64,000 nucleotides of DNA from Octopus sinensis. Taxonomy: Eukaryota. A program made the translations under genes and the position numbers. The notes under the pieces were generated by a model that made no database searches, was not told the origin of the DNA, and saw only the letters and a list, made by a program, of their open reading frames with translations. Positions 1 to 64,000 of this stretch are shown here, in pieces. Within the stretch, counting starts at the first letter, position 1. Every line of letters begins with the position of its first letter. The stretch is from contig NC_043001.1 of the NCBI RefSeq assembly GCF_006345805.1, positions 124,992,001 through 125,056,000 on the forward strand, written 5' to 3'.

Positions 1-760
1 TTCTGCCAACTTACTGTGACAAACGAGTGGCCAGGGTAAGGATTGGCAGAGTACCTCCGGAGATAGAGAAGGTGTGGCTGGTAGCAGCAGTTATGTATAA
101 TAGGGAGGAAGACGCAAAAGTTTTAAAAGTAACAAGGACGAAAGAGGTAAACTGCTGGGGATACGGCCTAGAGGTGGCCATCCAAGTCAGTTTACAAGAC
201 TTGCACAAGATAGCGGAGGAGGTGATACTGCCGGAGGATGTGAAAATGAGAGCAGTGGTGGAGGGAAGACCTCCAGCCTGTTACCAGTGTGGAGTAAGGG
301 GACACATGAGAGCAAGGTGTCCCCAGAAAGACGATAAAGGTATAGAGGAACTGGAGCATCAGGGTGCCGAGCGGGAGCAGAGTGACGAAGTGACGGTCCC
401 AGTGAGTGAGATGTGTTCGGAGAGGGTGGAGGAGGAGTGTACGGTAGTAGATGAGAAGCAGCAAGGTGCTGAGCGGGGGTAGAGTGGCGAAGAGACGGTC
501 CCAGTAAGTGAGAAGTGTTCGGAGAAGTTGGAATATACTGTGGTAAATAAGAAAAAGAAAAAGACGGAAAACGTGGACGCACCGCCAAAGAGTCCACTAA
601 AGAAAAGAAAGGAAAATAAACGGGAAGATGCACAGCAGGAGACTCCAACATCAACAAGGGAAGCCAATGTGAAAAATAAAGTGAGATTGCAAGAACAAGT
701 AACAAAAAAAAGGAACCGAAAAATAAATGGCACATGGTGACATATTCGAAAAGCACGGAT
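1..760 (+). mobile_element. Tx1/L1-like LINE ORF1 remnant with CCHC zinc knuckle
   Basis: VRIGRVPPEI...EGRPPACYQCGVRGHMRARCP (CX2CX4HX4C at 279-320). Premature stop at 482. Imperfect internal tandem duplication of about 110 bp at roughly 355-560. Confidence 0.7.
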
Positions 761-1249
761 ATTGAAAAAAGATAACTAAAATGAAGTCGGTAATAAGATT
801 GAAGCTAACAACGGAATATTATCCAGAGAGTACCAAGGCAATTGTAATTGACAAAGAGAGATGTGCAAGACTGAGAAAATTGTTTGGAGATAGGATAGAC
901 CCAACAGGAGTACGCGTGGAGTTCGACGACTTGCCGCCAGTAATTGACTATGAGGACCTACTGCCTTACATAAAATGGCAAAAAGGAAAAAAGGAAATGT
1001 TTGAAATTCTAATGACTGTAAAACAGATGCACAAAGGAAAAAAAAAGAAAAAAAAATGGTTTTAAAACGTTAGACTAAAACATTTAAATGTTACTGCTTG
1101 CGAGTGGGGAGTATGCAGCCATTTCATCTTCATTTATTATTGTTCCTCTTTCATTCGTTCGTTCTGTGTTTTTTGTCCCCACTGTGGTGTTCTGTATGTC
1201 CTTGTGAGGTCTCCTCTGTGAACAAGCCTGAGTGCTTTAATAAAGAAAA

Positions 1250-4200
1250 GAGTCCGTGCTAGTTCCACAGTTCGAGTGTTGATAGTTCAAAGCTGGAGTT
1301 CAAAGTTTACAGTTCGAGTTAACGTGTTGGATTGCTTGGTTTCTAAAAAAGATTATTGTTACATTCCGTGTGGTTACTACTGTTTGTTTCGATTATATTG
1401 TTATTACACTGTTGCAGTATATTCGTTTATCCATAAGGATATAACATCTGGCGACGAGGGTCGTTCGAAACTCACATTGGTTGTTTGACAATTTCTGCGT
1501 CATTAAAAACCTATTGGCCACAGTAGTACAGCTTCAAGAGAAACAACAAGAACAACTACAGGAGTTGCAAGAACAAATACTACAATAACAACAGCAATTA
1601 ATTGAGTTACAGTCGGCGAAGTCCGAAAATCCAGTAAGCTCGTTTACGCTGGATGGCGTGACTAATCCAATCTCTGAATTTACGCATAATCCGGAGGTGG
1701 GTATTACGTTTCCCGCCTATTATAGGAGATACGAGGACATTTTTAGCAACTAGTGCAAATCATGGTCGGAGGAGCAGAAAGTAAGGTCTTTTACTACGCA
1801 AGGTAGCTCCTGACGAACATGAACGTTACTGTAACTTTTTTCTACCAAAAAAGTGAGATTGGTTTCCAAGAAACCATGGAACTGCTTTCAAAACTTTTTG
1901 GTGATAGAAGTTCATTATTCAACACCAGAATGGAATGTTGGAACTTAGCAAAAAATGAGGAGGAGGATTTTATCACCTACGCCGGTGTAGTCGACCGTAT
2001 GTGCGAATATTTCAAACTCAAGTATCTCACTCAGGATATGTTCAAAACACCTATTTTCGTGCAAGAACTTATAACACCCGAAGATAGAGAAATTTGGGCA
2101 TGGATTCCCTTGAAAATGGAGCGAGTGTACCAGGATTTATCTCTACAGAATATCTCAGAAGAATGTCAAACTTTGGTAAATTTTAAATATTATGTGAAAA
2201 AATACAAGATAAAGACTCTGCAAAATTCAAATGTGTCGTCCCGGGAAGTACAATCAAAGAAAAGTGTCTGGCCCCAACCGTGTTATGGTTGTGGAGGCCT
2301 ACACTACAAAAAGGATTGTCCGTTTAAAAACAAAAACTGATACTGTTGTCAGAAGCTGGGATATAGGATTTTCCATTGTAGAACAAGACTACGAGGCTCA
2401 AACGCAGAAAGCTCTAAGGAGCTTTCAGCGAAGATTGATTGCAACATAAAAACAAGAAAATTCGTGCACGTAAAATCAATGATGTGAATACCAAATTACA
2501 GTTAGACAAAGGTAGTAACATCTCGATTGTAAATGAGGATACTGGGGGGAAATTTGGTAAACCGAGATTACGTAAAACAGCGAAAATAGCGCGTGGTGTA
2601 ACGGGCGATAAATTACATTTCGTGGGCAAAACATGTATCGACGTCACATTTCGAGCAGAGACACGCGAAGCAAAATTATTCGTTATGGATAATACAATTA
2701 ATCAGTTTGGCACAAATTGGTTAGACTTATGGCACTTCCTCATAAATCTTTAATGCAATAACAGAAATGGTTGTCCCGTTAAAAACAAGTCTTCGGAAGA
2801 ATTGAAGAAAAAAATTGAAAAAATGTTCCCGCAAGTGTTATCAGATGATTTAGGTCTATGTAGAAAGACGGAAGCTTATTTCCAAGTACTTGTATTTGAA
2901 GCCAACAGAAAAGTACCGTTCGCAGCAATTGAAACCGTAAATGAAGAGTTGGACAGACTCGAAAAGAGTGGAGTTATCAAAATGGTTAATTGCTCGAAGT
3001 GGGCAGCACCCACAGTACGTATTTTGACAAAAAAAATGATTAGGCTGTGTGCCGATTTCTCAGCAGGATTGAATGAGTGTTTAAAAACATACCACCATCT
3101 ATTCCCGACTGCAGAGGAAATTTTTTTTTGTTAAGTTAAATGGTGGGAAAATGTTTTCCAAATTAGATCTGTTTGAAGCCTATTTACAGATAAAAGTGAA
3201 TGAAAAATGATCAAAGTATTTGACAATAAATATACACAGAGGATTGTACAGATGCACAAAATTACCTTTTGCATTAAAAGTGACGCCAGCAATATTCCAG
3301 TAAATAATGGATACTATGTTATCTGATTGTGAATTTGCAATCCCATACTTGGACGATATTTTGATGAAGAGTTATTCTTCTGAACAGCATATGGAACACA
3401 TAAAAGCTGTGTTTAAGAAAATTTAAGTTTTCGGGTTCACTTTTAGTAAAGAAAAATGTGAATTTTTTCTACCCCAAATTAAGACTTACGGCAACAAAAT
3501 TGATAAAAGCGGTAGACATCCTGACCTGTCGAGGGTAGACGCAATAAGGAATATGCCTGCGCCGACAAGTATTCCAACTTTACAAGCATTTCTTGGGTTG
3601 ACAAACTATTATCAAAACTATATTCCTAATATGCACAAGTTAAGAGCTCCATTGAACAGCTTATTAAAAAGTAAAGTGGAATTGGTCTACAAAATGCCAG
3701 AACTCTTTTGAAGAAATTTTAAAAAGTCTGATCTCAGGCTTGTCATGAGCACATTACGATCCCGAAATGGACATCATTGTAGCGTCTGATGCTTTCGAGC
3801 ACGAATTAGGTGCAATTCTACTTCATAAATACGAAGACGGAAATACAAAACCAGTGGTTCATGTTTCGCGCTCGGTAACAGCAGCAGAGAAGAGATATAG
3901 TCACATTGAAAAGGATGACCTAGAAATTATTTTTGCAGCTAAAAAATTTCACAGGTTTTTTATTGCAAACAGACCTTTGCTGTCGATTTATGGGTCTAAA
4001 AAGAGGGTCACCGTCTCATGATGCGAACCGTCTGCAACGTTTGGGGTGTAATATTACTAAATTATAATTTTAAAATGTAATACATTTCATCGAAAAAAAT
4101 CAGTTGTGCGGATTGCCTTTCGGGATTAATTCTCAAAAATATGGAACCACTAGAAGAGACTGCAGGCATAAAGTGAAATTAAAAGTGTTATGACGAACGT

Positions 4201-4915
4201 TATCCAAGAACTACCAGTGACGGCACAAGTGATGAGTATATTACGAAAATTGTGGAGGCGCAATGGCCCAGTGGTTAGGGCAGCGGACTCGCGGTCGTAG
4301 GATCGCGTATTCGATTCCCAGACCGGGAGTTGTGAGTGTTTATTGAGCGAAAACACCTAAAGCTCCACGAGGCTCCGGCAGGGATGGTGGTGATCCCGTC
4401 TGTACTCTTTCACCACAAGTTTCTCTCACTCTTACGTCCTGTTTCTGTTGTACCTGTATTTCAAAAGGCCGGCCTTGTCACTCTCTGTGTCACGCTGAAT
4501 ATCCCCGAGAACTACGTTAAGGGTACGCGTGTCTGTGGAGTGCTCAGCCACTTACACGTTAATTTCACGAGCAGGCTGTTCCGTTGATCGGATCAACCGG
4601 AACCCTCGTCGTCGTAACCGACGGAGTGCTTCCATCATTACGAAAATAAAAGAGCTTTAAAAAATAAACAGAATAAAAATTCAGATGCCAGTAGTTTTTC
4701 AATTCGCGACGATATTCTGATGTATGCTCAAAGAGTGGTAGTTCCAACTACATCACAAAAAGGTGCATTGCAATAATTTCCCAACGGATATCTAGAAATG
4801 GCAAGGACAAAGGTTCTGATTAGAAGTTATGTCTATTGGCCGTCTATGAACCGAGATATCGAAAACTTGGTGAGAACATGCCGAGGTTGCGCGCTCGCGG
4901 CGAAAGCCTCGCCGC
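1250..4915 (+). mobile_element. Decayed Ty3/Gypsy LTR retrotransposon (Mag/K02A2.6-like), 5' LTR remnant to integrase zinc-binding region
   Basis: LTR end ...TAACA at 1446 and PBS TGGCGACGAGG at 1449. Gag with CYGCGGLHYKKDC; protease LQLDKGS; RT WAAPTV/RLCADF/YLDD (3346-3357); RNase H ASDA...EKRYSHIEK; integrase VYWPSMNRDIENLVRTCRGC. Many stops and frameshifts; no 3' LTR. Confidence 0.9.
4251..4636 (+). mobile_element. tRNA-derived SINE (about 385 bp family, here called family R) inserted in Gypsy pol
   Basis: A/B-box-like head (TGGCCCAGTGGTTAGGGC...TTCGATTCCC). 11-bp TSD ATTACGAAAAT at 4240-4250 and 4637-4647. Confidence 0.9.
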
Positions 4916-5690
4916 TAGGTGTCCATAGTTAACCATTGTCAGCTACAGGGATCAAAAACTGGACGTAGATAGCATGACTAGACGGGGATCCGGCTACTGG
5001 AAGCTAAATAAGTCGCTACTGACCTGTGAAGCCTACAAGTGTCGGATTAGGCAGTTAGTGATGGGGGCATTGACAGGGACCATTGTTAATAACAAATGAT
5101 GGTATACCCTCAAAAGAGCCATAAAAAAGAGTTGATTAGATTTAGTAGGGAGTTAGCTAAGAATACAAATAGTGCAGAGAGGGACTTAGTGAACGCTTTA
5201 GAGGAGGCAATGAGATCTGGCTCTGCTTCCACAGTGTCGACCGCGAGAACGGCGCTTAACCATCACCTCGAGGCTAAACACGAAGGCTGCAGAGTCAGAG
5301 CAAAGATACGTGCAATGGGCCAAGAGGGTACCAACTCTACCGGATGGGCTCATGTTGTAGGGTCTCAGCCTGGTAATAATGTCACATTAAGGTCTTTGAC
5401 GAACCAAAAAGGGGCAAACAGTAACTGAACCCGAGTAGATGTATACGGCCTTACACGAGCATTTCGGGTGGCATGGGCCGTAGCGTAGGAAGGACCTCGC
5501 GGACTTCTTCGCCGGTTTACCTCACCTCTCGGAGAGGGAGGCGAAGTTTTATGAAGGGCCGATCACAGCTGCGGAAGTGGAGGAGGCATTGTCGGAATAC
5601 GGTGGGGACAAGTCGCTGGGTCGGTCTTAATATTCTGTTACGAACGAAGTTGGGTACAGTATAACACTCGTCCACCTTCAGATTTCACCT
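4915..5690 (+). mobile_element. Tx1/L1-like ORF2 fragment (post-endonuclease region)
   Basis: GYWKLNKSLL at about 4995, then HHLEAKHEGCRVRAK and VEEALSEYGGDKS. Degenerate. Confidence 0.7.
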
Positions 5691-6166
5691 ACTGCTATCC
5701 GACAGCAGTATTATACTTGCTGCCAGTTTTGCGTTGGGGCTTTTGTAGTGTGTGAATGGATAATTGAATGCTTCCAACAATGTGAACACTTCTAAAGGCA
5801 CCCATCATTCAGCTGGTGTTGTTAAAGCGAGTGACGTTTTCAGTTATTACTCAAGCAAGCAACGGTATATTAGTCATTTTCCAATTTGTTTGGGTTTTTT
5901 CTTTGTTTTTGGCCTTTGATTTTTTTTTTTAAGGCGTTGTTTCCATTTTAGTTTTCGTGAGCCGCAACTAGTTGTGTCGATAGAGTAACAGGCTAGCAGT
6001 TACAGAGTTGGCAGTTCATATTCCATCGCCGGCACCGCGTTGTATTTTTGCAAAGATTCCTAGTTTTGAAAAACCAATTCACGCTGGTGTAAATGGTGAC
6101 ATTGAGAATAATAAAATTGACGGTTCTAGAATGACGGCATACTAAAAGATTTATAATTTTGCTGAT

Positions 6167-6843
6167 TTATAATAATAAATAATGATGAAATTATTGTATA
6201 CAGTGCTCAGGTGCACCACAACTTGTCAGAAAGTGCGTGTAAAGCATATGTAGTAATGCACAAATGTCTGGAAAGTGAACAATGTATGAGTCAGATACAT
6301 GCTTGTGTGTGTATGGAGGGGAGAAAATCAGGTGTAGTGTTGGCGAATCTCAGAAAGCATGGAAGTTTTGAAGGACGCAGTGCTCCGACAACTAACAACT
6401 GATGCTGGCAGCTTGTTCCATGCTTCAGCAACTCTCAGCGTGAAAAAATGTTTCCGAAAGTCATGGGAGCTGTGCTGTTTTCTGACTTTGTAAACATGTC
6501 CACGGGTGTTAGACGGGTGGAGTTTGAAATGGTGCTCAGAGTTATTGTTTGTAAGATGGTTAATAATTTTATGGGTGTCTGCCAAGTCAACTGCCAGACG
6601 TCGGAGTTTCAACGTGTCCATGCCCAGGGAAGTAAGGCGTTCAGAATATGGCAAATGCCTGATGGAGGGTATTCTTTTGGTTGCACGTCGCTGAATGGCT
6701 TCCAGACGATTAACATCCTGGGCAAGATAGGGGTTCCAGACCGGTGATGCAAATTCCAGGTAAGGTCTTACCATAGCTATATAAAGCCGCAGATAGATAG
6801 CCGGAGAGCGGCTCCGTGGACGTTGACTACGATAGTAAATCAT
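6167..6843 (-). mobile_element. CR1-type LINE 3' end
   Basis: RPYLEFASPVWNPY...LEAIQRRATK...TRGH...FFTLRVAEAWNKLP...RQHYT*, then 3'UTR and (ATT)n tail. Confidence 0.92.
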
Positions 6844-7286
6844 GAGATTTTATTTTAACAAATTTCATATTTTATTATTTGCATCATTTACTCAATATAT
6901 CAATTCTTCTTTTCTGTAATTTTCTACCCACAACATTAAAAAAAAATAAAGCGAACATTGGAATAAATGTTAAAAATAGGTAAAGAGTTATCTCCACTGG
7001 CAGTCGATATTAACACAGCCTGTACATTTCGTTTCGTCATAGTTACTTACTAACTACTATGGACAAATACATTGAAAGGTTATTTCACACACATTTTGAT
7101 TCTCAGTAGATTAAGGAAATACACAGATCCACTCTCGGATTAAATGCAGCCAGTGCGAAATTTCTGAATTATTACAACAAGGAAACAAGCATTCGTATTT
7201 AAACGACAAATAAGCATATATATTTTTTTCAATTTACTGAAAGCGTAAAATATTGACAAATTGCTGTGATTTACTTCTTTGTATAT

Positions 7287-7344
<58 letters not shown>

Positions 7345-8569
7345 AAGCTACATTTCTAAATAAGGTTGCATGCGTTTTGAAAATTCAAAAGCCAAAAATC
7401 AGGACGTCGTTAAGAATAAATTTGCAATAAGTCAAGAGTTATCTCCCTTGACATTACTTTGTTTACGACAAAATCACTTTAATAGCGATTAACGGTGTCA
7501 ACAATGAAGTTTTTGCCCCATAATAAAAGAAGAACTGAGAACTTAATAAATTACTGAACAATATATTTATGGAGTGATAGGGACGGGAATTTTCTATGAG
7601 ATACATATTTCTAGATTGCTTCACTTTACTTAAGTTTACGGAATATGTATCAAATTTTCTGAGGGAAGCACATATCGGATCCAAGCCCTGTGAGTGGAGG
7701 TGGGTAGGTGGAAACCGTATGGAAAACTGTCGGATGGAATGTACCAGTAATTCAAAGGTAGAATCTTGTCACACATTGTGCCATGCTGCTTCTGTTTTAA
7801 AATTATGTAAAATGGAACACATCTATAGAATACTCAGCAGCAACATTTAAAATACAAGGGCAGATAATTCAGTCATTCGAGTAAGTGAATTTGCACCGTG
7901 GAGACCGACGGATATCCATTTACTATGGCACGAAGGAAGGAAGGAATTTTATGTCAGATCAATCGTAGTACTACTAGCAATGTACGTACGTACGTACGTA
8001 TGTATGTATGTATGTATGTATGTAGGAGAAGGTAACTCGGGTAACTGGGATAACTCCGACATAAAATCTGCGGCTCAGTGGTTACCGGTGATGTCGACTT
8101 GTTCTTCTTTTCGGATTATGGCTGCTGTTGTTTAGTGAGTGGGATTGATTCAGTGCACAGCCTTTCCTTACTTTAAAAAAAATCTTCTTGCACAGGCATT
8201 GCACGATAACATTGTTCATAATTGTTGATGGTGCTGTGAGTCTCAACTGAATTGCTGGCTGTAGCCTTAAAAAGCAAATAAAAATCAGATTCGATCACAG
8301 CACCAATAACAGTTGAGCTTCGTGCAATGGCCATACTCGATAATGAGGGGGCAGCCATCATGTATGTATGTATGTATGTATGTATGTATGTCTTCCTTCC
8401 TCTTTTTAAATTATTATAAATCTTCCACTGAGGAGGCAACCAGTTTCCAACAAAGAGACAAGGCTCCATCTTTGGGATGTAGTTAACATAGACAAATTCA
8501 CATTTGGAACTTGAGAAAAGTCTTGCATATATATGTATGTATGTATGTAGATAAGTGGGAATGAAGGAA

Positions 8570-9183
8570 AGAAGCAAGCAACCAAGCAACCAAGCAACCA
8601 AGCAAGGCAGGAAGGAAGTTAGGAAGGAAGGAAGGAAGGAAGGAAGGAAGGAAGGAAGGAAGGAAGGAAGGAAGGAAGAAGGAAGAAGGAAGGAAGGAAG
8701 GAAGGAAGGAAGGAAGGAAGGAAGGAAGGAGGAAGGAAGGAAGGAAGGAAGGAAGCAAGGAAGGAAGGGAGGAAGGAAGGAAGGAGGGAGGGAAGGAAGG
8801 AAGGAAGGAAGGAAGGAAGGAAGGAAGGAAGGAAGGAAGGAAGGAAGGAAGGAAGGAAGGAAGGAAGGAAGGAGGGAGGAAGGAAGGAAGAAAGAAAGGA
8901 AGGACAGAAGGAAGGAAGGAGGGAGGGAAGCAAGCAAGCAAGCAAGGAAGGAAGGAAGGAAGGTAGGTAGGTAGGAAGGAAGGAAGGAAGCAACCAAGCA
9001 AAGAAGGAAGGAAGGAAGCAACCAAGCAAAGAAGGAAGGAAGGAAGGAAGGAAGGAAGGAAGGAAGGAAGGAAGGAAGGTAGGAAGGAAGGAAGGAAGGA
9101 AGGAAGGAAGGAAGGAAGCAAGCAAGGAAGGAAGCAAGGAAGGGAGGAAGGGAGGAAGGGAGGAAGGAAGGAAGGAAGGAAGG
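8570..9183 (+). repeat. (GGAA)n polypurine tract, about 610 bp
   Basis: Direct reading; occasional GCAA and GGGA variants. Confidence 0.97.
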
Positions 9184-9333
9184 ATTTTATGCCAGATCAA
9201 TCTTGGTACTATTAGTAGCATGTAAACCAGTACAACCAGTTACATAGTCGGTCCGTCGGCTACTAAACCGATACCCCTCCCAAGTCTGCTTGGCAAGGAG
9301 AGTGATTTTCATTGGACATTCTCCGGGGCGAAA

Positions 9334-9524
9334 GGCGTAGCCGTATTTCGTCTGCCGTTACGTTCTGAGTTCAAATTCCGCCGAGGTCGACTTTGCCTTT
9401 CATCCTTTCGGGGTCGATAAATTAAGTACCAGTTACGTAATGGGGTCGACGTAAGCGACTTGATCCGTTTGTCTGTCCTTGCTTGTCCCCTCTATGTTTA
9501 GCCCCTTGTGGGTAATAAACAGAT
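9334..9524 (+). mobile_element. SINE family B, 5'-truncated
   Basis: GTTCAAATTCCGCCGAGGTCGACTTTGCCTTTCATCCTTTCGGGGTCGATAAATTAAGTACC core. 16-bp TSD ATTCTCCGGGGCGAAA at 9318 and 9525. Confidence 0.88.
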
Positions 9525-9803
9525 ATTCTCCGGGGCGAAAAACAAAACCTGTTAAAGGATGGGTAAAATCAGTAGAATTAACGGCCATCCAACAGATGGG
9601 AGTGAGAAGCACCTAGTCTTTGTTTTTGATATCCCTCTCGGAGACGGAAATTCCGAAATATAACCGGCTTCATTGTGAAGCCGGAGATCTTGTCTCTGCT
9701 TGTTTCTGGACTGCTTAGCTTTGTAGTTGAGAGTCTTAGCAGTGTTATGCCAACTGTTATTGATTTTAAATTTCGGTATTTCCGTTGTAATTTTTAAAAA
9801 AAG

Positions 9804-10183
9804 AAGCACTCCGTCGGTTACGACGACGAGGGTTCCGGTTGATCCGATCAACGGAACAGCCTGCTCGTGAAATTAACGTGTAAGTGGCTGAGCACTCCAC
9901 AGACACGTGTACCCTTAACGCAGTTCTCGGGGATATTCAGCGTGACACAGAGAGTGACAAGGTCGGCCCTTTGAAATACAGGTACAACAGAAACAGGAAG
10001 TAAGAGTGAGAGAAAGTTGTGGTGAAAGAGTAGAGCAGGGATCACCACCATCCCTGCCGGAGCCTCGTGGAGCTTTAGGTGTTTTCGCTCAATAAACACT
10101 CACAACGCCCGGTCTGGGAATCGAAACCGCGATCCTACGACCGCGAGTCAGCTGCCCTAACCACTGGGCCATTTCGCCTCCAC
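9804..10183 (-). mobile_element. SINE family R copy
   Basis: Near-identical reverse complement of 4251-4636. Confidence 0.9.
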
Positions 10184-10607
10184 TCCGTTATCTATGATAA
10201 GATAATTAATCAGTTGCTTCTGATGGAGGAATCACCTGAGGATTCAGCCCCCACCCTTATGCCCCTCCCCCAGGAATTGTAGGCAGGGATGACGGATGGA
10301 TTAATATTTACCACGTTTGCTTATCTTTTACTTTCTAATCGTTTCGGTCGTTGCACTTCCTTGACGGGATTAGTCGAACGCATAAACCCCGCCAGCAGCA
10401 CTTAGTCTTTAAGCCTGGTACTTATTCTGTCGCAATCGTTGTCGAACCGCTAAGTTATGCGGACGTAAACAAACCAACATTGGTTGTTAAATGGTGACAT
10501 GGGACAACCACAAACGCAATCTCACTGAAGCTTTGAACATCGATATTTATTTATAAGGCGGCATATGAAGTTAGAACATGTTTATTCAGTTAGAGCTGCC
10601 TACAGTC

Positions 10608-10849
10608 CTCTCTCTCTCTCTCTCTTTCTCCTCTCTCTCTCTCTCTCTCTCCTTTCTTTCTCTTTAACTTTTTCTTTATTTTTTTTCTTTCTCTGATTCT
10701 CCCTCTCCCGCTCTCTCGCTCTCTCTTTTTCTCTCTCTCTCACTTTCTAACTCTCCTTTATCTATTTTTTTATTTGTTTCTTTCTCTCATTCTCTCTGGC
10801 GTTCTCTCCGTCTCCTTTTTTCTCTCTCTCCCTCGCTCTTTCTCTCTTT

Positions 10850-10885
<36 letters not shown>

Positions 10886-10947
10886 TACATACATACATAT
10901 ATACATACATACATACATACATACATACATACATACATACATACACA
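10608..10947 (+). repeat. Compound (CT)n / (CA)n / (TACA)n microsatellite
   Basis: Direct reading. Confidence 0.95.
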
Positions 10948-10999
10948 CCATTTCTGGACTAAATAGCACTAAATGATAGCGACGTCTTTGCAAGGGACT

Positions 11000-12300
11000 T
11001 AACTCTTCTATACTTACTTCCCTTGGAAATAACGCCGTACAATATTACGTACTGTCGTCTCCCTACCCAACAACAAACGACCCGGAAACACCCACGGTTT
11101 AAACGCCGGCACATCCTCAACTACGTTCTGACAAGATCAAGGGACAGACGATATGTACGCATCACCCGCTCCATGCCTGGTGCAGATGACTGCTGGACGG
11201 ATCACGGCCTTCTTTTTTTTTACCTTGACATCAAGATTCGCTGCCCAGCAAAGCGGGTCTCAGCAAACATACCTTGCCGACGCTTCGACTGCGCCAAACT
11301 CCGTAACTCACAGGCATCCCAAGACTTCAGGTAATCCATTGTGAGACACCTGGTGGACCTCCCAGAGCCAACCTCCAGTGGACGAGCCTTCGTGAAGCCA
11401 AGACCGCTGCCGCCGAGGAGACAATCGGCTTTGCCCGGAAGAAGGACCAAGACTGGTTTGACGAGAATGATGAAACCATCTCCCGTCTTATTGAAGGCAA
11501 ACTCCGGACGCGCCTAGTCCTCGAGAACCATGCCGCTGCGGAGAACAAACGGAAACCCCAGCAAGCATCAGCGGAAAGCCAGCGAGGAATTCGAGAAGCT
11601 CAGAACATCGGGTAGCAGAGGAAAGCAGAGGAGACGCAAAACTTCGCGGACCAATGAAACTTGCGCAGCTTCTATGCCGCAACCAAGGAGATCTTCGGCC
11701 CCACAAGGTCATCAGTGGGCGGCCTGAAGAACGCAGCTGGCACTACGATAACCGACACCCAGAGAATCCTCGATCGCTTGAAGTCCCATTTCGAGTACCT
11801 TCTTAACGACCGCTCAGGCACTCCTGACGATCACCTCAAAACCACCCCACAGTTCCCCATCCGCCATTGGATGTCCCTGCCGCCCTCACGCCATGAGTTC
11901 ATCAAGGCACTTGCGCGCATGAAGCCGGGGAAAGCGCCAAGACCAGACAACATTTCCTTTGAGTTTTTTACGCACGGGTGTCCTGAACTGAGAAATCATC
12001 TGATGCTCATTATCCTCACGATCTGGGAAAGCAAGACACCCGCCGAACGACTTCCGCGATGCGACTCTCCACACCATCTAGAAGAAGGGAGACAGAGAGG
12101 ATTGCAATAACTATCGGGACATGTCACTTCTGAGCATTGCAAGTAAGATCTTCGCCCGTATCCTACTCAATCGCCTCATCCTCACAGAAGACGTGTTTCC
12201 CATCACTAGGGGTTTTAAGCAAGGATGCGTCGTTGCACCAACCTGTTTCTCTTTGTACATGTTCAGCGAAATCCCACTATAGGCTACAGTTAAACAGTAG
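11000..12300 (+). mobile_element. RTE-clade LINE internal fragment (endonuclease end to RT), frameshifted and deleted
   Basis: LNYVLTR...WTDHGLL; KDQDWFDENDETI; FYAATKEIFGP; KPGKAPRPDNIS; NYRDMSLLSIASKIFARILLNRL; RGFKQGCVVAPTCFSLY. Confidence 0.85.
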
Positions 12301-12344
12301 TCAAATTTGAGAATCCTGCGCGCCCTTGACGTATGTGTATGTAT

Positions 12345-12386
<42 letters not shown>

Positions 12387-13029
12387 ATGTGTGTGTGTGC
12401 GTACGCACACACACACAACTCCTTAATAACCAGCGACAGCAATAACAATGGTATGAACAAGATAAGTTACTCCATTTAAAATAATATGAGATAATGTGGC
12501 ACGCTTGGGTGTTTTAAAATTAAATGAAATATCTTTGATCTTAGGTCAATGAGGATTAACTTCAGACTAAATAGCAAGAGACTATTAGTAAGAGCAATAT
12601 GATTGCCACCACCACCAGTAATATCCTTGCCAACACCATTACCGTCATCAGCAACAGCAAATAGGAAACAATAATAGTATCAGCACGACTGCAATGTCTG
12701 TATCTACATATGTTGTGTGTCAATGTAACAGATTGTGCATGTGTGTAAACATGAGTAGATTGTGGAGTTTTATGGCTCAAGCCAGAGGTTCAAGTCAAGG
12801 AGCAAAGGGCCCACGAACATGGTAGCCCTTCAACTAATTAATTGTACAGTACTTCTTCCCATCTCATTCATTCAGCCTTTCATCTTTTCATTTCCATTCG
12901 AATAAAACAATTTTTTGCTTTCACCAAATAATTCTTTCCTGGTCCTATTTTTAATTTTTTTTTTTTACCAAACATTTGTTATAAATTTGATTGCCGCCGC
13001 TGTGGGATTTACTTAAAAACTTGAGCTGT

Positions 13030-13790
13030 ATGGAAGGAAGCCATCGAGTGGAGCTGAAGGCAGTAGTGCGCAAAGGAACCGTAAAGTGATTACACGGGAT
13101 ATTACACACAGTGATTTAAAAAAAAAAACTTGATGCAGTAGAAAATAACCACATAGCCAAAACATTAAAGCTTGTAATGTCCGCAATAAAAGTAAAAGTA
13201 ATGCTCAACAGGCTGCTCTTTTAACTGCTTGAACCTTATTTTCCACATAGAACCAATGCGACGTTTAAAATAAATTGTTCTTGGACCGAGGGTCAAATTA
13301 GATATAATGTGCTGATAATCACGATGGTAATTTTAAAAACCACAATAACAGTTTGTATAATGATTTTCAGAAAAAGAAAAGTGAAGTTTATTGTGCAAAA
13401 CCTTTTCTGGCAAGTAAAGGTCGGTTTGAAAGTTTTACAAAGTGCTTGAATTTGCACAACTTAAAAAGGATTTGTGAAGCTGCATGTGTTGAAACAGAGT
13501 TTGATACAGAGATAGTTACTAATGATCCGGGACGGCTGAAGAAATTTATTACTAAGGGGGCTACATATTAGAGCAAGTATGAAATGTTGATGAAATTGCA
13601 CTTTTTTGGAAGTATATACCAGCTAGAATTTTCATTCCTTCAGCCAATGGATCAAGATGTGATAACATACTTCAAGGCGTATTATCTGAGAACTTTCAGA
13701 AAACTTATGAATGCAATTGACAGGGAGCATAAACCTACTCTTGGAGACTTTTGGAAGAATTTCAGTATGAGAGATGAAATAAGATGAATA
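13030..13790 (+). mobile_element. Tigger/pogo-like transposase remnant
   Basis: ASKGRFESFTKCLNLHNLK (CENP-B HTH end) and LQPMDQDVITYFKAYY (DDE_1 motif), with many stops. Confidence 0.75.
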
Positions 13791-13865
13791 CCGTAGCTGG
13801 GTCAAGGAATTAAATAAAATTCTTAATTCTGAATGTCCTTTAGAAAAATATATGGCCAGATATAT

Positions 13866-14054
13866 AGGCGCAGGAGTGGCTGTGTGGTAAGTAGCTTGTT
13901 TACCAACCACATGGTTCCGGGTTCAGTCCCACTGCATGGCACCTTGTGTAAGTGTCTTCTACTATAGCCTCGGGCCGACCAAAGCTTTGTGAGTGGATTT
14001 GGTAGACGGAAACTGAAAGAAACCCGTCGTATATATGTATATTATATATATATA

Positions 14055-14135
<81 letters not shown>

Positions 14136-14350
14136 TTGTGCATCCGTGTTTGTCCCCCTAGCATTGCTTGACACCGATGCTGATGTGTTTATGTCCCCGT
14201 CACTTAGCGGTTCGGCAAAAGAGACCGATAGAATAAGTACTGGGCTTACAAAGAATAAGTGCCGGGATCGTGTTGCTCGATTAAAGGCGGTGCTCCAGCA
14301 TGGCCGCAGTCAAATGACTGAAACAAGTAAAAGAGTAAAAGAGTAAAAGA
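13866..14350 (+). mobile_element. SINE family A (tRNA-like head, internal TA/TG microsatellite, (AAGAGTA)n tail)
   Basis: GGAGTGGCTGTGTGGTAAG...GGTTCAGTCCCAC head and ...GACTGAAACAAGTAAAAGAGTA tail. At least 16 copies in the window. Confidence 0.92.
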
Positions 14351-14891
14351 GAGATTGTATCCGTGACTTTACATGTTTTCCACAAGAAGTAAGTCTACAT
14401 CAAATTCAGAAAGATATTGTGACGCCTTCAAATGATGTGGAGTTTGAAGAAATCATTAGAGAATGGTGTGGCTGCGTTGTTAGTGTCCCATAGAGAATGT
14501 TTATCTACCAAGAAACTAAATTCTGTTAGAAAAAGAGCAAGGTGAGAATACAGATGAGAATACAGATGAGAATATGGAAACTCTGTCAACTTCATTTAAA
14601 TTAAATACTAAGAATATTGCTAAAGTGTCTGAAAGTTTTTGCGGATGACAACTCTGTAACATAAAAATTACGAGATAAGGTTACAATGAGCTCAATTTTT
14701 TTAATTGGTTGCGATTTTTTTTATATATATAATTAACTTTTTTTTATTTCCAGTTTTCCCTGTTATAATTTAAGACAGCACGGCCAGGGGACCGTGAAGT
14801 CTTGTATAAAACAAATGGAGAACAGGACCTTTTATGTTGAAAAGAAAGAAAAAGGGAAAGCAAAAATAAATAATAAATAAATAAATAAAAG

Positions 14892-14973
14892 CAAAGCCTT
14901 GTGAGTGGATTTAGTAGACGGAAACTGAAAGAAGCCTGTCGTATATATGTATATATATATATATAATATATAT

Positions 14974-15015
<42 letters not shown>

Positions 15016-15240
15016 GCGTGTGTGTGTTTGTGCGTTGTGTTTGTCCCCCTAGCATTGCTTGACAACCGATGCTGGTGTGTTTATGTCCCCGTCACTTAGC
15101 GGTTCGGCAAAAGGGACCGATAGAATAAGTACTGGGCTTACAAAAGAATAAGTCCTGGGGTCGAGTTGCTCGATTAAAGGCGGTGCTCCAGCATGGCCGC
15201 AGTCAAATGACTGAAACAAGTAAAAGTAAAGTAAAGTAAA
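14892..15240 (+). mobile_element. SINE family A, 5'-truncated
   Basis: Homology to the 13866 copy. Confidence 0.9.
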
Positions 15241-15461
15241 GAGAAGAGAGAACAGAAGGAATAAAAAATAAATAGATGGAATAAAATAAAATAGACTACA
15301 CACTTTTACACATTCGCTCGTCAATCATAAAATCTTAATGCAGTACTACAAGTGACACTAGAGGACTACATACATTTAGAAATCAGTATAGAAATGTATG
15401 TTAACGCCAAGTTTCTATTTCTATTAAGTCAACGTTAATATTTTTTTAGTCGTAAGTATCT

Positions 15462-15838
15462 CTTGCTAACCAACCACATGGTTCCGGGTTCAGTCCCACT
15501 GCGTGGCATCTTGGGCAAGTGTCTTCTGCTATAGACCCGGGCCGACCAATGCCTTGTGAGTGGATTTGGTAGACAAAAACTGAAAGAAGCCTGTCGTATA
15601 TATGTATATATATATGCGTGTGTGTGTCTGTGTTTGTCCCCCTAGCATTGCTTGACAACCGATGCTGGTGTGTTTACGTCCCCGTCACTTAACGGTTCGG
15701 CAAAAGAGACCGATAGAATAAGTACTGGGCTTACAAAGAATAAGTGCCGGTGTCGATTTGCTCGACTAAATGCGGTGCTCCAGCATGGCCGCAGTCAAAT
15801 GACTGAAACAAGTAAAAGAGTAAAAGAGTAAAAGAGTA
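15462..15838 (+). mobile_element. SINE family A
   Basis: Homology to the 13866 copy. Confidence 0.9.
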
Positions 15839-16259
15839 ATGCAAATTTAAATTATGCGATGAGGGAAAGACAACGTTAGTTTGTCAAGTACGGAGAGAAC
15901 TCTGCACCTGTTACAGTATTATTAATTAAATCTAAATAAAATTAAATCCACTTAATTAGCAGTAGTAGCGATGAGATAATTACGGTAGAAATAATAATAT
16001 GCACAGACAGTTATAAAAACTATTGTATTCTAAAAATAGATCATCGCATGACATCATTGACTAGACGCTATTTAAATTAACTGTAGACTAAAACAATACA
16101 TTTGAGTGTTTTCTATTTTGTTTTATTTTTATTTTTGTTTGTTTATGTTTTTGTTTTTTGGTGGGGGTGGTTCACATTTCTAAAAATATAATTTTCCTAA
16201 GTGTAATCGAGAGGCAAGTGATTTGATCTGAGACCATGAATTGAAAGTAAAACAACAAC

Positions 16260-16668
16260 AGCGCAGGAGTGGCTGTGTGGTAAGTAGCTTGCTCACATGG
16301 TTCCGGGTTCAGTCCCACTGCGTGGCATCTTGGGCAAGTGTCTTCTGTTATAGACCCGGGCCGACCAATGCCTTGTGAGTGGATTTGGTAGACGTAAACT
16401 GAAAGAAGCCTGTCGTATATATGTATATATATATATATGTATGTGTGTGTATATGTTTGTATGTCTGTGTTTGTCCCCCTGGCATTGCTTGACAACCGAT
16501 GCTGGTGTGTTAACGTCCCCATCACTTAGCGGTTCGGCAAAAGAGACCGATAGAATAAGTACTGGGCTTACAAAAAGAATAAGTTCTGGGGTCGATTTGC
16601 TCGACTAAAGGCGGTGCTCCAGCATGGCCGCAGTCAAATGACTGAAACAAGTAAAAGAGTAAAGAGTA
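16260..16668 (+). mobile_element. SINE family A
   Basis: Homology; tail-to-tail with the next copy. Confidence 0.9.
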
Positions 16669-16713
16669 ACAGTGTAGAAGATACATATTAGCCATCCAAA
16701 AACGAAAATGATT

Positions 16714-17115
16714 CTCTTTTACTTGTTTCAGTCATTTGACTGCGGCCATGCTGGAGCACCGCCTTTAGTCGAGCAAATCGACCCCGGGACTTATTCTTTG
16801 TATGCCCAGTACTTATTCTATCGGTCTCTTTTGCCGAACCGCTAAGTGACGGGGACGTAAACACACCAACATCGGTTGTCAAGCAATGCTAGGGGGACAA
16901 ACACAGACACACAAACATATACACACACACACACTTATATATATATACATATATACGACAGGCTTCTTTCAGTTTCCGTCTACCAAATCCACTCACAAGG
17001 CATTGGTCGGCCCGGGTCTATAGCAGAAGACACTTGCCCAAGATGCCACGCAGTGGGACTGAACCCGGAACCAAGTGGTTGGTTAGCAAGCTACTTACCA
17101 CACAGCCACTCTTGC
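16714..17115 (-). mobile_element. SINE family A
   Basis: Reverse-complement copy. Confidence 0.9.
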
Positions 17116-17769
17116 TCCTTTTTTTTTTACATTGCTTTCGCGGATTCCTCTGACCCTGTCCAGTTCCATTATTATGAATTTGAATTAGGAGCTTGAGTAA
17201 TTATTAATCTTTCATTTGCTGATAACCTAACCATAGACGCCATCCCTTTCGATGTGTTGCAGATATTCTCTTGATAGAACCTGGTGGCCTTGACCGTTGA
17301 TCTTGTAGAATCCCTCCGCTCAGCATCAATGTAAGAAGCACCCTTGGCTCAGTTGATCTCTTCCCCTACCTTTTCACAATCCGCCATACTGCAGTCCCAT
17401 GACTTCATCGTATTCCTGGCAGGAGAGCTGAATGGGTGCCATGCCTTGCCAATGGGTAGCCCGTAACTATGCAGAGCAATGCCGTCACTCCATGAGGTAT
17501 TTTCAAATTAATTGCATACCCGATTTACGTTAACTACACTTAAAGATTTACTATTTGATATGAAAATTTTCGTCACCCTATTCTGACACTATTCCACTGA
17601 TGAAAATATTGAATAAAATGTAAATGAAAAAAAAATGGTATCACAGGGGCCATGCATACCCTGAACGCAAGGTAAAGTTTTTCGCAAATTATAGTGTGGC
17701 TTACAATGTGTTGCTTACCCATGCTATTTAACTGAAGTGAATTAAGCTTTGTAAGTGTTTGACTAAATT

Positions 17770-18259
17770 TGCTTGTCAAGAAATTTGTAAGTTCGACTTT
17801 TTAAAATGTTTTTTTTTCTTTTTTTAAGTATCACCATTATAGGTATTTATACTCCGGTTAAATTAAGAAATCAACTCGTAAATAAACGAAACCCACGAAT
17901 CCATCACTGTACACACACACAGAGTCGCATATCTGTGTTGTAAAAAGGTACTCACACGTGTCTATGCGCATAGGTACACCATGATCTATACACACGCAGA
18001 CGAGGGTCGATTCGTGTGAAAAAGAAGTGAACAAAATGAAATAATTATAGAAAATATTGCATAGAATTTGAGAAGTGTTTTGAACGTCTTTCGATGATAG
18101 CAGGTGAATCAAACGTACTATATAGTTCGTTGTAGGATATAAATATGACCACTTACTGATTCCAGAAATTTGTAAGTTGGATTTTTTAAAACTTTATTTA
18201 TACTCCGGTGAAAGTAAGAAATCAACTCGTAAATAAACGAAACCCTCGAACCCATCACT

Positions 18260-18322
<63 letters not shown>

Positions 18323-18545
18323 ACACACGCACACAGTCGCATATCTGTGTATGTATTTATGTATGTTTGAAGGTAATCAAACCAAATTTTCATCATTTCG
18401 AGCCACTCACCAAAATAGTATTTCTGCCAAATTTGGTGAAAATCCGTTCTGCCGTTTTCCGGTAATTTTGCAAACACACAGACAGACAAAGACAAGTGGT
18501 TACAATCCCCTGCGCGTGTAAGCGAAAGCAGGGTAACAACACCTT
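17770..18545. mobile_element. Possible DINE-1/Helentron-type non-autonomous element with internal duplication
   Basis: About 170-bp block repeated (about 17778-17940 and 18165-18350), CA microsatellite, AAATTTGGTGAAAATCCGTTC...ACAGACAGAC and a terminal GC stem. Assignment is from recalled motif resemblance only. Confidence 0.4.
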
Positions 18546-18696
18546 TTTTTTTTTTTTTTTACAATCGACTTTTTCTATGTGATTCCAAAATGGAAAGTAC
18601 AAATTAAACACTCCAAATGAAGTTAAAAATCAACTTTTTATTCTGAAGAAAATTCACGTACTCAGAAATATCTTAATTTTTATCTACATATTATCT

Positions 18697-19735
18697 ACAC
18701 GGTTCCGGGTTCAGTCCCACTGCGTGACACCTTGGACATGTATCTTCTATTATAGCCTCGGCCTGACCAAAGCCTTGTGAGGAGATTTGGTAGACGAAAA
18801 CTAAGAGTAGCCCGCCGCGTGTGTGTGTGTGTCTGTATGTGTGTGTGTGTGTATGTGTGTGTGTGTGTGTGTGTGTTTGTGTTTTCCCCCAAACACTGCT
18901 TGACAACTGGTGTTGGTGTTTACGTCTCCATATTTAACGGTTCGGCAAAAGTTACTGATAGAATAAGTACCAGGTTCAAAACAAAAAAAGAAAAGTCTGT
19001 TCATTTGATCAAAAAATTCTTCAAGACGGTGCCCCAGCATGGCCGCAGTCTAATAACTGAAATAAGTAAAAAGAAAAAGTAATTAGAAGTATATTTTCAT
19101 TAAAAAAAATTTAAAACACGGACGCAAGCGTGGCTGTATGGTGAGAAGTTTGTTTCGCAAACCACATGGTTCTGGATTCAGTACCAACACATGGTACCCT
19201 GGGCACGTATCTTCAACTATAGCCCCGAGGCCGACCAAAGCCTTGTGAGTGCTTGATTGACGGAAACTGAAAGAAGCCTATCGTGTGTGTGCGTGTGTGA
19301 ATTTTTTGTTGTTTGTCCCCCACCACAGCTTGACAACTGGAGTTGGCTTGTTCACGTCCCGTAACTTAGCTGGTCGGCAAAAACAACCGAGAGAATAAAT
19401 ACCAGGTCTATAAATAAGTACTGGAGTCGATTTGCTTGACTAACCCTTTAGTATTTAAACCGGCCATATCTGGCCAAAATATTTAATCTATTTTATGTTC
19501 AAACTGACCAGATGCAGGGCTCTCACACCTACCCTACAATGTTATCCTACATTAGGTAATTACACCATCAAGATCTTGAAGATATGAAATAATGCATGAT
19601 TAATTCAAATCAATGGGAATCAATAAGCATTATGTTTGATTGAATGATCAGAACACTAAAGGGCTAAACCCTTCAAGGCGATGCCCCAGCATGGCCGCAC
19701 TCCAATTCGTGAAACAAGTAACCCTAAACGGATAA
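18697..19735 (+). mobile_element. Two diverged SINE family A copies (about 18697-19078 and 19121-19735, the second split by a MITE)
   Basis: Recognisable heads and tails with many substitutions. Confidence 0.75.
19444..19663. mobile_element. piggyBac-like MITE inserted in a SINE
   Basis: CCCTTTAGT...ACTAAAGGG termini with CTAA on both flanks. Related sequences at about 40800-41030, 35866-36820 and 51000-51125. Confidence 0.7.
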
Positions 19736-19916
19736 AAAAAAATCCTTGCCACCGATGTCGTCGTCGTCGTTGTTGTTGTTTAGAACTATGATGAAAACCG
19801 TGGAAGTCTTGACCGTTCCACTTTTTCATTTTTCCAGTTTGTCTTAGAGGGCTTGCTAAAACCATGGGCACAGGCCCGTCGTTTAAACCAGTCCAATATA
19901 AATCGAAAATACAACC

Positions 19917-20139
19917 TATTTCTTTATTACCCACAAGGGGCTAAACATAGAGGGGACAAACAACGACAGACATAGGTATTTAAGTCGATTACATCGACCC
20001 CAGTGCGTAACTAGTACTTAATTTATCGACCCCGAAAGGATGAAAGGTAAAGTCGACCTCGGCGGAATTTGAACTCACAACGTAACGGCAGACGAATCCG
20101 GCTACGCATTTCGCCCGGCGCGCTAACGTTTCTGCCAGC
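19917..20139 (-). mobile_element. SINE family B
   Basis: Full-length reverse copy; 14-bp TSD TCGAAAATACAACC at 19903 and 20140. Confidence 0.9.
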
Positions 20140-20317
20140 TCGAAAATACAACCGCCTGTTGTCCTTCCCTCATCTAAGGTGGGTAAATACGATTTAAGAG
20201 AGGTCTGGCTACTTTTTGTTGCTTGTATTAGCATTCACGAAATGCTTTCCAACGTTTCTGTGACCTCATCACACTATCTCGTTATAATGAATGACACCCT
20301 CTGTTCATTCCAAAAAA

Positions 20318-21006
20318 GGGTACTACTTAAGAAGAGTTAGCTAGTCGTGACTAGTCGTTCTTTACTTTGGGTTTTATTTACTTTGTGGATCTTTTCGGTT
20401 TGAACGGCAGTTTTTCTAGCGGTGTCATATGAAATTGTCACCCATAATTATGACCCTAGTATCGATCTATTGCATTTCAATCTGTTTTAGGGTTAGGGTT
20501 AGGGGTGGGGGAAGGGTATTTTTTTTCTCCAGAAATGTAAATAAACCCAATCTGTTTCTTAAACGAGGGACATATTCATACGGCACAGAATGTTTTCAAC
20601 TCAATAGACGTCATTGATTGGTTGAGATTGCAGAAATTGAAGAAAAGAAAACAACAAATATCTTACAAACTATAGAATTTTCTCAATAAAGCTAAGAGAA
20701 AAAGACGTTTTATAAACAGATTCTACCAGTATACGAAGTTTAAAAGTGTTTAGTTTCGTGGAAATTATTTTTAAAAACTGCCGTTCAAACCGAAAAGATC
20801 CTACTTTGTTTAAAAGAATTATTTACCTTGTTTTTGTGTTTTATTTACTGTTTTAAAAAAATTATTTAGTTTGTGTAAAAAAATTATTTTATGCTTTATT
20901 TACTTTGCTAGGTAGTCGTTGTAGGATCGACTAGTCACGACTAGCTAGCGCGGATGCGCGAATACTCGAGTGCGCGCACCGGGACCACGCTTCTTAAGTA
21001 GTACCC
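20318..21006. mobile_element. Outer MITE (17-bp TIR GGGTACTACTTAAGAAG)
   Basis: Perfect TIRs at 20318-20334 and 20990-21006, plus a subterminal inverted block AGCTAGTCGTGACTAGTCG / CGACTAGTCACGACTAGCT. A-rich flanks. Superfamily not assignable. Confidence 0.75.
20387..20801. mobile_element. Inner MITE with 29-bp TIR and 8-bp TSD
   Basis: TIR GGATCTTTTCGGTTTGAACGGCAGTTTTT at both ends; TSD TACTTTGT at 20379-20386 and 20802-20809. An 8-bp TSD with a GG terminus suggests Merlin or hAT. Confidence 0.88.
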
Positions 21007-21281
21007 AAAAGAGAAATCATAACCTCCAGAAGAAAATGTCCTAAATACTTTTATATCCTCTTTCCACATTCTTCCGTTTGGGGAACAAAAACGTTGATAT
21101 TTTTCGTCATTTGTGTTATTCAAAATTTAAAACCCTGCGACACTTAACTGTTACTCACAATACCCTAGAGCAGTGTTTATCAACCATTTTTTTTAACCAA
21201 CGGACCCCTCTGATTTCTATTTTACTTGGACGGATCCTCCTAACCATTCGATCTTTTTAAAAAATATAATATAACTAAATA

Positions 21282-21555
21282 TTCGATTCACTTCAACATT
21301 TAAGTTTAATTTGTCAAAATATTTTCGTCGCTTTAAGACCGCGACCTGTTCGCAGCACGGATTTTTGTCAGTGAACAGGTCGCGGTCTTAAAGCGACGAA
21401 AATATTTTGACAAATTAAACTTAAATGTTAAAGTGAATCGAACAGCTTTTGTGTGTTTCTTAAATGGCTTACAAACACCTTCCACGCTGCAATTGTTTTC
21501 GTTTCAGCACACGATCTCAGATCAAATCACTTGCTATGCAAGTACATCTCCGTAA
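21282..21555 (+). mobile_element. Penelope-like fold-back remnant
   Basis: 70-bp inverted arms (21282-21351 / 21373-21442, one mismatch), a one-sided tail and a hammerhead motif. Confidence 0.65.
21364..21414 (+). ncRNA. Minimal type-I hammerhead motif with G3-C8 core swap
   Basis: TTTGTCA-GTGAACA-G-GTCGC[GGTCTTAAA]GCGAC-GAA-AATATT-T-TGACAAA. Stem I 7 bp, stem II 5 bp, palindromic stem III. Confidence 0.65.
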
Positions 21556-21570
21556 TTAAATATTAACAAG

Positions 21571-21629
21571 ACAAGCTGTGGTGCACCTGAGCACTGTATA
21601 CAATAATTTCATTATTATTATTATTATAT
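21571..21629 (+). mobile_element. CR1-type LINE extreme 3' tail
   Basis: GTGGTGCACCTGAGCACTGTATACAATAATTTC(ATT)n, the same tail as the other CR1 copies. Confidence 0.85.
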
Positions 21630-21779
21630 AAGACCTGTTTTAAAAAAAATTTGTTAAAATATATTGTGTATTGTAGAAGTATAACCAATTTACTGCATTA
21701 AATTTTAACAACAAAATCTTATATGGACCCCGAATGGGAACACTTGTTAGAAAAACAGGACAGCCTTGCTCTACTCTGA

Positions 21780-22131
21780 AACGCCTAATTAGTGTTAGTG
21801 CGTGTTAAACAATTAAGGGTTAATGTTCTTTAACCGGACGTTGATATCAGTTGGAACACGCATGCGTTACTCAGCAGCAGTAGACATGACTGGCGTTGTC
21901 TCTAATGGACAACGATATCATCAATCGTTAGAACGGATGTGTTTATGTGTATATATGTCGATCCCGTCCCTCTTGTTTAAATAACCGTAACTGTAACTCC
22001 CGTAAGAACTCCCCCAGTCGTTTACCCAAAGCAGAACAGGCCTGTTGATAGGCCGAATTCGTCTTTCTTCGATGCCTGACTCGTCTTTCTGTTAACCCAA
22101 CCATTCTGAAAAAAAACACTTCAATCACACG
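21780..22131 (+). promoter_or_regulatory. Probable BORCS6 promoter / 5'UTR
   Basis: Unique, CpG-retaining sequence between the TE stack and ATG 22132. Contains the palindrome ACGCATGCGT (NRF1-like) at about 21858. The TSS cannot be determined from sequence. Confidence 0.4.
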
Positions 22132-22163
22132 ATGGCATCTTCGGCCTTGCTTACACAGAATCA
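22132..22163 (+). CDS. BORCS6: BORCS6 coding exon 1 (MASSALLTQN + 2 nt)
   Basis: ATG at 22132, then 32 nt to a strong GTGAGT donor at 22164. The phase-2 CA joins the G at 30069 to make CAG and keeps the exon 2 frame open. Not in the ORF track because it is too short. Confidence 0.75.
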
Positions 22164-23124
22164 GTGAGTTTACTTTTCAAAATTCATCGATTAATTACAA
22201 TGTAAATTGTTTTTTTTCCTACCTTAACATTTACATATATATGGATTAATACGCACACACATGTAATTATATGGATTACTGTATACACACACATATATAC
22301 ATCATATGTGTGTGTGTATCTTCACATTCACATTATAAATACACTTTTATAAATGACTATTGATTTTTACATGTCGATTACCTATCAATATTTTTACACG
22401 AAGTCATTGTCAAATTGTTCCAATATGAACATTATTATTTAAAGTTGTATTTTTTAAAAATTCTGTTTACGATTTTTTTAAAATTATTATTGCTATTATA
22501 TGTTGGTTTATAACATACTCAAAGTCGCATATTTTGTAGAAAGGGATATAGTTTATTATTCTATCCTCAGTAAGTCACTGGTACTTTATTTTATCGAACC
22601 CCTTTGAAGGATGGAAGGTAAAAGTGGGCGGAATTTTGGAATAATCTTATACTTCATTGAAAAGAATATATATACGGAAGTGGTGGGTTGTTAAAAAATA
22701 AATTAATTTATGGACAAAAACTTTTTTTTTTTTCCAGGATCGTATTTCCGTTGTATTAAACTTAGGAACCCCAAAATAAAATTTAGAAAAATGAAAACGA
22801 ATGGGGGGTGAGGATACCCTTTTTATTTCTTAGGAAGTATGGGACTTCGAAGTTACAGCTATTCCAAAACTCCACCCGTAATTGGTTGTGGTTTAGCAAA
22901 CGTTATCTAAACCATAGTAAATATCAGCTCAGCGGGTTTCGTTTTAATACAAAATATTTAAAGATAACAAGTGTTATCGCATTTCATTCCTGTTTAGCGA
23001 AGTTAAATTATTGGAACTGCTATGTTTGAAACACATCTCTAAAAACCCTTTGCATGATGGATCGTGTCCTTTAATGTTTGATTTCGTTCCACTTATTCTG
23101 AGTCACTCCATCCTATCAAACGCC

Positions 23125-23169
<45 letters not shown>

Positions 23170-24699
23170 CAACAACAACAATTGAGGAACGGCCTCAATA
23201 GGCCATTCGACCCACTAGAAAGAGCAGCCAGGACTCAAACCGCCAAGTAGTAGTAATTCAGAAATTAAAGGAAAATTAAAAAACATTTACCCTATTCATC
23301 ATATATATATATATATATAATTTTCTACGTTTTCACATTGTCAAAGACTTTGTTTGTTTTGAATCTATATTACAACATCGCTTAATTCCTTCCTCGTAAC
23401 GGTTTTGAAATTTCATATACTATCTGTTGATTTTTCGGCCATAGTAATGAGATTTTTGCAAGCGAGAGTTGTCAACAAACATATTATTGTAATTGCATGC
23501 AATAACAAGCTTTCGTATTTTCAGTTTATGATGTGACAACTACACTCTAAACACACACCGTATTTCAGTGACCTAAACTATATTTTATATCTTCTTAAGC
23601 GGTATTATTCTCAAAAGACAATGTTGATTCCTTATATATATATACGGGTATATAGTTTCACTCTAGCGTGTCTAAATTTATAAAGTAATATTTTCATTCT
23701 CTATAATAGAAAAAATGTGTTGCCTTAATTAATTTCAAAGTAATCGACATGTTTACTGTTAAATTTTTCCCGTGTCCACAATTTAAATTAACCTTTTATC
23801 AATTACTTGTCAAAACGGTCCCCCTACAACCACCACACACAGAGGTGTGGGGGAAGAACCAGTTTACCATTATATATTCCATGGTACTCTGACAATTTCC
23901 GCCACTTCCTTCACGGGTGATGAATTATCTTATGCTGGATGCTAGGAAATCAACATTGCTACTTCCGGCTCAAGAGAATGTGGTATACTTTGACTAAATG
24001 CAGACGGCCATTCTGAATAAGAACAGGTTTGTTCACGTTGCATTTCACGTACTAACTAGAAAGACATTTCTGCAATCTTCTTTGGGGACATCATTTTGAC
24101 TGTACTTCATCTATTACAGTCTGAAAATGGACACGCTGTAAAACCAAATATCTAAGTTTTCTTGTTGAAGTACCAGACTTAACTGGACAACACTTACTCT
24201 CACTTTTTTTTAGCCTTCAGTCATATTTTAGATAGCATCAACAATATATCACGATCATTGTTTTAACGTCCACTTTTTCATGCTTGCATGGGTTGGAGGG
24301 AATCTGTCAAGGTGGATTTTCTATGTCTAGATGCCCTCCCTGTCACCAACCCTCACCCGTTTCCAAATAAGGTAATATTTCCCCATGGCCAGACATGCTT
24401 TCACAGAATATTGGAACCAAAGGACACCACTTGCATAACAGTGATGCTCATTTACAACAGACATGATGTCAAAACACAGAAGTGTTGTCAAAACAATGAC
24501 CTCACATGAATCTTTTTACACATGCCACGTAAATCAGTTGTGGGCAAACTGTGGGTCCCATGGGACTTTCTGAATGGTACACCAATGAAAATCACCTTGA
24601 ATGTTTTAGTAGTGCAGCCTGCCTGATGGTGAACCATGTCACATGTGGCCCACTTCTCTAGAAAGGTTACTCATACCTGCTGTACATGTTACTAGATAT

Positions 24700-25090
24700 A
24701 GGCGCAGGAGTGGCTGTATGGTAAGTAGCTGGTTTACCAACCACATGGTTCTGGGTTCAGTCCCACTGCGTGGCACCTTGGGCAAGTGTCTTCTACTATA
24801 GCCTCGGACCGACCAAAGCCTTGTGAGTGGATTTGGTAGACAGAAACTGAAAAAAGCCCGTCGTATATATGTATATATATGCGTGTGTGTGTCTGTGTTT
24901 GTCCCCCTAGCATTGCTTGACAACCGATGCTGGTGTGTTTATGTCCCCGTTACTTAGTGGTTCGGCAAAAGAGACCGATAGAATAAGTACTGGGCTTACA
25001 AAAGAATAAGTCCCAGGGTCGAGTTGCTCGATTAAAAAGGCGGTGCTCCAGCATGGCCGCAGTCAAATGACTGAAACAAGTAAAAGAGTA
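24700..25090 (+). mobile_element. SINE family A (intron 1)
   Basis: Homology. Confidence 0.9.
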
Positions 25091-27720
25091 TGGTTCTTGC
25101 TCTATATATATTTATCATTTAATGTCTATCTTCTATTCTGGAATGGATTGAATTGTTTAACAGAAGCCAGCAAGTAGGAGAGCTGTACCAGGCTCCATTC
25201 TCTGCTTTGGCATGGTTTCTGTGGTTGGATGCCCTTGCAAATATCAACCACTTTACAGAATGTACCGGGTGCTTTTTATGTGACACCAACACCAGCAGGG
25301 GTGCTAAATAACTTACAAGACAAAGACGTCTCGGCTGAGGGAATGGTACCAAAGGAAATGACTTTGTACCAGATGAGAGATCAAACTATTATAGAGAGAT
25401 AGACTGATGTTTTACTATGCCGGAGATCCTTGGCTACTCCTGTAGGAAAAGGAGAGGAAGGAGAGATAGTTAGAAAAAAATATGGACACTTAGTGAGAGA
25501 GAAATAGATGGTGTTGGAAATGCATCAAGACTTACCCACATGGAACAGTGGGGGGTGGGGTAATATGAGTGGCACATGGGAGGGATAGAGGGGGATATTT
25601 CATAAGAGTCTGAGGGGAGATGTTTAGAGATGAGAAAGAGGTAACTAGCTAGTGATGGTTAGAGAAATTGGAGTCATGGGTGTGTGTGTGTATGATGTGT
25701 GTTTATTTGCATGTATGTATAAACAATTTATGTTAGCTGGCATTATTTACCATTCACATAGACAAATGTTCATTAGGAATTATTTTACAGTTATTAGTAG
25801 AAGCTTTCTTTTTATGTATTTTATTATTTTTTTTTTACCTCTAATTTCTCTAATGGGTCAAAGTGAATAATAAGAAAAATAATTTTGGAGTTTGAACCTA
25901 AACCATTAAGCAGGCCAGACATTTAGAATTTTAATGGTTCATTTGAATAATGGAATAACTATGGTGCATTGTAGAATCAACAGTCGTTGAGGAAATCAAT
26001 GGATTTTAGAGTGGCTATTATTTGTGTAATATTTTTACTATTATATTTTGCTGACTTTTATTCACTCATCATTGTTAATGTCTGTGCATCACAGGGTAGT
26101 TGTAAAGTAGTGCTGCTGTCCATACACCCAGTGCCATCTGTGTCCAGTCTGCCTTGAAAATGTATCCAGCCATGTAGAAATGCTCCCTTACTTGGAAACA
26201 AGTGAGGGTTGGCATCAGGAAGGACTTCTGACTGTAGAAAATCTGTAATGAATTCCGTCCAGCCCATTTATGCATGGAACAGTGGATGTTAGAACTTACG
26301 ATATATATCATGTTTTACATGCTAGTGTAGGTTATACAAATTGTCGCAGTCTAATTCAGTTCTTATTTTGAGGTAGTACCCTCCTAGACAAGTCAGAGAA
26401 CCCTGTTTGCTTATATTTGTACATTCTATTTTCAACATAGTCTCTATGGCTGGATACTTTTCCTAACCCCAAACTGCTTTATAGTGTATACTATATAAAT
26501 ACATACACGTCTGTATTTGTGTGTACTTATCTATTATTATTTAACTGTATATTATTGTCACACAACTAAATATATCCTTTTGTCACCCTGTCCAATCCTT
26601 TGTACCACTTATATTCACCTCTGTACATTTAGGATCCAATACATCCTCAACACTTTTTCTCTCTCTTTCCTTTCTCTCTCTTTTCCAACTGGAGTAGCCA
26701 AGTATCTCCAGTACAGCAAGACACCTGTTTCTATCACTCTATCATACTTTAACCTCTCATCACCTACATCATCATCTAGCTGTAGAAGCTGTACCGAAGC
26801 AAACAGTAGAGCTTTGTGCAGTCCTCTGGCTCGACAGCTCCTGTCAAACTGTCCATCCCTTACCAACATGGAAAAACAGATTCCTCATGGCTATACATGT
26901 TTTCACAGAAGACCGGAAACAAATAACATTGCTTGTATGATAGCGATGCTCATTCACCATCATCACATGGTATCAAGATAAGGGTCCAAACACACACAAA
27001 CACATACACACACTTGATTCCTCTCACTTGTAAATCTAAGGTTTTCATGTTTATGATCAGGGAAATCCATCATTTAGATGATGAGCATTCAGTTGTCTGA
27101 TCAACCGATCCACATACTTGTTAAATTATTATAAATCTAAGTGGTTGTGTATTCCACAAATATGTGTTCCTTTATGTGATAAGGCTGGGTTTTTTTTAAA
27201 TCCAGATCCAATCCATCCCATGGACTTCCACACAATTTCCATCCATGTGCCCAATTTCATTCACAAGACTTAGTCCTACTTGGAGTTATGGTAAAAATGA
27301 GTTCAAACTTGGGACTTCAAGATATAATATAAACTTCTTAGCCACTTGGTTTGTGAAAAAAAAACAACTTAATCTAAAACTAAGATAGTATTCAAACAAT
27401 TTGATAAAAACCTGTTTAATTATACCAATTATATTCTGGCTGAGTACAACACCCTCTGAAATGTTAATGTGATAGAGATGTCATATTAAATGTCATTAGT
27501 ATACAGATCTGGTACATTTCATAGCAGTACTATAATTTGAGTTGGTTTTTAATATGACTAATCTATGTTTAACCCTTTGACTGCAAAATTTAATTTCATA
27601 GTTATTCCAGCACTGATGTAGGCGTTTTCTGCAAGTCACTTTGCCTGAATAAACTTGACACTGCAACAAAAAAACAGTTTCAAACTTGATAATCCTTAAC
27701 ACAAGATAGTGGTATATTAA

Positions 27721-27941
27721 CCCTTTTGTTACTGTATATATTTTGAGATGCTCTGTGTTTCTTTCAATTACTTTAAATATACCAAAGAATTTAATAAAAT
27801 AACTTAGTTATCATTCAGCTGGTGTTAGGAACTTAAATTGTGACTAAGGTTTGGTGGAAGATTTTAATTCAAAACTTATGGAAACAAGACATTTGTATTC
27901 AGAGCCAGAACCAGTTTCAGCCAGGTTGGTAATGAAAGGGT
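27721..27941. mobile_element. piggyBac-like MITE (TTAA-CCCTTT...AAAGGG)
   Basis: Short TIRs with a TTAA left flank. Confidence 0.5.
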
Positions 27942-27986
27942 TGAGCTGCTTTCAGCAGTTAAGGGTAATGAAATTTTGAATAGTTA

Positions 27987-28866
27987 CAAGGTGCGTTCAA
28001 AAAGTATCCAACTTTATTTTTTCCCACAAAAGCTAATACTGCTTGAGGAAAATCCTTTGGGCAGGGGTTGACACTACCCTTCTTGTGCTTGTGTGAAGAT
28101 TTTTGTACCGGTAGGCCATGTCAGTTCCCAGCTGTTATGCCTAGAGTTCAGAGGTGTAGTGCATGCTCATCAGATTTTTGTTTTCATTCAAGATGACCAA
28201 ACACACCAAGCAGAGCTCATCACCGGTGATGATGGTTTCATGAAGTTTAGGTCATGGTTTGCACAGTCCATTATGTCCTGAGAGATTTCTATGCAGAGTT
28301 GCTTCTGCTGCTCCGTCAGTAGCTTGAGGACAAATTTCACTGACATTTCTCATATGCACAAACCCACTGGTAAAATAGAATGCACTGATCCTGTGCTTAT
28401 TCCCACTTCATGAGCAATTTCCTAGATTGTCATATGACAGTCTTCCGTGACTATTCATCAAACCTTCTCAATTGGCTCCTTGTTTTGGTTTGTGGTTGGC
28501 CTGCCAGAGCATACCTCACTCTCCATTGAGATGCAGCCATGTTTTGAGCAGTTGTACAACTTCTTAATCTGAGTTTTGTCCATAGCATATTCACCAAAGG
28601 CCTGCTGAGTCTTCTGGATGGTTTGAACTTGAATATCACCAAACGTTTGACAAAACTTGATGCATTCAGTGGAAACAAAAATCTGACAGGCGCACTCTAC
28701 ATGTCTATACTCTATGCATAACTTTCGGGAACTGATATGGCCAACCGGCATGAAAATTTCTATGTATGCACAGGAAGGGTGTTGTCACCTCCCATCCAAA
28801 GGTTTTGCTCATATGGCTTAGTTTAGCAGGAAAAAATAAAATCAGATACTTTTTGAATGCACCTCA
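27987..28866 (-). mobile_element. Non-autonomous mariner derivative with long inverted ends
   Basis: TA TSDs at 27985-86 and 28867-68; TIR (C)AAGGTGCGTTCAAAAAGTATC. Minus-strand IKFCQTFGD...QQAFGEYAM...SGRPTT and ITGDE, with the catalytic part absent. Confidence 0.85.
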
Positions 28867-30068
28867 TATATCTGATTTCTGCTGTAAAGTGTTAACTAAC
28901 TCCAAAAGCAGTCAAAATGTAACTATTGAAAAGCAGTTAAGGCGATAAATCAAAGAAATTAACTTGTTATTACTTGTCAAATGTGGTTTTTAAAATATCC
29001 ACTATCTAGATTGTCTTAGCTTTTGTTCTTTTCCATGTATCATGATTGTAGGTGCCATTGGTCAAGGAGCTTCTCTCCCTTCTGTTCCACACAATATATT
29101 ATCAAACATATCTTTGTAAGGAGATAGTCAATGGTCTTCTGGTAAGGCCATTGAGTATCTTCTCTCTCTGCTTTCATATGAAGAACATCTGTCAGGTATG
29201 GTTGACCATGCATCTGCATGTATATATACAAGCCAGGATAGGATTTTTTTGAAGGAAACTTAGACTTTCACATGCCTGCAAGTTGCCCCTCTCCATGTTA
29301 TCAATATTTATCTAAGGGGAAAGATTGCCAACTTGGGCTGATAAACTTGGCAAGTGTGACTACAGAAATAGCTTTCAGAATCCAAAGAGCTGGATCAGAT
29401 ACCCCAAGAATTCTTTGTTTGCCATCTAACAATCCTGCCAGTCCACTGCTTTGGATTTTTATCAGCTTTGAGAGGATAAAAAGCAAAGTTCAGCATCACT
29501 GTCATATAAGTTATAGTGTTTGTTTCCTATCTTCTATGGTGTTATATTACTTTGCTTGGAAACAAGTGAAGGATGATGACAGGAATGGTATCCAACCATA
29601 GAAAATCTGCCTCAATAAATACCATCTGGCCCAAGCAATGACAACAATAATGATGATGGTTGCTGTCGATTTATGTAGTAAATGTCAGAGTAGAGAGGCA
29701 AGCTTCTTGTAAAACATGTTGGAACTATTTTGTGTCACTTAAACTGATAATGCCTTTTGAGAATAGCATAATCATATAACTTCATGACTAATTAAGATAC
29801 AAATTTCAATTTGTTAATCACCTAGAAGTCAAACCATCTAAATTGAGCTACCCTAAAATAACTGCTAATTTATTTAAACTTAGCCCTACCTGGACTAACA
29901 TTATCTTTTTGTTGAAATCTGGTTTTAGTTAATTCCAAAAGTTTCTATGAATTTATCAGCATATTTAATATCACAAATATTACGTCTGTTAAATGTTTTC
30001 AAGATATTTTTGTGTTGATATTTGCTTATAATTAATGAATGTTTTTTTATTTTTTATATTGTTTGAAG

Positions 30069-30781
30069 GCTGTCTGAAGGTCATTCAGAGGAGCACCACA
30101 GCAGCAACCGCGATTCTGTTGGAGACACCCGCTCCAGTAGTTGTGGATCGTGTGATGATCATACCATGGATGCTGTATCCTGCGGGAGTGATGCCAGTGA
30201 CTGCTTGCAACCAATTACCATGGAGACAAACCCAATCTTCCAGCACTCTCCTGACAGTGGGACATTTGGGAGCCTAAGGGATGCTGACTTACACATGGCT
30301 CCCTCCGAACTGCAAGAACTGCATCAGCGAAACAAGGATGCACTCTTGCAGCATGAGATTAACATGAACTTGAACCATGGCTTACAATGCATAGATATGA
30401 GCATTGATCAGCATGATATGCATGGTCTTGAAGAAAACGATAACCTTGTGTCTGTTGCCCGGACCCATCTTGATGATAAGCTCAGTGAACAGATTGGCAA
30501 CGGTATTTCAAATGTGGAGTTATTAAAAGCTTGTAAATTAGATTTCCAGCAGAAACTTGACCCCCATTCTTTATCCCTTCCTGTACCCATTCAGAACAGT
30601 GAGCGTAAGAAGCGGCACTGTTCTGTTGAAGACCCTTCATTGGATGCACTTAGTTCCGCTGATAGTGATCTCTCACGTAGCTTACCTCATGGCACCATTG
30701 TACAAAAAGGAGATATGATTGAGTTTATCGCTGACAATTTGGTGGAAAAAATTAAAAGGAGCAGCTCCCTCTCAATGGCAG
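30069..30781 (+). CDS. BORCS6: BORCS6 coding exon 2
   Basis: Polypyrimidine tract and GAAG acceptor ending at 30068. The frame is open upstream of the ORF-track Met at 30166 (LSEGHSEEHH...). It ends with GTIVQKGDMIEFIADNLVEKIKRSS, a block I recognise from invertebrate lyspersins. Donor G|GTAATA at 30782, phase 1. Confidence 0.9.
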
Positions 30782-30927
30782 GTAATATACAAGATGGTTT
30801 GGGGAAGAAAACCCCCTAATTATTTTGATTTTTTTTTTTTTTTTTTTTTTTTCATGTTTCATTGCAACATTTCATTTAGTGTCACATTTTTCACATTCTA
30901 CCTATCATAATAATTGTATAGATTATT

Positions 30928-31115
30928 GTGCTGGTGGCACGTAAAAAGCACCCACTACACTCACGGAGTGGTTGGCGTTAGGAAGGGCATCCAGCCGTAG
31001 AAACATTGCCAGATCAGACTCGGCCTGGTGCAGCCTTCTGGCTTCCCAGACCCCAGTTGAACCGTCCAACCCATGCTAGCATGGAAAGCAGACGCTAAAC
31101 GATGATGATGATGAT
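30928..31115 (+). mobile_element. Retroposon family C ((GAT)n-tailed, RTE-type 3' end)
   Basis: GGTTGGCGTTAGGAAGGGCATCCAGC...CCCATGCTAGCATGGAAA...AAAC(GAT)n. Further + copies at 32728-33002, 33075-33290, 37319-37500 and 53710-54030. Confidence 0.85.
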
Positions 31116-34100
31116 TTAATGAAACATGAGCTTACTAACTCATAGCACCCTCTAATCACACCCTACCATCTTAGAAAACTAAGACACATTAGATAATGTG
31201 ATATTGGATTCACTGTGTGTGTGTGTGTGCATATATATATTGGATTCACTGTGTGTGTGTGCATATATATATGCACACACACACACACACATGCATCAAT
31301 CTTCGTTTTAATGTCCAGTTTTCCATGCTTGCATGGATTAGGCAGAGTTCATTGAAACAGATTTTCTACAGCCAAGTGCTCTTTTAGTTGCCAACTCTCA
31401 CCTGTTTCCAAGCAGGGTAATGGGGACACACATGCACACATAAGTTCCGTCATAGCTGCATGTTTAAAAAGTTTACTTCCCCACTATGTGATTTTGGATT
31501 CAGTTCTGTTGAGCAGCTCTTTAAGCAAGTGTCTTCAACTGTAACTCCAGGCTGACCTATACCTTGTAAGTGAATTTGGTAGAGAGTAACCTGTGCAAAG
31601 CCTATCATACATAAGATTGTGTATGTATGTGTATATGAATGTGTGTGCCAGTGTTTATATTATGTATTGTAGATCATGTGATGATCATACTATGGAAGTA
31701 TCAGGACAATTCCCCTAACAACCGCTACCCCCTTGGTTAATTACCCCCTCTCCAATATATTAAGAAGTTTTAATTGTCCATGGGGGATAGATGTCCTAGA
31801 CTCACTATGGATGTGGAAGTGACATTACTGACTGCTTGCAGACAACCCAAATCTTCCAGCCCTCAGTAGGACATTTAGTATATGTAGCATACAGTGTAAG
31901 CATGTAGTGTAAATGTTTAAACATCATCACTATCTTTCCAAATTCTGTTGCATTCAACATGCAGAATTTGGTCCTCCAATGTCCTCCTTTTTTGGTTGTA
32001 AATTTTGGTCTGAAAAATTCGACTTGTATGCCAGAAATTACAATAATCAAAAGAAAGGCAGTGCCTATGACTTATGACAGGTTTTTCATTACCAGTGAGA
32101 AAACAAAGAAAAAAGAACTCCCACAGTAAGAAGCAGCACATAAGTCATCTACCCTGAGCCAAGATACTTTAACCGTACAGTTGTCACAGAAATGAACTTA
32201 TGTTATGGTTATGCTTGAAAGCAAGAATAGAGGAAGTTATTTTGAGTAGACTCATTTATTTCAATTTATGTTTTACATCCATTTTTTCATGCTGACATGG
32301 GTTTGACAAATATTTTATCAAGACATGTTTTACAGCCAGATGCCCTTCCTGTTGCTAACCCTTTTGCTGCTTTTCAAGTACGGGATCTCTTACTATATCT
32401 ACAAGGCACAAAATAAAAGTGTAAACATATCCAGGCAAGCACAGGTGCCCACACATTCAAACATGTGTATATATATATGACCGGCTTCTTTCAGTTTTGA
32501 TCTACCAACTCCAATCAGAAGCTTTAGTCAGCCTGAGCTATAGTAGAACACACTTCCCCAAAGTGTTGTGCTACAGGACTGAACCTGAAACCAGGGGGTT
32601 GCAAAGCAAACCTCTCAACCACACAGTCATGACTTGTCTGCCATTCTTCAAACATTTATAGTCTGGAAATTATTTTTTTATTCTGTTTGTGTACTTGTGT
32701 GTGTGTGAGATCACATTTTCAATAAATTGTAGCGCCGCCTTGACTGGCCTCTGTGCCGGTGGGACGTTAAAAGCACCAACCGATTGTGGCCACTGCCAGA
32801 CTCCCCTGGCACCTGTGCCGGTGGCATGTAAAAAGCACCCACTACACTCGTGGAGTGGTTGGCTTTAGGAAGGGCATCCAGCTGTAGAAACACTGCCAGA
32901 TCAGACTGGAGCCTGGTGCAGCCCCCTGGCTTCCCAGACCCCAGTTGAACCGTCCAACCCATGCTAGCATGGAGAACGGACGTTAAACGATGATGATGAT
33001 GTTCCTGGTTGTTAACTTTCAATCTTCTTTATCTATATATGCACTAAATTTAAATTGGTATATATAACCGTGGCTGTTACCAGTACCGCCTGGCTGGCCC
33101 TTGTGCTGGCGGCACGTAAAAGCACCCACTACACTCTCGGAGTGGTTGGCATTAGGAAGGGCATCCAGCTGTAGAAACTCTGCCAGATCAGATTGGAGTC
33201 TGGTGCAGCCATTTGGTCCACCAGACCTCAGTCAAATCGTCCGACCCATGCTAGCATGGAAAGCAGGTGTTAAGCGATGATGATGATGATCTTCTGACAC
33301 CATTATTTTACAAATATGCATGAGCGCCATCATTAATGTTATTGGTATGAAGGACGAAGAACATTGAAAAACTGTGGCTCTTCACCAAGAAAACGTATAT
33401 AACTGTGAACATCTTTGATAGCAAAACTTTTTAAACATCATGGGGTTGTATTAGCTTCTCAGCCATCAGGAAGGCTCTCTCCCCATGAAGTTTAACATGC
33501 AAATACAAAAATTTCCACTGTGTGGTAACAATAAAGACTGTATAGAATAGATGAAAATTTTTAGTCAAACATGGACAGCCTCTCAAGTGCTGATGGCGTG
33601 GTAAAAATTTACACAGTCCATTTAACATACTATTTGGCTGCTATTGTTGGTTTCTAGTATATAAAGCCCATCTAGTATATCTGCTCAAAAACTATTAATT
33701 TAGGACAAGAAGTTCTCTTCACTAATTACACCCTGAAGTTCATCTCGTATCCAACTGTGCAGTATACTCCATCCTGCTTACGTACATAACAGAGACAACC
33801 CTCTATTCCAAGACATCCAGGTGTAAAAACCATACAGTAGTAATTTGTTGTTTCAATGTTCTATACCCTATAGCACCCTAGCTAACCAGTGCTTTGTAGG
33901 TGAATTTGGTAGGTGGAAACTATAGGAAGCTTGTCATGTGTATGTATCATATGTGTGTGTGCAAATGTGCATGAATGCTAATATTGCATGGCTTCACTTG
34001 TCACCACCTGAGTGAAATTACAATGATGCTGACATTCCTTGTTAACTTTAGAACTCAACTGGTCACCGTGTGCTTTCAAAGACATGTGAAATAAAAGAAA

Positions 34101-34726
34101 TCCTTTAACTGAAAAACGGGTAAATATTAGCAACAGGAAAAGCATCCAGCCATAAAATCCTGCCACATTTAAGTCCCTGTCCAACCTATTCTAGCATGGA
34201 AAAACATTAAACAAATGAACAACTAGTGCATCTAATGTAAATCAACCAATTGAAATCCATTCTTCTCCATGGGGCCGGATTTGAACTTTGGTTACTAACA
34301 AATTACATTTCAACTATACTGTACTTTCACTATCAACAGTGGGAGCACTATTTCTCATAGTATCTTCTTACATCAACTTGTTTTAGAAATTAAATGTGTG
34401 TAGAGGATTAAACTAGATAAATAGAATAGAAATCTGCATGTTAAATAAAGCAAAAATATGTCTGGGTTTGTCTCTTGTGCTTCCCAAGAATATTTATACA
34501 TGTGTGTGGTGTGTATGTATACATGCACTTAATTACATGCCTACATAGTACAAGAAAATTGCTTCTGTACTATAGCTGGACAGGTGTGTGTGTGTGTGCG
34601 TGCATGTGTGTACACTTTTACTCACCCCTTAACTTCAGGATCCACCCAGGAACTTCAACACCATTATTTTTTATCTAATCTTCACTCCATCCCCAATCAC
34701 CTCCACCTTCTAAAATGTGAGTAACC

Positions 34727-34962
34727 TATTTCTTTATTACCCACAAGGGGCTAAACACAGAGGAGACAAACAAGGACAGACATAGGTATTAAGTTGATTT
34801 CATTGACCCCAGTGCGTAACTGGTACTTAATTTATCGACCCTGAAAGGATGAAAGGCAAAGTCGACCTCGGCGGAATTTGAACTCAGAACATAGCGGCAG
34901 ACGAAATACCGCTAAGCATTTCGCCCGGCGTGCTAACGTTTCTGCCAGCTCGCCTCCTTTAC
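34727..34962 (-). mobile_element. SINE family B
   Basis: 18-bp TSD TCTAAAATGTGAGTAACC at 34709 and 34963. Older diverged copies at about 41060-41265, 43715-44035, 55805-56200 and 62140-62500. Confidence 0.9.
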
Positions 34963-35914
34963 TCTAAAATGTGAGTAACCATTTAGATCCTCTACAGCAA
35001 GAATCCATTTCTGCTCTGGTCCTGTCCTTTCCCCCATACTGTAGCCCCCTGATCTCCTAGCGTAAAGCATCTTCTCCTTGCATGGTGGCCTCACAAGTGC
35101 TAGTGGCACAGAAAAAAAAAAGCATCCCGGAAGGGCATCCAACCAAGGAAACTACGTCAAAGACAATGGTGCAGAGTGCAGTCAGATCCTCTTTAATCAC
35201 CCAACTCATTCCAGCATGGAACATAGGTATTAAATAGTGATAATGGTAATGATATATATACACACACACACACAATGTATTTATGTGTATATGTGTGTTT
35301 ACTCACTCAAACACAATATATATGTGTGTCAGATTAGTCTGAGTGTTTCTGGTTAGATGTATTTCAGCACAACTTATTATTTAGTCTTTTATGACTAAAC
35401 TAGTATCCCCACCTTCGAAAAAAGGAGGAGGGTTGCTAGAAATGTAGCAAGACAAAAACAAAATCTATCAAAACAACAGATGAATCCAACATATACTGTA
35501 GCAATATGCATATCATCATCATCATCATCATCGTTTAACGTCCGTTTTCCATGCTAGCATGGGTTGGACGGTTCAACTGGGGTCTGGAAAGCTAGAAGGC
35601 TGCGCCAGGCCCAGTCTGATCTGGCAGTGTTTCTACAGATGGATGCCCTTCCGTAGGAACTAAGAAATACTCCAGTTGATAAAACAGCAAGCTGTGAGAC
35701 TACTTTGGAAGTGATTGACCTCTAATTCTTGTTAGCACATCACAGAGGGTGGGGATAAGGTTCCTTAGCTGTGGTGGAGGTAACCTATATACATTACTAC
35801 AGGTATGTCCATGGCAAAGGAAATAGACTTTGAGAGAAAAATAAGCTTTCGTGATCAACTTTAGGCCCTTTAGCATTTAAACTATAACCATATCCTGTCA
35901 ATATATTCTACAGG

Positions 35915-36310
35915 AAAGTTTACGAAAATAAACAAAAGACGAAGGCAGGTGGAGTACAAGCAAACAAATGTATTAGTATAGCGCTCTGGAGTAGAAATAG
36001 AAAAAGTCTTTTACGTTTCGAGCCTACGCTCTTCGACAGAAAGATACACAGAAAAAAACAAGGAGAGAAAAAAATGCGTGTAGGAGCTAACGATCTATCA
36101 TGATGTCCTGACTTCGGACAGTGGTCAGACGTGAGAAGGACAGTAGGGGAGATAACGGTCAAGTGACTTCCAATACGAAGGTGCGTGTGTATGTATAAGA
36201 GAGTATGTATGTGCGTGTGAAAGAGGGCTGGTGGTCTGGACGTGGGGATGGGTGTGTGGGTGGTCTGTTTATGATATTCAAATTAACCAGATGTGGCCTC
36301 TTGCACCTAC
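35915..36310 (-). mobile_element. Penelope-like pLTR remnant
   Basis: Contains the hammerhead-like motif at 36007-36044 and is nested in a piggyBac-like MITE. Confidence 0.55.
36007..36044 (-). ncRNA. Minimal hammerhead-like motif (A6U core variant)
   Basis: Minus strand TCTTT-CTGTCGA-A-GAGC[GTAG]GCTC-GAA-ACGT-A-AAAGA. Confidence 0.55.
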
Positions 36311-36324
36311 CCTACAGTATCAAT

Positions 36325-36708
36325 AGTGGAGGTGCAATGGCCCAGTGGTTAGGGCAGCGGACTCGCGGTCGTAGGATCGCGGTTTCGATTCCCAGACCGG
36401 GCGTTGTGAGTGTTTATTGAGCGAAAACACCTAAAGCTCCATGAGGCTCCGGCAGGGATGGTGGTGATCCTTGCTGTACTCTTTCACCACAACTTTCTCT
36501 CACTCTTACTTCCTGTTTCTGTTGTACCTGTATTTCAAAGGGCCGGCCTTGTCACTCTCTGTGTCACGCTGAATATCCCCGAGAACTACGTTAAGGGTAC
36601 ACGAGTCTGTGGAGTGCTCAGCCACTTACACATTAAATTCACGAGCAGGCTGTTCCGTTGATCGGATCAACCGGAACCCTCGTCGTCGTAACCAACGGAG
36701 TGCTTCCA
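36325..36708 (+). mobile_element. SINE family R copy
   Basis: Near-identical to 4251-4636. Confidence 0.9.
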
Positions 36709-37527
36709 CCACACAGTATCATTCTAAAAATACACAACCACATCATTGAATTTTCAAAGCTACAAAATAATGCGTCAATGAATACTCATTACATTTCACA
36801 GTCAGCTGAATGCTAAAGGGTTGGAGCAGTTCTGAACAGACTACATTTCCAGCTGCTTCCTACTGTCATCGTGGCTCCCTCTTGCTACTGAATCTATCTC
36901 CTTGACTGTGAAGATAGTGTCATTAGGAAATGTGCACCCCCCTCTCCCTCACTCCACTTCCCAACACCATTAGAAAGCTTTATTGCACAGCTGTCTTCAC
37001 CTGCAGTGGGACTCCTGAGTCTCAGGAATGGTCTTTGTGGTGATCAAGATATCAGGTGTATCTGCAATCATGAAATAATGTCACTTCTGTAATTTCTTTG
37101 CCATGAGGCTGCATGGTAGTTGTAGCATAAGTGGTAGTAGTTGCGATTCTCCAATAGCTCACATGGCTGCATTCTTAATTGCTGCTGCTCTTTAAGTACA
37201 GCCATCTATCAATCCACAGTTAAAGTGTGTGTGTGTGTGCCCTTCCTAACGCCAACCACTCCGTGAGTGTAGTGGATGCTTTTTACGTGCCACCTCCAGC
37301 CTCGCCTGGCTCCAGTGCAGGTGGCACGTAAAAAGCATCCACTACACTCACGGAGTGGTTGGCGTTAGGAAGGGCATCCAGCTGTAGAAACATTGCCAGA
37401 TAAGACCGGAGCCTGGTGCAGCCTTCTGACTTCCCAGATCCCCGGTCGAACCGTCCAACCCATGCTAGCATGGAGAACGGACGTTAAACGATGATGATTA
37501 TATATATATATATATATATTATATTCT

Positions 37528-37820
37528 ATTAATAAAAGGATTTCCAACCTTGTCTGATTTTCACGTTTTATTTACAATCTTATAATGATATAATATAAGA
37601 TAAAATTTTGACGGTCAAAAATTGTGAAGCATGACTGTCACCACTACTACATGAACCTGAAGATTGCATAATTTAATGCATGAAAGTACTAGTTCAATCA
37701 GAATGAACATTTAACATTCTACTATTTTATTTTATTCTATTATATTATCTTATATTATATCATTATAAGATTGTAAATAAAACGTGAAAATCAGACAAGG
37801 TTGGAATTCCTTTTATTAAT
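37528..37820 (+). mobile_element. Penelope-like fold-back remnant
   Basis: 76-bp arms (37528-37603 / 37745-37820, one mismatch) around a loop containing a canonical hammerhead core. Confidence 0.7.
37652..37696 (+). ncRNA. Minimal type-I hammerhead ribozyme motif, canonical core
   Basis: TGAAC-CTGAAGA-T-TGCAT[AATTTA]ATGCA-T-GAAA-GTAC-TA-GTTCA. Stem I 5 bp, stem II 5 bp, palindromic stem III AGTACT, NUH = CUA. Confidence 0.75.
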
Positions 37821-38539
37821 ATATTCTTCTATACACAATCACACACACCCGTATATATATATATATACGTATGTGTGTGTATTTGAAAAAATGAATAGAA
37901 ATTTTTCCACTTCGATAATTAAATGAACTTATAAACATCTAATTATTAAAGTGGGAAAAATTATCAGAAAACCCATTTCTATTGATTCTTTCAAATATAT
38001 AATACTGTACCAAAGACTTTCCATTTCTTATTCTACTATATATATATCTAATCATCATTATTGTTTCCATACTTGCTTGGGTTGGATGGAGTTTGTTGAA
38101 GCAGATTTTCTGTGGTTGGATTCCGTTCCTGTTGCCAATCCTTACCCATTTCCAAGCAAGGTAATATTTCCCCAAGTTTTTTTTTTTTTTTTGCAGAAAA
38201 TTGGAAATAAAATGACACTGCTGATATAACAGTGGCACTCGTTTACAGCCATCACAAAATATCAATTCATAGATACACAAACACACACACATATATAACT
38301 GTCTGTCTGTCCATCCATCCATCCAGTCATTCATACATGCTTGCACATACACACACACACACGACCAGTTTCTTTAAACTTCTGTCTACCAAATCTACTC
38401 AAGGGTTTGGTTTCTCCAAGGCTTTAGAAGACACTTGCTCAAGGTACCATGCAGTACATTTGAAACTGAAATTATGCAGTGGGGAAGCACACTTCCTAAC
38501 CACACAGCCATGCCTGCACCTGTATCGAGTTGCACATGA

Positions 38540-38720
38540 GAAAGTAAGGAGGGATGTCAGGAAGGGCATTGCTGTTACACTTCCAGAAGGGAAGGATCTT
38601 CCTTTGATTCTGACATGCAATGTCTGTGCAAGACCCTGCATCAGTAAAGCTGGACTCATGAGTCATCTTCGTAGTCATAAAACGAGACAGATGACTGACA
38701 ACCTGGCCACTGGTGGTGGT
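38540..38720 (+). mobile_element. RTE LINE C-terminal fragment
   Basis: LTCNVCARPCISKAGLMSHLRSH, the terminal zinc-finger-like motif typical of RTE ORFs. Confidence 0.7.
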
Positions 38721-38959
38721 GTAATTCGGAAGGAGGACTTAAACAACATGCAAAGGTACATGAAACCCAGTTACAACTACAGCCGGCTATTACCAGTAAA
38801 GGTTTTAGTTGCCAATTTTGTACAAGACATTGTAGATCTTTAGCTGGGCTAAAAAGTCACATTCGATCACAGCACCAGTAACAGTCAAGCTTCATGCAAT
38901 GGCCATACTCGATAACGAGGGGGCAGCCATAATATGTATATATATACATATATCTCTCT

Positions 38960-39205
38960 CTCTATCCGCTCAGTCGAAGTCGACTCTCGGTCACTCGTTG
39001 GATCAGTGTCCTCCAGTCAGTTCTATCCTGGGCCACTTCCTTCAGACTGGCCATGTCCATTCTGGTATCACTCCTGATGGTGTCAAGCCAGTGGGTTCTT
39101 GGTCGACCTCTTCCTCTCTTGCCACTGACCATTCCGAGCATGATGTCCTTCTCCAGGGATTCTCTCCGCATAATATGACCGAAATATGCCAATCTACGCT
39201 TGATG
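38960..39205 (-). mobile_element. RTE/BovB-like LINE 3' end
   Basis: YFGHIMRRESLEKDIMLGMVSGKRGRGRPRTHWLDTI...DRTDWR...ESRLRLSG*. Confidence 0.85.
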
Positions 39206-39617
39206 AGAAGATGAGAGGAAATACGAACTTACATAAACACACACACACACACACACCACACACACATATATATATATGTATATCCCCCTCCAAAGCCCAA
39301 CCGTTCTCCTCACCGTGGTGCTGGGGGTGGCAATGGCATGTGGCTATATATGTGTGTGTGTGTGTTTATGTAAGTTCGTATTTCCTCTCATCTTCACATG
39401 TGCTCACTGATTATAAACAAAAGGCTCGGTCATGCCTTGTCTGTTTCCACTTCTCTACATAACCATGTCCAGGTTGTTTGTTTTTTTAAAAGACCTTCAC
39501 TTGGAAACAGGTGTGGTTGGCATCAGGAAGGGCATCTAGCCTTAGAAAGCTCTGCCTCAATGTACTCCTGCCTAACCCAGTCAAGCTTGGAAAAGTTGGC
39601 ATTAAAGCCACAATGAT

Positions 39618-39997
39618 GATGATCATCATCATCATCATTTAGCGTCCGCTTTCCATGCTAGCATGGGTTGGACAGTTCAACTGGGGTCTGGGAAGCCAGA
39701 AGGCTGCACCAGGCCCAGTCTGATCTGGCAATGTTTCTACAGCTGGATGCCCTTCCTAACGCCAACCACTCCGTGAGTGTAGTGGGTGCTTTTTACGTGC
39801 CACCGGCACAGGTGCCAGATGGGGCTGGCAAACAGCCACGGACGGTGCTTTTTACATGCCACCGGCATGGGGGCCAGGCAAGGCTGGCAACGGCTACGAT
39901 CGAATGGTACTTTTTACGTGCCACCGGCACGGAAGCCAGTTGGGGCGGCGTTGGCAACGGCCACAGTCGGATGGTGCTTTTTACATGCCACCGGGTG
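39618..39997 (-). mobile_element. Retroposon family C, reverse orientation with internal ~60-bp tandem units
   Basis: Further - copies at 35513-35652, 41275-41545, 45428-45825, 47455-47643, 48492-48905 and 61784-62150. Older relatives at about 24250, 26060, 31310, 38040 and 47160. Confidence 0.85.
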
Positions 39998-40371
39998 ATA
40001 ATAATAATAATAATAATATATATGGCTGGTGGGGGGTTAAGAAATTCACTTCCCAGTCACAAGATTCCAGGTTTAATCTTACTGTGTGGTACCTTGGGTT
40101 AGTATCTTCTATCACACCTTTCGACCACTCCAAGCCTTGACTATAATTGTGTAGATGGAATCTGTGAAGCCGATCAGATGAATTTTACCTGTAATTCAAA
40201 TAGCCAGCTGTTTCACTGATTCTACCTGAGGGTTACCTCGAATACAAATGTCTGTGGAATACACAGTCATTTATGCTGTTGCATAACGAATAAGCACATC
40301 TGTAGCTCAAACAGTTAGACTCTTCGTTCATCAAAACTATCTCAAGGTCCATCTGTGTATGTATGTGTATA

Positions 40372-40575
40372 CTCTTTTACTTGTTTTAGTCATTTGACTG
40401 CAGTCATGCTGGAGCAGCGCCTTTTTAATCGAGCAGCTCGACCCCGGGACTTATTCTTTTGTAAGCCCAGTACTTATTCTATCGGTCTCTTTTGCCGAAC
40501 CGCTAAGTGACGGGAACGTAAACACACCAGCATCGGTTGTCAAGCAATGCTAGGGGGACAAACATAGACACACAA

Positions 40576-40610
<35 letters not shown>

Positions 40611-40782
40611 CATATATACGACGGGCTTCTTTCAGTTTCCGTCTACCAAATCCACTCACAAAGCTTTGGTCGGCCCGAGGCTATAGTAGAAGACACTTGC
40701 CCAACGTACCACGCAGTGGGACTGAACCCGGAACCATGTGGTTGGTAAACAAGCTACTTACCACACAGCCACTCCTACGCCT
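40372..40782 (-). mobile_element. SINE family A (intron 2)
   Basis: Reverse-complement homology. Confidence 0.9.
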
Positions 40783-42294
40783 ATTGTATGTCTGCAGATT
40801 TAACCTTTTAGCATTCAGATTTAGACTGCCAAGCACGATGCTCATTGATTCAAATTGGTTTGAATTAATCCTGCATTATATTGTAGCTTTGAGATTTCGA
40901 TGATGTGCTGGCATATATTTAGAATGACATTTTATGGTAAGTGTGAGAGGCCGAATTTGGTCAGTTTAAGCTATAAAACATGTAGAATATTTGGGCCTGA
41001 TATGGCTAGTTTATCATGTGAAAGGGTTAACATTATAAACCAAAATATTCCTTTTTACTATAGACACAGGGCCTGAAATTTTGTGGGAGGGGGCTAGTCG
41101 ATTACATCAATCCCAGTGCTTGACTGGTACTTATTTTATTGACTCTGAAAGGATGAAAGGCAAAGTTGACCTCAGCAGAATTTGAACTTGCAACATAAGG
41201 ATGGACTGAATGTCACTAAGCATTTATTTTATCCAGTGTACTAACAATTCTGCCAGCTTACCACCCTATTCGTCATCATCATCATCATCATTTAATGTCT
41301 GTTTTCCATGCTGGCATGGGTTGAACAGCTTGACAGAGACTTGCAATGCCAGGCCGGCACCAGGTTCCATAGTCTGTTTTGGTTTTGTTTATACTGCTAG
41401 ATACCCTTCCCAATGGCAACTGCTTTACAGAGTGTACTGAGTGCTTTTTATGTCACACTATTGCCAGTGTTTTTTACATGGCACCAGCACCAGGGTTTTT
41501 TACATGCCACCTGCACCTACACCAATGCTTTTTACATGGCACCTTGGTTTTCAGATATCTGTTCTGTTGTGGTGGGCAAGTCTTATTATAAACCATGATA
41601 TTAATTTTGAAAATCATTAGACTTATCCATTTAGTTTTTTCGTGTCTATATTTTTAATAAAATACAGTCTGTAAGATTTAATTCGTATTGAGAATAATCA
41701 AGAATTTGGAGTTGGAGGGATTTAATAAACTAATCTTGTCCATTGTTTGAAGTGTAACATAACTGTGCATCCCAGTTTTAGCAGAAATACACTGTATCCC
41801 TTCAGGTCATGATACGTAACTAAAGGGATTGGCAACAGGAAAGGGTCCTGGCTTTAAAACTCTGTCCTTATGATTCTGCTTTAATCAATCAGAAAACTGC
41901 TATGAGACCTGTTGTTGTTGTTGGCAACCTAACAAAAGATTCTTACATAAACTTATGATGGAAATTTTAAATTTAAATATGAACGCTTAAAACAATTTTA
42001 TATCATAGAAGTAGGGGTGATTTCCTCACTATTTCCACTTCAGTCCATAATGCTGATAAATTTGGACATAGAGTATTAGTATCTATGGAAAAGAAACTCA
42101 CAAAGCTGTAAATAGAAAAAAGTGGACAATAGGCATTTTGTTCAAGACATCTAATTGGAGGGAGAGAAAATGGTTATATCAACCACAATTAATTACTTGT
42201 ACTTTCTTTGTCATAACCAGAGCTATGGTCCAACCCGTGCTAGCGCGGAAAACGGACGTTAAACGATGATGATGATAGCATTTTCAGATACTTG

Positions 42295-42497
42295 CTTCTG
42301 ATAGAACCTTCTGAAGCACATGTCTGGAAGCCATCTACTCGCAATACCAGAGGGTGCACACTCTCCTACCCTGATGTAATCTCCAGGGATACAGGCATCC
42401 AGCAACAGGACCTCCGTAATGCTATGATGGACCGTGAAGTCTGGCGTAGCATGGTAAATTCCATTGTCTCAACCACGGTCGAACAATGATGATGACA
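42295..42497 (+). mobile_element. RTE-like LINE 3' end with (GAT)n tail
   Basis: WKPSTRNTRGCTLSYPDVISRDTG...MMDREVWRSMV...VEQ* then GATGAT. Confidence 0.7.
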
Positions 42498-43273
42498 TGT
42501 CTGAGAACTCTGTCCCCACCACCACTTGCCCATAGCTCTCACAGGAATAGCTAGATATGAAGAGGGATGGATGGATTTTCTTTACTGTCTCCCAGAGTTT
42601 AAAGCAACGTAATTAGATACTGCAAAGTCATCCATTGTTCTGCTTGTACATCATCACCCTATCATGTATGATATTTAATGTCTTTGACAAGGATCTGTAA
42701 ACTAGGGTAGCAAGGGAAGTAGAAAGATATCATTGCTATTTTATAGCGCTATATTTTACAAAGGCTACTGAAAACTTGGAGTTGTAGGCAGAATGGAAAA
42801 TGGATTTCATTCATATCAATGCCTTTTAAAAGAGCTTCTAATAACAGGGGTGTATCAGGTGAAATATAAAGATTTCATTGATGTATTAAATGGTTATCTT
42901 TTACAAAGACTAATTGTACAGGCATTGCACAACATGGATAAGAAGCTTGTTTTATAACCATGAGCTTTTGAGTTTAGGCCTTCTGTGTAACTGACCCATG
43001 CCTTGTGAGGAAATTTAGTTGACAGAAACTGCAGGAATCCCATCATATATATATCATTTCTTAGGGGTTATCAATCTGGGCAAAGCATTTCTTAAGCTCT
43101 CTGCTAATACAACTACACCAGGCTAATAAAAAGTTTTTTAATTGGAATATGACTCCAGATAATCCTAATGCAAGATCCAAAGTTGAAGTCCATCACCAAT
43201 TGACTTTGTAAAGCCATGATTGCATTATGAAGTTAATACAGTATGTTTTCCCAGAGTGAAACAATTGTAAATC

Positions 43274-43313
<40 letters not shown>

Positions 43314-44574
43314 TAGCCTTTTTTTTAATACCTTTTCTTGTGTGTGTACATGAACATTGGTATTCCATGCTTAGAAACAGTAATGATGTTGATATTTGGT
43401 ATAGATATTATAACCAATCACTCTGATTTTGAAAACCTCTTGAAAAACAGGTAAGGGTTGGCAGCAGGAAGAGCATCTAGTCATAAACTCGTGCCTTAAA
43501 TAACATCACTGTCCAACTTATGTTATTATGGAAAAACAGATGTAGAACAAAAGAATGAACTAAAAGCTGAGTGAAATAGAAAGAAGATATTGCTAATATA
43601 TTATCTTTTACAAGGGTTTCTGCAACAGCAGTGGGATTCATTCTTACTCTGCTTACTTGGTTAATCAAGAACTGTTGTATTTTGGCATTTACTGCTGATA
43701 AATATTTTTTCTACTCTAGGCACAAGGCCTGAAATTTTTTGGGAGGGGGGGCTGTCCATTAGATCAACCCAAGTACACAACTGGTACTTAATATTTCAAC
43801 TCTGAAGGGATGAAAGGCAAAGTCAACTGCTGATAAATATTGATTTCAAATTTTGGCACAAGGCCAGCAATTTCTGGGGAGGGGATACGTTGATAACATT
43901 GACCCCGGTGTTCAACTGGTACTTATTTTATCGACCCTGAAAGGATGTAAGGCAACTTCAGTGGAATTTGAACTCAGGACACAAAGAGAAATGAAATGCC
44001 ACTAGGCATTTTGCCCAGCACACCAACAATCCTTACTGCTGATAAATATTAAAATTGTAGTTTAGGAGAACAATTTCATGGTCTTGTTTTAAAAACATTA
44101 AGAATGTAGTCTGTCTGTTACAAATGGAAATCAGTTTTATGTAATCCTGATCCTTTATCACATTTTTGATTAATCTCTACTTTTAATGTTTTCTTTATAT
44201 ATTTTATTTTAGTTTTGTGCCTTTCAAACTGATTCACTATCTTTAATTTAATGCATTAGCATTGAACCAATTAACTAATTGATTGATTGATCAACCATTC
44301 AGTCAATCAATCAATCAACTAGGTTGGCCAAAGTTCTGTCTTTGCCATTCTTGATGTCATCAATGACATACCCTCTCTACTCCAGGTCAGCTGTTCTGAA
44401 TGGCGATGAAAGGTCTTTGCCAAACCCAACTGTCTGCCTGATTGACCAAATGATTAATCAAACAATCAATTACTTAATTAGTTAAATTTTAAGAAAATTA
44501 ACTAATAAAAGAAGTGCAATAGAATCTGTGTATATCCTTAATTTACTTTTTTTCTTTTCCTCTCTCCAATGCAG

Positions 44575-44828
44575 ATTCCAGCAGCCTACACACCCGGACA
44601 TCCAGTGTCCAGAGCTTTGGTAGCATCTCCAGCACAAATTCAGCCTACTCTGTCTCGAGAACATCCTACTCAGGCGTGTCTCAGTCACCCAGCAGCTTGG
44701 TGCCACAGAGCCCTGACGACATCCCTCCTGTTGACCCCCATGCCTTAATGGATCTTGAGACTCAAGCCAAACAGGTGGCTGACCGTTTGGACCACATGAT
44801 GTCTAGCCTCAAATCTAATCTTCATAAG
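44575..44828 (+). CDS. BORCS6: BORCS6 coding exon 3
   Basis: TGCAG acceptor after a pyrimidine tract. Phase 1 (G+AT=D). Encodes a Ser-rich linker then IPPVDPHALMDLETQAKQVADRLDHMMSSLKSNLHK, the start of the DUF2365 coiled coil. Donor AAG|GTAAGC. Confidence 0.93.
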
Positions 44829-46283
44829 GTAAGCACCACACTTGAACATAATTCCGTATAATGAGGACTGTTACTTTATTGCAATGTCTCGTAAAAATTG
44901 TGATGACACATGGCCTGATGGTTCGGTTGTTGCACTTCTAATTGCAAAGTGATGGTTTCAGTTTCCTGACTAGGTGGCATGATATGTCCTTCAGCAAGAC
45001 ACTTCATTTCATGTTGCTCCAGTTCACTTCACTGAAAAGGACTTTCATCTGTTACAGAGTGGCACCCTACACCAAAATCTTGTATATGTAAGCTGTCAGC
45101 AGCCCTTGATGGTTACTGGAGGAAAACCAAATGGTCATAATCTATAATACATGCAATACACAAAATATTTCACAAATTTTTTTATACAATTCCTAATAAT
45201 AATATATTTTAAAATGTAATTGGATTTTATTTAAACATCGAATAACTATAGAGGTTCAGTTGAGTAAAGTAGGAATCAAAGTGACCCATAGACAAAAAAA
45301 AATGGTTGAGAAATACTGTTCTGTAGGATGATGCTAATCTGTTGAGGATAACATTCTTAGAACAGTTGGTATTTTTTGCCAAAGGCTTGGTTAACGATGG
45401 CATGTGAAATTTAATCTTTGCCCAAATCATCATCATCATCATCGTTTAGCATCCGCTTTTCATGCTAGCATGGGTTGGACGGTTCAACTGGGGGTCTGGG
45501 AAGCCAGAAGGCTGCACCAGGCCCAGTCTGATCTGGCAATGTTTCTACGGCTGGATGCCCTTCCTAACGCCAACCACTCCATGAGTGTAGTGGGTGCTTT
45601 TTACGTGCCACCGGCACAGAGGCCAGGCGAGGCTGGCAAACAGCCACGATCGGATGGTGTTTTTTACGTGCCACCGTAACGGAGGCCAGGCGAGGCTGGC
45701 AACGGCCACGATCGGATGGTGCTTTTTACGTGCCACCGACACGGAGGCCAGTCAGGGCGGTGCTGGCAACGGCCACGTTCGGATGGTTCTATTATGTGCC
45801 ACCAGCACTGGTATCACAGCTACAATTTCCATTCATGTTGATCGATTTTGATTTTTGCTCGATGATAAATAAACAAGCTGTCAGTCCTCAATATTTGTTA
45901 CAACTACTTGCATCCTTTTAAATCAAAATGGTTTTTTGTTGTCTTTTTTTCATTCAGCATTCTCTTCAATGAGACTATTTTTTCCTTTAATTAGTAAGTA
46001 ATTGGAGGGCATGCTAATGACATTTTACAGACCCTCCCATATTTGGTACATCACTGCAGTTGACATTTAATCTGAACTTTTGGTTAGTGTATCAGACAGG
46101 ACTTTTTGAAATAGAAGGCTCAGGATGTTACACTTCCTCAAAACAAAATAATTTGTTTTGTAAACTCTTTGTACATATTATTTACAGAGGCAAACCATTA
46201 CTAAGTTTACTCAGATTCCCCTTTTGTGTATGCTCTTTCTCTCTCCACCCCCTTCTCTCTCTCATACACATTACTTCTGCCTT

Positions 46284-46488
46284 TCTCTTTTACTTGTTTC
46301 AGTCATTTGACTGCGGCCATGCTGGAGCACCGCCTTTTTTAGTCGAGCAAATCGACCCCAGGACTTATTCTTTGTAAGCATAGTACTTATCCTATCGGTC
46401 TCTTTTGCCGAACTGCTAAGTAACGGGGACGTAAACACACCAGCATCAGTTGTCAAGCGATGTTGGGGAGACAAATACAGACACACAA

Positions 46489-46524
<36 letters not shown>

Positions 46525-46673
46525 GACGGGCTTCTTTCAGTTTCCATCTACCAAATCCACTCACAAGGCTTTGGTTGGCCCGAGGCTATAGTAGAAGACA
46601 CTTGCCCAAGGTGCCACGCAGTGGGACTGAACCCGGAACTATGTGGTTGGTAAGCAAGCTACTTACCACACAG
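46284..46673 (-). mobile_element. SINE family A (intron 3)
   Basis: Reverse-complement homology. Confidence 0.9.
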
Positions 46674-48236
46674 ACCTTTTTTTAAAAAACCAAATACATT
46701 CTTCAGTTCACACATCTAATGCTCAGTTTGTAACATCTTCATGTTGACCTTAGTTGTGACCATAAGGTGTACAGGTTACTTTCTGAAAGCAAACAGCCAC
46801 ATATGTATAATCAAGTGTATATCTTACTTTTCGATTTCCTGTTTGAATGCAACAGTGGAAGTATTAAAGATAGAATCACCAAATTAATTTGCCAATAGAC
46901 AAAAAATCAAGAAATTGTCTGCTCATGTCCTCTCTACTGTCAAGAATTGTATCTTTGGAGATTTATTGACTTCAAGTAGCTTTTGTTCAATTATTCCTAT
47001 GGACAATCCCATCTGTAATAACCTTGAACCCTAACAGATAATAGATTAACAAAATCAATAAAACATTGGACAGAATGTTTCATGATGCTTGTTCTGACTC
47101 CCTATGCTCAAAGTTCAAACTCTACTAAGATCAGCTTTTCTTTTCATCATCATCATCATCATTATTATTATTATTTTAACGTCCCCTTTTCCATGCTTAC
47201 TTGGGTCAGATAGAGTTTATTGAGGCAGATTTTTTACTGCTAGATGCCTTTCCTATCACCAACCCTCACTTGTTTCCAAGCAAGGTAATATTTCACCTTG
47301 GCCATGTATGTTTTTCACAGTATTGGAAATGAATGACACCGTGTGTATGACAGTGACACTCATTTACAACAGTCACGTGATATCACGACAAGAAGCAGTC
47401 ACTCTCACATACCTGTATGTATGTATGTATGACATATATATATATATATATATCATCATCATCATCATCGTTTAGCGTCTACTTTCCATGCTGGCATGGG
47501 TTGGACGGTGCAACTGGGGTCTGGGAAGCCAGAAGGCTGCACCAGGCCCAGTCTGATCTGGAAGTGTTTCTACAGCTGGATGCCCTTCCTAACGCCAACC
47601 ACTCCATGAGTGTAGTGGGTGCTTTTTACATGCCACCGGCACACAATATATATATATATGGCTAGCTTCTTTCAGTTTCTGTCTAATAAATCTACTCACA
47701 AAGCTTTTATCAGCCTGAAGCTATAATGATAGACACTTACCCATGGTGCCATGCAGTGGGACTGAACCTGTAACCATGTGGTTGGGAAGCAAACTGCTAA
47801 ACCACACAGCCACCAGTTTGATTAAGAAGAAAAAGTATCAGTCCAAGGTGGTGTATTGGATAGGATGCCTTGCATTCTGAATTCAAATCCCTCCATGGCC
47901 TACTTGGGTGCTAGGCTTAATCCATTTTTCAATTCAATACCGCCACCACCACCATGCTTGCCTTTAGCAAAGTCAACCTGTTGTGAAAATTCAGGCCGGT
48001 CTCTGGCTCGAGAATATTTTCTCACCTCCTGACTAAAAAACAGAAAAAGAAATCCGGATTGAAGTGGCTTTCCATTTGCTTAAAACTATAGAAACTAGAG
48101 GTGTGTGCTAGGTTTTGTGGACTCTTGTGACCCAGACGGGATTCATTAACTCTTTATCATAACCAAAATTTTAAAAATCAAAAAAAACATTAAACAGGAT
48201 TTTATGTTTACTCTTCTCTTTTTCTATCACTTGTAG

Positions 48237-48320
48237 ATGTCTGCCTTGACCTCAGGGTGTTTGGATGCTTATAAAAAATCTGTTGATAGCACCTGTGATG
48301 CAGTTGATGCAAGTATCAAA
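48237..48320 (+). CDS. BORCS6: BORCS6 coding exon 4
   Basis: TTGTAG acceptor, 84 nt encoding MSALTSGCLDAYKKSVDSTCDAVDASIK, donor GTGAGT, phase 0/0. Confidence 0.93.
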
Positions 48321-49324
48321 GTGAGTTTTTGCTGGGTTTTTAATCATTTTAAATTCATTGTTTTTAGGCCTGGATCAAAAGCATTCCAAGACCAAGCCAT
48401 AGTTTTTTTCCCTTGTGTTTACATTATCCTATTTGCTTTGCTACTTTGATATATATATATATATATATATATAGTTATATATATATTATATCATCATCAT
48501 CATTTAACATCTGCTTTCCATGCTGGCATGGGTTGGATGGTTTGACTGAGGGCTGGCAAGCCAGAAGGCTGCACCAGGCTCCAATCTGATCTGGCAAAAT
48601 TTCTACAGCTGGATACCCTTCCTAACGCCAACCACTTTGAGAGTGTAGTGGGTGCCTTTTACATGCCACCGGCATGAGGGCCAGTCGGGTGGTACTGGCA
48701 TCAACCACGCTCAAATGGTGCTTTTTACATGTCACCGGCACAGGAGCCCTTCAGGCGACACTGGCAACAATCACGCTCAAATGGTGCTTTTTACATGCCA
48801 CAGACACAGGAGCTAGTCAGTTGGCACTGGCAACGATCACGCTCAAATGGTGCCTTTAACATGCCACTGGCATGGGTGCCAATCAGGCAGTACTGTCATC
48901 GGCCACAACAACAATTTCACTTGCCTCAACAGCTCTTCGCATGGGCTGGTTATGCAGCACTGGCATAGGCAGTATATATATGTATATATACATACTAGCA
49001 TACTTGCCCGGGTGTTATGACCTACAAGAACATTCTATTATTTGCTCCTTTCTTATGGGCAGAATTGGCACAGCTGATATATACTTAATGGAAGTTATTG
49101 CTTGTTTAATAGTGAAGGGCAAGGGTATAATTTGCATGAAAGTACTATGTATTGTTTCATCATATAAAAGGGGGTTAGTATGATTTTGTCCAGAAATCAC
49201 ATTTTCAATATTTACATTTCTCCCTATCCCCACCGCAATTTCTTAATTTGTAACTTTTTTTCGAATTTTTTTTTTTTGTTACCCACATAGATTACATATC
49301 TGGGAAACATATATATACGTTTAT

Positions 49325-49689
49325 ATATTTGTTGTGCAAGATTTTTTATGTGAAGTCGTGTGTTGAAACAGATATTGTTATATTTCGGAATGGTCATTTT
49401 GCCAGTTTAGCCAATAAAAACACACGCACGACATATTTGGTGTTACTTTGCTTCAGTGTTATATAGAAATACAAAATGGCTGACAGTTAGTAAGGAGAGA
49501 CACAAATAAGAAAGAAGAAAACAAAGGACCACTGATGTGGTCACAGGAGTGTGACGAAAGAACTCTGGCCGAAATAAGATTAAGATTAATATAAAAAATA
49601 AATAACACTGAAGCAAAGTAACACCAAATATATAGTGCGTGTGTTTTTATTGGCTAAACTGGCAAAATGACCATTCCAAAATATAACAA
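49325..49689 (+). mobile_element. Penelope-like fold-back remnant
   Basis: 88-bp arms (49375-49462 / 49602-49689, three mismatches), decayed hammerhead in the loop. The one-sided extension resembles that of the 59624 element. Confidence 0.65.
49526..49570 (+). ncRNA. Decayed minimal hammerhead motif
   Basis: GGACCA-CTGATGT-G-GTCAC[AGGAGT]GTGAC-GAAA-GAAC-TC-TGGCC. A9T, broken stem III palindrome and imperfect stem I. Confidence 0.5.
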
Positions 49690-49696
49690 GCATATA

Positions 49697-50128
49697 CCGT
49701 ATTTGACGGCATATTAGACGCACTGTCATATTAGACGCACCCTCATTTCAGCAGGTCAAATTCAGGAAAAAAAGTTTTAAGTGTATTAAAGAGTTAGGAT
49801 TCCGATCAGCTGATATTAGTAAATATGTCATGGATCGCAGCCTAACAATTTACGCGAGATTGCTTTCATTTTTACAATAATTTGTATTTTAAAGTAATAA
49901 TACTGGTAATAATAATAATAATACTAGCAATAAAATAATGATGCATGAGTACGGAAAATATCATTAAGGCGTTAGCGTAGGTAGAAATACTTATCGTAAG
50001 CTAGGTTAGTGACCGTCTGAGAGAAGATTAGCCTACGGGAGGGTCTTGACTTCGCATATTAGACGCAGGGCGATTTTTTTTGAGCCAAATTTTTTGGAAA
50101 AAAGTGCGTCCTATATGCCGTCAAATAC

Positions 50129-50130
<2 letters not shown>
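49697..50130. mobile_element. pogo/Tc2-like MITE
   Basis: TA TSDs; TIR CCGTATTTGACGGCATAT is perfect for 18 bp and matches 26 of 28 bp. Confidence 0.88.
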
Positions 50131-50175
<45 letters not shown>

Positions 50176-50582
50176 ATATACATTTTTATAGTTTAATTTT
50201 TCTTAAAGAAACACTAAATGCCCCTTCCTCCACCTCACCCACCCATCACCTACCAGCTTTCATAAATTCGTACTTTGTTTTTTCTCCATGTATTACCAAG
50301 AATAAAAATTTTGAAAAAGGTGAAAAATGAATTTGGTGTGGAAGGGAAGAAAATTAAAATATTGAGAAAGTATTTTGTGGGTAAAATTGTAATCTCCTCT
50401 ATTGCAAACGTAGGAATCGGAAGAAATTTAGGAAAAAAAAATAGGGAGGAGGGGATGGAAATGTCACCGCAGACATGCTAGAAAGATGAGATAAAGGTCA
50501 GGATTTCTGGGAAAACTTGCTTTGAAGTTTATATCAAAGATCGGGTTTTTAAATATGCTCATCATAAACACAAATTACACAA

Positions 50583-50970
50583 TAGGTGCAGGAGTGGCTG
50601 TGTGGTAAGTAGCTTGCTAACCAACCACATGGTTCCGGGTTCAGTCCCACTGCGTGGCATCTTGGGCAAGTGTCTTCTGCTATAGCCCCGGGGCGACCAA
50701 AGCCTTGTGAGTGGATTTGGTAGACGGAAACTGAAAGAAGCCTGTCGTATATATGTATATATATATGTATGTGTCTGTGTTTGTCCCCCTAGCATTGCTT
50801 GACGACCGATGCTGGTGTGTTTATGTCCCCGTCACTTAGCGGTTCGGCAAAAGAGACCGATAGAATAAGTACTGGGCTTACAAAGAATAAGTCCCGGGGT
50901 CGAGTTGCTCGATTAAAGGCGGTGCTCCAGCATGGCCGCAGTCAAATGACTGAAACGAGTAAAAGAGTAA
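50583..50970 (+). mobile_element. SINE family A (intron 4)
   Basis: Homology. Confidence 0.9.
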
Positions 50971-51426
50971 TAGAAAAAGATCATTTCATTTGGATTTGAG
51001 CTGTAAATGTCATTGTTTCTTTTTAGAATGACATTGTAGGGTAGGTATAAGAAGCTGGATCTGCTGGTTTGAACATAAAACTAGTAGGATATATGGACTG
51101 GATATCAGCGGTTTAAATGCTAAACAGTCGAGCTAAATATGTAGTGTAAGCAGTAACTCCTGAAGAATGGTATCTTCATTCCATGTTCAGTACCAAGTTG
51201 TATGTATTTCATTGGCTTTGCTAATGCTCTTGGCTGAGTCATTTATGTCATAACTTCTTTTCACTCTACCTTATGATGTCAATAGCATTGAGCACTTATT
51301 GGTAGATACTTTCTGACTTCTGTGAGTTATATGCTTCACTTATTTCAGGTTTCATTTGGTATTTTTTTAATTCTTTTTTTTTTTAAAGTCATTTTTTAAT
51401 GTTGGATTTTTTTTTCTCTTTTGCAG

Positions 51427-51503
51427 TCAATGTATGCACTAATGGCAAAGTGTGAAGAACTAGGCAAATCAATGACTCCAATTTACCAACTGGCAAATCA
51501 AAT
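51427..51503 (+). CDS. BORCS6: BORCS6 coding exon 5
   Basis: TTGCAG acceptor. Encodes SMYALMAKCEELGKSMTPIYQLANQ + AT and ends at the U12-type donor GTATCCTT. Confidence 0.92.
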
Positions 51504-51511
51504 GTATCCTT
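51504..51511 (+). promoter_or_regulatory. U12-type 5' splice site (GTATCCTT)
   Basis: Exact match to the RTATCCTT minor-spliceosome donor consensus at the exon 5 boundary. Confidence 0.9.
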
Positions 51512-51883
51512 CAAACTAATCTGAAACATTTACATATATGTTGGGACAGACAGACAGACTCACAACACACACACAACTCACACACCACACACATGTATGC
51601 ATATTACTGTTGCATTTTGTTGAGTAAATAGCTTATGGTTAAAAAAAAAGTATGTGGTTTACATCTCATCACTGGTACTGGGTTGTGTTGTTTAATGTCA
51701 AAGGTACATAACTTTCAATAAGCTCAATAAAAGCTCAGCTAACTTTGTCGTATGTAGCTAGGTGCTATGAATGCTCAGTCCACCTCAGGAGACGGTTTGT
51801 GCTCTATACAATTTATTATTTGGTACAAAGCCTTTGGGTTGACATAGTCTATGCCTGATCCTTTATAGACTAGATTTCATTAG

Positions 51884-52303
51884 GACACCCATAAAATTAT
51901 CAACCATCTTACAAACAATAACTCTGAGCACCTTTTCTAACTCCACCCGCCTAACACCTGTGGACATATTTACAAAGTCAGAAAACAACACAGCTCCCAT
52001 GACTTTAGGAAACATTTTTTCATGCTGAGAGTTGCTGAAGCATGGAACAAACTGCCGGCATCAGTTGTTAGTTGTCGGAGCACTGCATCCTTCAAAACTT
52101 CCATGCTTTCTGAGATTCGACAACACTACACCTGATTTTCTCCCCTCCATACACATACAAGCATGTATCTGACTCGTACATTGTTCACTTTCCAGACATT
52201 TTTACATTACTTCACATACTTTATATGCACTTTCTGACAAGTTGTGGTGCACCTGAGCACTGTATACAATAATTTCATTATTATTTTTATTATTATTATT
52301 ATA
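51884..52303 (+). mobile_element. CR1-type LINE 3' end, inside the U12 intron
   Basis: Same sequence as 6167-6600 in reverse, with (ATT)n tail. Confidence 0.92.
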
Positions 52304-53387
52304 AGATTAGCATTGTACTGTTTCTACCATATCACACCTCTGAGCACCATATTGTTAATGACTGACTCCTTTAGCTTGCAAAGAATAGACTCCTTCAGGC
52401 TAACTTACAATAAATACTTAGACAAAATATGTACAGGTATGGCTCTGTGGTTATGAAGTTTGCTTTGCAACCATATGGTTCTGAGTTCAGTCCCACTGTG
52501 CAGATCCTTGGGCAAGTGTCTGCTATTATAGCCCTGAGCCAAATAATGCCTTATAAATGAATTTGTTGGGTGAAAATTGTATGGAAGCCCACTGGAAAGC
52601 CAGCGTTGGTTTGTTTACATCCCCGTAAACTTAGAGGTACAGCAAGAGGGATGACTAGAATAAATACCAGACTTAAAAGAATAAGTGCTAGGGTCGATTT
52701 GTTAAAGGTGGTACACCTGCACGGTTGCAGTCTAATGGCTGAAACCGCTAAAAAAATTAGACCAAAAAAATCTGTAGTCAAATTCCAAATATCCAACAGG
52801 TTATGAAACTCCCCACTCACATAGACACAAAACACTGTAGTGAGTCAGTAAACTTCTTGAAGAGGTGCTAGCAACCGTTTTTCTAGAAACAGGTCACATG
52901 GAACGTGGTTCAACCTAGGTGGGCACACTAGTAAAAAAATTCAAGGTAATTTTTTATTAGGCATACCTTAGTGAAAGTCCTCTAGGCTACAGTTTGCATA
53001 TGACTGGCTATCTGCTAGAAATAGCAGTCAAAGCACCTTCATATCACACCTTACTACAATTTTAGTTTCTGTAAAGTTTTGCCTTGGATAGACCAGTGGT
53101 CGAAGTAAGTTGGCCAATATTGAGTGCACAGTGTCTTGTGTTGTTGACAATTATACGAAATGAGAAAAGGTATGAGAGAGAGAGAGTTGCTCTTGGCTCT
53201 GTTTACTAAGGGCTGACTTGACTTAACTTGGTGCTAAACCACAACTATATCTGAGTTACTTGGGATTTTAAAGATAAATGGGGAAAAATATGTTATGTAT
53301 ATGTATTTTATACTGTTGATGTCATAACAATTTTATAAACTTTTGAGAAAATGTAAAATAATTCTTTTTTGGAAGAGTGGATTTCAA

Positions 53388-53616
53388 GCTACCATTGGTT
53401 TCATGTTAAGAGAGAAATCCCTTAATTATCAAGCCTGCCATATGGCAACATTGGTGTTTGGACACTGATGTTCTCATATGGCAGGCTTGATAATTGTTAA
53501 TGGATTTCTGTGACATAAAACCAATGGTAGCCATAACCCATAAATAAAGTATATACATATATATATATTATATATTGGGGGAGGGTAATATCCTTTTTCA
53601 TTGAAAGGAATGTAAT
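53388..53616 (+). repeat. Intronic copy of the 3'UTR hairpin + AATAAA block
   Basis: About 230 bp, near-identical to 55411-55642. Confidence 0.95.
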
Positions 53617-54150
53617 CACCTGTAAATATTGGGTTGAGAAATCTGAGGAGACGTGGGTTCATGACCCACAGACAGCCTTTGACTTTTTCTATCCAAAAGA
53701 GTTTCTCAGCCCAATATTTAAATCTGTGGTCTCTGTGCCGGTGGCACATAAAAAGCACCATCCGATTGTGGCCATTGCCACCTCGCCTGGCCCCCATGCC
53801 TGTGGCACGTAAAAAGCACCATCTGACCATGGCCGTTTGCCAGCCCCATCTGGCACCTAAAAAGCACCCACTACACTCACTGAGTGGTTGGCGTTAGGAA
53901 GGGCATCCAGCCATAGAAACATTGCCAGATCAGACTGGGCCTGGTGCAGCCTTCTGGCTTCCCAGACCCCAGTTGAACCGTCCAGCCCATGCTAGCATGG
54001 AAAGCAGACGCTAAATGATGATGATAATGTTGATGATGTTCTCGACCATTTTTCAATTTTGGACCCTTTTGATTCCTTCTTTGCTCTCTGGACCTCCGTA
54101 GCCAGTAACTGTGTATTAAAAAAATCTTCCTGCATTTTGATCATTAAATC

Positions 54151-54863
54151 GGTGCAGGCATGGCTGTGCGGTAAGAAGCTTGCTTCCCAACCACATGGTT
54201 CTGGGTTCAGTCCCACCATGTGGCACCTTGGGCAAGTGTCTCTTACTGTATATATACACTTATGTGTGTGTCTGTGTTTGCCCTACCCCTCCACTATCAC
54301 CACTTGACAACCAATGCTGGTGTGTTTACGTCCCTGTAATTTAGCAGTTCAGCAAACAGGGCTGATAGAATAAGTACTAGGCTTACAAACAATAAGTCCT
54401 GGGGTTGATTTCTTTGACTAAAAATTCCTTTAGAGCAGTGCTCAGCATGGCTGCAGTCAAATGACTGAAACAAGTAAGAACAATATTATAATGAATAGGA
54501 GTGGCTGTGTGGTAAGTAGCTTGCTTACCAACCACATGGTCCCGGGTTCAGTCCCACTGCGTGGCACCTTAGGCAAGTGTCTTCTACTATAGCCTCGAGC
54601 CAAAACCTTGTGAGTGGATTTGGTAGACGGAAACTGAAAGAAGCCTGTCGTATATATGTATATATATGTAAGTGTGCGTTTGTCCTCCCAACATCGCTTG
54701 ACAACCAATGCTGGTGTGTTTACGTCCCCGTAACTTAGTGGTTCGGCAAAAGAGACCGATAGAATAAGTACTATGCTTCCAAAGAATAAGTCCTGGGGTC
54801 GATTTGCTCGACTAAAGGCGGTGCTCTAGCATGGCCACTGTCAAATGACTGAAACAAAAAGAG
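54151..54863 (+). mobile_element. Two tandem SINE family A copies in the U12 intron (diverged 54151-54478, younger 54496-54863)
   Basis: Homology. Confidence 0.85.
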
Positions 54864-55060
54864 TGTATAAAAAAATCAAAATATTTTGTGTATTGTTGAA
54901 GTGTAACCAATTTATTGTACATAAATTTTAACACGAAAATCTTATTTGGGCCCCAGTTGAGACCACTGATTTACATGCTATTGTATATAGCTTTGTATGC
55001 TTCAAGATCCACTGTTCCAAAAAAAAAATTTTTTCTTTCTTTCCAAACTGTTATACTGTA

Positions 55061-55069
55061 TTCCTTGAC
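55061..55069 (+). promoter_or_regulatory. U12-type branch site (TTCCTTGAC)
   Basis: Matches TTCCTTRAC. The branch A at 55068 is 15 nt from the end of the AG acceptor, with no polypyrimidine tract between them. Confidence 0.88.
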
Positions 55070-55083
55070 TTGTTGTCTCATAG

Positions 55084-55141
55084 AAAGGAGATAAAACGCT
55101 TATTGGATATCTTTGAAAACAAGCTTGTAGACAGATCCTGA
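55084..55141 (+). CDS. BORCS6: BORCS6 coding exon 6 (terminal)
   Basis: CATAG acceptor 14 nt after the U12 branch motif TTCCTTGAC. AT+A gives Ile, then KEIKRLLDIFENKLVDRS*, matching the IKxIKRxLDxFE C-terminus of BORCS6 proteins as I recall it. Confidence 0.9.
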
Positions 55142-55410
55142 GTTTTTCTTTGTTTTTTCACTTTTGTTGCTCGACACTGATAGTTGTTTTTTTTTCTTTT
55201 TTTAACCACCAAAAGAAAAGAAAGACTGAAAAAAAAAGACAAAATGAAACTACAATACTACTACTACTACTATCTGTTACATCTGCTCAGTTAATACTTC
55301 CAGTTATCTCCACTTTCTTTTAGTTTTATATATACATATATATGTTGATATCGAACAGTGAATGCTCAACACTGCATTGGTGGATAAAAATTCTTTATTT
55401 ATGGATTAAG

Positions 55411-55642
55411 GCTACCATTGGTTTCATGTTAAGAGAGAAATCCATTAACAATTATCAAGCCTGCCATATGACAATATTGGTGTTTGAACACTGATGTTCT
55501 CATATGGCAGGCTTGATAATTGTTAATGGATTTCTGTGACATAAAACCAATGGTAGCCATAACCCATAAATAAAGTATATACATATATATATATTATATA
55601 TTGGGGGAGGGTAATATCCTTTTTCATTGAAAGGAATGTAAT
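55411..55642 (+). repeat. 3'UTR long hairpin (55411-55557) + AATAAA block
   Basis: GCTACCATTGGTTT...AAACCAATGGTAGC with a perfect 36-bp central stem. Confidence 0.95.
55569..55574 (+). terminator. Candidate BORCS6 poly(A) signal AATAAA
   Basis: First AATAAA I find after the stop at 55141. U/GU-rich sequence follows at about 55670-55720. Confidence 0.5.
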
Positions 55643-56940
55643 TATATTTATGACATGTCTATCGCTAACATTCTTTTTTTTTTATTCTTCCTGTTGTTGT
55701 TTAATGTTTTTATTTTTTTGTTATTATAAATCTAAATCTACTTACAAATGGAGTTCACTTTATTTTTTGTTGCCTTTAATCATCATTATTATTGTTGTTA
55801 TCAAGGTGGCAGGCTGGCTGAAGCATTAGCATGCTGAACAAAATGCTTAGCAACATTTTGCCCGTCTTTCAAATTCCGCTGAGATTGACTTAGCCTTTTA
55901 TCCTTTCAGAGATGATAAAATAAGTACCAGTTGTGCATTGGGGGTCAATGTAATCGACTTACTCCACTCACTCAAAATTACTGGCCTTGTGCTAAGATTT
56001 GACACCTTTATTTTAATTATTGATAAGGTGGTGAGTTAGTAGAATCACTAGCACCTTGGGCAAAATGCTTAGCGGCATTTTATCTAGGTTCTTATGTTCT
56101 GGGTTCTAATTACACCATGGTCAACTTTGCCTTTCTGCCTTTTGGGGGTTGATAAAATAAGTACCAGTTGAGCACCGGGGTTTATGTAATTGAAACTTCA
56201 GGCCTTGTGTGTGTGTATTAGAAAAGATTATTGTTGATTTTTTTTTGATTTTTTTGATTTTTTTGATTTTTTTTTTATATTATTATTTCGTCTTTCTCCT
56301 TCAAAACATCACATATTTTTATCCCCTCCATTTACTTGCCTGTTTGCTACATTCCCTATGTCTGATTGAAATCCCTTGCAGAATCAAAAAAAAAAAGAAA
56401 AAAAAGTTATTGAAACTCAGACACATTTTGAAACGAACCCTTACACAATGTCAATATTAAATCTGCCGAACTCAGACATACCACAAGCAATAAAACAAAC
56501 CACTCACCATCCTCCTCCTCCTCCTCCTCTTCCTTTAAATCTGCAATGCAACCATAATGATTGGTTATCCTCCTACCTCTGCTCTCTTGTCTAAAACCTA
56601 AAAACTGCAGCCATAATATTGATATTTGTTAAACCAGAATGACAGTTCTTATTACAGTGACTGCTAAATCCTAATACAGCCTCAAAAGTAACTTCTCACA
56701 AACTAAATACTGATAGGGGCATGAAATTTGTCTATTTACAAGCTTCCTAGTAAGTAATATCTGCTGTAACCTCAATGGTGGTTCCTCTTCCCAGTGCAAC
56801 TATTATGATAGTTTGTTCTCTTGTAGATATGATATTGATATTTACTCTTACCGTTTATGTGTGATGACACAGCACTTCCATATCTTGCTATAATTATGAT
56901 TGAACATATTTATCTACAATGAGAAACAGACTGATTTCCT

Positions 56941-57231
56941 TTGTGTGTGTGTGTGTGTGTGTGTATAGACATGGGTATGTGTGTACTTGTATGTGTATAT
57001 ATGTATTTATGTATATATATATATATGTGTGTGTATATATGTATATGTATGTATATATATATATATATATGTATGTGTATATATATATGTATATATGTAT
57101 ATGTATGTATATATATATATATGTATGTATATATATATATGTATATATGTATGTATATATACTTTGATACTTTGATAGGTTTCGACCATTATTGGCCCAG
57201 GCCATGTCTAACTTAATAGCACCACCTGGTA

Positions 57232-57268
<37 letters not shown>

Positions 57269-57578
57269 TATGTATATATGTATGTATGTATATATATATA
57301 TGTATATGTATGTATGTATATATATATATGTATATATATGTATGTATATATATATGTATATATATATGTATGTATATATATATATGTATATATATATGTA
57401 TGTATGTATGTATGTATATGTATGTATGTATGTATGTATATATATATATGTATATATGTATTTATGTATATGTATATATATATATATGTATGTATATATA
57501 TATATGTATGTATGTATGTATGTATATATATATATGTATATATGTATTTATGTATATGTATATATATATATATGTGTG

Positions 57579-57619
<41 letters not shown>

Positions 57620-57981
57620 ATGTGTATATATGTGTATATATGTATATGTGTATATATGTGTGTGTATGTGTATATATGTGTATATATGTATATGTGTATA
57701 TATATATGTATATGTGTATATATGTATTTATGTGTATGTATATATGTATATGTGTATATATGTATTTATGTATATATGTATATGTGTATATATGTATTTA
57801 TGTATATGTGTATATATATGTATATGTGTATATATGTATTTATGTATATGTGTATATATATATATATGTGTGTGTATATATGTGTATGTATGTTTGTGGG
57901 TATATGTATGTATGTATGTGTGTATATATTTGTATGTTGTGTGTGTGTGTATGTATATGTGCACGTATAAGTGTGTATATA
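56941..57981. repeat. About 1-kb compound (TA)/(TG)/(TATG) microsatellite
   Basis: Direct reading, with one unique interruption at about 57165-57232. Confidence 0.97.
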
Positions 57982-59321
57982 CTAGGTGCATTCAAAAAAT
58001 ATCTGACTTTATTTTTTTCCCAAGAAAACTAATGCTGCATGAGTAAAATCCTTTTAGGTGGGAGATGACGCCACCCTTCCTGCTTCAGTTCCCAACTGTT
58101 ACACCTAAGAGTACAGACGTGTAGTGTGCACTCATCAGATTTTCATTTTCACTGAGATGCACCACACAGAGATATTGCATCAAATTTTGCCAAAAGTCTG
58201 GTGGTACTCAAGCTCAAACCATCCAGAAGATTCAGCAGGCCTTTGGTGATGATGCCATGGGAAAAACTCAAATCAAGGTGCAGTACAGCTGATTCAGACA
58301 TGGCTGCAAGTCAGTGAAGCATACTCAGGCAGGCCATCCACAAGCCAAAATGAGGAGCTAATTGAAAAGGTTAAGTGAATAATCCATGGGAGACCAATGT
58401 GTAACAATTGAGGAAATTGCTCATGAAGTGGGAATAAGCACAAGATCAGCGCATTCCATTTTAACGGAGGATTTGTGCATGTGGAGAAGGCGAAATTTTC
58501 CCCCAATGTACTGGCAGAGCAGTAGAAGCAACTCCACATAGAAATCGCTCAGAGCATGCTGGGCTGAGCAAACCATAACCCAGACTTCATGAAAACAATC
58601 ATTACTGGTGATAAGACCCAAGTTTATGGTCTTTGCTCAATGTGTTTGGTCATCTTGTTAGCCATATTCTGAACGCCTTACTTCCCTGGGCATGGATACA
58701 TTGAAACTCCGACGTCTGGCAGCTGACTTGACAGACACCCATAAAATTATCAACCATCTTACAAGCAGTAACTCTGAGCACCTTTTCAAACTCCACCCGT
58801 CTAACACCCGTGGACATATTTACAAAGTCAGAAAACAGCACAACTCCCATGACTTTAGGAAACATTTTTTCACGCTGAGAGTTGCTGAAGCATGGAACAA
58901 ACTGCCGGCATCAGTTGTTAGTTGTCGGAGCACTGCATCCTTCAATACTTCCATGCTTTCTAAGATTCGCCAACACTACACCTGATTTTCTCCCCTCTAT
59001 ACACACACAAGCATGTATCTGACTCATACATTGTTCGCTTTCCAGACATTTTTACATTACTGCATATACTTTATATGCACTTTCAGACGAGTTGTGGTGC
59101 ACCTGAGCACTGTATACAATAATTTCATTATTATTATTATTATAAAAGGACAATCTGATGAGCATGCACTACACGTCTGTACTCAAGGCATAACAACATG
59201 GAAATTTTCATGCATGCACAAGAAGGGTGGCACCACTTCCCACCCAAAGGATTTTGCCTACACAGCATTACTTTTGGCTGGGGGAAAAAATGAAATCAGA
59301 TACGTTTTTGAATGCACCTCA
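57982..59321 (+). mobile_element. Second copy of the same mariner derivative, interrupted by CR1
   Basis: TA-flanked TIRs AGGTGCATTCAAAAA / TTTTTGAATGCACCT. Contains CIKFCQKSGGTQAQTIQKIQQAFGDDAMG. Confidence 0.85.
58661..59143 (+). mobile_element. CR1-type LINE 3' end inserted in a mariner remnant
   Basis: MDTLKLRRLAADL...RQHYT* plus tail. Flanked on both sides by mariner sequence. Confidence 0.92.
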
Positions 59322-59623
59322 TATATGTGTGTATGTGTGATATTGGTTTAAACTTAGGAAATGATAATTTGTGTGGGAGCTACCTTTTTGAGGAATCTGG
59401 CTACTTACAATAAACTACTGAAAGTATTGTTGCTGAGTGTTTATACAAAACAGCTTGGCAAACAAGATGTTTTGCTTTATTTGAAACAAAACATTTTTTG
59501 TTGAATTAGACACACACACATATATATGTATATATATATATATATTTATATCTATCTATATATATATATTTATGATGATGATGATGATCTATCTATATAT
59601 GTATATATATATATATGTATATG

Positions 59624-59875
59624 CTGTTGTGTCTGGGGAGAGTCATTCTCTTTTTGTGCCTTATAATATAACACACTCACCGGTAAAATTTCCACTCTTT
59701 TCTTATTTTTATAAAATAATAGGAAAATAAAAATAAGAAAAGAGTGGAAATTTTACCGGTGAGTGTGTTATATTATAAGGCACAAAAAGAAAATGACTCT
59801 CTCCAGACACAACAGAATATGCTTCAACACACGAACTCATATAAAGAATCGTGCAAACCAAATCCAAAAACGAAA
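59624..59875 (+). mobile_element. Fold-back element related to 49325
   Basis: 89-bp arms (59624-59712 / 59727-59815, two mismatches), 14-nt loop, one-sided tail. No hammerhead retained. Confidence 0.65.
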
Positions 59876-60279
59876 GGCGCAGGAGTGGCTGTGTGGTAAG
59901 AAGCTTGCTAACCAACCACATGGTTCCGGGTTCAGTCCCACTGCGTGGCATCTTGGGCAAGTGTCTTCTGCTATAGCCCCGGGCCAACCAATGCCTTGTG
60001 AGTGGATTTGGTAGATGGAAACTGAAAGAAGCCTGTCGTATATATGTGTATATATATATATATGTATGTTTGTGTGTCTGTGTTTGTACCCCTAGCATTG
60101 CTTGACAACCGATGCTGGTGTGCTTACGTCCCCGTCACTTAGCAGTTCGGCAAAAAGAGACTGATAGAATAAGTACTGGGCTTACAAGGAATAAGTCCCG
60201 GGGTCGATTTGCTCGACTAAAGGCGGTGCTCCAGCATGGCCGCAGTCAAATGACTGAAACAAGTAAAAGAGTAAAGAGT
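59875..60279 (+). mobile_element. SINE family A
   Basis: Homology. Confidence 0.9.
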
Positions 60280-61104
60280 ATATCACCCAAAACATGGATA
60301 CTAAAACTGATGGTTATATATGTGTGTATGTGTATTAATTGATAGAAGCACTATATATTGTGGAGACAGAAGTGTTACATAAATTTAGAAATGTGTTCTT
60401 TTACTAAACACATGCATTTTAACCTTTCTGTGAAAACTATAGAATCTCTTTCTGATCAGTAAAACAGATCAACCTGTTAAGTGTCAGCACTATTTACCAC
60501 TTCCTCAGAGATCAGTTACTCATTTTCCTGAGAGGATAGTAGCTTATAACTGTTTATACTCTACACAACCTTGGATAAAACTAAGTTGTTCTGCCCTAGT
60601 TGGGATAATATTACCTTCATTGGCTATGGAAATTACTTAATAGCTGTGAAATATGAGATTAATTAGCTTTATATCTTTTACTGGACACTTTGAGGCAGAG
60701 AAATATAGTTTAATTACATTACCTACTTTTCACAGTAGGGCTAAAAATGTGTGTTTGCTTTACTTATCCATATATGTATGTGTGTGTGTGTGTGGAGAGA
60801 GAGAGACAAAAAAAGAAACACAAAGTTATTGCCAACCTGCAGAGCTGGGTGGGTTTGTTTTTGTTTTTGGGTTCCCCCCCCCCCAAACTTTAAAATTAGT
60901 CATTATATAATAACTACTTTTAAAGAGCTGAAATTCCTCAAAGCTGACATGGGTCTCAGATTGCTTTTTGAACCAGTTTTATTATTGTCTTCAACAACTA
61001 TCGAGCTTTAATACCAAAGCAATACTAAATTTTTATACACATATAATTATGTATGTATGTGTGTGTGTTTTTATATATATATATTTTTATATATATATAT
61101 ATAT

Positions 61105-61233
61105 ACTTTATTTAAAGCAGCAGAGTAACAGGTTTTGTTGAATTTTCTGCTGCTTTAAATAAAACATATTACTCTACCACTGGTATTTGAGTACTCTTTT
61201 TTCCACCTTGTTTCACATTTATGTGTTTACTCC

Positions 61234-61266
<33 letters not shown>

Positions 61267-61430
61267 TTACTTTATTTAAAGCAGCAGAAAATTCAACAAA
61301 ACCTGTTACTCAGAGTAACAGGTTTTGTTGAATTTTCTGCTGCTTTAAATAAAGCATATTACTCTACCACTGGTATTTGAGTACTCTTTTTTCCACCCTG
61401 TTTCACATTTATGTGTTTACTCCGGTATAT
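61105..61430. repeat. Tandemly duplicated fold-back remnant
   Basis: Two direct copies of about 117 bp (61122-61238, 61312-61428). A perfect 42-bp inverted repeat 61270-61311 / 61313-61354 has a 1-nt spacer. Confidence 0.8.
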
Positions 61431-62526
61431 ATATATATATATATATATGATCTTGTGTGGGTGTATGTATGTATATATATCCTAAAAATCTTGGTTTAAT
61501 TTCCCCCCCTGCCGCTGCCAATTTCCCAAGCTATAACATCAAACAATTCAAATTTCTTCTAATGGAAACAAGCTTGGTAACATGAACTTGATGATCCTTT
61601 ACAAGACTGAATACCACTCCAATCGTGTTTCTATCTTAACACTGTTCTGTAATATGTATTGTTAGTACCAGTATAATAAAGAATCAAGTTACTACATAAA
61701 AAAAAAAACACTGGCTGTTTCCTTATTACACAATATCTGCATAAGTAATTCTTTAAATATATTTTCTTGTACTGTTATTATTCATCATCATCATCATCGT
61801 TTAACGTCCGTTCTCCATGCTAGCATGGGTTGGACGGTTCGACCAGGGATCTGGGAAGCCAGAAGGCTGCACCAGGCTCCGGTCTTATCTGGCAATGTTT
61901 CTACAGCTGGATGCCCTTCCTAACGCCAACCACTCCATGAGTGTAGTGGGTGCTTTTTACGTGCCACCTGCACTGGTGCCAGGCGAGGCTGGCATCGGCC
62001 ACGGTCAGATTGGTGCATTTTACATGCCACCTGCACGGAAGCCAGTCGAGGCGGCACTGGCTTCGGCTACGATTCGGATGGTGCTTTTTACGTGCCACCG
62101 ACACGGAAGCCAGTCGAGGCGGCGCTGGCATTGGCCACGATTCGGATATTAAAGTGACAAAACTGGCAGAATCACTAACACCTGTGAAAAAAAGTGTTCA
62201 ACAGCATTTTGTTCCTCTTTATGTTCTGAGTTCAAAGTTCTGTTATGGTTGATGTTACTTTTCATCCTTTCAAGGGTCAGTGAAACAAGTACCAGTCGAG
62301 CACTGAGGTTGATGTACTCAACTTGCCTACTCACCCCAAATTTTAGGCCATGTGTGTATGTTAGAAAGGGTTATATTTCTGCCAAGGTTGACTTTGCCGT
62401 TCATCATTTTGGTGACAGTAAAGTATTTACCAGTTAAGCAATGGGATCAATGTAATCGACTAGACCCTCCCCACAGAATTTTAAGCCTTGTGCCTAAAGC
62501 AGAAAGAATTATTATTATTATTATGT

Positions 62527-62676
62527 AGGAGTGGCTGTGTGGTAAGTAGCTTGCTTATGAACCCCATGGTTCCGGGTTCAGTCCCACTGCATGGCAGCTT
62601 GGGCAAGTGTCTTCTACAATAGCCTCGTGGATCCTTAGTGGATTTGACAGACGGAAACTGAAAGAAGCCCGTCGTA

Positions 62677-62710
<34 letters not shown>

Positions 62711-63210
62711 CAAAGCCATGTTAGTGGATTTGACAGACGGAAACTGAAAGAAGCCCGTCATATATATGTATGTATGTTTGTGTGTCTGTGTTTGTCCCTC
62801 CAACATCGCTTGACAACCGATGCCGGTGTGTTTACGTCCCCGTAACTTAATCATCATCATCATTGTTCGACCGTGGACGAGACAATGGAATTTACCATGC
62901 TATGCCAGACTTCACGGTCCATCATGGCATTACAGAGGTCCTGTTGCTGGATGCCTGTATCCCTGGAGATTACATCAGGGTAGGAGAGTGTGCGCCCTCT
63001 GGTATTGCGAGTAGATGGCTTCCAGAGGAGAAGAGTAGAAATTACCTCTTTTTCAGCTCTACAACAATGTCCAGCAAACTAGACTCTCTTACCTTTCACA
63101 ACTTAGCGGTTTGGCAAAAGCGACCGATAGAATAAGTCCTGGGGTCGATTTGCTCGACTAAAGACGGTGCTCCAGCATGACCACAGTCAAATTACTGAAA
63201 CAAGAAAGAA
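62527..63210 (+). mobile_element. SINE family A with internal duplication and LINE-tail insertion
   Basis: TAGTGGATTTGACAGACGGAAACTGAAAGAAGCCCGTC occurs twice; interrupted at 62851-63095. Confidence 0.8.
62851..63095 (-). mobile_element. Second copy of the 42295 LINE tail, inserted into a SINE
   Basis: Reverse complement of 42310-42495. Short AACTTA duplication at both junctions; the host SINE resumes at about 63100. Confidence 0.75.
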
Positions 63211-63580
63211 GAGAGTGGTGGATTGGTCGAGTCAAATTTGTCTTTCGATAAAATACTGTTTACAAGTTGAGAAATGGGAGCAATGGTACCAACCAATGCC
63301 TTCCCTGAATTTTCTGGTCTTGTGGCCTATGATAGAAATATGGAGAGGGTACAGGTTTCTTGCAGAAATGGGGAAATGAATGCCTTGCAACGTTTATTCC
63401 AGTTGAACCATTTGTGTTTGAATCATCTAAGACTAACTTTGCTTTTCACTTTTCTGGGATTGATAAAATTAACTACCAGTCAAATACTGGGGTTCATTTC
63501 ATTCTTCTTTTCCCTAACTTTGTGGTTTTGTGCCTGTGTTTAAAATAATTTCATTACTATTATAATTAATTGTTTCTCTT

Positions 63581-63885
63581 CCGGGCCGACCAATGCCTTG
63601 TGAGTGGATTTGGTAGACGGAAACTGAAAGAAGCCTGTCGTATATATGTATATATATATATATGTATGTGTGTGTGTTTGTGTGTCTGTGTTTGTTCCCC
63701 TAGCATTGCTTGACAACCGATGCTGGTGTATTTACGTCCCCGTCACTTAGCTGTTCGGCAAAAAGAGACCGATAGAATAAGTACTGGGCTTACAAAAAAG
63801 AATAAGTCCCGGGGTCGAGTTGCTCGACTAAAGGCGGTGCTCCAGCATGGCCGCAGTTAAATGACTGAAACAACTAAAAAGAGAG
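63581..63885 (+). mobile_element. SINE family A, 5'-truncated
   Basis: Homology. Confidence 0.9.
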
Positions 63886-64000
63886 AGTATTTCATTCAGA
63901 TAAGATCATTGACCTCATTATTACAAGGAAAGATAATGAAATACTTTGTAATGTGTAGTTACCTCCCTTTTCATTGAGTTTTAATCCTTTGGCATTCAGA

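What the first reader, a model, noticed from the sequence alone, without database searches (positions are those of the whole stretch)
51504..55083. BORCS6 ends through a U12-type (minor spliceosome) intron
Seen: donor AT|GTATCCTTC, branch TTCCTTGAC at 55061-55069 and CATAG acceptor. The 3580-nt phase-2 intron restores IKEIKRLLDIFE. Established: these are the diagnostic U11 and U12 recognition motifs, and minor introns are rare and often rate-limiting. Inference: the last 20 residues of the coiled coil depend on minor splicing, and retention gives ...NQMYPSN*. Automated annotation is likely to stop the gene at that read-through stop. From memory mammalian BORCS6 has a single coding exon, so this intron would be an ancestral feature lost there.
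Basis: partly seen in the sequence, partly recalled or inferred. Interest (0 to 1): 0.72.

Follow-up and report, generated by a model that had tools for sequence, protein, structure and literature searches.

The report
Conserved U12-type last intron in octopus BORCS6
The last intron of the octopus BORCS6 gene carries textbook minor-spliceosome (U12-type) signals that are kept at the same codon from molluscs to amphioxus; it is a real but ordinary member of a well-known intron class.

Summary
Window 51504-55083 is a 3580-nt, phase-2 GT-AG intron. Its donor is AT|GTATCCTT, the only GTATCCTT in the window on either strand. The branch site is TTCCTTGAC, with the branch A 15 nt from the acceptor.

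Splicing joins ...LANQ to IKEIKRLLDIFENKLVDRS*. That completes the Pfam BORCS6 domain: 2-101 of 101 positions at 140 bits, against 2-90 at 116 bits for read-through ...NQMYPSN*.

The orthologous intron has the same position, phase and flanking 84- and 77-nt exons, with U12-type ends, in oyster, abalone, an annelid, a brachiopod, a horseshoe crab and amphioxus. A sponge (Sycon) has a U2-type intron at the same site. Nematostella has no intron there. The orangutan gene, in the same 90% cluster as human, is one coding exon. So "ancestral, lost in mammals" holds, at least back to the bilaterian ancestor.

Two details fail. RefSeq's O. bimaculoides model already uses this junction, although at least six deposited models in other species read through it (...QMYP...). 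The last exon supplies 19 residues, not 20.

Dependence on the minor spliceosome is inferred from sequence and was not assayed. No junction reads from this species were seen. No paper I could search links BORCS6 to U12 introns. Modest interest.

The parts
22132..22162 (+). BORCS6 coding exon 1 (ATG...AAT CA|gtgagt; MASSALLTQN + 2 nt of the Gln codon)
   Evidence: Exact match to the N-terminus of RefSeq model P0004. The phase-2 end is completed by the G at 30069.
30069..30781 (+). Coding exon 2 (713 nt). It encodes the low-complexity N-terminal region and the conserved GDMIEFIADNLVEKIKRSS motif. An internal alternative donor at 30502|30503 is used by isoform X2.
   Evidence: Splice sites and frame. 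The isoform X2 sequence P0004 joins ...EQIGN to DSSSLH.
44575..44828 (+). Coding exon 3 (254 nt), the start of the BORCS6 C-terminal helix domain
   Evidence: The related cephalopod transcript breaks at the same point.
48237..48320 (+). Coding exon 4 (84 nt; MSALTSGCLDAYKKSVDSTCDAVDASIK)
   Evidence: An exon of 84 nt sits at the same place in all seven other intron-bearing species examined.
51427..51503 (+). Coding exon 5 (77 nt; SMYALMAKCEELGKSMTPIYQLANQ + AT of the Ile codon)
   Evidence: The exon is 77 nt in all seven other intron-bearing species.
51504..51511 (+). U12-type 5' splice site GTATCCTT
   Evidence: Exact match to the (A/G)UAUCCUU consensus quoted in PMC8199999. It is the only copy in the window.
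51517..51519 (+). In-frame TAA reached if the intron is retained (...NQMYPSN*)
51504..55083 (+). The 3580-nt, phase-2, GT-AG U12-type intron. It carries three SINE copies (52431-52745, 54151-54475, 54497-54855) and a LINE 3' fragment (51941-52132).
   Evidence: and 6/74.
55061..55069 (+). U12-type branch-point sequence TTCCTTGAC (branch A at 55068, 15 nt from the last intron base)
   Evidence: The consensus UCCUUAAC and the 10-20 nt window are quoted in PMC8199999.
55082..55083 (+). AG acceptor
55084..55141 (+). Coding part of the terminal exon: the third base of the Ile codon, then KEIKRLLDIFENKLVDRS, then TGA (55139-55141)
   Evidence: It adds Pfam profile positions 91-101 and 24 bits. It aligns to 9tqb_B ...qikemrrlvelfe.

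Best explanation
The window holds the octopus orthologue of BORCS6, a subunit of the lysosome-positioning BORC complex. It has six coding exons spanning 22132-55141 on the + strand. Its last intron (51504-55083) is a GT-AG U12-type intron.

Inferred mechanism: U11 recognises the GTATCCTT donor, and U12 pairs with TTCCTTGAC and bulges the A at 55068. The minor spliceosome then joins 51503 to 55084. This creates the Ile codon AT|A and adds the last 19 residues (IKEIKRLLDIFENKLVDRS).

Those residues are the last five or so turns of one long helix that packs into a four-helix bundle of BORC. If the intron is not removed, translation ends after five foreign residues (MYPSN*) and that conserved end of the helix is missing.

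The intron is old. The U12-type version sits at the same codon in lophotrochozoans, a chelicerate and amphioxus, so it predates the protostome-deuterostome split. The position itself is shared with a sponge, where the intron is U2-type. Apes have lost it together with every other coding intron.

Shown here: the sequence signals, the reading frame, homology of the terminal exon, a spliced transcript in a relative, and conservation of position and type. Inferred: which spliceosome acts, and any regulatory consequence.
For: 1. Signals. The donor is an exact GTATCCTT. The branch site TTCCTTGAC lies 15 nt from the AG. These match the published definition of (A/G)UAUCCUUU plus UCCUUAAC at 10-20 nt. 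The donor motif is unique in the window.

2. Coding. The spliced product covers Pfam BORCS6 positions 2-101 of 101 at 140.2 bits. The read-through product covers 2-90 at 115.9 bits. The PDB BORCS6 chain 9tqb_B aligns across the junction. The residues that the last exon encodes (I92, K93, E94, I95, K96, L99, F102, E103) are invariant or nearly so in alignment A2. AlphaFold2 gives one helix over residues 8-109 at pLDDT 94, running straight through the junction at residues 91/92.

3. Use of the junction. RefSeq XP_014768993.1, 100% identical to the window, ends with the spliced C-terminus. Transcript contigs from three independent sequencing runs of a relative (83% protein identity) carry the CDS uninterrupted. 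They break against the window at 51503 and 55084, to within the few bases that the overlapping alignments allow.

4. Conservation. The intron has the same phase 2 after the AT of the Ile codon, and the same 84- and 77-nt upstream exons, in every case below. The number after each branch site is the distance to the 3' splice site.
- Saccostrea: GTATCCTT / TGCCTTAAC-11
- Haliotis: GTATCCTC / TTCCTTAAC-10
- Owenia: GTATCCTT / TTCCTTGAC-11
- Lingula: GTATCCTT / TGCCTTAAC-11
- Tachypleus: GTATCCTT / TTCCTTAAG-10
- Branchiostoma: GTATCCTT / TTCCTTAAC-13
Intron lengths range from 196 to 8118 nt. None of the other donors of these genes is GTATCC.

5. Mis-annotated models in four more molluscs end ...QMYP. 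That spells ATG TAT CCN, so the donor there is AT|GTATCC too.

6. Losses and changes. Sycon has GTAAGT...cttcag at the same site. Nematostella has no intron there. The Pongo CDS is one exon of 1071 nt.
Against: No experiment or read-level data from this species was available, so the 51503^55084 junction rests on a RefSeq model and on a relative's transcripts.

The branch-to-acceptor distance of 15 nt is inside the allowed 10-20 nt window but outside the 11-13 nt optimum. The orthologues have 10-13 nt.

The stretch before the acceptor is fairly pyrimidine-rich: 71% over positions -20 to -4, against 65% for the U2-type Sycon intron. The criterion of lacking a polypyrimidine tract is therefore not clearly met.

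I did not run a trained classifier such as intronIC.
Confidence: 0.9

Rival explanations
1. The intron is real and is used, but the major (U2-type) spliceosome removes it. On this view the U12-like motifs are coincidental or vestigial.
For: The termini are GT-AG, and the last 20 nt are 71% pyrimidine. At the same position the sponge Sycon has a plain U2-type intron, so the site can work with the major spliceosome.
Against: The donor AAT|GTATCC matches the U1 consensus CAG|GTAAGT poorly at positions -1, +4, +5 and +6 (read). GTATCCT plus a CCTTRA branch box 10-15 nt from the AG is kept in seven lineages whose intron bodies are unrelated and 196-8118 nt long. Such conservation is not expected of U2-type introns.
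Confidence: 0.05
2. The main product ends at the read-through stop (...NQMYPSN*), through intron retention or polyadenylation inside the intron. On this view the downstream exon is a minor or unused alternative.
For: AATAAA or ATTAAA hexamers lie at 51726 and 52409 inside the intron. Minor introns are often spliced slowly (abstract of PMC3728624). Several deposited models in other species end this way.
Against: Those models are ab initio calls, not transcripts. The read-through form loses 11 profile positions and 24 bits of the Pfam domain, including residues invariant across phyla. The relative's assembled transcripts and the RefSeq model all carry the spliced end.
Confidence: 0.03
3. The U12-type state is not ancestral. 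A U2-type intron, as in Sycon, was converted to U12-type in the bilaterian stem. This concerns history only, not the present mechanism.
For: The only non-bilaterian with an intron at this site has a U2-type one. Nematostella has none. So no U12-type copy was seen outside Bilateria.
Against: Conversion is generally taken to run from minor to major, because the minor motifs carry more information (PMC10639083). Only one sponge and one cnidarian were sampled.
Confidence: 0.3

Closest known systems
U12-type (minor-spliceosome) GT-AG introns, as catalogued in U12DB, MIDB and intronIC surveys
   Same: The donor is an exact (A/G)TATCCTT. The branch box is close to TCCTTAAC and lies 10-20 nt from the 3' splice site. 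It is a single minor intron among major introns, it is not phase 0, and its position and type are conserved across phyla. The lineages that carry it (molluscs, Lingula, horseshoe crab) are those reported as rich in minor introns (PMC10639083).
   Different: Nothing differs in kind. The branch-to-acceptor spacing (15 nt) is a little longer than the 11-13 nt optimum. The host gene has no human minor-intron counterpart, because the ape gene has no coding introns. For that reason it would be absent from human-centred lists of minor-intron genes.
BORCS6 (C17orf59, lyspersin), a subunit of BORC
   Same: It has the full PF10157 C-terminal helix domain (140 bits) and 46% or lower identity to vertebrate and cnidarian members over that domain. 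It matches the solved BORCS6 chain 9tqb_B. It also has the upstream GD(M/L)xxF(I/V)AxxLxxKI(K/R) motif seen in the human-cluster sequence.
   Different: The octopus gene spans 33 kb in six coding exons. The orangutan gene is one coding exon of 1071 nt. The N-terminal region is unrelated low-complexity sequence.
Minor-to-major intron conversion, and loss of introns through reverse-transcribed mRNA
   Same: Sycon has a U2-type intron at the identical codon and phase. The ape copy lacks all coding introns at once. These are the two recognised fates of minor introns (PMC10639083).
   Different: The direction of the Sycon difference and the mechanism of the ape loss are inferred. Neither was tested here.

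Membership tests
U12-type intron | 5' splice site (A/G)TATCCTT at +1 to +8 | tested here: met
   GTATCCTT at 51504-51511 is an exact match and the only copy in the window. The consensus is quoted.
U12-type intron | Branch-point box close to TCCTTAAC, 10-20 nt upstream of the 3' splice site | tested here: met
   TTCCTTGAC at 55061-55069, with the branch A 15 nt from the last intron base. This is inside the 10-20 nt range but outside the 11-13 nt optimum.
U12-type intron | GT-AG or AT-AC termini | tested here: met
   GT at 51504-51505 and AG at 55082-55083.
U12-type intron | No strong polypyrimidine tract | tested here: inconclusive
   Positions -20 to -4 are 71% pyrimidine, partly because of the branch box itself. 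The U2-type Sycon intron has 65%.
U12-type intron | Same type kept at the orthologous position in distant species | tested here: met
   Six further lineages have GTATCCT(T/C) plus a CCTTRA box 10-13 nt from the AG at the same codon and phase. Four more molluscs show it by the ...QMYP read-through signature.
U12-type intron | Removal depends on the U11, U12, U4atac and U6atac snRNPs | not testable with these tools
   This needs knock-down or suppressor-snRNA experiments. Octopus sinensis is among the species listed in a figure legend of a minor-intron survey (PMC10639083), but I did not look for the snRNA genes.
U12-type intron | High posterior from a trained classifier (intronIC or PWM scores) | not tested
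BORCS6 (PF10157) | Pfam gathering score over the whole C-terminal helix domain | tested here: met
   140.2 bits against a cut-off of 35, covering profile positions 2-101 of 101 with the spliced end.
BORCS6 (PF10157) | Sequence match to a solved BORCS6 chain, and one long helix | tested here: met
   9tqb_B at E = 5.6e-24, aligned over residues 53-150 of that chain. AlphaFold2 gives a helix over residues 8-109 at pLDDT 94.2.
BORCS6 (PF10157) | Assembles into BORC together with BORCS8, BLOC1S1 and KxD1 | not testable with these tools
   Known for the human and C. elegans proteins (PMC12846789). Not tested for octopus.
Intronless (retrogene-like) mammalian BORCS6 | The coding sequence is uninterrupted in the genome | tested here: met
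   Pongo abelii locus L011: the gene spans 1001-2074 and translates directly to the 357-aa protein. The same 90% cluster holds Homo sapiens NP_060092.2. The human locus itself was not fetched.

The most novel reading that the evidence does not exclude
The terminal U12 intron of BORCS6 is a conserved regulatory switch. Because it gates the last five helical turns that BORCS6 needs to enter BORC, the activity of the minor spliceosome (for example U6atac level under stress) would set how much assembly-competent BORCS6 is made, and so tune lysosome positioning, across bilaterians. Mammals would have escaped this control when a processed, intronless copy replaced the gene.
Probability: 0.08. Interest if true: 0.6.

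Novelty: new member of a known kind. Interest (0 to 1): 0.3.

Why it matters
This is a clean, deeply conserved example of a minor intron in a gene that human-centred catalogues cannot list, because the ape gene has no coding introns.

It has a practical consequence. Gene callers that do not model U12 donors truncate BORCS6 at ...QMYP... in at least six deposited annotations. Those models lose residues that are invariant in the family.

It also gives one locus that shows all three fates of a minor intron: kept as U12-type (molluscs, annelid, brachiopod, chelicerate, amphioxus), present as U2-type (sponge), and deleted (Nematostella, apes). That makes it a convenient test case for the direction of intron-type conversion.

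None of this changes what is known about how minor introns work.

Tried and rejected
I found the exons instead from stop-to-stop ORFs and splice sites.
- The search for homologous proteins with 110-residue profiles listed only proteins of about 200 aa or less. Full-length deuterostome, cnidarian and sponge proteins were therefore missing. I got them from the exhaustive representative search and named them through cluster look-ups.
- Look-ups for a bee protein (P0073) and a lamprey protein (P0242) found no contig. As a result, I examined no insect locus and no non-mammalian vertebrate locus. The time of loss within vertebrates is open.
- Rfam on the whole window gave no match at gathering score, and ARAGORN found no tRNA. 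Nothing RNA-coding was detected inside the intron.
- Four literature searches pairing BORCS6 or C17orf59 with minor-intron or U12 terms found nothing. The supplements of two minor-intron surveys were either not held or held nothing relevant.
- A regular-expression tally of last-exon conservation returned nothing. I used the invariant-column lists of alignments A2 and A3 instead.
- I considered that the terminal exon might belong to another gene or be a chance ORF, and rejected it. The frame, Pfam coverage, PDB alignment, RefSeq model and a relative's transcript all join it to exon 5.
Full report
**1. What is in the sequence**

The + strand at 51427-51503 reads cag|TCA ATG ... AAT CAA AT|gtatccttcaaactaa. 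Translated straight through, it gives SMYALMAKCEELGKSMTPIYQLANQMYPSN*. At 55061-55083 the sequence is ttccttgacttgttgtctcatag, followed by AAAGGAGATAAAACGC....

Joining 51503 to 55084 makes the codon AT|A (Ile). The product continues KEIKRLLDIFENKLVDRS and ends at TGA 55139-55141. The only correction is that the last exon supplies 19 residues, counting the split Ile, not 20.

**2. More than chance**

GTATCCTT occurs once in the whole window on both strands, and that copy sits at this exon boundary. About two copies are expected anywhere in the window. TCCTTRAC occurs seven times against about four expected. From those rates, I estimate the chance of both motifs at one pre-specified exon pair at about 1e-8. 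The gene's other donors are ordinary: GTGAGT, GTAATA, GTAAGC and GTGAGT.

**3. The gene**

I rebuilt the gene from splice sites and open frames. Its coding exons are:
- 22132-22162
- 30069-30781
- 44575-44828
- 48237-48320 (84 nt)
- 51427-51503 (77 nt)
- 55084-55141

The phases fit throughout. The product scores 140.2 bits on Pfam PF10157 (BORCS6 C-terminal helix; cut-off 35) and covers profile positions 2-101 of 101. The read-through form scores 115.9 bits and stops at position 90.

The solved BORCS6 chain 9tqb_B aligns across the junction: query lanqikeikrlldifen against lagqikemrrlvelfet. In an alignment of 11 protostome sequences, the residues that the last exon encodes include the invariant E94, I95 and E103 and the nearly invariant I92, K93, K96, L99 and F102. 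The equivalent segment is also conserved among deuterostome, cnidarian and sponge sequences.

AlphaFold2 predicts one uninterrupted helix over residues 8-109 of the 110-residue domain at mean pLDDT 94.2. The junction at residues 91/92 therefore lies inside the helix. A recent study describes BORC as two tetramers of intertwined helices. BORCS6 is bundled with BORCS8, BLOC1S1 and KxD1, and the C-termini point outward (PMC12846789). The last exon thus supplies the distal five or so turns of that bundle. The conclusion that the truncated form assembles poorly is my inference.

**4. Is the junction used?**

RefSeq XP_014768993.1 (Octopus bimaculoides isoform X2) is 100% identical to the window's exons and ends ...IYQLANQIKEIKRLLDIFENKLVDRS.

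Transcript-like contigs of about 1.65 kb come from three independent sequencing runs of a relative with 83% protein identity. They carry the whole CDS uninterrupted. By blastn they break against the window at the exon ends listed above, to within the few bases that the overlapping alignments allow, including 51503 and 55084 (transcript ...GATCAAAT|AAAAGAGATC...). I saw no read-level data from this species.

**5. Conservation of the intron**

I mapped annotated proteins exactly onto their loci with a small spliced mapper. The last intron falls after the AT of the same Ile codon (phase 2), preceded by exons of 84 and 77 nt, in the following species.

| Species | Donor | Branch box, distance to 3' splice site | Intron length (nt) |
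|---|---|---|---|
| Saccostrea echinata | AT\|GTATCCTT | TGCCTTAAC, 11 | 251 |
| Haliotis rufescens | GTATCCTC | TTCCTTAAC, 10 | 974 |
| Owenia fusiformis | GTATCCTT | TTCCTTGAC, 11 | 399 |
| Lingula anatina | GTATCCTT | TGCCTTAAC, 11 | 1079 |
| Tachypleus tridentatus | GTATCCTT | TTCCTTAAG, 10 | 8118 |
| Branchiostoma floridae | GTATCCTT | TTCCTTAAC, 13 | 196 |

None of the other introns of these genes has a GTATCC donor. These ends fit the published definition: (A/G)UAUCCUUU, then UCCUUAAC 10-20 nt from the 3' splice site, with 11-13 nt optimal (PMC8199999). The carriers are among the lineages reported as rich in minor introns (PMC10639083). The U12-type intron is therefore at least as old as the protostome-deuterostome ancestor.

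**6. Outside Bilateria, and in mammals**

The sponge Sycon ciliatum has the same exon pattern and an intron at the same codon and phase. Its ends are U2-type: AT|GTAAGTCG ... tttttgaatcttcag. Nematostella vectensis encodes the whole domain in one exon.

The Pongo abelii gene is a single coding exon of 1071 nt that translates directly to the 357-aa protein. That protein is in the same 90% cluster as human NP_060092.2. The human locus itself was not fetched.

Conversion is generally taken to run from minor to major type (PMC10639083). The simplest history is therefore an old U12-type intron that was converted in the Sycon lineage and deleted in Nematostella and on the way to apes. With one sponge and one cnidarian sampled, I give the opposite direction (U2 to U12 in the bilaterian stem) about 0.3.

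Gene models of a sturgeon and a frog, and one unnamed fish-like sequence, read through or retain sequence at the preceding ...SIK| boundary. This suggests that the loss of coding introns happened within vertebrates. I could not fetch those loci.

**7. Annotation errors elsewhere**

Deposited models end in the read-through signature ...Q-M-Y-P (ATG TAT CCN, meaning AT|GTATCC) in:
- Lymnaea stagnalis (P0046)
- Pinctada imbricata (P0047)
- Plakobranchus ocellatus (P0048)
- Dreissena polymorpha (P0061)
- an ENA contig (P0084)

Two Nymphon striatum models read ...HQTYPLCV... and then rejoin the frame.

**8. Mechanism and limits**

The signals, the frame, the homology of the last exon, use of the junction in a relative, and conservation of position and type are all shown. 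Three things are inferred from established knowledge of minor splicing: that U11 and U12 recognise the sites, that splicing is slow or limiting, and that retention yields a BORC-incompetent protein.

Points that weaken a textbook call:
- the 15-nt branch-to-acceptor spacing is longer than the optimum and longer than in the orthologues;
- the tail of the intron is 71% pyrimidine;
- no trained classifier was run.

I put 0.9 on a minor-spliceosome intron, 0.05 on major-spliceosome removal, and 0.03 on the read-through form being the main product.

**9. Novelty**

No paper in the searchable library pairs BORCS6 or C17orf59 with U12 or minor introns. The intron is nevertheless already in RefSeq models, and genome-wide surveys that included Octopus, Lingula and horseshoe crabs would score it as minor. 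It is a new, well-documented member of a known class, with a tidy evolutionary pattern and a practical lesson for annotation. It is not a new kind of element.

Noticed in passing
window 50585-50960 and about 25 other places (e.g. 13867-17118, 24701-25081, 40379-40776, 46292-46673, 59876-60264); inside the U12 intron at 52431-52745, 54151-54475 and 54497-54855: A SINE-like repeat of about 376 bp, with copies 70-95% identical, is scattered on both strands of the window. Three copies lie inside the U12 intron, and the nearest ends about 230 nt before the acceptor. ARAGORN calls no tRNA in the window.
   Followed up: partly
window 30502|30503 (inside exon 2): RefSeq isoform X2 (P0004) uses an internal donor, GGCAACG|GTATTT. 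It skips 279 nt (93 codons), which removes the GDMIEFIADNLVEKIKRSS motif that is conserved from molluscs to the human-cluster sequence.
   Followed up: partly
window 30782-30816 (start of intron 2); protein P0005: A 1.2-kb Logan contig from a 97%-identical octopus encodes ...SLSMAGNIQDGLGKKTP. That is read-through of the exon 2 donor, so it is either a retained intron or unspliced RNA.
   Followed up: no
window 51941-52132 (+) inside the U12 intron, and 6328-6843 (-): The two sites share an ORF tail...HIYKVRKQHSSHDFRKHFF.LRVAEAWNKLPASVVSCRSTASFKTSMLSEIRQHYT. It looks like the 3' end of a retroelement ORF, and one copy is inside the intron. Pfam was not run on it.
   Followed up: no
window 27-482 (+), 1819-2340 (+), 11661-12110 (+), 38232-38843 (+): These ORFs look like retroelement remnants. 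Two have CCHC-knuckle-like motifs (CYQCGVRGHMRARCP; CYGCGGLHYKKDCP). One looks like a reverse-transcriptase fragment. One, in intron 2, has C2H2-like zinc-finger motifs. No domain search was run on them.
   Followed up: no
window 8173-9221 and 57192-58046: Long simple-sequence tracts produce spurious ORFs: PSFL/KEGR repeats at the first site and (TA/CA)-rich YIYV repeats at the second.
   Followed up: no
L012 4219-4646 (Sycon ciliatum): An intron sits at the identical codon and phase as the U12 intron but has U2-type ends (GTAAGT ... cttcag). It is a candidate case of intron-type conversion.
   Followed up: partly
L009 (Nematostella vectensis) 1001-2688 and 3565-3688: Nematostella BORCS6 has a single intron near the N-terminus and none in the helix domain. 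The next gene downstream on the same strand hits Pfam CLN3, another lysosomal protein.
   Followed up: no
proteins P0046, P0047, P0048, P0061, P0084, P0232, P0462: Deposited gene models of Lymnaea, Pinctada, Plakobranchus, Dreissena, an ENA contig and Nymphon read through the U12 donor (...QMYP... or ...QTYP...). They lose or garble the conserved C-terminus.
   Followed up: yes
proteins P0420 (Acipenser ruthenus), P0422 (Lithobates pipiens), P0419: These vertebrate models run on, or carry an insert, right after ...VDMSIK, which is the boundary of the 84-nt and 77-nt exons. That intron therefore seems to survive in some non-mammalian vertebrates. The loci could not be fetched.
   Followed up: no

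What the first reader, a model, noticed from the sequence alone, without database searches (positions are those of the whole stretch)
53388..53616. The 3'UTR hairpin and poly(A) signal are duplicated inside the U12 intron: a possible minor-splicing versus intronic-polyadenylation switch
Seen: 53388-53616 is a near-identical direct copy of 55411-55642, including the long hairpin and AATAAA (53543 versus 55569), with 85 bp identical beyond the hairpin. No other copy occurs in the window and no TSD is evident. The intronic copy lacks the U-rich sequence found downstream of the 3'UTR copy. Inference: slow U12 splicing plus a copied 3'-end module 1.9 kb into the intron could yield a truncated isoform (QMYPSN*) that escapes NMD and carries the same hairpin. 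The left arm of one copy could also pair with the right arm of the other across exon 6, looping out the branch site and terminal exon. A local assembly or haplotype artefact is an alternative explanation.
Basis: partly seen in the sequence, partly recalled or inferred. Interest (0 to 1): 0.72.

Follow-up and report, generated by a model that had tools for sequence, protein, structure and literature searches.

The report
Duplicated hairpin block in octopus BORCS6
A 255-base block holding a long hairpin and an AATAAA motif occurs twice around the last exon of an octopus BORCS6 gene; this is most likely an ordinary local DNA duplication, not a demonstrated splicing/polyadenylation switch.

Summary
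53378-53616 matches 55402-55642 at 232/242 positions, in direct orientation, 2,026 bp apart. The two copies bracket the last coding exon of BORCS6 in an Octopus genome. The intron holding copy A (51504-55083) is a convincing U12-type intron. It is also U12-type at the same position in the snail Bulinus.

The functional story is not supported by anything I could compute:
- The AATAAA is the mirror image of the palindrome's own left end.
- In the 3' copy it is base-paired with probability 0.99.
- The intron carries AATAAA at background density (4 seen, about 4.2 expected).
- Cross-copy pairing gains no energy over each hairpin folding on itself.

No further copy exists in the window or in 122 kb of O. 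vulgaris DNA. The shared sequence runs past the palindrome into its right flank, without a target-site duplication. This fits a local DNA-level duplication, not two transposon insertions.

One oddity remains. All 11 differences lie in the left 100 bp, and the 155 bp from the hairpin apex rightwards are identical. That suggests one-sided gene conversion or asymmetric palindrome decay.

No transcript data or orthologous octopus locus could be reached. Interest is low.

The parts
51427..51503 (+). Penultimate BORCS6 coding exon (SMYALMAKCEELGKSMTPIYQLANQ, split codon AT|A).
   Evidence: Translation and splice junctions. Pfam BORCS6 match of the spliced product.
51504..55083 (+). U12-type (GT-AG) intron, 3,580 nt. 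The 5' splice site is GTATCCTTC at 51504-51512. The branch site is TCCTTGAC at 55062-55069, with the branch A 15 nt before the AG at 55082-55083.
   Evidence: Sequence. It holds the only TCCTTRAY-like motif in the intron. The orthologous Bulinus intron is also U12-type.
51517..51519 (+). In-frame TAA reached if the intron is not spliced. The product would be ...ANQMYPSN*, lacking the conserved C-terminal IKEIKRLLDIFENKLVDRS.
53362..53616 (+). Copy A of the duplicated block, in the intron. The well-aligned part is 53378-53616.
53388..53531 (+). Hairpin A: 144 nt, 62 bp, loop TTGG at 53458-53461, -85.4 kcal/mol.
53543..53548 (+). AATAAA of copy A. Predicted pairing probability is 0.23-0.46.
53462..53616 (+). 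155-nt tract 100% identical to 55488-55642. It starts at the first nucleotide of the right arm.
53588..53596 (+). ATATCCTTT, a perfect AT-AC-type U12 5' splice-site consensus inside the shared tail of copy A.
   Evidence: The motif frequency in the window is at chance.
55084..55141 (+). Coding part of the last BORCS6 exon ((I)KEIKRLLDIFENKLVDRS*, stop at 55139-55141).
55387..55642 (+). Copy B of the block. It begins 246 nt after the stop codon, in the presumed 3'UTR.
55393..55575 (+). Hairpin B: a 183-nt near-perfect palindrome, 83 bp, loop TTGA, -117.0 kcal/mol.
55569..55574 (+). AATAAA of copy B. It is the first canonical hexamer after the stop codon and is paired to 55394-55399 with probability 0.99.
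55614..55622 (+). ATATCCTTT in the tail of copy B.

Best explanation
This is a lineage-specific, near-perfect palindromic (foldback) repeat of about 185 nt, lying about 250 nt downstream of the BORCS6 stop codon in an Octopus genome.

A 255-bp block was copied once at the DNA level. It comprises the palindrome, a few bases of left flank and 67 nt of right flank. The copy sits in the same orientation in the preceding U12-type intron, 2,026 bp away. Which copy is the parent is unknown. The likeliest route is repair- or replication-templated local duplication, of the kind palindromes provoke (inferred).

Afterwards the copies either decayed asymmetrically or were homogenised on one side. The left arm and left end differ by 11 events. 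Everything from the hairpin apex rightwards (155 bp) is identical. This fits a gene-conversion tract starting at or near the apex, or error-prone copying of the far arm (inferred).

In RNA, each copy should fold on itself as it is transcribed, giving long dsRNA. In a mollusc that is more likely an ADAR substrate than a Dicer substrate (inferred). The AATAAA comes along only because it is the mirror image of the palindrome's left terminus.

The duplication is probably neutral. Any use of the intronic hexamer as a poly(A) site would be a by-product. It would yield a BORCS6 lacking its conserved last 19 residues, which amounts to loss of product, not a designed isoform.
For: - The duplication is real and highly significant.
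- Both copies share the same left/right arm asymmetries, so they descend from one already-imperfect palindrome.
- The shared sequence extends beyond the palindrome into non-palindromic flank. It stops at unique sequence on both sides. There is no target-site duplication and no poly(A) tail.
- There is no third copy in the 64-kb window.
- There is no copy in 122 kb from six O. vulgaris loci, where the window's SINE (a short retroposon repeat) gives 36 hits as a positive control.
- All 11 differences lie in the left 100 of 255 bp. Under a uniform model P = 3e-5, or 1e-3 for the conservative block.
- Comparable near-perfect palindromes are frequent in this genome. The window has 21282-21442, 37238-37376, 59592-59847 and 61270-61354; O. 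vulgaris L005 has 6949-7181. One of them shows the same pattern of a nearby second copy with a damaged left arm (61100-61240 vs 61262-61432).
- BORCS6 orthologues of Bulinus, Capitella and Lottia have no 3' hairpin.
- The AATAAA of copy B is fully sequestered in the stem.
- The hexamer density in the intron is at background.
Against: - No reads, transcripts or orthologous octopus loci could be examined. Neutrality, the age of the duplication, and which copy is the parent are therefore inferred, not shown.
- The perfect identity of the right arm, AATAAA and 68 nt downstream, next to a diverged left arm, is also what purifying selection on a shared 3'-end module would give.
- The intronic hexamer is more accessible than the 3'UTR one and has an identical downstream context. 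Some intronic polyadenylation is therefore plausible.
- A sample of 186 kb only bounds the family at roughly fewer than 1 copy per 60 kb.
Confidence: 0.6

Rival explanations
1. The intronic copy is a working poly(A) site. It competes kinetically with slow U12 splicing and gives a regulated, NMD-insensitive truncated isoform (...QMYPSN*) carrying the same hairpin.
For: - The intron is U12-type and its type is conserved.
- Copy A carries AATAAA with the same 68 nt downstream as copy B.
- The copy A hexamer is largely unpaired, at 0.23-0.46.
- That part of the block is perfectly conserved between the copies.
- Premature cleavage and polyadenylation inside a minor intron is documented for human PTEN (PMC13141466).
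Against: - There is no transcript evidence.
- The intron has three other AATAAA and two ATTAAA, at background density.
- The hexamer is a by-product of palindrome symmetry.
- It is unproven that copy B is the gene's poly(A) site. Its hexamer is 0.99 paired, and stabilising a hairpin around AAUAAA inhibits polyadenylation in the HIV-1 system (PMC2645353).
- The truncated product would lose the most conserved C-terminal helix segment.
- Other molluscan or annelid orthologues have no such hairpin.
Confidence: 0.07
2. Two independent insertions of one low-copy transposable element, a MITE-like palindrome with a short tail, that landed 2 kb apart by chance.
For: - The core is a near-perfect palindrome with A/T-rich termini, as in MITEs and foldback elements.
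- The locus is packed with repeats.
- Genuine short dispersed repeats associated with palindromes exist in this genome.
Against: - There is no target-site duplication at either copy.
- The shared sequence runs 67 nt past the right terminal inverted repeat, while the left side ends at the repeat.
- No other copy was found in 64 + 122 kb. There were also no related ORF hits.
- The two copies have the same orientation, lie 2 kb apart and share 155 bp of perfect identity. That requires coincidence on top of a very recent insertion.
Confidence: 0.12
3. An assembly, polishing or haplotype artefact. Only one copy exists in the animal, or the perfect 155-bp identity was created by consensus polishing across repeats.
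For: The two copies are unusually identical over their right 155 bp while differing on the left. Palindromes are hard to sequence and assemble.
Against: - The window has no Ns.
- Both copies are embedded in unique, different flanks.
- The 1.77 kb between them, which includes the conserved last exon, is not duplicated. It is therefore not a tandem haplotig duplication.
- Copy A has its own private substitutions and indels, so distinct reads must exist.
Confidence: 0.06
4. Cross-copy RNA pairing. The left arm of one copy pairs with the right arm of the other, looping out the branch site and terminal exon to control splicing.
For: The arms are mutually complementary across copies. The duplex energies are -89.3 and -117.4 kcal/mol.
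Against: - The cross-copy duplexes have exactly the same energy as the intra-copy ones, because the right arms are identical.
- The local hairpins close a 4-nt loop and can form as soon as they are transcribed. The cross pairing must close a loop of about 2 kb and displace them.
Confidence: 0.02
5. The hairpins are duplicated small-RNA genes (miRNA or hairpin-siRNA precursors) hosted in BORCS6.
For: Rfam miRNA models give weak hits on both copies: MIR5649 at 50.9 bits and mir-2012 at 42.7 and 32.6 bits.
Against: - All hits are far below the gathering scores of 90-100, and they come from unrelated plant and animal families. This is the generic response to a long perfect stem.
- Stems of 62-83 bp are not miRNA-like.
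- A survey found no evidence of a dedicated endo-siRNA pathway in molluscs (PMC12479628).
Confidence: 0.03

Closest known systems
Small local (dispersed, non-tandem) segmental duplications and gene conversion associated with palindromes or foldback repeats.
   Same: Two direct copies lie a few kb apart, with unique flanks, no target-site duplication and a sharp identity boundary. The window holds several other near-perfect palindromes, one with a neighbouring partial copy.
   Different: The mechanism is inferred from the sequence pattern only. The donor and the direction are unknown. The coincidence of the identity boundary with the hairpin apex is resolved only to about 15 nt.
MITEs and foldback transposable elements.
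   Same: A short, non-coding, near-perfect inverted repeat with A/T-rich ends, located in an intron or UTR.
   Different: It has no target-site duplication. No other copies were found in 186 kb. The duplicated unit is not bounded by the inverted repeat on the right.
Premature cleavage and polyadenylation inside a minor intron (human PTEN intron 1, the PINC lncRNA; PMC13141466).
   Same: It is the same concept: a poly(A) signal inside an inefficiently spliced U12-type intron can terminate transcripts.
   Different: Here there is only a hexamer with a copied context and no 3'-end evidence. It is the last intron, not the first. The signal arrived with a duplicated palindrome.
Inverted-repeat dsRNA in 3'UTRs (for example inverted Alu pairs) as ADAR substrates. 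This comparison rests on my own knowledge.
   Same: A long intramolecular duplex lies in the presumed 3'UTR and in an intron of a protein-coding gene. Molluscan dsRNA has been suggested to be handled by editing and not by Dicer (PMC12479628).
   Different: This is a single compact palindrome, not two separate repeats. No editing data were available.
Structural occlusion of AAUAAA (the HIV-1 polyA hairpin; PMC2645353).
   Same: The hexamer of copy B lies in a stable stem, with pairing probability 0.99.
   Different: The stem here is far longer. No functional data exist. It is a resemblance in how it might work, not membership of that system.
The USSE, the U11-binding splicing enhancer of the U11-48K and U11/U12-65K genes (PMC5473595).
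   Same: A perfect U12-type 5' splice-site consensus (ATATCCTTT) that is not an obvious splice site lies in the 3' region of a gene and in an intron.
   Different: The USSE is a tandem pair of such sites. Here there is one per copy, and the motif frequency in the window is at chance.

Membership tests
U12-type (minor) intron | 5' splice site matching /RTATCCTTT. | tested here: met
   GTATCCTTC at 51504-51512, 8 of 9 positions. The other BORCS6 introns in the window start GTAATA, GTAAGC and GTGAGT.
U12-type (minor) intron | Branch site TCCTTRAY about 10-15 nt upstream of the 3' splice site. | tested here: met
   TCCTTGAC at 55062-55069, with the branch A 15 nt before the AG at 55083. It is the only such motif in the intron.
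U12-type (minor) intron | The intron type is conserved at the orthologous position. | tested here: met
   Bulinus truncatus L003 has the same position and phase, with GTATCCTTAT and TCCTCAAC about 11 nt before the AG. Capitella has the intron as a 65-nt U2-type GTAAGT intron. Lottia lacks it.
U12-type (minor) intron | Removal by the U11/U12-dependent spliceosome. | not testable with these tools
   This needs RNA data or knock-down experiments.
Functional cleavage/polyadenylation site | AAUAAA or AUUAAA hexamer. | tested here: met
   Hexamers at 53543 and 55569. However, 75 AATAAA occur on the + strand of the window, including 4 in this intron.
Functional cleavage/polyadenylation site | The hexamer is accessible (single-stranded). 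| tested here: not met
   Copy B is paired with probability 0.99. Copy A is paired with probability 0.23-0.46. These are predictions only.
Functional cleavage/polyadenylation site | A U- or GU-rich element within about 40 nt after the cleavage site. | tested here: inconclusive
   Both copies have a UA-repeat, then UGGGGGAGGG and CCUUUUUC. The strong T-rich tract lies only after copy B and is more than 100 nt away.
Functional cleavage/polyadenylation site | Mapped poly(A)-tailed 3' ends. | not testable with these tools
   No octopus transcript data could be reached.
MITE / foldback transposable element | Terminal inverted repeats. | tested here: met
   Copy B is a 183-nt palindrome with 83 bp paired.
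MITE / foldback transposable element | Target-site duplication flanking the element. | tested here: not met
   The flanks of B are ...AAAAATT | ... | TATATAC. The flanks of A show only an offset TGTAAA similarity in A/T-rich sequence.
MITE / foldback transposable element | Multiple dispersed copies with the same ends. | tested here: inconclusive
   No further copies in the window or in 122 kb of O. vulgaris, against 36 hits for the SINE (short retroposon repeat) control. No peptide-level relatives. The whole genome was not searchable.
Processed retrocopy of the mRNA 3' end | The copy ends at the cleavage site with a poly(A) tract. | tested here: not met
   The shared sequence runs 68 nt past the AATAAA and is followed by CACCTGTAAAT, with no A-run.
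miRNA precursor families (Rfam MIR5649, mir-2012, mir-1743) | A score at or above the family's gathering threshold. | tested here: not met
   Scores of 50.9, 42.7 and 24.7 bits against thresholds of 100, 90 and 100.
USSE (U11-binding splicing enhancer) | A tandem repeat of U12-type 5' splice-site sequences. | tested here: not met
   There is a single ATATCCTTT per copy. The definition is taken from PMC5473595.
LTR pair of a retroelement | The direct repeats enclose element-internal sequence. | tested here: not met
   The sequence between the copies holds SINE (short retroposon repeat) copies, the conserved U12 3' splice site and the last BORCS6 exon.

The most novel reading that the evidence does not exclude
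A recent duplication put a copy of the gene's own terminal hairpin-plus-poly(A) block into a deeply conserved U12-type intron. The copied AAUAAA, unlike the original, is no longer buried in the stem. It works as a kinetic timer: when minor splicing is slow, transcripts end in the intron and BORCS6 output falls. The perfect identity of the right arm, the hexamer and the downstream 68 nt, which includes a U11-binding consensus ATATCCTTT, would then reflect selection and not gene conversion.
Probability: 0.06. Interest if true: 0.6.

Novelty: new member of a known kind. Interest (0 to 1): 0.2.

Why it matters
If it is only a neutral duplication, it matters little. It is one more example of how palindromic repeats spread and decay locally in repeat-rich cephalopod genomes. 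It also places direct repeats around a conserved terminal exon, which is a potential deletion hazard.

It would matter more if the intronic copy were used. It would then be a natural case in which a poly(A) site born by duplication competes with minor-intron splicing, outside vertebrates.

A useful by-product is the finding that the last BORCS6 intron is U12-type in both Octopus and Bulinus, U2-type in Capitella and lost in Lottia.

Tried and rejected
- **Orthologous octopus locus.** The BORCS6 protein search returned no cephalopod protein. Exact look-ups of window ORFs over both copies and over exon 1 found nothing.
- **Genome-wide copy number.** A 20-mer scan of metagenome contigs gave one bacterial chance hit. 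A peptide search with the palindrome ORF found no candidates. The substitute was 122 kb of O. vulgaris around SINE-derived (short retroposon repeat) gene models, which held no copy.
- **Homology to the 83-bp dispersed repeat.** That repeat also ends in CTTTATTTA/TAAATAAAG (61153-61242, 61343-61432, L005:6752-6839). The homology is rejected: alignment score 10 against a null mean of 9, p = 0.3. The weak 58% match at 8105-8282 is also rejected.
- **Retrocopy of an ADAR-edited 3'UTR.** Three of the four substitutions are A>G or T>C in the B-to-A direction. There are too few to exceed the normal transition bias, there is no poly(A) tail, and the copy overshoots any plausible cleavage site.
- **miRNA, tRNA or SINE origin.** Rfam hits are below threshold and ARAGORN found nothing.
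- **A second U12 intron using ATATCCTTT at 55614.** There is no branch-site motif downstream within the window.
- **More homology beyond the block, interrupted by transposon insertions.** None was found.

Full report
**Observation**

The direct repeat is real. BLASTN aligns 53378-53616 with 55402-55642 at 232/242 identities (E 1e-112), on the same strand, with a start-to-start distance of 2,026 bp. A looser global alignment carries weak homology left to about 53362/55387, giving a block of about 255 bp.

Each copy folds into a very stable hairpin:
- A: 53388-53531, 62 bp, -85.4 kcal/mol.
- B: 55393-55575, 83 bp, -117.0 kcal/mol.
- The shuffle z-scores of the 271-nt contexts are -10 and -16.

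AATAAA lies at 53543 and 55569. No third copy exists in the window. The read-through frame ...ANQMYPSN* is correct, with the stop at 51517-51519. The one addition is that copy B's palindrome is longer and includes the AATAAA in its outermost 12 bp.

**Context**

The spliced exons give a full-length match to Pfam BORCS6 (PF10157, E 2e-42). The exons are approximately 44562-44838, 48237-48321, 51427-51503 and 55084-55141. The best protein relatives are molluscan, with Bulinus and Lottia at 67% identity.

The abundant SINE (a short retroposon repeat) in the window hits almost only Octopus vulgaris gene models, at up to 84% identity. The window therefore comes from an Octopus genome.

The intron 51504-55083 has a U12-type 5' splice site (GTATCCTTC). 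It has a single U12-type branch site (TCCTTGAC, 55062-55069) whose branch A lies 15 nt before the AG.

In other species the same intron behaves as follows:
- In Bulinus truncatus the intron position and phase are the same, with GTATCCTTAT and TCCTCAAC about 11 nt before the AG.
- In Capitella teleta the intron is there but is a 65-nt GTAAGT intron.
- In Lottia it is absent.

The 'U12 intron' premise is therefore well supported.

**Anatomy of the block**

Copy B is a 183-nt near-perfect palindrome. Its termini are CTTTATTTATGG and CCATAAATAAAG. The AATAAA is therefore the reverse complement of the left terminus. It is present by symmetry, not as a separate signal.

The shared sequence continues 67 nt to the right of the palindrome (TATATACATATATATATATTATATATTGGGGGAGGGTAATATCCTTTTTCATTGAAAGGAATGTAAT). 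It stops abruptly at unique sequence in both copies. A SINE starts only at 53727 and at about 55775.

Both copies share the same imperfections between left and right arm, for example the 3-nt bulge TTAAGAGAG against TCACAG. They therefore descend from one already-asymmetric palindrome.

There is no poly(A) tract and no convincing target-site duplication. BORCS6 orthologues in Bulinus, Capitella and Lottia have no comparable hairpin downstream of the stop codon. The element is therefore lineage-specific.

**Is it a transposon family?**

I could not search a whole octopus genome. The indirect tests were:
- The window holds no other copy.
- Six O. vulgaris loci totalling 122 kb hold none. The window's SINE gives 36 hits there as a positive control.
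- A peptide search with the ORF that crosses the palindrome found no candidate.
- A 20-mer scan of metagenome contigs found only a bacterial chance match.

This bounds the family at roughly fewer than one copy per 60 kb. It does not exclude a low-copy family. Even so, several features favour a single local DNA-level duplication over two independent insertions: the 2-kb proximity, the same orientation, the absence of a target-site duplication, and a shared segment that overshoots the inverted repeat on one side.

Near-perfect palindromes are common here:
- 21282-21442
- 37238-37376, an inverted duplication of SINE sequence
- 59592-59847
- 61270-61354
- O. vulgaris L005:6949-7181

At 61100-61432 a palindrome again sits next to a second copy whose left arm is damaged. 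This kind of local event therefore seems routine in this genome.

**An unexplained detail**

All 11 differences between the copies (7 indels, 4 substitutions) lie in the left 100 bp. The identical run 53462-53616 begins at the first nucleotide of the right arm, directly after the loop TTGG at 53458-53461. Under a uniform model P = 3e-5, or 1e-3 if only 53388-53616 is counted.

Judged against the right arm, each copy carries at least one derived substitution. The left halves have therefore truly diverged, while the right halves have not.

The simplest readings are:
- a one-sided gene-conversion tract starting at or near the hairpin apex (a break at a hairpin tip repaired from the other copy);
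- error-prone copying of the distal arm during the duplication;
- consensus polishing across repeats.

Selection on the right arm plus AATAAA plus downstream sequence would give the same picture and cannot be excluded.

**RNA-level evaluation of the proposed switch**

1. AATAAA occurs 75 times on the + strand of the window (1.17 per kb). The 3.58-kb intron has four (51726, 52409, 52659, 53543) plus two ATTAAA, exactly the background.
2. After the stop codon, the hexamer inside hairpin B is the only canonical one until 56456/56489. It is plausible as the gene's poly(A) signal, but that is unproven.
3. In partition-function folds with 300-1150 nt of context, the copy B hexamer is paired with probability 0.99, to 55394-55399. 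The copy A hexamer is paired at 0.23-0.46, because copy A has lost the matching left terminus. Stabilising a hairpin that contains AAUAAA inhibits polyadenylation in the HIV-1 system (PMC2645353). If anything, the intronic copy is the more accessible one.
4. The T-rich tract unique to copy B lies more than 100 nt past the hexamer. That is too far to be the core downstream element, and the first 68 nt are identical in both copies.
5. A product ending ...QMYPSN* would lack IKEIKRLLDIFENKLVDRS, the most conserved end of the BORCS6 helix. Intronic termination would reduce functional output, not create a new functional isoform.
6. Cross-copy duplexes have the same energies as intra-copy ones: -89.3 kcal/mol for the A left arm and -117.4 kcal/mol for the B left arm, with either right arm. 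There is no enthalpic reason to form a 2-kb loop in place of a 4-nt loop.

**Explanation and rivals**

- **Best explanation (0.6).** A local, probably neutral, DNA-level duplication of a foldback repeat with its flank, followed by asymmetric decay or one-sided conversion. Each copy folds on itself in RNA and is at most a dsRNA (ADAR) substrate. A survey found no evidence of a dedicated endo-siRNA pathway in molluscs and suggested editing as the fate of dsRNA (PMC12479628).
- **Two insertions of a low-copy element (0.12).**
- **Assembly or polishing artefact (0.06).**
- **Small-RNA genes (0.03).**
- **Cross-copy looping (0.02).**

**Comparison with what is known**

The idea of premature polyadenylation inside a minor intron is already documented for human PTEN (PMC13141466). 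The present locus would be at most a new instance, born by duplication.

It fails membership tests for several families:
- MITE: no target-site duplication, ends not coincident, and no other copies found.
- Retrocopy: no A-tail, and it overshoots the cleavage zone.
- Rfam miRNA families: 24.7-50.9 bits against thresholds of 90-100.
- USSE: a single motif, not a tandem U12 5' splice-site motif (PMC5473595).

**Verdict**

The functional interpretation is unproven and weakened. Novelty: a new member of a known kind (small palindrome-associated local duplication). Interest is low (0.2). The most novel reading not excluded is the switch model, with probability about 0.06.

They are whole-genome copy number, orthologous octopus loci, long reads and 3'-end or long-read transcripts.

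Noticed in passing
window 53588-53596 and 55614-55622 (+): The shared tail of both copies contains ATATCCTTT, a perfect AT-AC-type U12 5' splice-site consensus, about 40 nt after the AATAAA. The motif frequency in the window is at chance (3 matches against 1.73 expected). No U12 branch-site motif follows copy B within the window.
   Followed up: partly
window 51504-55083; L003 about 5903-7550; L004 about 5627-5691; L002 2487-2528: The last BORCS6 intron is U12-type in this Octopus and in Bulinus truncatus. It is a 65-nt U2-type intron at the same position in Capitella teleta and is absent in Lottia gigantea. The Capitella database protein (P0004) ends ...QEQM, which means it was truncated by reading into this intron.
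   Followed up: yes
window 53462-53616 vs 55488-55642: All 11 differences between the copies lie left of the hairpin apex, and the 155 bp from the apex rightwards are identical (P about 3e-5 under a uniform model). Possible causes are apex-initiated gene conversion, asymmetric palindrome decay or polishing.
   Followed up: partly
window 21282-21442, 37238-37376, 59592-59847, 61270-61354, 16294-17077; L005 6949-7181: There are several other long near-perfect palindromes or inverted duplications, with arms of 42-281 nt at 88-100% complementarity and short spacers. Some are built from SINE (short retroposon repeat) sequence. They appear to be a common feature of Octopus DNA.
   Followed up: partly
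window 61100-61432; L005 6752-6839: An 83-bp dispersed repeat (CTTTAAATAAAGCATATTACTCTACC...CTCCGG) is flanked by (TA)n. It occurs twice in tandem in the window and once in O. vulgaris at 96.6% identity. One window copy carries an 85-nt perfect palindrome at its end. The other carries the same palindrome with the inner left arm deleted.
   Followed up: partly
window 53623-53641 and 53702-53720: A 19-nt inverted repeat (TAAATATTGGGTTGAGAAA / TTTCTCAGCCCAATATTTA, one mismatch) lies immediately 3' of copy A, in sequence that is unique within the window. A SINE begins at 53727.
   Followed up: no
window 56840-58050: A compound (TA)n/(TATG)n/(TG)n microsatellite field of about 1.2 kb lies about 1.3 kb downstream of copy B. 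It gives spurious sub-threshold Rfam miRNA hits (mir-297, mir-1277).
   Followed up: no
window 30066-30787: A large N-terminal coding exon of BORCS6 (...LPHGTIVQKGDMIEFIADNLVEKIKRSSSLSMA) is followed by a 13.8-kb intron. The start codon, and whether an upstream exon exists, were not resolved.
   Followed up: no
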